Shown here: piece by piece, positions 1 to 62,046 of the stretch | Layout: every line of letters begins with the position of its first letter | How positions within the stretch are numbered: position 1 is the stretch's first letter | DNA from: Klebsormidium nitens | Taxonomy: Eukaryota > Plantae > Klebsormidiophyceae | Assembly (NCBI GenBank): GCA_000708835.1 | Contig: DF237482.1 | Span: forward strand, 1 to 62,046 | Direction: 5' to 3' | Length of the DNA: 62,046 bases | Made by a program: the position numbers and the translations under genes | Notes under the pieces: generated by a model | What the model was told of the DNA's origin: nothing | The model's input: the letters and a program-made list of their open reading frames with translations, nothing else | The model's database searches: none

Positions 1-933
1 TGGTTTTTTCCGTGAGACGGGTCGGATTGTTAACCCCCTCGACCGCCCCGGGGCCCTAAATCGACACTCTCGGCACCCGGACCGATTCACTTCCGCGCTC
101 GACATCCAGCAGGGGGTCTCGGCCCAGAATTCCTCTGCGGTACATGGTCCAACTTACCGGCACATTGACGGTTCTTGCCTCCGGAGAGACGTGCCGGTTG
201 CTATTGACGCCCTTGATATGCCGTTCGGCACGCGCGCGCAATCTGGGCCGTCAAAATAATGCCATTCATCAGATGGTGAACCCGGCTGTGCTGATCCGAA
301 TCGTGAGCAATTCTTGATGGAAAGCTTCAGATTCACTGGTCCAAGAGCTGGCAGCGAGAAGTGCAAGCCCCTTTCTATGCTTTGAACAGCATGTTGTGGA
401 GCTCTTTCGATGCTACGGAGGAAGCCCGATCAGCGCTTCGCCTTGCACAATGGATCTGTGGCTTTGGAGCTGCTTGTTTCAACGTCTGAAGCTGATCAAC
501 AGACCCATCAGCGAATGTTTTTCGGACAAGTAGCTCTATGTTCTCTAGGATTGCAGCAGATCACTTTTTGTTGTCACTATGCCATCCCTTGCAAGTGGCA
601 CACCGCCAAAGGTAAGGGTACTGCCCTCATTTCCCTGCAAAGCACGATAATCTTACCTTCTTAAGACGACCTGCTCCTCAAGACGTTCTGTACTCTTGCT
701 GTTTTTGACCTAGAAGGGGCTTGCAAGCAGACACTTGGAGAGAGCTGAACAACAGGTGTGTAGGTAGCTCTAAGACCGCATCAATGCAGTCTTTGCCACC
801 TTCCTAATAAAAGCACCGTGTCTCCTCCCTGTAAATCGAGCTTCTGAATTGACTCCAGCTTTTCAAAAAGTGGGGCTTGCTTGTCTCTTGGTGACACTGC
901 TTCACCCTTGAATCATCATCTGAAAGGAAAGTC

Positions 934-3900
934 TTGTTCAGACGCTCTCAAAAGTCAGGTTTCTCATTGCAGGGCCGGGCTCGGGAGATCCTGGACGAAC
1001 TCTCAGCATTAGAGGGGCACAAGCATAGAAGCCCTAGTGGCCTGCTCAAGCGGCGCTCATCTCGCTCACCGCAATTTGGATTGCCTGTCTCAGTGGTCAA
1101 GCATGCTGCAGAGAGGAAAGTCACAGGCGGTGCCACCAGCCCCCTGTCAATGCATTCAATCAGCGCAAAGCCATCTTTCTTTGACGGTCTGTCTGCTGTC
1201 AACGTACATAAGATAGCCGTTTCATTGGACACTGAGAGAGACGAAGGAGAAGAGAATGGCTCTGCCACTGGTGGTGCACAGCTTGTGAGAGTAATGCCAG
1301 CAGAGAGAGATACAGAACGGAGCGTTCCAGTTAAGTCCACCTCAAGGGACAACACGAAGCTTCATACTGGAGAAAGAACTGATACCTTTTCTGACTCTCA
1401 GAGAGCTGGCAGTGTTGAAGGCCACAGCGTAGATCCATCTTTTGTGGGTGAGGAGCAACGGGCAAAAGCAACTGCCTCGCTTCTTAGAAGAGGCACCATC
1501 AGTCAAACAACCGAAGTAGGGCGCACTGATCTTGCAAGCGAAGTGATCAGGCTTCAAGATGAGTCAGCTGCGGCTCACAGATCCTCCGAAGCTGCCCACC
1601 AAGCAGCGGCGGCTCTGCAGAAAGCTGTAGACGAAAGCAGAAGCCAGGCCTGTTTGCTTAAAAAAGAAGCTGAGCTTGCAAATCAGGCAGCTGATGTGTC
1701 GAGGCAAGAGGCCGATGAGGCCAAAGCAGAGGTGGAGGAGCTTAGGGGTTCACTTGAGGAGATGCAAATGGTTGTCCAAATGATGAAGGACGCAAGCAAG
1801 AGTCAGGAAGAAGGGATCAGCCAGGAAGTGGTGAGGTTGAATACTGAGGTGCGAGATGAAAGGAAGAAACGAAAAGCCGCAGAGGGCACATGTATCGAGT
1901 TGCAAAAGGTGAGAAAATGAGCTTAGCCGTTTTTCGGGAGCAGCATAAAAATCGGACACGGCCCCAGAATCTGCCTGCTGGATGCTCGAACTCCTCAAGG
2001 CTCTGCTGACTTTCCTTTGCAACACACACTTTCTGATCAGTCGAGGTAATCCTGGGGTCGCTACGTAACTGCTGCTGCATGTTCAATCAACTTCCATTGA
2101 GTTTCAAGTAGTGCCGTTTCTACATCATACTTTACTGCCATGCCAAGGACTTCCTCAAAATAAGCTAGTTGCTACTTTCCATCCTCTGAAGAAACTCCAT
2201 CTTCTTGGCCTCTGAAATTCCATCTTTTTGGCCTCTGAAGATGCCACCTTTCCTTCCTCTGTACATTTTCAACAAAGACGGGTCCAGCAGATATTAAGGG
2301 CACACCGGAAAGTTGCTACTTGTACTTAAAAATCTAGAGCCTGCGATGAAAGCTGAAGTTGATTACAGCTTCCGCACCCAAGTTAGCAGACCTAGGTCAT
2401 CGTCAGAAAGACAGCTTTTTCGAAGTTACCTTTTTCGTACCACTGCAGGAAGTGGATCGCCTTCATCAAGAAAACGAAGATGCGCGACTACGACTAGAAA
2501 GCCTGCAGGAATCTGAGGATGCTCGAGCATCAGCTTCTGATCAGCTTACTGCCGCGCAAGCAGCAAACGATGCTCTGGAACAGGAGCTCAAAAGATGCCA
2601 GAAGAAACTGTCCGAATTGTCAAGACAAGACAAAGACTCAGAGTTGCGGCTCAGAAACATTGAGGAAGAGAATGAAGGGCTGAGCGCAGCAAACGCAAAG
2701 CTGCTGAAGAAAGTGAAAAGCTTGGGGCTGAAAGTGGACGCGCTGAGGGCCGGGGTTGGGCCTGACTTGCAAGAGGTGAGCATAGACTTCAGACGGCTTC
2801 TTTCATCATTCGACAGAGGTGGTAGAGAGGACGAAGTCAGAGACGGGCCGACGGTTAGTTATGTGTGAAAACCACAAGGAAACCGCTTCGTTTTCCAACA
2901 GCTCTTCGGGCCGTTTACTTTCTCTGAAACGTGGCAAGAGCCGCAATTTTGTGAACGCGCTCGTCAGCTCTCGTACGCGCCTAGATTTTTGCCGTTGGCT
3001 ACCTTGACCCGGTTCCCGTGTCCAGATATTCAGAGTTTGCGCTCGAACCGCCCGACAGGGTCGCTAGACGGGTCTATTCTTAGAACAGGTGCTTCAAACT
3101 TTCTGACGCCGCCGCCTGGCCTAGGCTATACAGCTCCGTTGTGGTACTCTGAGGTATTACTGCGAGCTGTACAACCGGTTCCTGCGCCTCGAACCCTTTT
3201 AAGCCTCAGCCTTTTCTTTCTCTTTCCCCCAGAACGCGGATCACGAGGCGAAGATTTCAGAGCTCCAGACGGTTTCTGCATTCTAAACCCTCAAATCCTC
3301 AAACCTTCGAATCCTCAATTCTTATCTTCCATAATTTTAGCAGGACGCGGATCACGAGGCGAGGATAACAAAGCTCCAAGTTCGCAAGCAGGCGCTGAAG
3401 GCTCGGGTCAGAGAGCTCGAATCGCAGCTCTTGGAGGCAGATGACGAGTGCAGAGAAGCGAGAACCAAGTACATATCTCTGGGAATCAAGGTAATGCCCG
3501 CGTTGCATATTGGCTGTCGTCCATACTTCGTAGTCCTGCCGTGTGAGAAGGACAATTTGAGGAAATCTGGTTAAAAAGTTGCACATCGTGACTCCTGCAC
3601 CAGGCGCAGTCGTTAGCACTTCTCACATGAAGACATTAAGCTGAAACTACATTGACATCGTGATGTCGCGTACTCCAATAAGAGTTCTCTGACTGGTCAA
3701 GAAGCCTTCACAGACGGTGCTTTACGTGATTGGAATACTTGAGGATCCGAGATACAGACCACACGTTTCCCTAAAACATCCACCGGTTGCTGACGCATGG
3801 CGACGTCATTCCTTCCGGTGTTTCCCCTAGAAAGAGAGCCGCCCGAGAGAGGCCGCTGACGCAGGAGCTGGTCCGGAAGGGAACAGGCGAAGCAATGCAG

Positions 3901-6209
3901 CTTGTTACTGACGTCTCTTTTCTGGATGCCGACGTCGCCGTTCTTCGTCCTCTTAAGAGAGGAGGTGCTCCAGGAAGAAGAGGAGGAGGCGCTAATAGAG
4001 TTCCTTTTAGATTTTGAACGCCTTGCTGGCATCAAGGCTGAATGCTGACGTCGTCGATTCTGTTTCTTCAGCTAGGGGAGCTGCTCCATAAGGAAGCGCT
4101 GACAGAGGAGCTGGCCTGGAAGACTGAGGCCAAGCAGTTGAACCTGTTGCTGACGTCATTTTCGTAATGCTGACGTCATTCTTTAAATGCTGACGTCACT
4201 TTATGCGCCCTTGCAGGTGGAGGAGCTGCTCCAGGAGGAGGCGCTGACGCAGGAGCTGGTGATGCAGGAGAAGGACCGGGGCAGGATCTCCTTGGAAGAG
4301 CAGCTGGAGCAAGCTCGCGCCGTGGTGCAGGCGTTGAAGGTGAGGGCTTTGAACCACACAATCGCCAAAAAAGGCGGTGCAAGCACGAGGTAAGTCAAGC
4401 GGCGATCGAAGTGCGTTCTAAGCCTGCAGTCGTTGTGTAGATTCTGCTGATGCATTTTCCGGAAGGACTGCGAATCGGGTTGCCGGCAGATTCCGCCGTT
4501 TCTTGGATGCATCTACATTTGCACACTAGACGGTCACTGGTTCTAGCTTGGATTCAGCATTATTGATGTCGGAGCCTTGCTTTACCCCGCCGGGTAAGTG
4601 TGTGGTTAAGGGGACTCCCCAACCCGACCTCGCAAGTCTCTGAGGTGCTTGCAAGATGCTTAAAGAGTGTGTGACTTCAAAGATCTCCACTTAATACGGG
4701 AGTTCTGGTGCCCAGAGAAGCGTAGCCGGGGGATTGATCTGAGACAGATGTGCCACTGATCAGATACCCGGTCTGCGCACGGACGGAGCTGACAAGGGGA
4801 CCGGGCAAGCCGTTTGTTCCCCGAGTCCATCTTTTTACTACGCCGGTCCTTTGTCGCGGGGATGAGCGCCAAGCGATTCAGTCGACGAGCTGAGACTCGT
4901 TCCGTCGTGTGGTTTTCCGGTCTAGGAGCGGAACGTCGTCTTAAACCAAAAGCCTCGCCGCCTCCGAAGAAGGAATATGACTTTGAGTAAACTGATATTC
5001 ATTCCAATGTGTACTTCCGGTGCAGGAGCGGAACGCCGTCTTGGAAAGGGGCCTCGCGGCGTCTGAGGAGGAACTCGTCCGGCAGTCCCGGTGGGCCAAT
5101 CACACGGCGTCGCAGCTGCAGCAGAGCCTGGTGAAACTCACCCACCTCGAGCGGATTGACGGCGGAACGGTCCGCATGAATGGAATGGAGCTCGAGAGCT
5201 ATGCCGAGATGATCGAACTGCAGGTATGCTTAAGCAATAGTCGAAGCTAGGCGCCGTGCCCTTTCCAGTTGACGGGTCTCGTACGGACGTTACTGCTTTT
5301 GACACCCTTCTGCCACGACACCTGCACGTGCGCATATGCCACGTGTTTAGAGGCTCACACGCCCCGACAGATCGCCTTTCGCATTTCGATGCAGAAAATC
5401 GAGGCACGCAATCTGTCAGAAAGTGCGCTTCGTCCATCAGGAGGCCGTTGTGCACGAAGACGGATTCAGCCGGAAAGCAGGAAACAAGAAAGCTTGAACT
5501 TAATTTGACGCTTTTACCGTATCCGCGCAGGCAAACGAGGTGAGGAGAGCCGCTGAAGAGTGCGCTTCCGCTCAGCACAAGGCTTCCGTTCTGGAGAGTG
5601 GGTTCCTCCAGCTGCGCGCCCTCTGCGACGAACTGCAGTGCGAGCTGGTACGTTCCGCTCGGGAGGCGGAGTTCTGGCGGAACGCTGCAGAGGAGGCAGA
5701 ACGGGGGCGGAAAGATGCGAGGGAGGAAGCGGCTCAGGCTATCGAGAAGGTGAGAGAGATTCTGAACCCCTCCGCTTGCAGGATTGCAAATCCTTTGGCT
5801 TCTAGCGCTTTTGCGTTTCAGAATGTAATGGTTGTGAACTCTTATTATCTAAATAGGAACGTTACGGCCGAACGGAAAGGGAGAAGCGGAAAGGGAGCCA
5901 GAAAGGGAGCGGATTAGGATGTACAGGAAATCACTTGCGCGACTGGATGGCGGCAGTGTGAAGAAGTCCTTCTCCTGTCGCTCGCCTCAGCCCCTCTCCT
6001 CCTCTCAGTATTTGACCCCTTCCTTCCTTTTCATTCTTGTGTTCTTATTCCAACTGCTGCTGTTTCATACTGTGCAGAGCATACGGCTGGAGCGGCTCTT
6101 AGAGGAGCGGCAGCTCGAGATCTGTTTGTTGCAGTCGAAGTTTACGGTTCTTAGCACGGCAGCCCCTGGTCAAGCCGGAGCAAGGAATGCATCTGGGGGA
6201 ACTGCGTAA
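934..6209 (+). CDS. Long coiled-coil protein with Ser-rich N-terminal region; 5' end unresolved
   Basis: Phase-compatible GT-AG exons: ~934-1908, 2449-2775, (3233-3271), 3344-3490, 4217-4339, 5026-5223, 5531-5749, 6078-6209 (TAA). Spliced product is continuous E/K/Q/L/A heptad sequence (e.g. [53 protein letters not shown]). No family recognised. Candidate upstream exons at ~560-760 could not be phased. Confidence 0.8.
2179..2262. repeat. Degenerate ~24-bp tandem repeat (ccatct-Tn-ggcctctgaa), 3-4 copies, intronic
   Basis: ccatcttcttggcctctgaaat / ccatctttttggcctctgaagat, with partial flanking copies. Confidence 0.7.
4149..4200 (+). repeat. Triple 20-bp tandem repeat containing gctgacgtca (branch-point-like CTGAC and TGACGTCA palindrome)
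   Basis: gctgacgtcattttcgtaat gctgacgtcattctttaaat gctgacgtcact, lying immediately before the acceptor at 4215-4216. Confidence 0.9.
5872..5910. repeat. Short intronic tandem repeat (cggaaagggag x3)
   Basis: cggaaagggagaagcggaaagggagccagaaagggag. Confidence 0.7.
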
Positions 6210-8480
6210 ATCAGCGCTCACTCCAGGAGGCTGGCAAGGTACGTTAGCCGCATCAGAGGTGGCTCGTTTTGGTGCACGCGTGCTTCTCTTAGCATACAGC
6301 GCGTCTCCATCCTTTTTGTCGCATTGAGCATACGGGCAGGCTTGTCACGAATCGCTTGAAGTGCTTCTCTCAGAAACTGAAAGCATTTGCAGAACGCCCG
6401 TCGTACTACTATAGGACGACCCTTACTCCATGCAATGAAAAGGGCATCAAAGCCAGGACTTCGGGACTGTTGGGAGATTCGTCATCTATGCACACAGTGG
6501 AGAGAGAAAAAAGCGATTCTTAATAAATGTTTTGAAGGTCTGTTCACATCGCACCTGCTTAGACCGCTGATGAGCTGGCTTCGCTTGGCCCTTTGCAGGC
6601 TATTGCTCTGTAGGCGCATCTCGACCGGAAAAGGCGCAACCTACGGTCTGCATCCTATCATCGCCCAAGGTAAATTCCGGCACTACTTGGAGTTGGCTTG
6701 CCGGCCAATCCGGGTTTTGGCTTGATCGATACTCTGCTGAGAAGATGCGACATCTTTCATGTAGTATTTCAGTTGGAAACGCTATGAAGAATATGAGCTG
6801 GCTTTTGCGGAGCCCTTGGTTGCAGGATGGTCTGGCAATCCAGGCGATCGGTTGAACAAGCGTGTAAACCTGCTTGCAGGTACGGGCACATTTGCGCTAC
6901 CGGCAGAGACGAAGTCGGCGCTCTCGGACGATCACGATGATTCTCTTTGACCAAAAAATGTCGTCGAGCGACCCATTGCGTCTGAGTTGTGTGTCAGTAC
7001 AAGCTGGCCAATTGCCGCTGCGGAATTTGTCGACTCAGGTTGGTCTAAGAACGCACAAACTATAGGTTGTTTGGTGCCGACTGGAGTTCTCTTGAACGGA
7101 GACCGGCTAAGTAGCCTGACGGTCAAGCGATTTGCAGCTCACTCGGTGACGATAGTTCAGCCTTCCTTGTTTTTGAGAGAGAAACAATCCAGAACCACCA
7201 GTTTGTTTTGTGCCAGGTTGGACTAAACGCACCCTCTGCAATACAAAGATGCTTTCTCACTTGTAATGGTCCGCCTTCTGCGCTCAGAGGGCGGAGTGGA
7301 ACATTGTACTTTGTTTTCGAAGCCAGAGTGGAAGACAGATTCATAATTAGACTGACGCCGACATTTATAGACTCCTGGAGCGCCCGATTGGCGCCCGGCA
7401 CACCCGTTTTTGACGTCTGGCATACAAGCTTATACGCGCTTTGCTTTTCCTGGTCAAGCCGGGTCATCATGTACGGCAGAAATCATCAAGCTACATGCAG
7501 ATAGGCAATCGTGATTGCGGGTGGTCTCGCTAGCTGCGCGCGCGCTTTGATGGCAAGTCATTTTGGGTAGCCAAGCTCGTGACTAATAAATTTTCCATAA
7601 TGATTATACTCATTCAATTTGCGCCGCCCTCGTTAAGCCCAAAAGCTGACGGTCGGCAGCCTGCAGCAGCAAGCCTGCTCGGGGAAGGGTTATGGGCGGC
7701 ATCTTACCGAGAGACGAGTCATATGTTTCCATCGTGAACCCTTGTGTGCACATTGGTGCAAACGTTCGAGCCAAGCACTGATGTTCGACACAGCTTATGC
7801 CGGTCTTTTAAATCTAATACAACCTTGGAATCAGGTCCTGGCGGTCCATGTTCATACTGAACTACGGAAGCAGTGCTTGAACATAGCAGAGAAGCTTTGA
7901 TGGCAATGATAAGATGAGTCACGTACAGATTCGCATCGAAAGCTGAGAGGATCGGAGGAAAGCAGCCCCTTGAAATACCCTTGGAAGCTCGTCGAACAAG
8001 ATTGAACTGCACCCTAGATCAATGGTCTCCGATCCCATGCACACTCTTGAGTGTCCACCACAATGCTCATAAATCCAGACACACTCTAGCAAGCCTCCGC
8101 TCACAACGAGTGAAAGAGCCGTCATCCGGCTGCCTGCTCTAAGTTGTTTGGTCGCACTTTGTGCGAAGCCCGGGAATGACTAGCGGAACACGGGCCTCTT
8201 TCTAAATGCAACGTACAGCCCTCGCGCAGAAACAAGCTTACTCTGCTAATCACCCGTCCTTAAAGTGATTTTGCATCGTACGTAACAGATCAACCTTATG
8301 TTGTGAAGAAGGTCCATCGAGACTCAGACTTCAAGACGCACGAGACAAAAGCACCCTGCCGTGCCTGATTGCGGCACCTCTGACAGTGAGCGCGCTGCTC
8401 TTTCATGTCTTCGACAGGGCCACCTTTTCTAGCGTCCCCTGATCAGCACCTTTGTCGCCTTCAAAAGCTCCTTTTCTGCC

Positions 8481-11400
8481 ATGGCGTCCTTTCGACTTAA
8501 GCAGTTCAGTATGTTGCAAAGGCCTTCCGTTCCTGCTCTTATCCTGACGGTCGGGATGCTTTTTATCTGCACCACTCGAGCGCGCATGCCGTGTCAGACT
8601 GATACCTTGGGGCACTATTCGCAAGACACGTTAGCGGGCTCTTCGGGAAACGAATATTCAGGGGTGGAGGCCCCGGTCTCGGGCAAAGGTGGGGCGAAGG
8701 CGCATAGTAGGCACGTCAGTAAGGTGAGCACTAGCCGCGGCTAAGAAAGGTCCTTTTCTGCCACCTCGTATGCCTCTCATCAATGCTATCGAAAGTTGAG
8801 AAAGGGAGAAAATAGAGAAGCAATCTGGCTATTTTGGCGTGTGGGGATGCCAATAAAGAGCTGTTCTCGAAGGCTTATGGCCATCTCTTTTGCCCACCAG
8901 TAAGCTTTATGCCTCTCACTCAGCTGGGTTCGTGATTTAATCCGCGAAGTGTAGGACGCTTTCGCTTTTTCGTTCTGCAAGCAGGACAATCCTGCTTTGG
9001 AACCAGACTCTCATCTCATCTCGCCAATTTTATTTGTGATTGGTTGCTTCTCGTTCCGCAAATTTGTAGGCAGCTTCTAGATCCGGGGAAACTCTTCCCA
9101 CGAAGCAGGCGTTTGAGATCACTACGCCGCTTATCCGGGTCGGCCCCGAGCCCACGTGCCACGTCACCCTTATGCCGCCCACCAGATTCCCCTCACAGCC
9201 CAATCGTAAGATGACACATCAGCTTCAGTCACTGCATCGATAGTTTCGGACGTGAAACCAAGGCTCCTGCGCACGGGGGGTGGAAAGCCGATTGCAGATA
9301 AATCGAATCCAACAATGATTCTGAGAGTTAGGATTGGGTCTCCCTTCAAATAGAATGCCTGCTGATGCTTAGAAGCATTTTCCCCTCACTCTGGCAATAC
9401 AGAAGTTCAAATGAGTGATGCTGAAGTTCTATAGTTGACAGAATGAGGGGGAGAATGAGATACACCCGTAAGAAGATATTGAGCTGCTGTGCCTTGTTTT
9501 GGGCAAGTACACTTGAGCTTCTGCAAAGACGGCCCAAGCCATATGACGGCCTCATAAGAAGGTGTAGTCAGAACCCGTCAAGACTTGTGTGCATCTTCTA
9601 CTTTACAGAGTACTACAACACATTCAATGGAACGTACACTCCGTCCCCCAAGTGCGACCCCCGAGGGAGGGGCGACTGGGCGCAGATCGTGCTGACGTGG
9701 ACCGCCCAAGTGGCCGGGAGACAGTTCGACCGGCTGGCGGGAGTGTGGGTTGGTGGCGTGGAGGTAGGAATAGGAAACACCAATATTGAGTGCCTTAATC
9801 AAAGAGGTTGTTGCTGTGCTTTGAGAATCCAATCGACAGCCCAAAATAATGTGGTCCCTTGTTCCGAAGCCTCCCAGGCGAAGCTGCGCTTATGCAGAGG
9901 ATGTGTGATCTCGCCCGAGATAAATCCATGATTCTCCAAATGTCAAGAGAAATGAGCCTTCCTGCGAACGTCAGGGGTGAAAAGTCTAAGCACAAGTTCT
10001 GTTGTTGCAGGAGACCCAGCCTTGCAAATCCGGGCTGAGATTTTCAGACAGATCTCGTTCACGACCCCGAACCCCTCTTGAATACCTGAAAACAATGTGG
10101 GCGTTCCTTCTTCTTGCCAAGAATCTGAGCGTATCGACTTCGGTGCCGAATCTGACAACTCATTTCTTCTTGGCGCCAAGCTAGCGAAGCTAGCCTTGCA
10201 AAAACATCTGATTTTTCCAGATTCTGCGGACTTCGACCGCGGAGCCGCGCCGCGGCTGCGTGCGCTGGACGATCGACAAGGACGTCATCCAGTATGCCGC
10301 CCTCTTTCGAACCGCGCAGCCAATCAACGTGCAACTGGTGCGCTGAAGCTGTTGCAAACGTTTCCCAAGCCCACTGCTAGAGCACTTGATTATTAGAAAA
10401 CGACAAATTTCAATTATGAGAGGTGTGAGCTTCGTTTGCTAACCCCTTCTGCACCATCTCCTGACTGCTCAAAGCCACTGTTTGTTTGTTGGGCTGCCAT
10501 GATGAAATGCCGGATCTAACTGCATCTAACCGCTTTCCCCCCAGTCCGTTCCGTTACTTGCAACTATTCATCCATTTCTTCATAAGAGCTGTGGGGCCTT
10601 ACCTGATCCGTTTCCTTATGTTGGCAGTGTCTCTTTAATGTGAGGCTTCTGATTCTTGGGACCCGCGTCGCATTCAGAGCGTTTCTGTACTTCAAGATAG
10701 TTTCCAGTCGATTATCGAAAAGAGCTCACAAACATCCTCGGTCGCTAATGACCTTATTGTACTCGTCAAAGCGCAATCAACTAACGGGAGCCGTTTCTTT
10801 CCCAGAGTAACCTCGTGAGAGGCAACCTCACCGGGGTGTACACCGTACAAATCACGCTCGCATTTTACGCGTCTGGCCCTATCAACGGGCCCAGCGCGGT
10901 GGTACCTGACGTCATCCTTCCGCTCCGCAACGGTTACGAAAACGGTAAGCCGTGCCTCTCCTGCTTTTGGTTCTCCAGCCGGTGAGACCTGATTCGCTTA
11001 CGCACCCCCATATTTGCTTCCGAAAGTTTAATGGCTTTCTGCCAACTGATTTACCAATGATCACCGGTTGACTTACCCTCTTTGCTCTCAAACAAGGCTT
11101 GATGAATCGACTCTCCACGTGCCTTCCAGGTTATTGGGTCTCCATCCAGCCAGAAGGGCCCCTCAAGTGAGTCTCGTTTCCTTCAAGCCTCAGCTTTCAT
11201 GGGCCGTCTCTTAATTTATATCTATCCCTTTCAAAGCATTGAAAAGGGCCCACGTCTCTGCGGTGAAGTTTTACAAACTTCCACTGTCATATCATCTCCG
11301 TCAAAAGTTCTATCTTTTGGTCGTCCATCTGTCGATGACACTCGGCTTGTCTCTCACTCGCATGTCGAAGAAGCTTCACCCAAACCTCCGATGGTTCAAT

Positions 11401-14371
11401 CCACGCGATCTGCTGCAGCTTGTCAAACTTTATATCAGTCCCTACAAGTACGCTGCGCGCAATCGTTGAAGTATACTACAGCGCTCAAGGTAATAAAAGC
11501 GCCCGGCTGAAATGATTCTGTCGCCGCAAGCGGAATCCGCTCTGTCCGCTCGATCCCCATCCGCATCCGCTCTGTTTTCCTCTTTCTCCGTCGCAAAACA
11601 TGCACCCTGCCGTATCGTCATGATCAAAATCAGGCGCCCCGTAAAAACGGTTTGCAAGGCTCTCGGCCAAGAGTGTTCCAGATCCTAGCTGCTGCTTGTA
11701 ATATTACCGTGCGCAAGTGAACAATCTGCGTAAAAGTCAGCAGTTTCCTGGCCCCATAGCCTGCTTTTGAAAACCCTGCCAGTGTCTTATGTTCCCTTGG
11801 GATCCTCCAGGCTCCTGTTCCGGTCCCGACTGCCGGCTCGGAAGAGACGAGCAAGAGTTCTGGTACACCTATCCGCCCTCCCGGTACGAACCAACCGGGG
11901 CGTTTAAGGAGGTGAGCTCCTTTGGATTCGTTGTCAGGTTAGAAATGCATCTTATCCGGGTGCAAGCCTGGCGAGAGATTCCAGATGATTTTTAGAGCTT
12001 TACTGGAGGGTCATTAGCGCCATGAATGGAAACGTAATCGAAGGCGTAGTGAGATGGGTGAGGTTAGTTAGGGGGTTAGGGTGGGTATGTGCGCGGAGCG
12101 TGTAAAGTCGAAGTTTGAACATTGTTTCAAATTTGCTTTTCTTTAATTCGAAGGGGCTCACCTCCAGGAAATCGAGCCTTTTAGAGCAAACTGCTCTGCG
12201 TCTCGCTTACACTTCTGCAGCAAAACACCCTTCCAATCCATCCACCTTTCCGTTCCGCGCGAGCGCAGATCCGGCTCCTGATCGACGGAACGGTGGTCGG
12301 CGTCGTTTGGCCGTTCCCGGTGATCTTCACCGGGGGCTTTGACCCGCGGCTTTGGTCGCCCATTGTGGCAATCGGGGCGTTCAACGCACCCACGACTTCC
12401 GTTGACGTTTCGCCGTTTCTGAGCGTTTTCAACGATGGGAAGCCGCATACTTTCACGCTCGACATGGGCGAGACCGTCGGGAAGTTTTGGCTCGTAAGAA
12501 TTGGTTTGCTCAACTTCGGGCTGATTCGCAATTTCTTACATGCTTGGATCCAGTGACCTAGGTAATGGTCAACAGCCAAGTGATATAAGCTGAACCGTGC
12601 GGGTTTACAGATGCGGCCTCTGATTAGCTGCGTGCGCGCTCGGTTCGGGTTGCCGTTTCACGCTTCACAGAATATAGGAGATTGTCGTCATAGCAAAAAG
12701 TCTTAACTGCTTAACAGAGCAGCAGGAAAGACCAGCAAGAAATAAATTTGTTCTGAGGAAGTGAGCTCCAGGCGGCCGGACTTGCGCCGTTCGCAGTCTT
12801 CGTGCACTTCTTTAAGGCGCGTCTGAAGCTGTGGACCTTTTAAGCCACACGCGAAGACAAACCGTTACGAGCTTAGAACGGTTTGTATTGAGTAACTTAT
12901 TATCCTACACTTCTTGTGGAAACCTGACCGCCCTCTCTTGCGGATTCAAGTCTCCAAACCTGCACAAAACGAAGCGCTCAACAAGCAACATTCGAGGGCT
13001 ATAAGTGCTAGCCTTACGCTGATCCCGCGCTAACCCTGCACTAAGCGCTTCCTTCTGCACAACAGGTGGACGCCAATTTGCAGCTCTACCTTGACCCCAA
13101 CGCAACGGAGCCTCTTTTCGCCGTTCTAGAAGAGTATGACGTCACACCGGAGCCGCAACGGCTGTCCAAAACAGCCCAAAACGTCTCACTCGACGTCAAT
13201 GAAAACGTCACCCGGTTTCGGGTTACTGCTAACCGTACGTTACGAGCCCGGGGATCCGTAGTGACTTCCGAAGGAGACGTCTTGACCACAACGGTTAGCG
13301 CCCATTGAGAGGACGTGTCCTACTTAAAGATGGGCAGAATTGCTCGATGTTGTCAGGCTGCGGTAGGTCAGTCAGATCTTCTTCGCAAGACACTGACGAA
13401 AGTCTGAGCTGCCGAATGGTAAAAGGTCCTTGGAAAAGCGACGGATCAAAGCCGCGGTTAGCAGGCTACTCGCCCTGATTTGTCTGGACTTGTCTGGTTA
13501 AATTGATTCCTCTGGTTAACTTGAACGTTCCATCTGTCAGACGAGCAGTTAAATTCCTTCAACTTGGCCTGATCCATCTGCTATGATGCTCCTGAAGACA
13601 GATTCCGCCAGATTAAATTGCTTACCCGAAACCTGCTGTTTCCTTCTTGCAGATAGGTGAAGATTATGGGTTTGTTAGCGAGCAAGAAGTCTCCCTAGAC
13701 GGCAAACGCGAAGCGTGGAAGCAGCTCACGACTATCAAGTCTGAACTCGAGACTTTGTCCGTCAGAGAGCAGTTAGCGACGGTTTACTACCGACGTTCCG
13801 CGAGGTTTGAGTATCCAATCAAGGGATCCGCTGAAAAGTAAGTCCCTGTCTCTTTCTCCAGGTTCGAGGACGAGTAATTGTTGACGACAAGTTGAGTCCG
13901 CACAATTAACTCCTCTTGAGTTGTTCCTCTCCCGATCAGTAAGAAAAGTGCTCTCCATGCTTTTGTGGTGAAGGTTTCTTTGAATGCTACAATTTCTCAA
14001 GCCCCAAGGCCAGCTTGGAAATTAAGCTTTTCAAATTCAATGGTCGTCTAGGTTCGCTAGTAGTTTGTCCTTCTTCAAAGTCGAAACTTGCTTTGCACAA
14101 AATTCAATCTTTGCGTTCATGCAGGAACCAGAGTTTCATCGATCACTCCTTCCTTTCAAACATCAAGATCTTTCCCATGCCGAACGAAGCGGTCACTGTG
14201 GCAAGCGTCAGCAATCGTCAAGTAGTCCAGACTGTGCCAGGTAGTAAGAAGCACTTTTCTTTCAACGAGTTAAGATCGTTCGATACAACCGCGCGTTGTT
14301 ACTACAGAACTTTGGTCTCCTATCTCGGGCGGGGCTTTCTGAGTGACTTGGTTTCTGCAACTGGATGTTGA
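8481..14371 (+). CDS. Peptide-N4-(N-acetyl-beta-glucosaminyl)asparagine amidase A (PNGase A family), secretory, ~627 aa
   Basis: 12 phase-compatible exons: 8481-8723, 9070-9205, 9609-9763, 10221-10337, 10806-10944, 11130-11166, 11419-11489, 11811-11911, 12269-12493, 13066-13293, 13653-13837, 14125-14371. Family motifs GRQFDRLAGVWVGGVE-ILRTSTAEP, EFWY, WPFPVIFTGG.DP.LW.PIV.IGAF, C-terminal CYYR; hydrophobic N-terminal segment; many N-x-S/T sites. Confidence 0.93.
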
Positions 14372-15162
14372 TGCTTCGAAGCAGCTAAGCGACTGCCTTG
14401 AGGACTTCTTGACAACTTATGTATAGAGTGAGACCTATTAGACAGCCGAGCTCTTTTGTTTTGTGGTTTCAAAAGAGTACTTGAGAAGCCAGATTCCGCA
14501 AGCATCATATTGAACATTGCACGAAAACTTTCCATAAAGCTACGGAGTGCTTTCGATTGGGCACCAGTTCTCGGCACGCGGCGGACCGCCAAGCGGATGG
14601 CCTGGTATGCGTAGTGGTTGTGCATGGTTTTGGGAATACAGGATTGAGAAGCCGTCATTATCATTCCCCTATCTCGGGGGCCGTTAATATTGCTTTCGCT
14701 GCGCTGCGACGGCCAGGCTATGTATTAAATTATGCTCATCAAAGCATCCATGATTACTGTCACTACATCCAATTCCAAGCAACCGCCAGAAGACCAGCAC
14801 CCATACGACGTATGTTTCCGACCGAAGTGCGGACTCAGAATCATCCACCAAGATACACATCCCAGCTCACTACCAGTATCTTCTTGGATTCTTTGGAGCA
14901 TCATTGAATTATTCTTAAAACGCTTAGACAACCATCATTTAACAGTTCTGCAAACGTCGTGGCCGAAGCTGTCGAACTACAGAGCTGATGCTGATCGCAG
15001 TATGAGATCCAGGCAAGCCGTATGTGATGCTACATGCTGGATGCATTGCAAAACAGAGAATCTTATAAACTTCCTCAGCCAAGCATGTACATCTGATTCT
15101 CTCCTTCCTTTTCTATGATGGTGGTTATCACTGACCCTGTAAGGACCAGCAATCCTTTACAA

Positions 15163-18100
15163 TCACTTCTGCCGGTGCTTCTTTTGGGCAGCCTGTGTAG
15201 CAAAGACAGCGTCCGCTTTCGACGAACCTTCCCTTCTCGAGAGCTGGATAACGGTGTCACTGAACATCTGGAACGACCGGTTGTGGCTGACGCAGAGCAC
15301 TTGGCTCTCCTTCGAGATGACGTCCTAGAAAAAGCCAGCGCACGAGGGGTCAGATCCAAACAACCTCTTTTCTTCCTGACCACCGGCGTCTGAATCAAGC
15401 TTTGGGATTGCAAGGTCAGTAGCGCCAGTTATACGACGATCTCGACTGCCTTGAGACGTGCTGAATTCATTGAACGACACTATCACTGCATGGAACTCGG
15501 ACCAACCCTTAGGATGAAAAGGTTCTGAGGCAGGAAGGAGCGAAGGCTCTCCCCCCGGCTCTATTCAATCAGATCAGGGATTCATGCGGTACAAGGGAAA
15601 GAAATCTAGTGATTGAAAAACACATAACAAGCAGAATTAACACTTTAGACTGCAATATTGAACGTGGTGCTGGGCTTGCCTTGATGAGCGCAGCAACGCG
15701 CCTCTGGTTCTGCTCGTCGAGAGCGGCATCGACTTCGTCCATGATGTACAGGGAGCTCCGCCCGTTCATGGCGACCGTCAGGATGAAAGCGAGGCTGAGC
15801 ATGGTGCGCTGGCCGCCTGCAGGTTTGAGGAGGCTTTAGAAGCGCAGCTCTGATGATTTGATCTCTGAGCGAGCAAAAGCCCTCCTTACTCAAAGCCCGT
15901 TGCTGATATCTGAGAGAAGAAGGTGATGCGTGCGCTCACAAAAATTCAGCGCTCGTGAAGTCCGAGTGAACGTCCTTGATTAGCTCTCTCTTTCGTCTGA
16001 AGACAACTTCGTCATGAGGTGCGGATCTTAAAAGCACCATATTTCACTGCCACAATGGAACCAACATTAGACCTATGACATAATTCTAGGCGCCGAAGGG
16101 CTGCTGAACCATGAGTATGAATCTGACCCTACGCTTGCATAAAAGTGTGAATCCAGGCGTGCTGGTCTCACCTGACAGCTCTCCCAGGTTGCTCTTCCAC
16201 TCCGAATCTTGGTTGCAGCGCCCGGTGGCTACGCCCGTGCTTGCGTTCTGGAAAAGAAACTTCACCCCGTCCTCCACGTGTTCCTTGACCTTCACGAGAT
16301 CAACCCTGCATGCAGAAGGGGAGGGTCAATCTGAGAGGCTTGATAGAAACGCCGTTGGGCCTGGATAACGTAGGGAGTGTGCGGTCTTCTGGACGATATA
16401 CCATAGAAGCTAAGACGCTTGGTGGATTCGGGCTTGCAACGTGAGACAAAAGTGGTGCACCTGGTTCCTTTAGTGTTTGTGTCCACCGCGATTCTTTGTA
16501 AGTCTTTCAGATTTAGCAGACTTCCCAGTCATCAAAGGGAAAATTGCAATCTTGTTCTTGACCCCATTTCTTCAGCCTACCTTTTGTCTGGCAGCAGTGA
16601 CTTGCAGCAATCGATGAACATAGTCCTGATACTCTTGAAGGTCGCCTCGTTCGCCTTCTGAACCTTGTCGCGCGTCGTGCGGATGCCCTCATTCAGTTTC
16701 TCGATGGACACCAGTATCGACTCGGCTCTCTCTTTGAACACCTGCAAAATAACCCTGTGACTTTTCCGATGCACACTAAGCCCGTGGCTGAGCTACTCTA
16801 CTGGCATGTATTTAAGGCTCTCAAGAAGAATCAAAGGTTTGAATGAATCGTTTGTGATACTAGAACGAACTCTTCAGAATTCAATCACATCCATGGACAG
16901 CTAAGCCAGGTCGAACTTCCAATCTTGCGGAATGTAGCCGTGTCACTGAATACCCAGGTCACTAGCGAGCGGCCAATCAGGCGTCTACTGAAGAATCCAA
17001 CAGGATAACGCCGTCGCGCGGAGATAAATATGAACAACAAACCAAGGCTTACGACTTGACAGAGGTCGTCGAAGGAAGTGAGAGAGTTGATGAAAGAGAA
17101 TTACCTGCAGGTTTTCCACGCGCTCTTTGAACGCCACTTGCTCGTCCATCGTGACCCGCTGCTGTTCCCCTGCCAGGCGTTTCTTCTCGCTTATCAGGTG
17201 GCGCCGTCGTGCCTTTGCTGCCGCATACTGTTTCTCGTCTTCGATGGGATCCTTGAGTTTTAGGGCTTCTTGGTCGTCCTGCATCGATGAAGTACGCTGA
17301 CACATTCGAAGTGCAAGGGAATCCGATGTTTGTTATAGGAAGGTCCGGCTAAACACTTTACAATACAACGAACATGAGTGAGGCTCCCAGCGCTTGCACA
17401 TATAGGCAAGTCAGATGCAGAACCATAAACAACACATGTCAAACGCAGGGATTGATCTGGGCAGGGCTTTCTGAACTAAAAATGAGCTTACCTCATGTTC
17501 GTTCGCTAGCTCCGCAATCTCCTCTTCCAAAGCCTTTCTCTTCTCTGTCAGTTGGCCCTTCTGCTTCTCTAGCTTTTCCGCCGCCTTTGAGCTCTGTCTG
17601 ATTGCTTCTTCGCACTCTTGCGCTCTCCTCAGGGCCACTGCCCTGTCCTCCAACATCTTCTTTCGGGCGACCAGTTGGGAAGCTTGGAGCGCTTCGACGC
17701 GCGCCAGGTCCTGTCGGTGAGCTTCGAGAGCCGCGGTCGTGCTTCGAATGCGCTCTTCTGAGTTGGTATCCAGGACGACGCTCATCTGTAAAACGGACAG
17801 ACCAGAATTGGATAAAAAGCTGGCAATTCAGTGGGATCGATGCAGCAGGATCTCCATGATCCAAGAAACAGGATATCGCTCCGGCTGAGCATTCCGATTT
17901 CACTGAGCCCAGGACTTTCAAAGCTTTACCACAGATGATGAGGGCGTTGATTGGCTTATTAAAGACGTTTACTCTTGAGACACTTCTACAGATATCATTT
18001 ATCGTGCTTTCTAGTTCCGTCCGTTGGATCCTGCATCCTATCAAGTTTCGGAAAGACTCGGCTCCTATTCCGGGTGTTGAAGATTCCTTGTCGCATCAAT

Positions 18101-21100
18101 GAAAGCTTTCGATGCATTCCCGGTCCCACTGAAGGCGCACCTCTTCCCTTAATGTAGCTTCCTCTTCTCTCGCTTCCTCCAGTTTGCGCAGCACTTCGTC
18201 GACCGCGTTCTGCTGCGCCGTCTCCTCGTCCACTGCGGCCTCCAGAGCTTTTGCAAATGCCTCCTCTTCGGATCCAGCCTCTTCTGACGTTTGGTAGTCC
18301 CGGAGGCGTGCTTGTTTGGTCGTGAGATCTTGACATAGAGACTCCAGCTTCTGCTCAGACTCTTCTTTGGATAGCTTCGCTTGGAAGAGCGCGACCTCCG
18401 CATGACTCAGCTGCGTTTGGATGCAACGGACGACGGTAAATTTTGGGGTTCCAAGGATACCTTAACTTGACATGGCTCCAAAAACCTCGTCAAACGGAAA
18501 TAAGGTTACGTAAACTTCATCGAGCTGATCTCTTCACCTTCCATCTTACAAGGAGTTTACCTATTTCTGGTTGATTACATGATGGAACGCGGTTCGAAGC
18601 AGCTTCAGCCACAAATACATGCTCCCTTCAGTAGAAGGCCAGATAAACAGGGGCAAACATGATTCATAAAAAGCTGTCTTAAACTTTTTCTACTCGATAC
18701 GAAACGGGAGATTGCCAGGTTGTGACAGTAGGTTACCTGGTCAATCTCTTCTTCCTGCGCGCGCACGCGCGCTTCTTCCTCGACCGCTTTCCGAGCAATC
18801 TGCTCCTGCGCTTGGCGAAGATGCTCGATTTTCTGCATTGGAAGATTGAGTAGACTTCAATGACCACGACTGTGTCACCAGCCCGGTTTGTTGGTTTATT
18901 TTTGGGCATTTTAAAATTTTAAAACAGGCAAAAGTCAAGTGACCACAAAGCAAGTAAACTTCATGTAGACCTTGACGTCGGAAGCGGTTTGCAAGCGAGA
19001 TTCTCGTTTCAAGGTCAGAGTAGAAGGCAGAATTATGTTTTTTAACAATCTGCTCGATCACGCTATGAGTTGGAGCTGACCTGATCGAGTTCGCCAGACC
19101 TCGTTTTGGATGTCTCCACTTCACGCCACAAGGAGTCGCACTTGATTTTGTTGCCAATGAAAGAAGTCCCGGACGCTCCTCGCCAGCCCCCCTGCACTGA
19201 GCCCGATCTGCTAACATTGCCATCCAACGTCACGTTCCACAGCCCGTGCTTCGAGATCAGGTCGCGAGCTACCCGATCGTTGGCAGCTATGACGTAACCT
19301 CCGAAGGCCTTTTTTAGAGCCTTGGAGAATTCAGGACTGAAATTGAGAAGGTCGAGCGGAAGGGTTACTTCGCCGGACTTGAAAGATTCCTGGGCCTTTC
19401 TCTGCTTGTAAGCGACATCAGGGCTTGTCAGGCGGTCGAGCGGCCAGATGCGCCTGAAAGGGCTGTCGCGAACGGTGGACTGCCAGAGCTCTAGCAGCCG
19501 TCCAGCGTCCGGGGTGGTCCTCACGACGCAAACATTTTGAAGCGACCCTGCAGAAAGATTCAGAGTCGTGTTAGCAAACATTTGAAACAATGGAAATCCA
19601 TATTGCTGCTCTAGGTTGAATATTCGAGCATGAAAGAGGCTGGTCGTGAACAAGGACCAAATTGGATGGACGTATCATCTTTACGTTCCTTAATAACGGA
19701 TTCAATTAGAAATTTTAAGCAAACTTCGCACAGCCTAGCTGGTCATGAGGATATGCATCAGCCCGCTTCTTAAACAGCCGTACAAATCAGTTACGAACCT
19801 GTGATTGCGCTCAGGGCTTCCAGGTACTGCTCGCATTGAAGGCGCTCCTCGGACTTGAAGCGGAAGAGTGAGTGTAAGCTCCACGCCGGAGTCTTTGCCT
19901 CGTCGCCGCTCAGCCTGCCAAGTAAGGCAGAAGCCACGCAAGCCTTTCTTTCTGTCCCCTCTTTGAGCTTCTCAAGCTTGTCTCTCTCGTTTGACAGGCG
20001 CTCCAGCTCAGCGTCAAGCTCGGCGCGCACATTCATTTCGTTCGAGCGCTCGTTATCGAAAATCCTGTTCCGCTCCTTGCTGCTCCGTACCTTCTCGCGG
20101 AGCGTTTCTGCCTTGAATTCTGCTGCTGTTATTGCGAGAGCAGCTTCTTCCACCCTCTTTGCTTGATCCTTCTTGATGATCTCTGCCGCTCTTATTTCAT
20201 TCTCTAGTCCGTTGATGATGTCTTGGATATGTCCTTTGCTTCCGCCTTGAGATCCGAGCCGCGAAAGGCGCTTCAAGTCTTGCTCCATGCGTGAGACAAT
20301 CTCCTGCTTCTCGTCAAGAGCCCGCAATGCTTGCTCGTGAGCTTGATCGAAGCGCTGGACTTGAAGTTGGACAAACTGCAGCTGCAACTCCGCTGTCGCT
20401 CCCTGCAAAGAAGGGGCGATGTTGAAGTCTTTTTTGATGCCTTCCCGCCGTGAGATCGGTCGGGATTCTCGAAGGTGGGCACACAAAGCAAAACATAATT
20501 AATATAGGGAATCTATTAAGGATCTGACATATCGTCAAATGATTGATTCGGAGCCGTTTTATGAGAGCTGGGACCTACTTGTACAATGGTGCATGAGGGC
20601 TGAGACAGAAACACATCAAGTTCGTCCAGAGATTGATGTAACGGTGGAAAAATCTCCCTTCTAGTCACGGGGCGGCTCACCTGTTCCAGTCTGCGTTTCT
20701 CGATTTGAAGCTCTTCCTCTGCTTGAGTCACCTTCTGCAGGAGCTCGACTCGCTCCTTTGCCACGGAGTTCGTATCTTCATCCTCGTTGCCTTGAGTGGC
20801 TGCGGTTAGCTTTTCTATCGCGTTCTTTTCCTCTAGCCATCTCGACTTGTCCTTTTCCGTTCTGGATAGTTGCTCATTAGTGTCGTCCGTGTCCTCCTGG
20901 AGGCTGGCGAGCTTTCTGAGGGCGTAATCTTTCAACCGAGTCTGTACGCCTTCTAGATCATGCTCGATCTGCATTTCAGAAAAGGTGTCTGGTTCAAAAT
21001 GCACTTTGTTTCACAGATAATCGGACCGGAAAGTCTGATGCTTCTTCGACTTCCCAAAAAGCTCGAAATGAGAAGCTTTCATGCAACAAAATCGAGACTC

Positions 21101-22676
21101 AAACTGCAAGTTTGTTTTGTTACCTGCTTTTTTCGATCCATCGCTCGCACTCTTTCTTCGTCCAACGCAATAGCCTTTTCCAGGAGAGAAACATTCTGGT
21201 TGATAGCGGCGAGACTCTTGCGTGTGTTTGAGATCTCCTCGACGGCTCGGCTGACCTCCTCGTCCCAACGCCCAGCACCTGCATTTTCTCGCCCGCTGTA
21301 TCAATATTGATCTATTTAGGCTACGCGGTGCTGGGGGATGTTGAGGTAAGCAACGTCCCTAGCTCTTTGATGCATGTAATTTGATAAAATATCAATATGT
21401 CGTTCTTCGGCTTATGCACCTTGCGACAGGTTCAATGAAGTCGTTTCAATTTCATTCTGACAAGAAACCTCGAAAAGTAATCTCAGAATGACAAGTGGTT
21501 CGCTTACCTGACGCGCTCGATATTACAGAAGCAATGACAGAGGCAGAGTTGTTGTCGGCTAGCTCCGTTACTTTAGATTGGTGCAGGACTGCAAAAGCGT
21601 CCTCGAGCAGTAGGTGGCTGTCCCGTAAGAACTCCTAAAGAAGGAAAGAATCAGAGTCAACTCAGCTGTGTACATATTACCAGTCGGAGAAGCAGTCCAC
21701 GACATCAAGTGTACACATCGTTCGCATGCCGGCCAAAACAAAAGAGAATAATCAACTTCGCGCTAGCTCTCCACATGAAACCATCAGCTGATGTGTCCAT
21801 GTTGAACCTTGACCTAGTATCGGAAGTCCTGATTACCTTGACATCTTTCATGGTCTTCTGCTTTCCATCCAACTTGTACTGTCTTGTTGAATCTGGTAAG
21901 ATACGAGCCTCCAGTGTGAAGATCCTGAGGCTCTCTCCTGTGCTCTGGCTTGCAATCTTGAGCTCCACCTCACACGGCTCATCCGTATCCGTGCTTTGCA
22001 GTTCAGAAAGATGCTGAACTCGCAAAGAAGCTGGCTTTGCGCATAGTGCGAAGGACACGGCATCTGCAGAAGAGTAAACGACGAAGCTGCACATCTTTTG
22101 TTGTCCAGCTTTTTGATTGAAAGGCAGAAACTCACGCATCCTCAGCTACCTTGGAAACAATTATATAGCGGATTTTGGGAAACACAATGAGATTTGTCAG
22201 TTACTGATGTATGTTTGAGCAAGACCTATAGACTCAAATCCTGCAAAAGAATGTGTCCACAGAGACCTAACATATGACTGGTCATAACAGCCCTTTCCGA
22301 TTCTCACCGAGAACGTTACTTTTCCCAGCTCCATTGGGCCTGTACGCAGAAACTCCAATATCAAGAAAACGTAGCTCAGGAGTTGCAGATTACAGTTCAT
22401 CCACAGCTCATGGAAATTGCAAGGCAAGCTGCAGATCAGCAGATATGCGTTTCTCAGTCTGCGCAGTTACTGAGCAGTGACCTCAAACGACCCTCAGTCA
22501 CGATAATTGGAGATAGTGGTCTACCTCTGACCCCATTTCCTTTGTACTCACCCAGCTATCAGATTGAGCCCAGGGCCAAAGCCAAAATGCTGCTTCGTGT
22601 CTCCAAACGACTTGAAACTAACAACTGTGATGGACTTGATGTAGACTTTTGTGCCAGTCCCTTGTTTTGGCGACAT
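15163..22676 (-). CDS. Divergent SMC-family ATPase (closest to SMC2 in C-terminal head), ~1150 aa
   Basis: 16 phase-compatible exons (descending): 22676-22552, 22339-22308, 22063-21837, 21634-21508, 21278-21124, 20968-20681, 20402-19799, 19547-19081, 18832-18737, 18410-18141, 17785-17492, 17278-17105, 16741-16581, 16305-16172, 15816-15680, 15324-15163. Walker A GPNGAGKSN, Q-loop HQSKV, hinge VTLDGNVSRSGSVQGG, signature WKSNLGELSGGQR, Walker B YIMDEVDAALD, H-loop SQVLCVSHN, two long coiled-coil arms. Confidence 0.93.
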
Positions 22677-23785
22677 GCTGAAGCTGTGAAGTAAGATGTT
22701 CTCTGATTGACAGGCAATGCCCTGCGCCCAAATCAACACTGCTTCCACCCAAATCCCACCTCATCTAGCGCGTTGATTGTAACTCGAAGTCAGCTACCGA
22801 CAGATTTTGATGCGCTCAGCCTCATGAGGCCTTGTTCGAGTCCTGCCACGGGGCTCTGCAGGCTTCTCTAACTTCCATTCACGCCAAAGGCGGACTTCAT
22901 GTGATCAGGCTGGACTCAGGACACTTCACTCTAATCTTATGTCTGCATCTTCTCCTGGCTGGCTACTCCTTGAGCTGTCTTTTAGAGCTTCAAATGGCTT
23001 CATGCCCTGATACAGCCGATGCCAGCTAGAAACTTATGCATGTTGACCATGTTCATAATCACCAGGCCAGTCGGAGATAGCTTATAGAAAGCTACGTATC
23101 TGCAGAATACAAATCTTCCGAGCTGGCACCCTCCGATTTCTGACTTCGTAACTCTATGTTGCAATCACATGCCATGCATGCCCTTGAGACACATGTTGCG
23201 CGGTGGCGTCAAGCCTGAAGTTGAGCGACTACTAATGTATATAAAGACTTTCATAGCATAGCTTCACGACGCTTCATGTCATCAAAGTCTTGCTAGCTTA
23301 GCTCAGGCTAGCTGGCTTTCCTTGAGTTACATGCCCCTAGCTCTCATATGCCCGACTCATTAGTATATGTGCCCTAAGTGACGTTCATCTTGAGGCGTGC
23401 GCAAGATGCTGACGGCAATCATGCACGTGTGATCGATCCGTTGCTTGCAGTACATTCGATCAACGACTCACTTGCCAGCATGTTGCGGCACGGATTGCCA
23501 GCGCGCGCCTGAAGTGCTGCAGACGGTTTCGAGTTTGCGAGATGATTTAGCATCAAACAACTGTTGTCAAACAGCAGGCTATCATCTGGTCAACATGCAT
23601 GATTGAGCAGCTGGCGTGTCGGCTATATTATTCCCTGCAGGGCGCCACCTGGTCCGCAATCAGCAATTGCTAGCGTGATGATGGCTCCCAGAAACTATGT
23701 CTTCTTGCCAGTGACAATGAGTGCACACAAAGTCAGTGTACTTTGGGCGACTTAGTTAGACACAAGGGAGACTACTTATCAAATC

Positions 23786-26700
23786 TCAAGATGATGCTCG
23801 GCTGGCCTCTATATCTTGGAACTTCTTCTCTACCTCCGCTCGCTTCTCATCCTTTCTCTTCTTGTTCGTACTGCTCGTCTTGCATTTCCCGCACTCCGAG
23901 CACCTCTCCTGTGTACCCTCGCGAGTGCTATGGACAGAGAAATGGGTATAGCCCTCACCCCTCCGTATAACGGACTTGCAAAGAAAGCAGAAACTCGTAC
24001 GACAATTTCCACAATGCACCTTGTTACAGCCGTTGTTCTTGTCCACTTCCACCCCGCACTCAGGGCAGCTGGACAGCACCGCCGCAGTCAGCGCCTCCTC
24101 CCGCTGAAGCCGCAGCTCGTCTTCTTCGGTCCTTGAACCGCTGCTTCTGTCTGGCCCCCGACTCATGTCGCCACTGCCCCAAACCGCTTCGGAAGCACAA
24201 CTCTGCCCCTGAGCGCCCCCTTCCGCCCGTCTACTCCTCCTCGCCACCTTTTCGACTTTCTCAGCACCAGCAAACCTCTTTCCGATCGAAGCCTTGCATG
24301 CGTTCGACTTCAGGCTTCTCTTCGTCTGGGTGGCTTGTCCCGCTTGAGCATCGGCAATCCTCTCGCTCGTCCCCTCTTCGGCTCCTGCTTGTGCTGCGCA
24401 CTTATGGCCCTGCTTCCATATCTGCTTGCAGCGGATGCACGTGCTCTTACAGAAGTGCTTTAGGATTGGATCCGTAGAGATGATAGTCGCCCTCGTGCCT
24501 ACTCGCCACCACTCTTTGCAGCTGGGACACAACACATTCTTTGTTAACTTCCTCTTGTCTTTTTCCAAAGGGTAATCTTGATTGAAGCACTTGAGCCTCA
24601 ACTTTTCGTAGAGGGGCTCAGGCAGTAAGGCCTGCAGGACTTCGAGTGAGAGGGCTTTGGGGCACTCGCTCTCCGAAAGCGCAAAGCATTGTAGGCCCCA
24701 CGCCGCGTCGCTCTCTTTGTCAAAGACTATTCCGTTGGCGCGCTTGATGATGCAGTTGATGCAGAGGCGGTGGCCGGCTTCGCAGTGCAGCGAAGAGAAG
24801 TGGGTGACCGACCCATAGCAACATCTGCAAACGAAGTTTGAGAAAAGTTAGTTGAGCATGAAGTCTATTGAACAACTGTGCCAGGCGCTAGCGGGATAGG
24901 GTACGCAGGTTGCCGCTCTAGCCAGACCCCCGTTGGTTTTCTAACGACGAAAAAAGCTGTTCCGATTACCATTCTGTCTTGCTTAACGAAGACTGCCTTC
25001 AGAACCAGCAACTTCGAGCTTGATCTGTCGGTCATTCGATCCTCATTAGCCCTTCTCTAGATCTGAGCTGGTCATCAAAAATGGTGTCAGATGGACTTCG
25101 ATTTCACAGGTGGCCACGTTAAGTCCAAGCGAGGAGATGGATAACGGCCTCTCTTAGAATCGAGCGACCAACAATAGGCCACATCTCATGAGTCAAGTTT
25201 TCCAGATTCAGTTCCAAGTCAGTGTCTCAATACCGTCTACTCATTGGTTCCCCGATCGGCTGAGCAGGCAGGACACTATGAACTCACCCGCACTCAAGTG
25301 GCTGCACTTTTGGGCCCATCCAGGTCGATGACATTGACTGGAGCAATTGAAGTGGCCCCAGAAGAGCCCCCACCGTCCGCACCCGCTTCTCGCTTGATGC
25401 GCACGGGCTCACCAACGCAGGCTTCCTTCTGCAGATGAGATGATTTGCCTACTTATAGAATTCATTTGGGCCAAGTGAGACGAGTTGGGTGACGCACTTG
25501 GTTTTGCTGTATGAGTATGACAGGATGTCTAACAGGCACTGAGGTATTACTATCTTCAAGCATCTCAAAGTCTTCTTGACAGGAAGGAGAGCAGTCCAGG
25601 CCCAGGCAGCAGCAGTATGTTCAATCAGCCAACAAGACGCATATTAATTGGTGGCAGCAAGCAGAGCGCCGCTTAGCGGAATGGCCTGCCAAACTAAGCA
25701 GGCATTCTCTACCAGCATCAATCACTCGTCCGAGCTCAGAAATCCTAGTTGAAGGCTCAAAATGACCTCTAGGTTACTTTGATAAGGCATCATTCTGTCA
25801 ACCCTCTCTTTTCAATTATCGCTGGGTAGAATGCTAGCCACTGGAGATCTCCAAGCAAAGCCTCTGAGTTGAAAAGATGTTTACGCTTGTGAGTCCGATT
25901 CAGAAAAAGCACAGGTACTTTGTTGAAGATCCTAGACTTCCCCCGAAGAAGCTTGGACATAATGCAAGTGATGGGGCTTGTAAACCAGACTTCATCCTGT
26001 TCTGAGAGAATAGGGCCCGCTGTACAGGAGTTTCCTGTGGGCTGAATCGCAATTGACAATGGAAAATGCTTGAAGCTTCAACGCCCCAATCTGTGGGGCA
26101 TATTCAATTGTCAGTGAAGAGCGGACAGCCTGCTCCCTGCAAAGTCTGTATCCTGTTGCAATCTCACCTTGACGGAGTGTCTGCGTGCTTCAAGTCCCAC
26201 TGCGCCATTGTTCAGATTTGCAGACGAGGCACGGCGAACTCCTGTCAAGTTTTCTGAATCTTTTAGATTCAAGCCCCTTCTTGACCCCCACTGTTTCCTT
26301 CTCGCTCCCCTCGCTCGTTCCGCCCTCTCATCTGGTTCAGTTTTGATGGGAGTTTGAGCCCAAGACTTGGTGTCCTGGTTTGTCGCGCCACATCTGGGTC
26401 AACTGATTGGACCTCCTCTACCTTGCATGCTACTCTAGCAGGACACATTAGGCCTGGGTTTGTGTTCTCAGTCACTAACGCTTCCTTCTTGGCCTTGCCT
26501 TCCCCTCCAGCTTGCTGACTTTTTATCTCCTTCTGCTTGGAGTCGCTTGCCCCCTCCTCAGAGGCCCTCTTTCGCTTGAAGGCCTGCAAGGACAGGCTTC
26601 AGGATTGGTTTGAAAAGTAGTCTGTATATGCTAGAATTGAAAAGGTTCGGGGTGACGGATGGCCCTAGAAAAGAGGTCACACTGTCCAGGATCACCTAGG

Positions 26701-27047
26701 TGCTGTCAGAGATGTCAAAACGACCGCCAGAATGATATCTAAAGGAGCAGCATTGTTTGATAGGGCCAGTTCCACTAAATGTCGCCAGCACTGCCCGCAA
26801 GCATGAGATAGTCCGCTTATTGGCATCGTGCGTTAAGCTCACTTCAGAGTTCCCACTTTCTTGACGGAGTTCCCACTTTCAAATTGAGTATCATGCCAGC
26901 GAAGGTTATTCGTGTGCTCACCTTTCTGAAACAGTCGTCCCTTGCATACAATGCAGCGACTGACATCGTTCGGAGTGGAGTTTCGTCATCAGAGTCTGCT
27001 GAAAAGTGAATTGCTCGCTGGGCAAATGGGACTGCACAGGAAGCCAT
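23786..27047 (-). CDS. RBR (RING1-IBR-RING2) E3 ubiquitin ligase, RNF216/TRIAD3-like; 5' part uncertain or frameshifted
   Basis: Terminal exon 24824-23786 encodes CCYG..CEAGHRLCINC..C..C (RING1, first Cys from the upstream exon ending LECG|gtgagt at ~25288), an IBR-like CPSC..C..TCIRC..H.C, and RING2 CPECG..KNNGCNKVHCGNC..FCFLC..GYTHF. Candidate 5' exons 27047-26922, from 26583, and ~25430-25288. The middle exons could not be fully phased. Confidence 0.75.
26847..26880. repeat. 14-bp direct repeat (gagttcccactttc x2, 6-nt spacer) in intron
   Basis: gagttcccactttc ttgacg gagttcccactttc. Confidence 0.85.
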
Positions 27048-27572
27048 TGCTCTACATTCCAAGCCGCTCCCCCCGGGCCCTAGTAGTGCTACCTGCACCT
27101 AGCCACCATCTGGCATCCCAACTCTGCCCGATTCTGCAAGGCAGCATTGCGCAGCAGATCTCATTGCAGCCAGATTGTCAAGCTGTGTCAAGTTATCGTG
27201 TATCATGATACAATCCATGTACTTTGACACCAATTTGACTCCCAAGATCTGGACTCTGCTTGATTATTGATAGAGAGAGCCACCACACAAGCTGGGGACT
27301 TGCAAACGCAGCATGGTGAAAACAACAAATGACGCTTCCCTTGAACTTGAAGGGCTTGTTTGAGGGTGAGAGCGCTTCCTTTGTTACATAGGACGGGGAA
27401 AATAGGTTGGAGACACGTTGAAGGGTGGTAAAGTCGAGGACTTGCCATCGTGCACTACGTGCCTAGTCCCTGTCGCTGGAGGCCAGCACATTGTAGCCGT
27501 TTGTCACATCAGGGTGATTGCGGTCGCTGGGGCCAACAAAAGATTTTGCGAGCTGCCATTCTATGCAGAGGA

Positions 27573-30500
27573 ATGGACATTCCTAGAAGAGCCTCGTTGC
27601 GCAGTGTACAGATCCCAGGATTCATTGCGGAGTCTGTGTGGGGTAGCGAGCTTAGCCGGCATGGTGATGCTGATTGCCACTTTGTCCTTGGGGATGAAAC
27701 GCACATCTCGTCGGCTTCTGACGCAGTGCCGAGCAACTTTCAATTGATTGGAGGACACTTCGCAGTGACCTCACTCAAGGAGCATCTCCAACAAGGCGTG
27801 AGCCAATTGGTTTCGTCTCTGGGAGGATCAAGATCTCGTGGCAGCAGCGAAGATGGTGTTGGCACTTGGAGCTCTCAGTCAGACACTGTCCTGGTGGCCC
27901 AGACCGGCACATCACCACCGCTGAGTTTTGCTAGCATCACATCCGCCGCCGTTAATCTGAGAGACCGGCTTCATAACCGCAGAACAGAAGACAGCCATCA
28001 GGTTCACCGTCGTAGTCGGCGAAAGACCAAGAAACAGGTCCGTTGTGGCCACTGCACACAATCCAAGGGTCTGTCGTCCCCGTCCAGTTCAGAGAATACC
28101 TGCACTTGTGCAGCACCTATCTCTTTCGTCTCCACAGCTGTGGGCCAAGTTGAGAAGAAGGCAGTCACACGGCCGTCTTGGGAACAACTCCTGGCCCACC
28201 CCATTGCTGCCCTGGCCTTCGTACCAAAGGATACCAGCCTTTTCGTTGCTGGCGCTCTTGCTGGTGCAACCGCAAAGACAATTACGGCGCCATTGGACAG
28301 GTTGAAGCTTCTGTTGCAGGTGCGTTGACAGATTTGATCGTAGGCTACATCTGCTGATTCTGCTTTCTGGATTTGACAGCCCTTATGCTGGTGATCGCAT
28401 CTGCATGTCGGTCACATGACTGACCGCAGAAGATTTCTTATGATGTATGATGCAGTTGGTCAGGTTCCAGAATACAGCTATCCACGAGTGTTGATGCCAA
28501 GCTTAGCAAGACCAGCATGGACGTCACATAGAAGCCTATCTGAAGACGGGTCATGTAAGACAACCTTCTATCTTGATCATTTACTTGACACTTTGGTTAC
28601 AATCTGCAGGTACAAGATGTCAACAGAAAAGCGGGAGCGGCAGCTGTTACTCTTTCTGGGGTAAGCAATTTGCGAATGCCGGGTCATCCAATCAATCTGA
28701 TACTGATGGCAGAGAAGCATGAGAGAATCAGAACGTGATGCTACATATCAATGATTGTTGACAGCAATAGAAGCTCATGGAGTTGAAGGCTTTGTGGACA
28801 AGTTTCAGACACTGGTTGTTAGCCTTTCATTTGCAGGTCATTGGGTAGACTCTTACTATGACATCCACAGTTGCACATTGCTGAGACGCTGAAGTATTGC
28901 CATCTTGCAGGCTGTTGCAAAGATCTTCAAAGAAGAAGGCGTTCTAGGTTTCTGGAAGGGCAATGTGCCACAGGTAAACGGCCTGATCGATTTCTACTGT
29001 CTGTCCGCTGAATGCGTATTTTACCAGCCTAGCACTTGGGCGACAGTTTTCCTTTTGACTCGTGGCCATCCGATCTTACTTTCTGCAAGGTGCACCTTGT
29101 ACTGTTTTCCAGTGTCCCCTGAGACTGGTTCTGCAGAGAGGGCAAGCTTCCCATATCCTTGCAGTGTTTGTTGTGAGCCTTGGCTGGACTTGTTTTGAAT
29201 CTTTCTCGTCCTCCCCTGCAACAATTCTGTTCCTCCATGTACAGGTCGTGAGGATTCTTCCATACAGTGCCGTACAGCTTTTCAGCTACGAGTTCTTCAA
29301 GGTAAATATTGATACCTGTGCATCCTTCTTTTAGTATATCATATCAACTTGGAGATCTCCTCGATAACGCCGTTCATCCTAAAGCTTTCCTCCTTGTGGC
29401 AAAGGTGTGTATCTCTTGGTTGGCCAGTTCCATCCGTTTCAGGAAGCAGAGTAGTCTCGACGAGCAGCCCTAGCTTTAGACCAATGAAAGCGTCCACTGG
29501 CCTCAGTCCTTCCCTTTTTTGGCTCGGATTCACGCAAGAGTCAACGATTTCAAGTACTCACGTTGAGTCCTTCGCTTGCAGAAATGTTTCAAGGGCAAGA
29601 GGGACGAGCTGTCGGTGCCTGGAAGGCTTGCAGCGGGAGCTTGCGCAGGCATGACGTCGACTCTGGTGAGTTTGAACGATCTCAAAGATGCAACTACTGC
29701 AGGTTCGGTCAAACCTGGCCGCCTGACCCAAGTCCGAATCTAGCCAGTCGCAGAGCTTTTCCAGAGCCGCAGAACTTGGGCCGTTCGATAAGAGTCTTAA
29801 GAGTCATCGCAGGGTCCAATTCTGCGCAGCGGGCACAGTCTTGCGTTCCACTCAGATAGGACCCTGGTCTGGCGGCCAGGTTCAACCCGATGTGCAGTAT
29901 GGTCTATCTGGGAGTCTCGCTTTGAACAACTGGTGTTCTTGCTGATGTCTAATCTTCGTCAATCTCTTTGTTTTCTTGCTTGGACCAACGGTGTCTTTCA
30001 TTGGTAGAGTAACTTCCATTTGCACTAGCACAAGACTCTCACTACGAAAGTCTTGTCCCATCCCTTCTCCTCGCTCAGTTCCGGCAAAATTGACTCCGCT
30101 TCTTGCAGATAACTTTCCCTCTCGACACACTGAGGTTCAAGATGGCCGTCGAGCCAGAGATGCGCACGATGTCGCAGGTAATTGCTTCGACGCTTCTCCA
30201 GGATTTCTGCATCCGTGTCTTCCGGGGCCCTCTTTTTCTCATGATCACAGGAGTTTTCGTACTTTTTGGTCGTTTAGACGCTCATCTATCCGCCAACAAG
30301 AGAGCCTTCAACAATGTCGACGTCGCACCTTCTGCTGATTGTAACCTGCTCCGAACGTGTCTTGCGGTGCCTGATCTTTTGCAGAAAGATTTCGGTCGTC
30401 GGTCGAAAGTGGTTGATCGACTGTTGCGAGCATGCTATTGAAGAAGGCGCATGGACTTTTGGTGCCTGCCTTCGTAAGAATCGACTATATTCCTCACTTC

Positions 30501-32327
30501 GATATTGATTGCAGGCTGCAGTGACGCTATTCCGCAACGAGGGTCTCGCAGGCTATTACCGGGGCCTTGGCCCTGCGCTCCTGGGGATTGCTCCGTACAT
30601 CGCGATCAACTTCTGCGCCTACGACCTGTGAGCTTGACAAACGGCTTTTGCTCAAGACGTCTTCGCTCGGATGACAACGCAACGCTTGTTTAGAAACTTT
30701 TATATACACGCACGGATCGAGGCGCTTCTTGCTTTCCCATCGCTGCTGGAATTAAACGGGCATATCCCGGCACATCCTGAGATCACGAACCTTCACTAGG
30801 TTCCACTTTCTTGTGCGTTCAATTTTGCTGACGAGACTCGTTTGATATGGAGGAGGGGGCCAACGCACCTCCAAAACATGTCTCGACCTTTTACGGTGCT
30901 AATTCACTGCCTGAAGTCGTCTGAAAGTCACTGGCAGCTGCGAAATATTCAAATTCTTTCTCAAGGAAACATGGCAATCTATCTCATGCTGCAGAGTAAA
31001 GAAGGCGTTCAAATCGATCTAAACAAGGAAGCGTTCAATTTGACTGTTCGTCCGGCTCATACTGCAGGGTAAAGAAGGCGTTTCCCGAGGATCAGCAGCG
31101 GTCACCCCAGGTTTCGTTCGCGACCGCTGTCATCGCCACTTCTTTGGCGACAGTGACCTGCTACCCGCTCGACACGATCCGTCGGCAGATGCAAGTCAGG
31201 GGGTGCCAATACACCTCGTTGTTCGACGCGTTCCCTGGTAAGCGGCCCCAGAGCTCGCGCACTATCGGCGTAAAAGCTTCCATTGCCGGCCTGCAGCGTA
31301 TGGCACTCTTGATAGCGTCGGGCGTTTCTTTCCTTCTGCTTCAGTTTTTATGTCTCCCCCTGCGAACAACTGCTTTCGTTGGAGCTGCTCCCGGTAGTTG
31401 AGAACAACTCTCTCCGGAGAAGATTGTCAGGAAATGCGTTTTAATTTGCGAACCGTCTGGAGTACAACTTTCCTGACGTCGGTTCCGTGGTCATCAGTAC
31501 TCAAGACAGTCACTCCATCCGCACGCTTTCCGGTTGTCGAAAAAGGTGTTGGTCGTTCGCTCTGCGAGGGCCACCTTCGCGACCGTGTTTCTGCTGCGTT
31601 AGTAAAGCTCAACGTGAAGCCTGATCGTTACGCTTGATTGTCCGTCTCAGGATCAGACCTCGAGACGCCTAGCCTCTCTCGAGTTGTGAAGCGCCCTGAG
31701 GATTTCACGCCTGCGTCAAACCTTTGATCCTGTTCGTCGCGTGATTCTTCTGAGTTATAACCGGAAATGTGAGGACAAGGGACCAGACTCGTGGGTCCTC
31801 CGCATCCTAGCATCAGGCAACTGGCCTTCTAATGGTCTGGGGATTTTAGTCTCGACACTATCCAACAATTTCAGCGGGACTTTCTGACGAGCGGTTCTTC
31901 CCTACAGCTATTATCGCGAAGTCTGGAGTCCTTGGACTGTACCGGGGCTTCTTCATCAACGCTCTGAAGAACCTGCCGACAAGCAGGTAAGCGTGGCAGG
32001 GGCCGTTTACACCCGTAGGGCTGCAATGGATGCTTCAATACCTCACTGCGAGTTGCAATTTTCAGCGGCCTACGTTTCAGCTCAGGTTGTGACATTTCCC
32101 CGCAAAAATGGAAACCATCTTGCCGGTTTCCAGCTGATGGCATTGAACGGCAGAGCGGCACTACGGTCTTTGTTCGAAGAGAGTGCCTGCTGCCTAACAT
32201 TGATCTATTGAATTGTACGTCATGTTCTTGCAGCATCCGGCTTACCACGTATCAGTCGGCGAAGGAGGCGATTGCCAAAAGCCACGAAGAGTGGAACAGA
32301 TTGGTCGCCGAAGGCCAGAAGTCTTGA
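27573..32327 (+). CDS. TAAC: Mitochondrial carrier family, thylakoid/envelope ADP,ATP carrier (TAAC/EAAC-like), ~508 aa
   Basis: 10 exons: 27573-28319, 28610-28660, 28911-28973, 29245-29301, 29582-29665, 30109-30177, 30515-30627, 31068-31237, 31908-31986, 32234-32327. Three Px[DE]xx[KR] repeats (PLDRLK, PLDTLR, PLDTIRRQMQ); TAAC-like QLLAHPIAALAFVPKD and GFWKGNVPQVVRILPYSAVQLFSYE. Confidence 0.92.
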
Positions 32328-33993
32328 TGTAGAAGTTACATGTTGGCGGGTTGCTCGCCTCTGAAGAAACCAGGTAATACAGATAGGTACTTTGCACAGA
32401 AGGCCCGCATCCACCACTGGCCGTGCAGCACCTTCGAACCGAGTGAGCGGAGAGTCTCTCTGAAGCAGCTTTTCGATCTTGATTTGGGATGCGACATTGT
32501 GAAAGAACGGGTGATAATGCCTAGTCTGACGGGTTTTTGGGCGGAATCGGTCGGAGTATTGTTCAGGTTAAGTCAAAACAAGGGGGAGATTTCGTTATAG
32601 CATGTTCATCAAGGGATATTTCTTAACCACATCGTCACGACGTCAACGATGATGACTCAGAATAGACTTCGAATGCCGAACCTCAATTCTGAAATCTCCC
32701 CATGCAATCCCAGGCCAATGGTCAAACGTGCCTGAGAGTTGTAGTGGATGTATCCGACATCCGACCGGCGGTCAGTACTGAACGAGAGTTGACAGGGGGC
32801 CCGCCGTTATCTCAGTGTACGTATATGCATGCAGCCATTGACAGCTCGATCATCATACGATAAGTTCGCCGGCGCCTGCTCTAGCATTAATCCTAAGCCG
32901 CCCCAATCGAAAGGTACTTAGTAAGCTTGCATGGCGAACTTAACTACAGCTCCGATCAGGTATGCGTCGATAGCAGCGTTGCAATTACACGCATATGAAC
33001 ATGCACACGTGATCGATCCCATCCGGTTAGGGTTTACAAGGTCGTCGGATGAGCCGTAAACTGTATCAGTCGATCGTCGATTCTGACGTATACGCTGATC
33101 AGCTAGTGCATGTAAGCTATAATCTGGCTGCATGTATTGGTGGTCACTTGCTGTTATAAACCCTGAGCCATCGAGCAATACTCCGATGATACCGTCCGGA
33201 TACAATGAGTTAACTCCGCACCTTGCTACGGCTGCAAGTCATGTCCAATGTTCGTCACGCATTTAAATTCACTACGAAAGACAAGCTTAACAAGTTGCAC
33301 ACTGCAACCTACACATCATGCATATAGTATGGGCGAACTGCATGTATCCGACAATGATCAATGATACGAGTCGACTCGTGTATGCTATGCAAACGGCTAT
33401 ACAGCGGAACGGCGTTATGGCTTAAGTTATGCAGATCATGGAATTTGCGCTAGACTATATAGTGGTGGCATTACTGCTGCGGTTCCTCCTAATTGACGGT
33501 CCTTTTTATGAGCCTGGCGGTCCGGCGCAGATAATTAAACTTATCGAGATATCTTGCATTGCGTCGGGGCACATACGACCAGTCGGGTTGTCGTCGATCA
33601 TGCAAAGCTTAGTACAGAGGATCCCTCATAATATTATCGACTAGCTAGTACCAATAATGAAGATATGCATGATTAAGATCGATCAGTCTTTACTACTTCT
33701 CCCTCAACATATGTCGGAACAAATCGCGAGGGTTCAGGGGTCAGGATCTGCATGCTGGCACAGCTTCCGCGCAAGCGGACGGTGGATCATGACGGTTGAT
33801 GTTCACGACGTGCAGACACATATAAGATTTACTGTTATGGTAAAAACACCACTGCCACTTTTGCTGTTTACAAATTTTGGTAGATATGATAGCGGGCACT
33901 ATTGTTCGCAAAGCACACTCCCTTATTGACTTGACCTTTTCTATGTACAACAGGCAATATGCAGTTCATCTCGACTTTAACTTGTCTTGCGGG

Positions 33994-35000
33994 CTACTTG
34001 GCAATGCTCTTTGGCATATCAACTTCCTTCTGAAAGCCCTGCTGATATTCGGGATGCGCTGGCACATCCTGGGTTGGAATCACGGCTTTCTTCTTGATCC
34101 TGTACCGCTGCATCCGCGGCAGGACCTGGCTAGGCCCCATCCCAAACTGCCCGATGGTGTTCTCCACCGACGGACCATCATGGTAGATGTACCCAATCTG
34201 CGGAGGACATTTTGTGGCTTGTTAAGTAACGTATCGCGGCCTGCGACAGCCTTCCATTCAATGACTTTTCTACTCATCCATCGATTGGGAGAGGTGGGCT
34301 TTATTGTCCCTCAAATCCTAGTGGGTCATGGATCGGTTTCTTCTCTCATTCGGCAACAACTTTGTAAGACCGGCTGCGCATTCAAGAAAGACGATGCGTC
34401 CTGCTTCCGAGGAAGGAGAAACCCTCCATGGCAACTGCTCGTCCCCTGGATACGTCGTCTGATCCCCACCAGGAACTGCAAGATGCAATCTTCGATGTAT
34501 ACAGTTCACGACTCCTCTCTTCTATGCAGGCGAAATATGTCGATACCCCTCATTAATGCATCGAAGACTGCAGGGACGTTGTCCAATACAAAGATTGGTT
34601 GTACGCATGAAAACAACAGGTCTACTCACCTTCGAATTACACTGGGCGCAGAAGAGCGCCGTCCGCGTCCGCTGGATTCCCCAGGAATCGGCCGTCTCAA
34701 AGAACGGCCCGCACTTGCTCTCCTGCTTCTGTACGAAGCACCGCTCGTCGGCCACCTGGAACGACAGCGTTCCCTTGTTTCCCGCTGGAAAGTATTCCTT
34801 GGAATGGAACAGCCGGCTGGCATTCAGCCCGAGGTAGTGCCCGCACTTGATACAACTGCGGGGAACATATTGAGATTGTCAGCGCCCACATTGTCCTACA
34901 GAAGCAAAGTCGAGTGTCCACTCATGAAAGAGAAGCCTGACGTCAAAGCAGTGAAAGGCCAAAGCAGCTTGCAAGGGCTTACGCAGTGGACGGAGGCATC
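33994..35000 (-). CDS. At4g08330-like small Zn-binding (Yippee/Mis18-like) protein; first exon uncertain
   Basis: Exon 34855-34630 (CIKCGHYLGL..AGNKGTLSF..PFFETADSWGIQRTRTALFCAQC) and exon 34197-33994 (IGYIYHDGP..GQFGMGPSQVLPRMQRYRIK) match the remembered plant family pattern AGNKGTLSF/PFFET..WGIQR/GPSQV.PR..RYR. Putative first exon ends at ~34984 (donor gtaagc). Confidence 0.85.
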
Positions 35001-35523
35001 AGAACATCCGAAAGATCTTCAAAGATCGTTGTCGCTGCCGGTGACTAGTTTTGGCTGAGTCGCACAACGACTGGCTGCCACGACATGACGATGCACACAG
35101 TTTCTGAGGTGGACAACAGTATTGATTCAGAACTTGAATAGCTTTAAAGAGGGCGTCAGCGAATGCATCCGCAAAAGCACCAGATAAAGATGAGATGCAC
35201 TGTTCTCGCGCCCCAATTTGCACATGAAAATTGTTGGCAGCGACAGCAAAAGTGACCTTTCAGGTTTTAGGGACACAGCGACGGCCATGTGGGTGACCTT
35301 GAAATCCAACGCCCACTTTGACTTGGACATTTTGCAACGGACACGTGCGCCGCGAGGGCGAGTATCTTGCCGTCTAGGTGAATCAAAGGATGTTGACCCC
35401 ACATTTGAAGACAGCCAAAGACCAGACTGGCCTCACCTGAAATCGTTTTCAGGAGGACCCAGCCTCTCACTCGCATATCCTTTCTCCATCATAAACTGGG
35501 AGATCTATGGATCGAGATTCTGA

Positions 35524-37003
35524 TTACTTTGTTGACATGCCTTCCGCCTTGACACTGGCCACCGGTATCAGAGCTCTGGCTACCCCGTCAATAACGACGG
35601 TGCCATCGTCCTTGCAGCAGACTGTTGAGAAGACGGCCCTGCATTACGTAGAAGGGGAGTGATAAACAAGATGCCTGCATGCTTGGCAAGAATGTCTGGT
35701 CGAATGGACGTAGAGAAGAGGATTCCAGATCTCAATCTGGCCTGTGGTCACAATCTGCGGTTCTTTCAATGCGCACTCAATAGTCAAAGCGTCAAATCTC
35801 TTATGATTAATCGGAGGGGGTGGATTGAACGATCTTCCAGTGGTTCCCAATCAGGCCCTGCCTTGTCAAGCCTTGTTGCTCTTCTGTGTTTGTACCACGG
35901 TCAGGATCCGCAAGGGAAAGGGAACCTAAGCTCACGGCCTTTATCTCGAAACTAGAGCACAATCACCTATCACGCGGTCTGCAGGGTGAGACAAAAGTCC
36001 CAGTGTCTGTGACATGACAGCGGGTGACCAGTTGATCTTTTGGAAGCTCTAAACATGGGCCGAAGAAGGGTAGAATCGAGAGTGCTTGCCTATATGTCTG
36101 ACGGAGCAACTTGGCGGAAGTACACTTGACGGTCGCTGTCACGTGTTCGTCGACGAGGAGCGGGGCTTTGAAGTTCACCTCTTGCGAAAGATATACTGCT
36201 CCGGGCTGCAAAGTTTGAATTGCATTTTGAAACATGAAAGCAGGCAAGCATGATGCGGAGGGGCCGAAGCGAAAAAGGGCAGAATCTTACAATAAGGCCC
36301 CCGTCACAAGGGCGAAGGTGCTTACTTGTCAGCAGGACGACTGGCACCTCAGAGCAGTCCTCAGAAAGGCCAATCATGATCATCTTTCTTGACCATATTC
36401 ATTTATATAAGAAACAACTCCAAGCGATGTCACCAACAGATTGTTTCAGAGAAGCTAAGACTTCTGCCATTTTGAAATACTCGTGGCGCACATGCAGAAG
36501 GTGCGAAGCTAGAGATGCTCAGGCAAATTTCACCCAAAGCAAGTCTTGACTGACTCAGATGACTGCCTTGTAAAGGGCTGACCAAGTATACGTCACATGC
36601 AGCATTCAACAATGCAGAGGGACTGGAAGGCAAGCTAGACCCAGTTGCTACTCACATACTTAGAACCGATGATGGCTGGGAAGAGCGACGCGGCCAGCAT
36701 GCCATGCACTACACAGCTCTCAAAGTTGGCCCGCCTGGCCGCACTGTCTTCAAGGTGGATGGGGTTTGAGTCCCCCGTCAACCAACCAAAATGCAGAAGA
36801 TCCTTCTTTGAGAAAACCCGCTCGAGCTCGAAACTTCTCCCTTTCAAATGCTCGGTGCTTGGCACATCCTCAGACGCGCTCTTGGCAGCGGGCTTCGCAC
36901 TTGCAAGCCGCAGCTGCAGATCTTGGTGCGACTTTACAATGCTGAAGGACGACCTGGCGACAGGGAAACGATGAGCAAGACGAAGCATGGCGCCATGGGC
37001 CAA
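35524..37003 (-). CDS. MaoC-like (hot-dog fold) 3-hydroxyacyl-ACP/CoA dehydratase, probably mitochondrial
   Basis: Exons 37003-36656, 36205-36090 (GC donor), 35638-35524. Hydratase motif TGDSNPIH..VVHGML..FPAIIG..PGAVYLSQ..F.AP; R/S/A-rich N-terminal presequence-like region. Confidence 0.9.
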
Positions 37004-37139
37004 TAATGGCCCGGCTGGAGCAGCTCGGAAAGCGAAGGGCCGCCCTTGGAAAGCGGAGCTGCGCGAAGTTTCTGCTGGAATGCAACGTCTGCACAGGTCA
37101 GCATCTCACACTTTCACAGTTCGTTAGCCGAGTGTAATA

Positions 37140-37585
37140 GTCACAGCTAGTGAGGCCCGTTTTGTGCGTTGCGTCTAGGGTTTCACTCCACAGCAGAACC
37201 CTAATCTGAGAACGGGTCTTCTTCCTCTACCTAATATATTCTTCTGCATGGTTGCGTGATCCCCATGTTGCCATTGGCGAAGCATGTAATAGAAGGAAAA
37301 TGGTCAATGGAAGGCGCAGCGGCATTTGCATAGCTTTCAATTGTGCGAGGGGCGCTCCCTCCCTCTACTGCCTGGGGCATTGGACTACGTTTGCATGAGC
37401 TTGGGCAAAAGTTTCTGCGCTTTGATCATCGGGTTTTGCAAGGGGTTTGCCAAAATTATATGCTGACAGCGTCCTGGGCCGAGGCGCTTGGCTTGAGTAT
37501 CTGTGTTTGAGCAGTGAGCACTGCTCACATTTGGAATTGATCACTTGCGTGGATCAATCTAGCCTGGGAAGGCCCAACCTCAGTC
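37140..37585. promoter_or_regulatory. Putative bidirectional promoter (MaoC / NECAP) with telo-box and site II-like motifs
   Basis: Start codons diverge 582 bp apart. TAGGGTTT at 37176-37183, AACCCTAA at 37197-37204, GGCCC/TGGGCC motifs at ~37154, ~37476 and ~37571. Confidence 0.5.
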
Positions 37586-40500
37586 ATGGCTTTTGAGGAA
37601 GATGAGGAGTCCCTTGAGCAGACGCTCCTAGTTGTCCGTGAAGTTCATGTATATAAGATCCCTCCGAGGCAGGGCAGCGGCGGCTACAAATGCGCGGAGT
37701 GGCTTGTCTCTGATCGGATATGGTCTGGAAGGATGCGCGTCATCTCCCATGGACACAAATGCGAGATACGGTGAGTCATGCGTGTCCTTTCTTGACTTGA
37801 GAGTCGGCCTCATGCATGCTCTTTGCGGACAGAGCTTGCGCTAAGTTTGTGAAATTCAGACCGCTTTCATGTTCAATTGGGGCATTGAGCAAGGAAACCC
37901 TAAGACTCACTGGAAATGTCCAGAGTCAAAGTAGTATCAGAAAGAGGCACGGCATTGAAGCAGCTGGCATACGCGCATTTGGAGTTTCTTGTCGGGTATG
38001 ATGACGATTAGGGGGCTGGATACTCTCAGCCACAAAAAGACATAGGCGGCTGGACATTTTCAGTCAGTTAAAAGTGTTTTGTAAGCTTGGTTTCTCTTTT
38101 TAGTCGTGATATGCATGACTCCCACTTAAACAACAAGATTGTACTGTATTGTAAGTTCAAGGAGTGATGCAAACAGCTGCAGTAGGCTTTCAATGGGAGG
38201 CTTCCGTTTTCAAGCTGGATTTTAATGAGGCTAAGCCGTTACAATAAGATCATCACTTGGCTGCTTCTGTATGTGCCTGCTGCCCTCATATTGTTCAAGA
38301 TAAATAAACCAGAACATACTGATTGGCACTGGGCTACTCATTGGCGTCATAACCGTTGAGTGTCAATTCATGTGTCATGCTGACTTGTTGCAAAGAGAAG
38401 CAGAAGAATGTGCAAAGGGGCCATCTGCAATGAATGTGAGGCCATTGTGACGCCTGAGAAAAGCGGAGCAGGTTTGTTAGGCTTTCAATTCAATGAGCTG
38501 GTGCCTGAGTAAGATTTTCAACAATGAAAGGGTACGTTTCAGAAGCTGCCATATCACCTTCAAATTTGATATGTCGCCACAGGTCTGCTGTAATGCTGGA
38601 TCTTCAGCAGCTTCCAGCGGAAAAAGTGGAATGAAGGAACTCCATAATTTAAGCTGAACGTGACACTCAATATGTACAGACCATGTGTTATGCAGTCTGG
38701 AGGACAACAACACGGGCGAGCTGTTTGCCGCCTGCCCCGTCCAGGCCGGCAAGCGCGAGGCGAGCGTGGAGAGCGTCACCGACAGCTCGCGCTACTTTGT
38801 GCTGCGCATCTCAGACGGCGCCGGAAAGCATGCGTTCATCGGCGTGGGGTTCAACGAGCGAAACGAGGCGTTTGACTTCAACGTTGCGCTCTCGGACCAG
38901 GAAAAGTGGACGTTGAGAGAGACGGAGAGAGCGGACGAGCCAGAGGAGGCGCCAGCTGCGTCGCCGGCAGCCAACCTGAAGCTCAAGGTGAGGCGGAAAG
39001 AGGGATAAACACAAGGCATGTAAGGCTTTCACTCAAGTCTAGTGCAGAGAGTCAACTTCACATGGGATGACCAGGCACGAGCTGGTGACGCCCTAGGTGA
39101 GCAGAACAGGTCAGAAGATTGTTCTGGGTATGACAAGTTTTGGGGCAGAATATTTGATGAGTGGAGAGAGAGAGAACCGAACGGAAGAGGAACTGACTGA
39201 GCAAACAAGGTGGCTAAATTGAGTCGTTAATCGCTTTACCCTGCGATGGGGAGATCTGTTCGCGTCAAGATTGTGGGCAGGGTCTGACCTGGTACAGCCA
39301 GCCTACGGTGTAATCATTTGCCGAAGCGTTGACGTGGATCAGACGATTCGTTTTCAAAAGCACAAAGCGAACAGAACTTTGACGCTAGCCCCATGTAAAT
39401 CTGAAGGGGTGGCCCGAAACCAAATGAAACCAGCCGTTTCCAGAGCCGTTTCTACAACTCCTGCATCTGTTGAGGTTTTCGATGACCTTCACCGTTTCTT
39501 CGTTGGTGCAACCTTTGCCTGGCTCCGAGATCATTCGTGGCCAGAATCCTTCTGAATATTGTTCTCGAAAGTACTGGGAGCTCGGCGCAAAGTAAATGCT
39601 CATATGCTATCAAACGCTCGTTTTGCGGAAAGGGGCCTCGTCTTTGCCGTCTGTTGCTTATCGTCCCTCAATCTTCAGCCTTTTCATAAGAAGCTCTCCT
39701 CTCGTGGACGACCCCAGGCGTTCACTGCAGTAACATTACGAAATGAACTGGCGCAGCCATGTGCACACCAGGAAAGTTCGGTCCACACAACTTTCAGAAA
39801 TTGGTGCACCTCTTTTCCAGGAAGGAGAGACGATACGTATCAGCGTGAAGACAAACAAGCCCGAGCGAGCGGGCATGCTCTCGTCTGCCGCCACAAGCAC
39901 GACCTCCAGCCCCCTCAAAATGCCGGCCATGAAGGCCCCCCTCGCGCCACCCCCCGGGGGGGGTCGAATTCGCGGGCCCGTCCATTCGATCCCCAGCACC
40001 CTCTCAGGCAAAATCACCCCCCCGTCGTCGAGACCGGGGTCAGCGGGGCTGACAGCAGGGTCGGGTGGCCCGCAGGCAAAGTTCACCGGCGATCCGTTTG
40101 CGGACCTGTCACAACTTGATGTAAGTTGGATTTTCGTCTCGGTGCTTCGTTGGTGTTACCCGAGTTTTTCGGCGTCGTCTGTTTTGTGGAGTTTTCAAGC
40201 GGCTTACTTAGGTCGGACCGTTTGGACTTATCCTTTTCTTTCTTTTTAGAATTCAGTATCTGGTCATCCTTTTGTCAATATGCCATCTTTGCGAACCGAC
40301 CATTCACAGAATCTGAGCAGCAGCATCACCTTCAATGCAACTACCCCTTATTGCTGCGTACTTTCGATAGCAAAAAGGCCTGGTTCAACACTCAATCACG
40401 ACCGCTGGACAACTTATCGGGTCCACTCTTTTCTTAAGTCGACCGTCACCGTTTGATCGCTCCTTCGTCTACGTGTGACCCTGTCCTTTAGTGCCAATTG

Positions 40501-40761
40501 TTTGCTTACTTGCAAGTCCGCAAAACGTCACGAAGTCAAACCCGAACCATCCGAACCACATCAACGCAACTATCCTTGACTGCCAAATGTCTCGTCATAG
40601 TCAAGGGGCCTGCTTTGGATCCTTCGCACAAAATATAAGTTTGCCGGACAGGTTCTTGGTTCCAATTCCACCATTTTGTTTCATTGCAGCTGAGTCTGCC
40701 CTCAACGAACTCCGCCCCACAACCACCACAAACCAAGCCAGCGGGGTGGGCCGCTTTCTAG
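37586..40761 (+). CDS. NECAP: Adaptin ear-binding coat-associated protein (NECAP), ~282 aa
   Basis: Exons 37586-37770, 38696-38987, 39821-40120, 40690-40761. PHear domain (VYKIPPR..GYKCAEW..IWSGR..VTDSSRYFVLRI..AFIG.GF.ER.EAFDFNVAL.D), LKEGETI, C-terminal WAAF (WxxF) motif. Confidence 0.95.
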
Positions 40762-42358
40762 GTGTTGGGCAAAGGTGACCACCGTCCGTGGATGCATGCA
40801 GCAACCCCCTTGCCAATTCTGAGGCGACGAATGCATGTGAAGCAAGTATTAACAACGGTGTGAAGCATGTAGATGCACAACTGTAGAGACGGACCTCATC
40901 ACTGCTGATTTTAGCATACCGTTTGCAACCAAGTAGTCACCGACAAGATTGATGCTCACACAGAACATCCTGTGCCGGAGGCTGACAATACATCAATGGA
41001 ACATCTCTCAGCATCCCATCGCCATTGCAAAGGCGGATCTGTCTGCCCCTCGCTCACCTGCTTATGCGGAGCTACAGCTGAACAATGGATCTCCAATCAA
41101 AAAGATCAACGGTGTAAGCCTTGCACCAAACGCACTTGTTGGAACGAGTATGTGCACCGATGGAGTCTATTCTGGGCAAGTCCCGCACAGGCGAGCTGGC
41201 GCGTCCTTGTGTAGATAATGGGTCTGCGCTTCGAGAGTCGGGTCCGATCAATTGTGCTTTGGCAACTAGGTATCTCAGAGTCATGATTTCATTTCACAAC
41301 CGACCGTTTCACCGGTACGGGTACAAGTTCCTCGTAGTTAGTTTTGTGAGCCGTAGAAGCAATCCTATGTGAATTGAAGCAAGGCTAATTAACGACGACA
41401 CAACCTAAGCTTTTTAGAGATATACTTATCATGTTCCGCATGGTAAGTTCTCACTTAGGTCAGTCTCTTATCCAAAGTCCTATATCAAAGCTAGTCTATC
41501 TAGACATTGTGGAAGCCGGCAAAAACCCCCCGAGGGTCCCGTGGCTTTTGATTTTGGGCCCGCCTCTTTCCGGTGGGGAAAAGGTACTTCCACGTGCTCT
41601 GATGTAGGACCATGGCCGGAGGAGACCCGAGGTGCCGCCTCAATCTGCAAGAGAAGAGCACGAAAACGTCATTTCCCGGCGCATATGCGTTCCGTCGGCC
41701 CGAAAGCGAGCTGCAAGCGAGATGATGCTCATGTGACACGCCATCTGTGGAAACATTCTTTCGGAGGCCTTGGGTGCAGGGCCTTGGCATGTTGCGTCCA
41801 TGTAAGACCGTGATTATATGGCCGCCCCCATATAACCACCCAGACCATTCAAAATATATCTGTTAATTGATTTCAAGTGGCGTTATTCGAATCACTTGAT
41901 GAAGGACCGTTTAGAACCACGACAACATTCGACGGCGGCGTTACGGTTGCGCCTTGGAACTTTAGATATGATTTCCGGGGGCCTCCCTAAGTTTTCGGGT
42001 AGGAGGCCTTATGCCACCCACTCGCACAAGCTCTTCGGGACAGCTGACCTGTCATGCTTCTGCTTCGAGAAGAAGTGGGGCGCTGCAAAACTGGGGCGGC
42101 GGCTCGGAGTCGCGGCTCACAAGTTCAAACGCCCAGGCTGCTCGTGTGAGTCAACAGGAAGTTTCAAAGTTAAAAGTCCAAGGGAGCACCTAATTTTGTC
42201 AGAGAAGTGACTTCTCACCTTGTGCAAAGCAAAAGCCGTTGTAAGCTGGTTGCGGATGGTCGGAAGCAGGATTCTCTGCATAGGTTGGTGCAAACATCTG
42301 CTCTGATTTCAAGTGTCGAGAGGCAGGGAATCGCATTGTAACCTGCAGACTGCCTGCC

Positions 42359-45300
42359 ATGGAGGCAGAAACATCAAAAGCACCACTGGACGAGTTGGTC
42401 TACTCTAGACAGTAAGTTGGCCATTCACTAAGGGCAACCCGGTGGATTGCTGCAACACGGTTGGAACCACACCTCCAAGAAGAGTTGTATAACGTGGTCT
42501 ATGGTTCGACTCCGTGGACCCCAACAGTTTACAGCCCACTCTCGTCTCTGGCGCCCCTTGCATTTTGTCAAAGAGGACACACGTCAGTTGGCATTGTGAA
42601 AGTTGAAACCACAGGTTGCGCTTGCACACGCTGAATCTATGATTGGCACGCGCATGATCATGAGAACGTGCCCTTGCATGTCTTATCTTGTTGCCAGATC
42701 ACACCAGGTGTGACACCAGGTGTGACACCAGGTCTATCTTGGTCAAGTCTGGGGGACTGTCGCCCCTGGATTTTGATAGATTGCGAGCAGTTTCGAAGTC
42801 GCCAAAAGTTTCTCTTTCAAAACCAGGCGTTGACGGAGCAATAAACCCTTTTATTGCATGGGGTGCCGGTCAAATATCATTTTGTTTACAGAAATTTGAC
42901 CCAATGCCGTGTGAGTTTAGTCCCTGATTATTCTTGTTTCACAGAGGCCTTGACTCTGTCTTGTTGCAGGATTCATGCACTGGGAAGGGATGCGACGCAG
43001 GCGATCGCAGTGAGCAGTGTGGTCATCATCGGCATGAAAGGAGTGGGCGCTGAGACGGGTGTGCGATCATTTCATATTTCTCTTGGAAATATCGCACATT
43101 TTGTAATGTTCTCTAACAAACTGGACTTACCAGTTGATTCTCAACCAATCACAACTACTCGTGGTTGTAATCATACATTTCTTTCGCAAGAATTTCATTG
43201 TAACATCCTTATAATATCAGAAGGAAAATAGTCATTGGTATTGTTGCCTGATGAAAGAAGGGTGTCTTTCTTTCTGTGGTTTACAAAGGGATCGGAAGGG
43301 GGGTGATCCGCCTACAAGTTGCCTGGTCTGGGTCCTGTCTTCGAAGCTTCCATGACTCTCTTGCCCATAACGAAGTTATTGTCATGGTCTTATCTGGTTG
43401 ACAACGAACGTGAGGTGCAAAGAGTACTTGTTTGAAAGCACCTGGAAACCTCCTTTTGAGATTCTTCGGTCTTCTGATGCCATGCTCGGGGGCCCTTTGG
43501 TCATTTTGTAAGTTTGCTAATATGTGAGATTGCTACGTGTTGATACTGGCTGTCGGCTGTTTGTTTGCAGCTAAGAACGTTATCCTTGCTGGCGTCAAGC
43601 AACTTACGCTGATCGATGGTGGGGTGGTGGGGCCCAGTGACCTCTCCTCTCAGGTGAGGAGGCTCTGAAACTTCGATCCCAGCAACATATAGCAAAGAAC
43701 TTACACACAATTTTCTTGCTGTGCTTGTACAGAAGAGTTCGTACTCAATGGCTCTTTCCATTGCTAAGTTTGCTTCTCAACTTTACGCAGAAGTTTTCCA
43801 AGCTCTTAGAACACCTTTTGAAGTCGTTCGCTCCTCATAGGGAGCCACACTGCGCCTATAGGATCAATATCTGCCAATGTAGAATAATCGCAGGCAGTCA
43901 TGACACCAAATTGTCCTGACAATCTCGCACAAGTCCACAATCCCTAGGCCCGTTTCAAAGGACCCGAATCTCACAAAGCAGTTACCGGTGAGAGTCAAAC
44001 TTGTTTTTGTCTGTTACTGAAACACCTTCGTCCGTTTGCCAGTTTCTTCTGCGAGAAGGAGATGTGGGCCTTGGCCGAGCGGCGGTCAGCGCAACTAGGC
44101 TTGGAGAGCTGAATGAGAGTGCGCACGTGCAAGCGGTCCAGGGGCCACTCACTGCAGAACTGCTGAAGAGCACTGAAGTAGGGACGATGCGGGCCTTCTT
44201 ATATCTTCCGGCTCCTCACTTACAGGATACCGAGATCAGGGTACTTGTAGGAAGCTGTTCGGTTTCGAAAATTCTTGCTTTCCAAGTGTATGTTAAGGCA
44301 AAAAGAGTCCTTGTCGGGTCCTTCAGATGGTAGCTTTGCTTGGCCGAGAGCGATTATTGAGATAAGAATCAACGTTTCATGTGGCAGGGTGGGTGCTTTT
44401 GAGGCTGGGTATTCTCTTAGAGCGCCTGCAGTGCGCACCCTTCCTTGTACTGCGGACTCGAACACTGACAGCAGATGACTTTTTGTCTTGACAGCCAAAG
44501 CATGGAGCGCAGGTGGTGATTGCTACTCAGGGAAGCTGGGACGAGTTGGCCGCGCTGAACTCACTGTGCCGCTCTAATGGCACACATTTCATCGCTGCGG
44601 TAAGCCTTTGCTACCATATTCAATAGATGCTCAACAACATCCTGGTCAAGACATCCGCAAATGGTGGTCAATTATCCTGTAAGCGCTTTCCGGCTGCAGC
44701 TGAGCTACTGCCTCTATTACTCCACCTTGGTCATATAGCTGTCCCTAACTTATATCGTTCCCCATTACTCCACCGCAGAAGCGCTCCGAACAGTGTTTCC
44801 AACTCCAACCACACACGAGCGGCTACGAACTGATCTAGATCTTTTAGAAGGGTCTGACAGATGTAGACCAGACGTTCCAGGAAATCTACAGCAGGCTAGA
44901 GTACTCAAAAAAAAAGATTCCCATCCGTTTCCCCCCGTCGATCTCAGGGCATCCACGGCCTCGCTGCTTTCGTCTTCGTCGACCTCGGGGAGAGCTTCGA
45001 AGTCAAGGACGCCACTGGTGAACCTTCGCCGACCGTCATGATAGAAAGCGTCACCCAGGTCAGCAGCCTTTGGCAAACTCAGATGTTATCTTTATCGTCG
45101 GAGCTCTATCCATAGACGCTTCCACATACTGCTTGGGTTATGCAAGCCCGTGCTCACAACTGGTCGATTCATTCTCTTGTGCGGAACGACCAGGAGGCAT
45201 AGCAGGCGGCGCTCGGGTTTTCAATGGGGTGGCAGTGGTTGACCGGTCAGAAGGGAGTACAACCAATAACCGCCTTCCTAAAGGACCTTTCCCATGGCAA

Positions 45301-48300
45301 ATGATTTGATGGTAGTATGACTCCCTGCTTGAGTCCTGATCGTCTCCGTTGCACCAGATTGCGATTGTGCTGGGGGCCCTTATAAAAGGTTCGTAGGGCA
45401 GAGATGGCGCTCTTAGGGTTCCTTTCATTGACACGCGGGTACGTCAACTGATCACAGGATCTTCCGGCGACTGTGACGGTCGTAGAGGAGCAGCGGCATG
45501 CTTTCGAGGACGGGGACTTTGCCAGCTTTTCCGGAATCAGGGGGATGACGCAGCTCAACGACGGACCCCCCCGGAGAGTGAGCGTCACGGGCAGCCACTC
45601 GTTCACTATCCCGGACGATACCCGCGAGTATGGGCGATACGTTTCAGGGGGGTACATCAGACGGGTAAGAGCTGTAAACAATTTCAACTGCCGTCTTGTC
45701 TTTCGTGGAACTTTACAAATCTGCCCTGCTCATCATAGAAGTTGAGTTTATAGGACACAGCGAGGCAGGAAGAAGTCGTTCCTCTGACCGATGGCAATGC
45801 TTCGCTCCAAAACAGGTCGGTCGGAAGTCACGTTTTGCTCCTTTCTTGGGTCACCAAGCTTCATCTTGAGTCCATTGTAGGGATGAGCTGGAGATCGCCT
45901 GTTGCACCGTGCAACGTGAAGAAGCCGTCTCTCTTTCGCCAGGATAACGGGCCTCACGAAGGATCTGGTATGTCACCTGTAGTAATTCAGCTCCACTGTC
46001 CTCATCACGGACATACGGTGATTGGCTTTGATTGCATAATCGCTTTGCACTGTTTTTGCAGTTACGACCCTCGAAGTTCCTCCACTTCAAGCCGTTAAAG
46101 GTGTCGATTGAGGCTCCAACCTTTGTCGAAAGGTGAGAACAACGTCTCCTTCAAAGTTGTATGGGCCACCAAACAGGATATTCGAGCAACTAAAGGGTGC
46201 AAAGGAAAAGTCCGAAAAGAAGCGCCTGCGCGATTGCATCTGGATTGATGCTTCTCCTAAACATTTGGGAACTTTCGTGTGGGTTGCACAACAGGGACTT
46301 CATGAAGCAACCGAAGAAGGTGCGGAAATATCAAGACCGTTGGGGCACGCAGAGCACCACGAGGCTTTGCTTCCCAAACAGCGCGCTTTGTATCTTTGCA
46401 AGCGCACAGAAGTCGCAAACGATCTGTGGCATCATGTCTTTATTCGTCGTGAGGCCGCTCTTATCATGAGGTTTCCAGATACCCTTTTCATGATGGGATA
46501 TTGAGAGTCTCATGGAGACCTTTTTAGCGCAAGTTCACTCTGCCCGAGGATTATCGGCACTGTGAGGTGTAACGAGCATCAATTGTCAAAACTTTGAGTC
46601 GCGGCTCCTCACCTGATTACAAAATGTGGAAATGTCGTGTTTTTCCTCATTTGCAGCGATCCAAGCAAGGTGACCCGCCCGGAGCTTCTGCACGCAGCAT
46701 TCCGCACGTTTCAGTCCGTCCAAGATGGATCTGGAAACGACTTGGCGCTCCCCCTATCTAGTGTGAGTTCGCCAATCCAGCGCCTCTCGAGAATAGTCTG
46801 GACCACCCTCCTATTTGAGAGCGTCCCAGAGTGTAACAAGCGCTCAAGAAATCATTACAACCATTCAAGAACGTTAGGTTTCAGGGGATTCAAAGGGTAT
46901 TCAGTCACTCTCAGTCCAGTCTGTTTCTACTTAGACGCCCTTTCACAACATGTTTGCTCATCAGTCGTCTGACAACGAGAGAGCTCTTGCTTTCTCTAAG
47001 AAAGCTCTCTGACGACCGGACACCTGTCTTGCAGGACCTGCTAGAGGACATTCACAATTCTGCGCAGTCTCTGCTCGACCGCCAGGCGTCGTCCAATCTC
47101 GCGACGTCCTCCGCGCCCCTTCGAACCGCCCGATCCGACCCCTCCTCCAAAACCCTGGCCCTTCTGCAGACTCTAGCCGCGTCTTGGGGCCAAGAACTTG
47201 CGCCGATGGCGGCGATAGTCGGAGGGATCGTGGCGCAAGAAGTCCTGAAAGCGGTGTCAGGGGTTATGACGCCAATTCAGCAGTGGCAATATCTGGACGC
47301 GTTCGAAGCGGCGCCGGATGACGTGGCGGCAGGCATGGAGGCCCCCGTGGAGGCGCGGTATGCGGCCCAGATTGGCGTGTTCGGGCAGCAAGTGCAGGTG
47401 AGCGGCGATTGTCGTCTATTTTATGGTTGACTCCATTCTTGGGCAGGGACCATGTGGTGGTTTTGATGGGATGTCAATCTGTTGCAAGCTGGCCGGGCAT
47501 GGGCCCCCGTTGAGCCGTGGAAAGCGGCGCAGATTGGCGTGTCCGGGCAGAAAGTGCAGGTGAGTAGCCTAGGTTCCATCTACTTTACTTTGAACTTGAA
47601 TTTTGGGCCGTTGAACCGCAGGATTTATATGCTGGATTCGACGAAGTCCTCGTTCTGCTGCGGTCTGGTTGAGGATTAGGCGTAATGTCAAAACTCTGAA
47701 AAGAATCGCACCACATGCATTGCAGACTGGCGCTGCAGCTCACTGTCCTTGCATTTACGACCCCGAGGTAGTCCCCTAAAGAGACAGGTTATTGCCAGGC
47801 TTCTGGCGCATGCGTTCATATCCAAGCAAGAGGCAGCCGGTTAGGTATCTCACAATCAGAAGTTTACTCTCAGCCAAGCTACCTTATAGCCTGGACTCGA
47901 AGCTGGGTATCACAATCTGCGGAAGATTCATTTGGGGTCGGCTGGTTGCAACTCCTCTTGGCTGAGAATTCTAGTGACCAGCTCTTTGCCTGCGCACTTG
48001 GAAGGTCGCACTTCGTATCTGCTCTCAGTCACATGGCCGTTTCTCGTAACGCCCCGACCCCCCACATCGCCACAAACTGCTCTCGCGAACTCTGCATCAA
48101 TGCTTACTCACCTCTCCGCCTGCAGGACGCCTTATCTGAGTTACGGTACCTGGTGGCCGGAGCCGGGGGCATCGGCTGCGAGCTGCTGAAGAACTTTGCG
48201 CTCATGGGGGTCGGCACGGGGAACGGCGGGAGAGTTACCGTCGCCGATGCGGACATCGTCGAACTTCCGAACCTCCCCGGGCAGTCGCTGTTCCGGAAAA

Positions 48301-51300
48301 GCGACGTGGGAAAGCCGAAAGCGGCGACGGCGGCGGAGGCTGTCAGGCAGATCAATCCTGCGGTGCACACGGCGGCTATCCAGGTCGGACTTCATGGGGT
48401 ATATTTTCTCAATTGTAGTCCTTGAAAGTATCTATGAGCCGTCTCTCTTACCTTTTTAAGGGGAGCTTCGTGTCATTTGTTTAGTCGCGAACCGAGGACC
48501 GAGAGCGGTTTCAAAGGAACGGGTGCAGTCGCACAGCTTTGTTCCGATTGTCTTCGGCGAGGTTCGCTTCATAGCTCCTGTCAAAGTATTGGCACCCCAG
48601 AAGGAGTAGAAAGGGACGGACTCGCTTCGTTTCTGCTGGATGCGACTCTTTTTCAAATAATCCTACGAACGGTCGGTGCTCGCTCTTGATCATTGAGTTC
48701 ACTTGGACCGTTCACCAACTCTAACATGGTTCCTTGCTTTCGAGCGCTGCATCTTAACTAACCACCGACTGTGAAGGACTCGTCTCTGAAGCTCCCACCA
48801 TCGTCTGAACGCCTCTGCCTGACACCAAAGGCTTTCTCTGTCTGGGTTCAGGAGCGGCTAGTTGCAGAAACGGAGGGCGATTTCGACTCGGCCTCCTTCT
48901 AGAAGCTGTCAAGACAGTGCAATTGATTTTTTTGCTTCCCTAAGCTCATACAAGCGCCCAAGATCCTTCAGCGACGGCTGCTTACAATTAGACGAAGGCT
49001 TCCCTGACGCGCAAAGTCTTTCTCCGTATCGGTTCAGGAGCGGCTCGCTGCTGAAACGGAGGGCCTGTTCGACTCGGCCTTCTTCGAGAAGCTCTCTGGG
49101 GTTTGCACGGCCGTCGACGACGGTTCGTCGCGGCTGTACATCGACGCCCGATGCGTGGCTTTCGGGAAGGCCATGATCGACGGGGGGAAGCTCGGAGCCA
49201 AGGGCAGCGTCCAGGTATGCATATGTTAGCCTGCTTTAAGTTTGTAGAGATTCATTGCGGCCTCACGAGTGAACTTTCCGATGTAAATTGACGCCCGGTG
49301 GGTGGCTTTCGGTGGCCCTATGATCGACGGGGGGAAGCTCGGAACCAAGGGCAGGGTCCAGGTATGCCTGGTAGCCTCGTTTCTTTTCCTGGACTCGATC
49401 ACGACGTCCTACACATCATCTGTTGTTCATGAAATTCCCCTTATTTGGTGCAAGTGACTGGGAGAAGCTCAGAGCAGCGTCAGGTGGTCGATAGCCTCGT
49501 TTCAGCTTCATTAGCGACCATGCTTTTTCTGGTTGGATGATTCTGGTTGACGGGGGATGCTCGGAACCACTGCACTCCCAAGAATGTCCGGATGGCAATT
49601 TGTAGAAAGGCTCCTTTTGCACCTCGAGTAACGCCACAGAATGCGTTCCTTGCTGGTCCTACAGCCGCAATTTCATTACCGGACACTCGAACGAACCGTC
49701 CAATGCATGGATAGTCGTGCTTGACGATCACACAAGTCAAAACTTAGGCTCACAACAAGTCAAACGAGTCGCCAATGGCCCTCCAGTATTAGATCTCTTT
49801 GTATTTCGCGCGCTGAAGACAAAAGCCGAACTGCTCAGCTGTTGATCAGATGTCGAACTCTCTCGCCGACTCTGCAGGTGTTTGTGCCGCACCAGTCGGA
49901 GATGTACGCGTCGACGCGTGACCCGTCGGAGCACCGCGAGTTCCAAATCTGCACGCTCAAGAACTTCCCGTATGCGAGCGAGCATACGCTGCAATGGGCG
50001 CTCGACATCTTCGAGGGGCTGTTTAAAGTGCGGCCAGCGGGCGTCAACGCGTATCTCTCCAAGTGAGTCTTGTTCAAGAGAACAGGGGTCGGGTTGCCAG
50101 GGTATTCATTCTCAGGCGTTTTTCCTGCTTTGCACTACGAGTGCCTTCCGGACAGGTACCTATATTGAAAAGGGAGTGGCGTTACTCGGCTAGTATGCTT
50201 CCTTTCGTGATCGCGGAAACGATCGTGCCTTTTTTGTATACAGAGTTCTCAAAACATTGTGGTAAACCCCTGTTAGTGTTCGGACCCCTTCAGACAAAGT
50301 CTTGCAGTCCATGATCAGGAACACTATGCTCTTGAACACGTAACATTCTAGACAGTCTAAAAACCAGTTCCCCGGCACCCCTGCCGATGCTGGAGGGTCC
50401 TTCTGCAGGCTCTCCAATCGTAAGTCTCAACAACGTACTGCGCTATACCTCTTATCCTCTCTGTTCGTTTACTTCAAGAAAAACTTCCATGAATCCTCGA
50501 CGGAGTTGGCAGCGGGTGAGGTTTTTGTACACCTTCTTCTGCAGGCGCGACATCATGGACGGCCTGCAGAGGAACTCCGTGCACGCTTGCCGACCCTGGC
50601 AAATTTGCAGAGCGCTTAAATCAGAGATTCTCAAAATCGTTTTCCACATAAAACCTCGTTTGTCCATACATCGGATTCCTACGAACGGCTTACAAGATGG
50701 CAGCAAACCGTTGTATTACGTTTTTGCAGGCGCGACTTTCTAGACGGCCTGAAGAAGAACTCTGCGGCGCGCCTGCCGACGCTGGAAAGCTTGCGGAGCG
50801 CTCTGGTAACGCAGCGGCCGCTCGGCCTCGACGCGTGCATCGCCTGGGCGCGCAACCAGTTCGAGGAGCTCTTCAGCAACAGCATCAAGCAGCTGACCTT
50901 CAACTTCGCTCCAGGTGCGCGGAGAGCGATTTTTTTCATTTTTGCACGTATTGCAGTCGTGTCGAAGTGATTCACTGCATCGTGTAAGCTTTTCTCATAT
51001 GGGGACTGTGATGCTCAGATGGGGTTGCGACTCTTTAGCAGCTTTACCAGGCCTCTGCTATCCTAAGCTCGACGTCCGGCTTAAAGCGCAGCCGGTGCCA
51101 TTGGTGTTCGTACTTATTCCTTGGTGCAGGACTTGGAAGCGCCACGATTTTTTTGCGACGTCGTTCAGGGCGTTCGAATTCGACAGAAGGCCCGTGATGC
51201 TAGCAAACCAACACTGCTAGTTGGAGCAGTGGTTTCCTCCACTTGATGCACGGAGTTCAGCGAACACAAAAACCATCACTGCATTGGCGTTCAAAGTCAC

Positions 51301-54300
51301 TTCAATCAGAGTTGTTGCCATCTGCCCGATTATGCGACGAATCTGCATAATGCTTGCCAAATCAACAACCAAATCAACAGAGTGTCGAACTGCCTCATTC
51401 CACAGGCATGACCACGTCCGCTGGAGCCCCGTTTTGGAGCGGCACGAAGCGTGCTCCGACGCCGCTCACGTTCGACGTGCTCGACTCGCTGCACCTCGAC
51501 TTCATCGTCGCCGCCGCAAACCTTCAGGTACAAGACCTAAGTCCAGTCTGCTTTGACTTGGTCACAGCGAAAGTGAAAGTTCAGCAAGCGGCTGATGGAT
51601 GCCGTCTTGTCTATTTTGTTCGCATGAAAACTGGTTGCTTGGACTTGCCTTTGTTGTTAGAGCATGGAGAACCTGCTGAGGGCTGTAATGTGTCGCTTGG
51701 AAAGGGCGTCTCATCTGCACCAGCACTGTGGAGGACCATGTGAACAACCGGATTTGCGAGTCCGGTTTGGAAGGTTGAGCGTGCCGGTAGGAAACATACT
51801 CACAAAGGATAAAACTTGCACGAGAGCTCGTTTTATGCTCCTGCATTCCCTCCACCGGTGTATCTCCTGGATTCTCTACCATAAGCAAGACACCTGAGTC
51901 CGCTTTGATAAGATTGAGAAGTTGGGTGAGGTCGAGAACCCTTGCATCTGAACCACCTGCTATTTGTGTTTCCAGGCATTACAGTCCCTTTCCTTTTGGC
52001 GGTGCATCCCTCCTAGGAGAGTTCCGTTGGTTTGAGGTCCGTAAGAAGTGCACATTCAAAGGACTATTCCAAGTATGACCTTCGACATAATTTTTTGTCC
52101 TGGTACATTTGAGAAGACCTTGAGGTTGACCATGAGCCTCTGAATCCCCCCAGGCTTCCGTGTACGGCCTGAAGGGGTCCCGCGACCGGGCGTTGTTTGC
52201 TGAGGCGGTGACGCGGGTCGAGGTCCCGCCGTTCGAGCCGAGGGAGGGGGTCAAGATCGCGGTTTCGGATGAAGCGGTAAGTCGGTCCAGTCCCAGGTTT
52301 ACGACGAGAGCGATCCCAGGTTTTCAAGCAATTCACGCCATCGTTACTCGGACTGCTTTCATGTCTTTCACCGGTTGTGAGGGAATCGAGCTCTTCTTGT
52401 CTCGACTGAGTTTCATAAGCAGAACGAGCAATCCGTTCGCGCTCTTAGACGCCGATTTTGACGACTGAAAAGGGGCTTCGTTTTGCGAGATACTTGCCCA
52501 AAGGAGTTTTGGTTCACGAACCACTTACGCGGTTCGTCCGTTCTTTTACGAAGTCTTTTTGACTGCCCACGAGTTTGTAAATTGCGTCTGAACGTGCTCA
52601 TTTGGATGCATTGTACGACAATGGATGGTGGTAGTAAAGGCTTCGGAAGGGGGGCTTTGACGGTTGGTCCTTTTGGGATGGAGATGCCTCCCATGTCCTC
52701 CTCTCCTTTCTGAGCCCCCTTGTAAGCACTAGTTTAAAAGGCCGGTTGATGTCTAATATTGACATCCTACAGGAAGTCTCCTTTTTGGAAAGCGAGTCTG
52801 ATTGTGTATTGATGGATGCTGTGACGAGCTCGGCACGCTCTTTCCTTAGTCTGATTGTGTGCATCGCCTAATACAAGCAAGCCGTTCGGTTTTCGAGATG
52901 CAGCATACTGTCCTTGTGGATCCGTTCTCTTTGTCGGGACCGGATGCAATCAAAAGTCACAATCGCCTTCCGCACTCGCAAGGTGCCAAATAGGAAGCCA
53001 GGCACTTGCGAACGAGGTTCATTCGGTTTGTTTGTCATTGTCGGGGTTTCTCTCCGATCCTCGGGCGTTCTTTTCAGGACAATGCTAGCAGTCTTACGAG
53101 TTAGACATCGAAAGCGGTCAGTGATCAACTATAGTTGTGCTCTTCTTTCTCGCTGGGCATCAAGGCTCCAACTTCGACTCCAGCAGCTCTAGCCTTTTTG
53201 GGAAGGAGTCCCTGCGCACCATCAGAGTAAAAATGGTCGTTTGACTGGATACCGAAGAGAGTCCAAGCACGCCTGCTCCGTTATGCGCGGATTGATGGAA
53301 GGGAGGTTTACCCCTGGTTGGAGGCTTCTCATCTGGGGCGCAGACCCTTCTTTTGAAAGGTCCTTTCTTGGCTGTGATGTCAGTCCCTTGAGACATGCTC
53401 TCACAGACATGCATTCGGTGAAGCCACGATAGTCAAGCGAGTATAGTTTCCTTACAGACCATTCCTTCAACATCTAAAGTTTGGACGCGCTTACTGAAGC
53501 TTTTGGGTTCCCTGCTCAGTGCTTCGTATTCGGCCCTCCCTTACTCTTAAGACCGGATTTGATAATGGGGTTTGATACTGAACCTGGACAAGCCTGCCAC
53601 TTTCTGGTTGGTGGTACGAAGGATTTTGTCAGCGGTTCCTGCAGTGTTGCAAGCGTCGCTGCGGATGCACAAATCTGACGGGTTTTCACACGCAGCAACC
53701 TTCCCTTCACTTGGCAAAGCTTTCCGTCGTGCATCTTGCCTGCGCAGTAGTAGATCCCCTTTGGCGTGCTCTAATGTTGCTGTTTCGAATTTGCGGTTCT
53801 GAGAAGCTTGAAGTAGCTTTGACTCATGAGCTGGCTCGGTAGCGCAACACAATAGCTTCCTCTGTGCACACCTTGGTCTGCGGTCGTGGCTATGATACAT
53901 TTGACGCTGAGCAATGAGCTCAAGCCGTTTCACCCGGTCTTGAAGCCAACTGAGTGCTTCTGCCGTTTGTTTTGTGCATCTCTGCTTTCGATTTTTGATC
54001 ATCCTCGCTCTTGTCCAAGTATGGTTCCCTGTGTTCGGGTCGGGAAGATCTGTTCGACACCGCGGAATGAGGGTCCCTTTCTCTTCTCTGCCTCTCGGCC
54101 GTTCCCGTGTTCTGACGCCGCCACAGTGCGATAGCTACTTATATCTTCTAGAGTCGTCTGGCCCCTTTGCTTTGGTGCCCGAGGCCTGACTGAACCAATG
54201 GAATGGAGCAGCCCTGCAAGACTGTCTGCCGTCGTCTCACCGAAAAGGCACACCGCTCAAGCTAGTGACATCCAGCTTCATATTCATTCTGCGACGTAGT

Positions 54301-57300
54301 TGCTGGTGGGTTTCTTTGACTGGCGCCATTGCACTGCTTATCCTGTTCCTAGATTGCTTTACCCACAGTGGCTTCTGGAGGACCTGCCTGGAAGAATCTT
54401 TTAAAACTCCTGGGTGTTCCATGTTGGGCCTTGAGTAACGCTTCCGGCTACAAGGTTCGTCACTCAAGCCTGAGGACGCAACCTCCCTATCAAGCGGTGC
54501 TTCCATGTCGCCCTATCAGATTTCAGCTACAAATGCGATTGACATTCCGAAAAGGCGATTGTGATATTTCAATCAAGCGGCCGCTGTGCGCCTCCAAGGC
54601 TCGTTTCCCTGTCATTGATGCTCCTATGGTATAAGTTCCCGGAGTATGTGGAATACGATACCAAAAGCTAGAACAGGTCTGTGCCGATTCTTCTGCTTGG
54701 AGAAATGCACGTCTTATTGGTCAAAGAAAGTGCTCTTACGGATCTCCGACCCGCTCAGTCCCCGTTCACTGCTCAACGGCCCACCTTTTGAGTTTTGATT
54801 ACTCTCACGGCGCCGCTTTAGTATATCTTGGAGTTTGCACTCTTATGCACCCTAAGCAAGGCTGGCGGTCAACCAGAGGATTCGTCTCAGATTAATCTGC
54901 TCGCTCTGAATGAAATCTGAAAGTGTGGCGTCTGAGTTGCTTTGGTAGAGGTGCCAGTAAATTGGCTGTGAAAGACCGCTTATTTGAGGTTGGCTCACGG
55001 CTGCACTCTTCTGGATGCCGTTCCACACCTTGCGATGTTTTCCATGTCTTCGCTCGTGCAGCGGGTCACGTTGCAAATATCGCTCCCTGTCCTACGTTGC
55101 AAACAACCGGCTCAATTGTTGTCCATTTGAAGTTGTTGGTCACTGGGTTGCTTGTCCCTTGGTCCCTGTGGCAGACGTTGCTTGTCATGCAAGTCGAAGG
55201 AAACCTGCCACCTTTCGCTCGTCTTGTCCAAGTTTATTGCATTCTGGTTGATACAGTCGGATACCGTTGAATCTGCCTAATTCGAGGAACTTTGTGAAAG
55301 TTGCTCTTTGCCCGGAGCAAATACTTGCTAGTCATTGGTCCTACTTGCAGCAGCTGCTCTTATGGCAATGATTCGGGTTCCTGCTTGGCCGCTGTTTGGT
55401 GGTCACTTGCCTATCGTGGATTGATGCCCTCCGATTCGCGTGTTTATGCAGTATGTGCACTCGCTGAACAGTTGACTACCTATTTTGCAGTGGCAGCTCC
55501 TATGAGCGCTTCTCTGTCTCTCGCTCGTCGAATTGCCTCTCCTCATTAGATAAGGATGGTTTGAGCAGCCTCTGTCTTTCTTCGAGCACCATTTCTGAGC
55601 CCAATCTACCACATACAGCTTCTCTCAGGAATCATGGCTCTGCTGATAGGTGGTCATTGTTCGAATCAATGCCTCAAACAGATGACGAAGTCCTTTCAGT
55701 GGCTAGTGTCTCAAATCAGCTGCCAGGCTATTTCCTGCCGTGATGACCTTGATTCTGAAGGTCGTCCAAGCTCCGACTTCGACCTTGATCGAGCTCCTTT
55801 TTGATGTGACTTATTCTGGTAAACGTCATCAGCGATCTGTGTCGCCACTTCGTCTTTGCATCCAGTACGGCTGGCAAAAACTCGGCTTGATAAAAGTGAG
55901 ATCCACACCCATCTCGTCTTCCCTGATTCTGTTCGGAGGCTCGAATCCTTTCTACCTCGCTTTTCTCTTCTCAGGCCTACAACCTCGTCTACAGTGCCGG
56001 CTCTCGACGGACACGATTCTTCTTTCTTGCCAACGTCCGCCTACGACTCACTCCGAACCAGCATGCGCTCTGTCAAACTCAAATAGAGCATCTCGAAGAT
56101 TGTTACGTGGAAGAGGCTTTCTTAAGACCATTTTTCTTCTTCTCGCAGGCCCGCGGTTTGGCCAGCGCCCCCGGCTCCGCCCTCGCCATCTCCGGAGGCC
56201 CCTCTCCGGACGCGGACGCCGCGTGCGAACACCTCCTGTCCGAAATGCCCACCCCCGCCAGCCTCGCCGGCTACCGGCTAACCGTTATCGACTACCAAAA
56301 GGACGACACGGACCGTTACCACCTAGACTTCGTTGCTGCCGCCGCGAACCTCCGGGCCCGAAACTACGGCATCCCCCCTGTTGATAAGCTGACGGCGCGG
56401 CTCATAGCCGGGCGGATCCTGCCGTCGGTTATCACGTCGGCGTCCGTCGTTGCGGGGCTTATGTGCCTGGAGCTGTACAAGCTGGTACAAAATAAGCCGC
56501 TGGGCGCTTATCGGCACTCGTACCTGAACCTGGCGCTCCCGTTGATGACGTCAGCGCAGCCGCTCGCGGCGGTCAAGACGGAGGTGCAGACCAGCCACGG
56601 GAAGCCGCTCGTGTGGACGCTGTGGGACAGGTGAGGGCACGGGGGGTTGGATCGTCTTGGTTTGCTAACCGTGACCCGTTAAGAAGTATTGTGTCAGGAA
56701 AGTGATGTCTTTCGAGCCTAACAGACCTCGTGTTGCGTCACTCGAAATATGTTGTATTACAGCGACAACAAACCGTCAGAACCGGTGGGTCGCAACTTTG
56801 CAATCTAAAAGACATTGTGTTTTGTTGTTGTCCTCGTCTCCTGTTACTCTCCAAGATCCGATTAGTTGAAGTCTCGCTCGAACACAACGTTTGTCTGAGT
56901 TTCTTGTGCAACCGGTTGCTGGAAGGCTCGAGACTGAGTGCGGTGGTCTTCAATCACAGATCAGGAGCAGGCAGTGCCCTCGCTTCAAGATTAATGCCTT
57001 GGCTTCAGAAGACGGCAGGACATCGGGTTTCAACGTCACGAGCAGTCGTAACGCTTGCGAAGTAATATAGGGAGCATCCGCACGGGCAACACTTTCAAAG
57101 GCGTTCGACTCTGCTGGTCGCTCCGCATCACCACATGGTGCCCACATCACGGCGACCAAGGAGTCCAAGTTCGGCTATAAGCCATCGCCGTGTTCGTGTT
57201 GGCTCTGCCACTCTCTTAAGAAGCAATTGACGACTTAGAATTTTCATTTCGCAGGTTCGAAATCGACGCGCGAAGCCTGACGCTGGCGCAGTTCCTGAAG

Positions 57301-58099
57301 GACTTCAAGGCTAAGGAAGGACTGGAAGTGTCCATGTTGTCGTATGGGCGGAGTTTACTGTACGCCGAGTTTTTGCCCAAGAAGAAGATGGCGGATCGGC
57401 TAACCATGACGCTCGTCGACCTCGTAAAGCAGGTGGGGCGGTCTCCTTTTTTTCAATTTGAAAAATGGTCTAGCGGCAGGCTAGCAATGTCCCCAGCCTG
57501 ATTTAGTTCTTGTCAATCTCGAGGTTTGGGGTTTGTTCCGGTCCGCCACAAGCGAAGGTCGTGCCTTAGGAGATGGATTCCAGAGGTGATTGTTTCTGAA
57601 CTTCGGCTCAGGAAAGGTTCGAAGCTGCTGCAAACTTCCTTTCCTTCCTTAACAGACTGGACTATAGCATCTACACAATTCAACAGCTCTCTCGTCTTGC
57701 GATTCGCTGAATTTCAGAGAAACCAACTCCCATTCGTCTGTTAAGCTTAATTAGCAAGTGGCAGGACTGGTGTCTCGTTCAGTCGGGTTCTCGCCCGATT
57801 TTTAAAGTTAATGAGTGCGAGCATCTCGGAGGGCACTTCAAGCTGCTACCTACCGGTCTCAATTCTCTCTTTGAACTTTCCCGCAATCCCAACAATTGGG
57901 TCCTTCCTTATCCAAACACAGCCTTTTCGTTATCCGGAGCACCTTTTTGGGTGAGTAAAGCAACCCTGCTTCGGTCTTCCTGCAGGTGGCCAAGGCGAAG
58001 GTGCTGGACACGGAGACGCGGCTGAGTTTTTCGATCTCGTGCAGTGACGCAAACGATGACGACGTGGAGGTGCCTGACGTCATCGTGCGGATCAATTGA
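42359..58099 (+). CDS. Ubiquitin-activating enzyme E1 (UBA1-type architecture), divergent paralogue, ~1042 aa
   Basis: 19 phase-compatible exons: 42359-42411, 42970-43058, 43571-43653, 44043-44177, 44513-44599, 44948-45058, 45458-45664, 46062-46132, 46657-46762, 47035-47397, 48126-48383, 49038-49214, 49878-50062, 50730-50914, 51406-51527, 52154-52276, 56149-56630, 57255-57432, 57986-58099. Motifs [27 protein letters not shown], catalytic [35 protein letters not shown] with WTLWDRF and C-terminal DVEVP. Confidence 0.93.
42701..42733. repeat. 12-bp quasi-palindromic tandem repeat (acaccaggtgtg x~2.75) in E1 intron 1
   Basis: acaccaggtgtg acaccaggtgtg acaccaggt; each unit is ACACC-A-GGTGT. Confidence 0.85.
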
Positions 58100-59025
58100 T
58101 TTGGGGGCACAGTGATGTTGACTTCGTCAGGAATCAAACATAGAAGACCGTCGCGCAAGCCTCTTGACTCAATCTTCTAATACGTGACACTGTAAATACA
58201 TTATAAGCTGCATATTGAGACCAAGATCTCGCGTCTCCATTTTCGGTCTCCGGGTACGTACTTGAGTATGCGTTTGTACATTACAGCATGTGCGATCCGA
58301 CGCTCTTTCTGTTTTGTCTTCCTTTGTTGTTTGCTTTTTTTGGGAGATGGCGAATCTCTCACTTCCAGACGTTTTGAAGAGTGAAACTTGGCTGTGACGA
58401 GGACTGCCCTGATTGAGGGCCCACTACTTCAATGGGGCTGGCTTCTTCTGACGCCATTGGTTAGTTGACACTGAGTGATTTGCGTCCACTCCTGACGTGC
58501 TTATCTATTAAATTCTGCTCGTGTTTTGTGTGAGTTTCAATTAGCATAGATTGCTTTGGCACTCACAACTTCTGACCACGACACCTCGCTACTGCTGGTA
58601 TGACCATTTGTTTCGTTGTTACTTGGACGTAAGTTAGGAGGGCACATAGACACAAAGTGCAAAATTGCATCAACATCCACCATCCTTAGCAGCATTCGTG
58701 AGTTTTCAGCCGCTTTTCTGTTCACCTGTATCTTACATTCAATCTTTGGTTGTTGTGTTGCGGCCTTCTTTCATATGCCCGCACGTCAATTGTAGTCCCG
58801 CAAATCCTTCCAAAGTCGCTTCTTGTTGATGACCAAGGAGGAAATGTGGTGCATTCCGGAGCTTGGATTTTTCAGTACTCTGTTGCATCTACTAACACTT
58901 GCTCTGAAGCCGGAAAGCGGAGTGCATTATGTGCGACTCGGAGTCTTGAATGTCTGAATCAAGCCTTCGAGTGCTTACGAACTGCATTGAAATGACGGCA
59001 ATGATGTTGACAGCATTGGGATTTT

Positions 59026-59070
59026 AGCTCACTGAGCTCACTGATTCCCGTCCACTGAGCTCACTGAGTC
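59026..59070. repeat. 9-bp repeat agctcactg (3 full copies plus partial)
   Basis: agctcactgagctcactgattcccgtccactgagctcactgag. Confidence 0.75.
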
Positions 59071-62046
59071 ATGCTCTCCGCCATCCTTTTGATGCCGGTG
59101 GACAAGCAATGGCCTTGTAAGGTCTGCCTTTTTCCCACTCTTTCTTGAGGAAATATACGGAAGAGTTAAAATTTGACGGTCGTAAGATTGGCCATGCGTA
59201 TTCCCTCACCGCAAAACCTTCAGTGCGAACAGCGACGCCTTTTGCAATCGAGACAAGTTTCTGTGACTATTGTCCTACTTTTCTCTCTCAGGTCGCACTT
59301 AAAGGAAGACAAGCTTGTACTCTTGGGTAAATGCGCAGCAACGCACGGTGTTTTGCCCACGTTTCATCTCCTTTGCAAAAGATGGAGGAGCCGAACTGCG
59401 CAAGAACGATGTATTCTTGTTCGCATCAGCATGATATCCCGAGTGCACCGTTGTGCATCTGTTCCTTTTTCGGCTTCAGCTGGAATGCTCTGGAATTCGA
59501 TCTCATAAAGCTTTAAGTGTAAGCCTGCAGGCTAGGCATCCGCCAAAAGCTCATTGACAATGGGCTCAAATCTACGGGATCCTTGTCTTCAGGCAAACCT
59601 CAGTTCATGCTACCAGATTGAGCTGTTTAACTGTCCAGATCTTGGATGCAATGTGCAGAGCCGTTCGTTAATGCAAGCAGATGCCACAAAAATCTCGACG
59701 GAATCAGTAGTGAGTGGAGGGTCCCAATCCGGACGCTCAGCCTGTCGAGAAAGGTGCTTAGCGTCTACAATCTCGCATTTTGGCCTTCGAACGAAACGGA
59801 TGCGTTCCATCACAGGTTTCGAGAGTTCCGAAAGTTTGTGTATGGGGTCAAAAGTATTGTTGCCCAAGGAAGCTGCGTGGGAGCTCAACAATACTTTCGA
59901 CATTCTTTATTCTTGCTTGCGCTTTTTTCCCTTTCTTTTTTCCTTGGCTTGCCCTTAGAACGTTTTCACCTTGCTCGAGGTTGCGGAAACGACATGGCAT
60001 TGCGGTCATGACGAAGCCACTTTTTTGAGGTCGTTAATGCCCCAGGAGTGTTGATGTTGGGCTCTGAAAGGCCGTCCAGGTAAAGGACTGGCAGGTTTTA
60101 GTACATGAAGAAAAGGTTTTAGGGAGGCCTTCGAGACGATCCTGATAGCTTCCGTCCGAATTTCCGGTCCGTTCAATTTGAGCTTTGGAGCTCCAGAGGT
60201 TCTTCAAGAGGGTTCATCCAAATAGACTTCTGCCCAGGGCGTGCAGGATCCGCCCTTGTGGTGGCAAAGGCTTCAAGGCCTTGTTCCGACCTACTTTATA
60301 AGTTCTCTAGCTAAATTGGAGCAGATCTTGGCGTTAATCTGCAATCGTTGAACGGCTACTTCGAGAGTTTATTGCTGAACCAAGTACGCAAATTCTTTGC
60401 TCTCATGACGGCTGGCGCGTCATGCGGCCTTGATCTGCACAATCTGACGTCCGCGTGAGCTGAAGGTAGAGTTAGGGCGCTCATTTCCTGGTCGACCGAC
60501 AACCGCTGAACCATCTTTGTCGTCCATTAGTTGTTAGAAACTGTAGGACCTCTGCTAGATCCTGCGTGAGCCCAGAAATAGCAGGCACACCTGTTTTTGT
60601 GTCCGATCGCCCTCGGCTTTTTGATAACTTAACACTACCTTTTCTACGCTGTGACCTCGTGAGCCAGCTTAACCAGCCGAAATAGATCTTGTTATACTAG
60701 GTGCACCGGTTTGTTGAAGAACCGTTTACTCCCCGCCCAAGGGTCTGCCATGTTGGGGCGTTGAATAGTCGTAAGTGAGCCGTTGTGGCTTTGCTCCAAA
60801 TGTCATTCGTGACAATTCTATTCTTGACTCAAACTTCTACTTGAAACAGTTTGGATCTAGAGCTAAGCGCGCTCCAAGACCTCAGGTGAAAGTCGACCGG
60901 TCCTGTCAGAAAGGGTGAATTGAAGCCCCTTGGCTTACATCCCATGAAGATTGACGGTCGACGTATGAGAATTCCTTTTGTCAATTCGAGGCTTATAGCC
61001 GAGGGGGCTCCTCAGACGCTGGCCGCGATTGGTGCATACTCCTTCCGTCCGTTCCGAGTCAAGTTGGTCTTGTTCGCCCGTCTTCATGTGCTGCATCATT
61101 ATACTAGCTACATGGGCTAAGACGACTTAATGTGGCGCGCTGAGGGACGTTCCTTCAGCAGTGCTCTCTGCGACAGATGCCTGCGCTGTGCTTGTCGAAT
61201 TTTCGTTTACTTTTGAGTAGTGAAAACTTGGCACTATGCTTCAATCCTGCGATGTCACCTTTGGGAATAAATGTCAGTCACTGATGAGCGTTCTGGAAAT
61301 TTCCCATCGAAGGGAATGTACGTCCGAAATGGCCCACCGTTAAAAGGCCACGTTGAAGCCAATCACTGCTTCTAACAGGGCGTCTTGCCTGAGAATTCTT
61401 TTTGATAAATTAGCTCGGCAATGCCGCACGCCCATCACCCTCTGAGCCTTATTTCAGGAACATTCCTGTAGCCCGAGGTTCCTCCGCTAAGAATATATGA
61501 GGAGTTGTTTGAAACATGGTGGCACCGGTTTATAAGCGCGAGCTTGAGATACTGGTGCAGTTAGCTTTATGTTCGTTTTGGCCTTCAATCTTGCCACTTT
61601 GGTTTCAATATCGAGCAGCCCCAAACAAGAGGATTATCACGGTCAGCCAGAAAGCGATAGCAGGGGGAGCTGATGTCTTTCTTCGCTCTACACAGTCCGG
61701 GCAGGCGTCACATCTCACTCTAAACAAGTCGGTCGTAAAGCTTCATGTCGTGCCGCTAGGCGTCGCTGCCATGCAGCCTCGTACGACCGTAGCAATGCAA
61801 GCAAAACGGATTCTCTAAAGAACGCAACGACTGTATGTCACTAAGAGACTGACATGTAATTTTGTCTGATACCGATGACGAAGAGGCCACCGTCTCTCCG
61901 ACCCTCTATGTTATGGCGCTGATGGAGACAACTAACAAGGTGGACGCCATGAAAGCGCTGCTCCTAATTAGCTGTATTCAGACGACATACAAAGAGTTGC
62001 TGGCGCAACTCGGTCTGGTCTCTTGTTCTAGTGCAAAGATAAGGTC

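Follow-up and report, generated by a model that had tools for sequence, protein, structure and literature searches.

SMC-X, a probable and apparently undescribed eukaryotic SMC family close to SMC2, in the alga Klebsormidium nitens

In eukaryotes, chromosome biology relies on six classes of SMC protein, which work in three types of complex. Six families are also all that two recent surveys count (PMC8665677; bioRxiv 10.1101/2024.01.07.573240). Two of the classes are central here: SMC2 (CAP-E), the nu-SMC of condensins I and II, and SMC3, the nu-SMC of cohesin. Lineage-specific SMC paralogues are known in addition, namely DPY-27 of C. elegans (an SMC4 paralogue, in condensin I-DC) and SMC4-2 of Paramecium (PMC12629237, PMC10700549); both show that an additional SMC can take the place of one condensin subunit while the canonical copy is retained, and both are young duplicates that fall within SMC4 in a single lineage. 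In prokaryotes, SMC proteins are represented by Smc of the Smc-ScpAB complex.

Here we describe a gene of Klebsormidium nitens, denoted SMC-X, that in our judgement probably encodes a full-length, predicted catalytically competent SMC ATPase belonging to a distinct, vertically inherited eukaryotic family beside SMC2 and nu-type-like in character. SMC-X would thus be a seventh SMC family outside the six standard eukaryotic classes, and apparently an undescribed one: we found no published description of it, including by accession or locus tag of twelve members. The Chlamydomonas protein called 'SMC7' (Cre17.g720450), found at the pyrenoid periphery, consists of coiled coil only, without ATP-binding and hinge domains (PMC10473203); its likeness to SMC-X is in name only, and we rejected it as a member.

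The analysed window is the 62,046-nucleotide stretch of K. nitens contig DF237482.1. The original prediction placed there a non-canonical SMC protein of about 1150 amino acids, at positions 15163-22676. We rebuilt the gene with the help of its open frames and splice sites, together with tblastn matches collinear with a Taxus homologue. The resulting model runs on the reverse strand from an ATG at 22676 to a stop codon at 15165-15163, so that the predicted coordinates were exact, and its 16 exons give a 3453-nt coding sequence with zero internal stops and a product of 1150 amino acids (Table 1). Fourteen introns are GT-AG and the last one, directly after exon 15, is GC-AG, with the GC donor kept in a related alga (L003). 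The junctions between exons 5 and 6 and between exons 6 and 7 are the least certain part of the model. The predicted micro-exon at 22339-22308 is real: this 32-nt exon, flanked by ...gtacAG and GTgaga, completes in frame the Walker A motif GPNGAGKSN, and its splice sites are kept in the related alga.

Table 1. Coordinates of the SMC-X gene and its exons in the window
Feature	Position	Strand	Remarks
Whole gene	15163..22676	-	Model as described in the text; structure repeated in related alga
Exon 1: start codon, FKSF strand, first residue of Walker A	22552..22676	-	
Exon 2: 32-nt micro-exon with most of Walker A (PNGAGKSNVL)	22308..22339	-	Kept in related alga
Exon 3: N-terminal head, R-loop region	21837..22063	-	Weak Pfam SMC_N match
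Exon 4: Q-loop VLHQSKVTELAD at 21554-21589	21508..21634	-	
Exon 5: head-proximal coiled coil (neck), family-wide conservation	21124..21278	-	
Exon 6: N-terminal coiled-coil arm	20681..20968	-	Boundaries give open frame in related alga
Exon 7: N-terminal coiled-coil arm, reaching hinge	19799..20402	-	
Exon 8: hinge domain (RIWPLDRL, AFGG, G-x5-G-x3-GGWRG)	19081..19547	-	Pfam SMC_hinge, PDB SMC2 hinges, AF2/Foldseek
Exon 9: C-terminal arm	18737..18832	-	
Exon 10: C-terminal arm	18141..18410	-	
Exon 11: C-terminal arm	17492..17785	-	
Exon 12: C-terminal arm	17105..17278	-	
Exon 13: head-proximal C-terminal coiled coil	16581..16741	-	92% nt identity to related alga
Exon 14: C-terminal head, ending within signature motif (...WKSNLGELSG)	16172..16305	-	
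Exon 15: signature remainder (GQRT), Walker B and D-loop LYIMDEVDAALD at 15716-15751	15680..15816	-	Pfam SMC_N, E 2e-10
Exon 16: H-loop (QVLCVSHN, 15280-15303), C-terminus, stop	15163..15324	-	

The orthologue in the related alga has an identical 16-exon layout and 82% amino acid identity, with the micro-exon at 7206-7237 between AG and GT flanks. Nucleotide identity between the two species is 85% in the exons of SMC-X as against 63% in its introns. The gene is under purifying selection, strongest on the heads, since dN/dS between the two algae is 0.21 for the whole gene and falls to 0.08-0.12 in the heads.

Every motif that the original prediction listed is present in the protein, with one correction: the hinge glycines are spaced G-x5-G-x3-GG and not GX6GX3GG. 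By residue number, FKSF lies at 21-24, Walker A at 42-50, the R-loop region at 65-74, the Q-loop at 144-155, the hinge at 552-643, LSGGQR (split by intron 14) at 1050-1056, the Walker B and D-loop stretch LYIMDEVDAALD at 1074-1085 and the H-loop (CVSH) at 1105-1112. With the full motif set in frame and Pfam SMC_N on the head exons, the ends of the protein have the features of a split ABC-type ATPase head. The Q-loop Gln, the signature S-G-G-Q, the Walker B D-E, the D-loop Asp and the H-loop His are near-invariant across the family.

Between the head halves lies a globular SMC hinge fold with conserved glycines. The hinge exon scores 26.8 bits with Pfam SMC_hinge (PF06470; cut-off 22.5) and matches the SMC2 hinges of the PDB by sequence; precomputed Pfam annotation misses this divergent hinge in most family members. 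Its AF2 model has a pLDDT of 88, and in Foldseek it matches SMC2 chains from condensin hinges best, followed by SMC3, with SMC4 chains far below SMC2. Forty PDB matches reached E<=1e-3, and all those listed are hinge-bearing (SMC1-4, prokaryotic Smc or SMCHD1). Rad50/SbcC identity was rejected: SMC-X carries a globular SMC hinge as opposed to a zinc-hook (CxxC), and Rad50 heads score at most 94 bits with the family profile. The arms can be seen in the AF2 model of the Cryptomeria family member, where helices 174-472 and 641-951 join the head halves and the hinge in a head-arm-hinge-arm-head layout, with full-length Foldseek matches to Smc2/4/5/6 chains. K. nitens SMC-X is collinear with this protein and is predicted to have the same paired arms of about 300 residues. 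In all complete family members the FKSF strand begins at residues 4-26, which leaves no room for a transit peptide; lacking an N-terminal extension, the protein is more likely to be nuclear or cytosolic than organellar.

A HMMER search with the hinge exon against 1.84 billion representatives gave only 126 matches at E<1e-3. The best full-length ones are all labelled "hypothetical" and come from Taxus, Adiantum, Mesostigma, Chlorella, Dunaliella, Volvox, C. eustigma, Bryopsis, Myrmecia, Chromochloris, Cyanophora and Anaeramoeba; the whole clade carries this label only, and also includes Cryptomeria, many chlorophytes and two Anaeramoeba species. No prokaryotic member was found, and the metagenomic members that were checked are eukaryotic, adjoining genes such as COX5B, ELP6 and DCN1. 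Three species possess SMC-X and canonical SMC2 side by side: Mesostigma (P0018 and P0339, respectively), Cryptomeria (P0136 and P0387) and Taxus (P0002 and P0388). Angiosperms, bryophytes and lycophytes gave no matches in our searches, of which the word-indexed ones miss some 40%-identical members (SMC-X of Adiantum nelumboides, for example, was absent from the results of one); SMC-X is likely absent from angiosperms. Our searches identified no partner of SMC-X (kappa-SMC, kleisin, HAWK or KITE), and no conserved neighbour gene points to one.

The nearest canonical kin of SMC-X is SMC2, and then SMC3, by profile score, hinge fold and phylogeny. Against PDB chains the SMC-X profile scores 370/347 bits for SMC2, 313-284 for SMC3, 232-210 for SMC1, about 207 for SMC4, 92 for SMC6 and 65 for SMC5; an SMC5 or SMC6 identity was rejected on this gap of 65-92 bits versus 347-370. 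Among the best 120 matches of the profile in 5.8 billion proteins, the named ones outside the family are all canonical SMC2, bar one bacterial SMC. We also calculated a maximum-likelihood (ML) tree (LG+C20 PMSF) of 63 sequences and 545 head and hinge columns aligned domain by domain with L-INS-i, covering SMC1-4 and prokaryotic SMCs, with two SMC3 sequences only and without SMC5/6 and Rad50. SMC-X forms a clade of its own (100/100), apart from an SMC2 clade (100/100) that holds the Mesostigma and angiosperm SMC2. A split at 95/95 sets SMC-X, SMC2 and SMC3 against SMC1/4, archaea and bacteria, and within it SMC2 is the weakly supported sister of SMC-X (71/61). Branching inside the family mirrors the species tree, with Anaeramoeba, Cyanophora and then chlorophytes and a group of Mesostigma, K. 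nitens, fern and conifers.

The divergence from canonical SMC2 heads noted in the original prediction is also borne out: the SMC2 proteins of Mesostigma and of angiosperms share 53-54% identity across 98% of the sequence, whereas SMC-X of Mesostigma and of Cryptomeria share 26%, and SMC-X shares about 23-24% with plant and algal SMC2. Branch paths between the same two lineages, Mesostigma and seed plants, are about 4.6 times longer in SMC-X than in SMC2, so this is not a normal SMC2 with an ordinary branch. The view of an extra, anciently diverged SMC paralogue under selection is upheld by the separate clade, by the SMC2 that stands alongside it in three species, by the near-invariant catalytic residues and by dN/dS.

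Set beside the described systems, SMC-X resembles SMC2 most. The two share overall length, the order of head, arm, hinge, arm and head, and the motif set including LSGGQR and DEVDAALD, and SMC2 leads in profile, in hinge fold and as ML sister. SMC-X differs in its family-specific Q-loop IxQxxVTxLAD, hinge RIWPLD and GGWRG, and H-loop VSH, and in forming a fast-evolving clade that coexists with true SMC2. SMC3 is second in profile and hinge fold and is grouped with SMC-X by the 95/95 split, but is a distinct clade. Prokaryotic Smc has similar size and motifs, including the H-loop histidine, but its head-construct profile scores fall below SMC2 and SMC3 and a cyanobacterial grouping is rejected (see below). 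Since SMC-X stands apart from the SMC2 clade and occurs in glaucophytes, green algae, ferns, conifers and Anaeramoeba alike, it is far older than DPY-27 and SMC4-2.

Several other explanations have to be considered. In four RNA runs kept as contigs we saw no sense-strand spliced SMC-X mRNA, but three antisense GT..AG joints and unspliced coverage. The gene model rests on homology and cross-species conservation because these runs hold no sense splice joint, and for the same reason we infer expression of the protein from conservation. Antisense joints being the only ones seen, the locus could be a decaying or non-coding relic with antisense RNA as its real product. This is very improbable: the 3.4-kb open reading frame is intact over 16 exons in two species at a low dN/dS, the exons are conserved far above the introns, the related alga retains only four of the six antisense splice dinucleotides, and transcription running on from the convergent neighbour gene is a simple explanation for the antisense RNA. 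Even less credible is a fast-evolving canonical condensin SMC2 of K. nitens. SMC2 is the best-scoring canonical family, the LSGGQR signature and DEVDAALD D-loop resemble it, and a protein search with Mesostigma SMC2, saturated by angiosperms, returned the Cryptomeria and Taxus SMC2 and none from Klebsormidium; the published CAP-D3 of K. nitens is the sole hint of a canonical SMC2 in this genome. Yet SMC-X stands outside an SMC2 clade that contains the SMC2 of a streptophyte alga, Mesostigma, it coexists with normal SMC2 in that alga and two conifers, and plant and algal SMC2 proteins are far closer to one another than to SMC-X; we therefore rejected membership in the SMC2 orthologue group. The least plausible explanation, to which we give almost no credence, is a cyanobacterium-derived SMC organising the plastid nucleoid. 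The family occurs mostly in plastid-bearing lineages, and its motifs are partly bacterial-like (DEVDAALD, the H-loop His), but a tree that joins it to cyanobacterial SMC fails the AU test (p-AU 0.0018, lnL difference 49.5), no complete member has an N-terminal extension for a transit peptide, and SMC-X is present in Anaeramoeba, which lacks plastids.

A more serious contender, though still an unlikely one, holds that SMC-X is an independent ancient lineage, one that branched off before SMC2 and SMC3 were duplicated (and so was in LECA, with many losses) or was acquired separately from a prokaryote, and that works as a homodimer with a dedicated kleisin and no borrowed condensin subunits. Two topologies that agree with it are not rejected: one unites SMC2 and SMC3 to the exclusion of SMC-X (p-AU 0.38), and the other keeps SMC1-4 as one group and places SMC-X with the prokaryotic SMCs (p-AU 0.21). 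A quick FastTree with faster MAFFT settings also agrees, as it put SMC-X outside every other group. The occurrence in both Archaeplastida and Anaeramoeba, which are distantly related eukaryotes, points the same way, and the hinge retains the symmetric glycine motif that characterises SMCs acting as homodimers. Against it, the ML tree and its 95/95 split group SMC-X with SMC2 and SMC3, SMC2 leads in profile scores and hinge fold, with prokaryotic SMCs and SMC1/4 well behind, prokaryotic members were not found, and eukaryote-to-eukaryote transfer could equally give the patchy distribution. We hold it similarly doubtful that SMC-X is a seventh primary class, older than the separation of SMC2 from SMC3 or at any rate older than the diversification of living eukaryotes. 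Such a class would build a ring of its own, with accessory subunits and a kleisin specific to it, and would have been retained in Archaeplastida and Anaeramoeba but lost several times elsewhere, apparently among others in angiosperms, animals and fungi.

We favour the family beside SMC2, for which a mechanism can be proposed from the shared SMC architecture. SMC-X would fold back on itself, forming a head, an antiparallel coiled-coil arm of about 300 residues and a hinge, and would dimerise via that hinge, while a kleisin would close the ring by binding the conserved head-proximal neck; the engaged heads would then bind and hydrolyse ATP, and DNA would thereby be held or extruded. Because its hinge and heads are SMC2-like, SMC-X may stand in for SMC2 as the partner of a kappa-SMC (SMC4 being the simplest choice) within a specialised condensin-like complex, for which the pairing of DPY-27 with normal SMC2 in the nematode would be a precedent. 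The modelled hinge appears closer to SMC2 hinges than to SMC4 hinges, and the pairing with SMC4 is something we only infer. Alternatively, SMC-X may act as a homodimer, as prokaryotic Smc does, together with its own kleisin. Meiosis and defence were suggested in the original prediction as possible roles.

SMC-X is a full-length, selection-maintained SMC common to glaucophytes, green and streptophyte algae, ferns and conifers, and seemingly missing in flowering plants. Its existence would imply that much of the plant lineage has either an SMC complex that has so far escaped recognition or a second form of condensin in which the nu-subunit is exchanged. This raises the question of what extra chromosome-organising task is carried out in the species that bear SMC-X and how angiosperms manage without it, as well as how the partner specificity of SMC proteins evolved, and whether the SMC repertoire before LECA was larger than thought.

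We rebuilt the gene from open reading segments, collinear tblastn alignments to homologues and an enumeration of frame-compatible splice sites. The resulting model (see table), whose protein family we call SMC-X, has a coding sequence of 3453 nt that specifies 1150 amino acids with 0 internal stops. The original prediction had placed both the gene boundaries and a 32-nt micro-exon exactly, the latter being in frame with splice sites on both sides. Exon 1 ends in ...GCT GG/GTGAGT (slashes mark exon boundaries), and the micro-exon, entered after ...GTACAG/, reads G CCC AAT GGA GCT GGG AAA AGT AAC GTT CTC G/GTGAGA, so that the join yields GPNGAGKSNVL. Motif mapping recovered the complete set of active SMC head motifs that had also been claimed, and Pfam scored above the gathering score for SMC_N over the head exons and for SMC_hinge over exon 8. 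Fourteen introns are GT-AG (155-363 nt), and the last is GC-AG, its GCAAGC donor being present both here and in L003, a contig of a related alga that carries the orthologue. The intron 8 donor is GT in the window and GCAAGC in L003, implying that donor type switched between close relatives. At position 20557, inside intron 6, one base is missing in the contig of one RNA run, which probably reflects variation between strains or a low-depth assembly error.

Features of the SMC-X locus and protein (nucleotide positions in the window unless stated)
Feature	Position	Strand	Basis or remark
SMC-X gene, 16 exons	22676-15163	minus	open segments, collinear tblastn, splice-site enumeration
Micro-exon	22339-22308	minus	32 nt
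Intron 8	18833-19080	minus	L003 10445-10692
Intron 15	15325-15679	minus	L003 13877-14286
Walker A	residues 42-50		motif mapping
Q-loop	residues 144-155		motif mapping
Signature LSGGQR	residues 1050-1056		motif mapping
Walker B/D-loop LYIMDEVDAALD	residues 1074-1085		motif mapping
H-loop VSH	residues 1105-1112		motif mapping
Antisense introns	17198-17632, 17717-18182, 21346-22001	plus	GT..AG spliced joints
PNGase A-like gene (peptide N-glycanase A)	about 9400-14400	plus	exon fragments are plus-strand ORFs; PF12222 at syntenic L003 place
Conserved gene upstream of SMC-X	about 23794-24829	minus, by synteny	L003 4372-5301, IBR / RNF216-type RING-between-RING domains
Mitochondrial-carrier-like gene	about 27390-28987		beyond the RING-between-RING-type gene

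An exhaustive HMMER search of 1.84 billion cluster representatives with the hinge exon returned only 126 proteins at E<1e-3, far fewer than expected for a canonical SMC hinge, and all named full-length matches were labelled "hypothetical", "uncharacterized" or generic. Members of the family were found in conifers and ferns (Taxus chinensis, Cryptomeria japonica, two Adiantum species), the streptophyte alga Mesostigma viride, green algae (Chlorella sp. A99, Myrmecia, Chromochloris, Bryopsis, Dunaliella, Volvox, Chlamydomonas eustigma), Cyanophora paradoxa, and Anaeramoeba ignava (KAJ5068991) and A. flamelloides (KAJ3437051). Metagenomic members without an organism name have COX5B, ELP6, DCN1-type and WW-domain genes as contig neighbours; these are eukaryotic, pointing to intron-poor algae rather than prokaryotes as their source. 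With the Taxus protein as query, scores dropped from 256 bits for the Bryopsis member to at most 100 bits for all remaining proteins, SMC2 and prokaryotic Smc alike. The anaerobic amoebae Anaeramoeba, which form the deepest SMC-X branch, are the only carriers outside Archaeplastida among the members found; either ancient ancestry or eukaryote-to-eukaryote transfer would account for their copy.

SMC-X is an extra gene and not the SMC2 in three species that have both: Mesostigma (Mv21484 beside the canonical SMC2 Mv16537), Cryptomeria (LOC131062169 beside "SMC protein 2-1") and Taxus (KI387_026302 beside SMC2 KI387_025607). Mesostigma and seed plants have canonical SMC2 proteins with 53-54% identity, compared with 26% for the SMC-X proteins of Mesostigma and Cryptomeria; the paths in the tree amount to about 1.8 substitutions per site for SMC-X and 0.4 for SMC2. 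A protein search with Mesostigma SMC2, whose matches were dominated by angiosperms, recovered no SMC2 from the genome of the window. A preprint entry for CAP-D3 of K. nitens implies a normal condensin in this alga.

The gene appears, from sequence comparison, to be functional and kept by selection. L003, which shares 20 kb of synteny with the window, encodes the orthologue in the same 16 exons, micro-exon included, with canonical splice sites and an intact frame of 1144 aa. The two proteins share 82% of their residues, and nucleotide identity is 85% in exons and 63% in introns. Overall dN/dS between them is 0.21; by region it is lowest in the heads (C-head 0.08, N-head 0.12), intermediate in the hinge (0.18) and highest in the arms (0.24-0.29). 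The family alignment shows little or no variation at the catalytic positions (Q-loop Gln, signature S-G-G-Q, Walker B Asp-Glu, D-loop Asp, H-loop His), and the head-proximal neck stands out in the consensus for its high conservation. All complete members lack an N-terminal extension ahead of the first head strand, which, together with the presence of the gene in plastid-less Anaeramoeba, argues against an organellar protein.

Which SMC family is closest was addressed with a profile of 21 members. Among full-length chains in all PDB sequences it ranked SMC2 highest (370 and 347 bits), followed by SMC3 (313-284), SMC1 (232-210), SMC4 (about 207), SMC6 (92) and SMC5 (65). Against 5.8 billion proteins, almost every one of the best 120 matches past the family itself was annotated as SMC2, the source organisms being animals, fungi, plants, a haptophyte and a diatom; the remainder were entries without a name and one bacterial SMC. 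An AlphaFold2 model of the window hinge exon, built with the family alignment (pLDDT 88), matched only SMC-type hinges among the hits listed, in the order SMC2 chains of human, mouse and yeast condensin hinges, then SMC3, with SMC4 chains far lower. The full-length model of the Cryptomeria protein has the standard order of head, arm, hinge, arm and head.

We built a quick tree of 94 SMCs and a careful one (IQ-TREE, LG+C20+F+G4 PMSF, 63 sequences, 545 columns) in which N-head, hinge and C-head were aligned separately and which covered SMC-X, SMC1 to SMC4 (SMC3 with only two sequences) and prokaryotic Smc. In the careful tree SMC-X forms its own 100/100 clade and SMC2, including the Mesostigma and angiosperm proteins, a separate 100/100 clade; the quick tree gives the same picture. 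Both trees unite SMC1 with SMC4, keep the two SMC3 sequences as a clade of their own, and place Smc of cyanobacteria, other bacteria and archaea elsewhere; the tree entry P0190 was identified as SMC3. Within SMC-X the topology is (Anaeramoeba, (Cyanophora, (metagenomic algal group, ((Mesostigma, (window, (Adiantum, (Cryptomeria, Taxus)))), chlorophytes)))), the window protein thus branching after Mesostigma and before the ferns and conifers. This is very nearly the species tree and so indicates vertical inheritance at least since the archaeplastid ancestor.

The deeper placement is less sharply defined. SMC-X, SMC2 and SMC3 are split from SMC1/4 and prokaryotes at 95/95, and the best tree makes SMC-X sister to SMC2 with support of only 71/61. 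A union with cyanobacterial Smc was rejected by the AU test (p = 0.0018), which rejected neither SMC2 and SMC3 together with SMC-X outside (p = 0.38) nor SMC1-4 together with SMC-X among prokaryotic sequences (p = 0.21). SMC-X is therefore, as judged from these alignments, clearly distinct from other SMC families and probably of the nu type, while several deep placements are compatible with the data.

The only RNA runs with the locus were available as assembled contigs, four runs from two studies, and these span SMC-X exons and introns alike. We found three spliced joints antisense to the gene, each antisense intron covering one sense intron and reaching into the sense exons on both sides of it, and could not find sense-strand splice joints of SMC-X in the contigs of the four runs. 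L003 retains only four of the six antisense splice dinucleotides, so this splicing is not conserved. Since the PNGase A-like gene lies tail-to-tail with SMC-X, the antisense RNA is probably read-through from this convergent neighbour. The window and L003 are collinear throughout this 20-kb neighbourhood.

These results establish that SMC-X is built like an SMC, has a complete ATPase site and an SMC2-type hinge, and is maintained by selection. Following established SMC behaviour, the protein would dimerise at its hinge, ATP would drive engagement of the heads, and the ring would be closed by a kleisin that attaches to the neck next to the heads. Because SMC-X is nu-like, the most economical model gives it a kappa-SMC partner, SMC4, in a heterodimer within a specialised condensin-like complex, a mirror image of the DPY-27/MIX-1 pairing of nematodes; the main rival is a homodimer with a kleisin of its own. 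Meiosis and defence were put forward in the original prediction as possible roles.

Two recent surveys of eukaryotic SMC evolution (PMC8665677; bioRxiv 10.1101/2024.01.07.573240) count six families, SMC-X not among them, and a literature search, thin on subscription journals, found no papers naming the locus tags of twelve members. Chlamydomonas "SMC7" is an unrelated, coiled-coil-only pyrenoid protein. The core of the original prediction, an additional and anciently diverged SMC paralogue, is supported by the separate clade, the co-occurrence with SMC2 and the dN/dS values. SMC-X adds a new subfamily to a well-known kind of protein; it is ancient, occurs widely among members of the plant lineage other than flowering plants, and is apparently unstudied.

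Follow-up and report, generated by a model that had tools for sequence, protein, structure and literature searches.

An intact, expressed UBA1-type E1 gene of Klebsormidium nitens and its assignment to a second streptophyte E1 lineage

Canonical UBA1, represented by human UBA1, yeast Uba1 and plant UBA1/UBA2, is a monomeric E1 with a six-domain architecture. Animals additionally possess UBA6, the second ubiquitin/FAT10 E1, which charges USE1/UBE2Z, and vertebrates have UBA7, the ISG15 E1, which shares the same domain architecture. To our knowledge, Arabidopsis, the base of plant ubiquitin biology, has the canonical UBA1 and UBA2 only. We analyzed a stretch of 62,046 nucleotides of Klebsormidium nitens DNA (assembly GCA_000708835.1, contig DF237482.1, positions 1 to 62,046; hereinafter, the window) and found that it contains a gene for an intact, expressed, full-length UBA1-type E1. 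Sequence comparison places this gene in a second lineage of E1s, denoted here clade X, that is separate from the canonical green UBA1 and has been inherited vertically in Streptophyta.

Structure and expression of the E1 gene

The gene consists of 19 GT-AG exons (42359-58099, plus strand) that together form an open frame of 1048 codons. The product of this exon model is identical to the K. nitens protein GAQ89535.1 (P0220; 1048 aa), and the public gene call spans the same coordinates. Spliced RNA contigs of 1.8-3.5 kb, from four runs that belong to four studies, cover exons 10-16 and confirm six introns; the gene is intact and transcribed. The introns also harbor decayed copies of exon borders that the RNA contigs do not use. 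The features are as follows (all on the plus strand).

42359..58099, +: whole E1 coding region, 19 exons (identity to GAQ89535.1 and the public gene call)
42359..42411, +: exon 1, aa 1-18; start ATG, inactive-domain motif LDELVYSRQ with Arg17 at 42407-09; GT donor
42970..43058, +: exon 2, aa 18-48 (AG/GT borders)
43571..43653, +: exon 3, aa 48-75 (gene model)
44043..44177, +: exon 4, aa 76-120 (gene model)
44495..44599, +: exon 5, aa 121-155 (acceptor chosen by its pyrimidine tract, consistent with the public protein)
44948..45058, +: exon 6, aa 156-192 (gene model)
45458..45664, +: exon 7, aa 193-261, FCCH domain (Pfam PF16190 spans aa 195-260)
46062..46132, +: exon 8, aa 262-285 (gene model)
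46657..46762, +: exon 9, aa 285-320 (3' end is the loose end GGAAACGACTTGGCGCTCCCCCTATCTAGT of RNA contigs)
47035..47397, +: exon 10, aa 321-441 (spliced contigs, four runs)
47502..47564, +: decayed copy (87%, family D3) of the end and donor of exon 10, in intron 10
48126..48383, +: exon 11, aa 442-527, active adenylation domain (RNA joints, alignment to human UBA1); G-loop 48159-48182, PNLPGQS 48267-48287, Asn490 48270-72, Gly493 48279-81, Lys506 48318-20
48826..48910, +: decayed copy (85%, D2) of the acceptor region of exon 12, in intron 11
49038..49214, +: exon 12, aa 528-586 (RNA joints, alignment); AVDD with Asp554 (human Asp576) at 49116-18
49179..49208, +: 10-residue stretch in exon 12 that replaces ESGTLGTKGN (alignment)
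49282..49367, +: decayed copy (86%, D1) of the end and donor of exon 12, in intron 12
49878..50062, +: exon 13, aa 587-648, with catalytic Cys611 (TGC, 49950-52) (RNA joints, structure matches)
50537..50577, +: decayed copy (83%, D4) of the acceptor and start of exon 14, in intron 13
50730..50914, +: exon 14, aa 648-710, SCCH domain (RNA contigs, Pfam)
51406..51527, +: exon 15, aa 710-750 (RNA contigs)
52154..52276, +: exon 16, aa 751-791, followed by a 3.9-kb intron (contig loose end CCCGCGGTTTGG.. is the start of exon 17)
56149..56630, +: exon 17, aa 792-952, end of SCCH and second half of the active adenylation domain (gene model, RNA loose end)
57255..57432, +: exon 18, aa 952-1011, ubiquitin-fold domain (UFD) (gene model, Pfam)
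57986..58099, +: exon 19, aa 1012-1048 and stop codon (gene model)

Exon 13 is the stretch that an earlier note on this DNA had read as an E1 catalytic region with a Cys codon at 49950-49952, and this reading holds. The stretch is free of stop codons and flanked by ag/GT and AAG/gtgagt, its borders (49214/49878 and 50062/50730) are used exactly by spliced contigs from the four runs, and the codon is that of Cys611 in GAQ89535.1. The encoded sequence aligns to solved structures of UBA1, UBA6 and UBA7 in the region around their catalytic Cys (E-values between 7e-16 and 1e-5), and in the alignment Cys611 lies within the conserved CT(L/V)xxFP context of UBA1-type E1s.

The protein as a whole has the layout of a complete monomeric E1, that is, the inactive adenylation domain, FCCH, four-helix bundle, active adenylation domain, SCCH and UFD; the Pfam models ThiF (two stretches), E1_FCCH, E1_4HB, UBA_E1_SCCH and E1_UFD all score over their cutoffs. 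The TIGR01408 (Ube1) model aligns to aa 10-1046 with 955.9 bits (cutoff 750.05), compared with 1595.5 bits for the canonical UBA1 of Wollemia. Searches of the PDB produced matches to UBA1 down to E=8e-57 across the adenylation core, with the targets ranked UBA1, UBA7, UBA6. A single-sequence AlphaFold model of the protein had a pLDDT of 34.6 and was unusable. Among the called genes upstream of the E1 gene, none encodes a Ubl or an E2, and downstream no gene is called; the upstream calls are a DUF1681 gene, a MaoC dehydratase gene and an At4g08330-like gene.

Comparison with known E1s and phylogeny of clade X

Over its full length, the K. nitens protein is 39-44% identical to canonical UBA1, with which it shares the six-domain architecture, the P/Q-x-C-T-L-K-N-F-P context of the catalytic Cys, the G-loop, Asn, Lys and Mg-binding Asp, as well as the UFD and the Arg finger of the inactive domain. 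It differs from canonical UBA1 in the loss of the SNLxRQ Arg, the change of ESGT.G to DGGK.G and the lack of an N-terminal extension, and from canonical green-plant UBA1 also in the absence of the motifs PMCT[VL]..., DDDVIEKSNLSRQF and DDDVIEKSNLSRQFLFR. The catalytic motif of conifer and angiosperm UBA1 (P0043 and P0382) contains APMCT[VL], whereas the K. nitens protein reads ICTLKNFPY; the motif is thus of a type other than that of green plants, as the earlier note had claimed, and the forms that the note had given for green UBA1, animal UBA1 and UBA6 agree with the sequences, those compared for animal UBA1 being human and insect. In UBA6, the motif is CTLKSFPA.IEHTIQWA, so that SFPA stands in place of the NFPY of clade X; in addition, UBA6 retains NLNRQF, and the Gln that clade X and UBA1 share in G.VQV is Glu there. 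UBA7, which nests with vertebrate UBA1, keeps the Arg and has altered tail-binding positions, and the trees reject a UBA7 identity for clade X.

Proteins from Spirogloea, K. nitens and Ginkgo served as queries in homologue searches, each of which scored the 8000 word-richest candidates. One exhaustive search was run, with exon 17 as the query; word-index searches with exon-sized queries miss full-length relatives. Among the matches scored, the nearest relatives of the K. nitens protein come from Mesotaenium, Spirogloea, Chlorokybus, Mesostigma and Coleochaete, with further members in Riccia, Selaginella, Chara, Adiantum, Physcomitrium, Ginkgo, Cryptomeria, Marchantia, Ceratodon, Diphasiastrum and Ceratopteris; these further members score 1014-1158 bits and every E1 outside clade X at most 872 bits. 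The clade encompasses algae (Chlorokybus, Mesostigma, Chara, Coleochaete and Zygnematophyceae) and land plants (liverworts, mosses, lycophytes, ferns, Ginkgo and Cryptomeria), and the gene is full-length, including the UFD, from algae to conifers. Each homologue query missed members of clade X recovered by the others, so that absences are soft, as is the case for flowering plants, in which only canonical UBA1 was seen among the best 8000 candidates per query. In conifers, both lineages were seen, in different species (clade X in Cryptomeria, canonical UBA1 in Wollemia). A link between clade X and motile sperm was considered and rejected because clade X is present in Cryptomeria and Zygnematophyceae. 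In the searchable literature, we found no description of the family or its accessions, and a review of E1 evolution makes no mention of it.

In the phylogenetic trees, clade X together with a sequence from the prasinophyte Cymbomonas is supported at 100/100, as are the land-plant members of clade X, and the canonical green UBA1 sequences group elsewhere, in a clade (100/99) that excludes clade X and takes in algal sequences. The second E1 lineage distinct from green UBA1 that the earlier note had proposed is thereby recovered; the K. nitens protein is 39% identical to the conifer UBA1 of Wollemia. Branching within clade X approximately follows the streptophyte species tree, which argues for vertical inheritance from Chlorokybus/Mesostigma to gymnosperms and against the note's alternative, a transferred gene. 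A duplication confined to streptophytes, with clade X constrained to group with land-plant UBA1, was rejected by the AU test (p=0.0018); the placement of clade X as the sister of the whole canonical green UBA1 was not (p=0.279). Given that the canonical UBA1 of Wollemia falls in the separate clade that includes algal sequences, the canonical lineage must have crossed the streptophyte-algal grade alongside clade X.

The adenylation site of clade X

The K. nitens protein, in common with clade X at large, retains the G-loop, the DxD motif, Asn490, Lys506 and Mg-binding Asp554 (human N512, K528 and D576) and Cys611. The Arg of SNLxRQ (human R515, yeast R481) contacts the ATP phosphates; in the alignment, it corresponds to Gly493 in PNLPGQS. 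In every member of clade X except Chlorokybus, the Arg has given way to one of G, S, T, N, D and A; it is present in all aligned UBA1, UBA6 and UBA7 rows outside the clade. Two motifs describe clade X, both of which fit the K. nitens protein: ICT[LV][KR]NFPY[AS].EH and N[LY]xxQ without the Arg. The inactive-domain Arg is kept, and few stretches of the clade are as well conserved as the motif around the catalytic Cys. Additional changes are those of ESGT to DGGK and of YSRQ to YSRL and, in land plants, of FLFR, which follows the NLxRQ position, to LLYQ. Given the loss of the Arg and the land-plant LLYQ, adenylation could be abolished. The Lys578 of DGGK[HL]G, a candidate for compensation, is absent in Chara and Mesostigma, both of which also lack the Arg.

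Two positions that in yeast Uba1 bind Arg72 of ubiquitin, the G.VQV Gln and the RDPPE Asp, are conserved in clade X and changed in UBA6 and UBA7. The earlier note had suggested that the second E1 might serve a separate Ubl/E2 cascade; the conservation of these positions favors ubiquitin, or a substrate with a ubiquitin-like tail, over a different substrate. Degenerate adenylation halves of E1s, namely the NAE1 and SAE1 subunits and the UBA1 inactive domain, likewise combine the MoeB/ThiF fold with loss of nucleotide-binding residues, and PNLPGQS resembles the DLSSQF of the UBA1 inactive domain. The active half of clade X, however, keeps most of the ATP and Mg ligands and carries the Cys domain, and so is not a plain inactive domain.

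Proposed function and alternative explanations

Sequence comparison suggests that the K. nitens protein, an expressed UBA1-type E1 of a distinct clade, rather probably still works beside canonical UBA1. Such an enzyme would bind ATP-Mg via the kept residues, perhaps aided by the new Lys578, adenylate a ubiquitin-type C-terminus, load it onto Cys611 and hand it to an E2 via the UFD, and its nucleotide kinetics would be altered. It would most likely act on ubiquitin or on a protein whose tail resembles that of ubiquitin, and clade X would provide a second, specialized entry point beside canonical UBA1, comparable to UBA6 in animals. We are doubtful of a pseudo-E1 that, having lost the phosphate-binding Arg, would carry out no adenylation and would persist in a role that needs no catalysis or only part of it, such as that of a scaffold, an E2 regulator or an acceptor in trans. 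The near-complete loss of the Arg, the FLFR, ESGT and YSRQ changes and the TIGR01408 scores of clade X proteins, just 956-968 bits compared with 1596 for canonical UBA1, would all be accounted for by this reading; retention of the G-loop, DxD, Asn, Lys, Mg-binding Asp and inactive-domain Arg, the high conservation of the Cys motif and the full length of the gene with its UFD from algae to conifers fit a working cycle better than a scaffold.

The other alternatives concern the origin of the gene. That clade X corresponds in the green lineage to animal UBA6, and hence goes back to an old eukaryotic paralogue and not to a green-lineage duplication of UBA1, strikes us as unlikely. Both are second ubiquitin-type E1 lineages that coexist with UBA1, and a tree constrained to unite them has a likelihood 0.32 units above that of the free tree (p-AU 0.514); yet they are apart in the free trees, their stems are long (0.45 and 0.85), so that mutual attraction is likely, UBA6 comes last in the order of PDB bit scores, CTLKSFP is missing in clade X, and the sister relationship with green UBA1 is equally unrejected. 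Conserved columns do not discriminate between the two placements, one being exclusive to clade X and UBA6 and none to clade X and green UBA1. A more elaborate scheme that we likewise regard as improbable would make clade X an old paralogue and a third class among the ubiquitin-type E1s, possibly sister to UBA6, that was retained by non-flowering streptophytes and lost in angiosperms, has its own E2 or Ubl branch and uses a remodelled, Arg-free ATP pocket. It is very improbable that the K. nitens gene is simply the sole, fast-evolving UBA1 orthologue with no second lineage involved: the searches yielded no canonical UBA1 from K. nitens, nor was a match to one found in the literature, and the sister placement to the whole canonical green clade would be compatible with such a history, but clade X is also present in conifers, Ginkgo, ferns, lycophytes and bryophytes, the canonical UBA1 of Wollemia (P0043) belongs to another, 100%-supported clade, and nesting with land-plant UBA1 is rejected. 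Horizontal transfer of an animal, fungal or protist UBA1 into Klebsormidium, which the opisthokont-like Cys motif and the animal and fungal UBA1 that are the best named matches outside clade X might suggest, is rejected by the trees and seems extremely improbable, given that ICTLKNFP is a widespread eukaryotic form of the motif, that the gene contains spliceosomal introns (counted as 19, with 19 exons) and that the closest relatives are all streptophytes branching largely as the species do.

The results point to a second conserved, expressed ubiquitin-type E1 that spans streptophyte algae, bryophytes, lycophytes, ferns and gymnosperms. If clade X proteins work as E1s, they would constitute an unstudied entry into ubiquitin/Ubl conjugation in most plant lineages, one that would have been lost en route to angiosperms. 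Because an Arg kept by all other compared E1s has disappeared across the family, clade X is also a natural case for testing how adenylation can be rewired or abandoned. Marchantia and Physcomitrium, both genetically tractable, carry clade X, which makes direct testing possible.

Gene model and transcripts of the Klebsormidium E1

Three kinds of evidence went into the model of the E1 gene: stretches free of stop codons, tblastn with its closest relatives as queries, and the joints in spliced RNA contigs. The modelled protein matches GAQ89535.1 exactly, an entry titled "Ubiquitin activating enzyme [Klebsormidium nitens]"; record DF237482.1 of GCA_000708835.1 is the window in full (62,046 bp).

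42359-58099 (+): E1 gene, 19 exons, every intron GT-AG, product of 1048 aa
49878-50062 (+): exon 13, stop-free translation of 61 residues, borders ag/GT and AAG/gtgagt
49950-49952 (+): TGC, codon of Cys611

Exon 13 encodes a sequence that matches solved UBA1, UBA6 and UBA7 chains over their catalytic-Cys region (E-values 7e-16 to 1e-5), with S. pombe and human UBA1 as the top structure matches and UBA6 and UBA7 lower. This confirms the earlier note, which had read the stretch as an E1 catalytic region of non-plant type; the motifs given there for plant UBA1, animal UBA1 and UBA6 match real sequences. The Pfam domains in the K. nitens protein are two ThiF domains, E1_FCCH, E1_4HB, UBA_E1_SCCH and E1_UFD, and its score against TIGR01408 (Ube1) is 956 bits (cutoff 750).

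Exons 10-16 (47035-52276, + strand) are covered by intron-free contigs from four public runs of four studies, with six GT..AG joints and spliced contigs of 1.8-3.5 kb, so that transcription of the gene and its modelled splicing are both confirmed (the runs were taken as RNA solely from splicing, and the contigs show transcripts, not expression level). In one run, X1, intron sequence at 48675-49022, 50886-51432 and 51829-52119 is covered by low-depth contigs (depth 6-11; spliced form ~290), which probably represent unspliced transcripts or transcripts with a retained intron. Intron 16 (52277-56148), in which the public record calls no gene, is 3.9 kb long, compared to roughly 270-730 bp for the other introns. 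The E1 gene also contains four separate tandem duplications:

47340-47564 (+): tandem duplication
48826-49096 (+): tandem duplication
49135-49367 (+): tandem duplication
50537-50762 (+): tandem duplication

The copies are 147-186 bp apart and 83-87% identical, and each duplication straddles an exon-intron junction, leaving a decayed "decoy" splice site and an exon fragment within introns 10, 11, 12 and 13; only one copy of each duplicated junction is used in the spliced RNA contigs.

Distribution of clade X

When exon 17 (56149-56630, + strand) was used as the query of an exhaustive search without profiles, a small group of matches clearly outscored the bulk of eukaryotic E1s: Mesotaenium (64% identity), Spirogloea (61%), a transcriptome protein (55%), Chlorokybus (52%), Mesostigma (49%) and Coleochaete. 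Further searches, in which the full K. nitens protein and the Ginkgo member served as queries and the 8000 word-richest candidates were scored, extended the group, provisionally named clade X (bit scores to the K. nitens protein 1014-1158 for the added members, at most 872 for UBA1 of animals, fungi and protists).

Clade X members added by the further searches
Alga: Chara braunii
Liverworts: Riccia (two species), Marchantia paleacea, Calypogeia
Mosses: Physcomitrium, Ceratodon
Lycophytes: Selaginella, Diphasiastrum
Ferns: Adiantum (two species), Ceratopteris
Gymnosperms: Ginkgo (Gb_11430), Cryptomeria japonica

Among the 8000 word-richest candidates scored, clade X appears to be absent from flowering plants, because an orthologue would be expected near 70% identity to the Ginkgo query and the angiosperm matches (Wolffia, Spirodela) were canonical UBA1 only, at 34-36%. 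Full-text literature searches returned no description of the X family or its accessions, and a 2024 review on E1 evolution does not mention it.

A 129-aa fragment on a 23-kb Logan contig (P0001), 98% identical to exon 17, is presumably the same gene in a second Klebsormidium strain or species. Two proteins from metagenomes (P0390, 1391 aa; P0391, 1581 aa) combine E1 domains (ThiF, SCCH, FCCH) with the UQ_con (E2) Pfam domain and are possible E1-E2 fusions; two fungal UBA1 entries of ~1420 aa with extra GST domains PF13409 and PF13410 (P0165, P0166) could be either genuine fusions or gene models that were merged.

Phylogeny and origin

Three trees, reconstructed with FastTree (89 rows), IQ-TREE LG+C20 PMSF in a quick run (62 rows) and IQ-TREE in a careful run (42 rows; supports are UFBoot/SH-aLRT), agree. 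The streptophyte X sequences and the prasinophyte Cymbomonas form one clade (100/100, stem 0.45); canonical green UBA1, represented by Wollemia, two angiosperms and three algal sequences, groups apart from it (100/99), UBA6 forms a clade of its own (100/100), and UBA7 is placed with vertebrate UBA1. X alone differs from all other groups in 15 conserved columns. That X is a second E1 lineage distinct from the standard plant UBA1, as the earlier note had proposed, is well supported by these sequences. The note had also entertained transfer into Klebsormidium; within X, Chlorokybus and Mesostigma branch first, next Chara, Klebsormidium, Coleochaete and Zygnematophyceae, and then land plants (100/100), roughly as in the species tree, which argues for vertical descent and not transfer.

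In the comparison with UBA1, UBA6 and UBA7 that the note had called for, the AU test rejected the grouping of X with land-plant UBA1 only (p=0.0018, ΔlnL 109), and with it a streptophyte-only duplication or nesting of X in land-plant UBA1. Constraints of X with the whole canonical green clade (p=0.279) and with UBA6 (p=0.514, likelihood marginally above the free tree) were not rejected, and conserved columns yield no synapomorphies for either grouping (one column common to X and UBA6 only, none to X and green UBA1 only).

Among conifers, canonical UBA1 is found in Wollemia and X in a different species, Cryptomeria; Ginkgo also has X, and the Wollemia UBA1 is only 39% identical to the K. nitens protein. 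A canonical UBA1 of K. nitens itself was not retrieved. Given both lineages in conifers and algal sequences in the canonical clade, the canonical lineage must, on this phylogenetic evidence, have passed through the streptophyte-algal grade alongside X. The Cymbomonas tetramitiformis protein (P0351) and, in the larger row set, the very long-branched proteins of the haptophyte Diacronema lutheri (P0101, P0211) group with X, hinting that X might predate the chlorophyte-streptophyte split or have travelled with a green endosymbiont.

Active site and proposed function

Aligned to human UBA1 as the reference, the K. nitens protein retains the G-loop (GAGGIGCE), ADAD, Asn490 (human N512), Lys506 (K528), Asp554 (D576), the inactive-domain Arg17 in YSRQ, and Cys611, and few parts of X are as well conserved as its catalytic stretch, ICT[LV][KR]NFPY..EHT..WA. 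Human Arg515 corresponds to Gly493 (SNLNRQF to PNLPGQS). This Arg of SNLxRQ, present in all non-X UBA1, UBA6 and UBA7 rows, is kept among the 25 X sequences in Chlorokybus only (the others have G, S, T, N, D or A) and also in the related Cymbomonas sequence. In addition, ESGTLGTKGN becomes DGGK[HL]G.KGS in X, and land-plant X shows the further changes FLFR to LLYQ and YSRQ to YSRL.

The most likely reading, which we hold with moderate confidence, is that X functions as a Ub-type E1 whose nucleotide pocket has been remodelled and would act beside canonical UBA1; the main rival, a pseudo-E1 that can no longer adenylate, seems rather unlikely. In a working enzyme, Lys578, which is new in X, would be a candidate stand-in for the lost Arg, but the Chara and Mesostigma X sequences have neither residue. 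On the substrate side, yeast Uba1 holds ubiquitin Arg72 through Gln576 and Asp591. X conserves the residues at both positions (Gln in G.VQV, Asp in RDPPE), and UBA6 and UBA7 have them altered.
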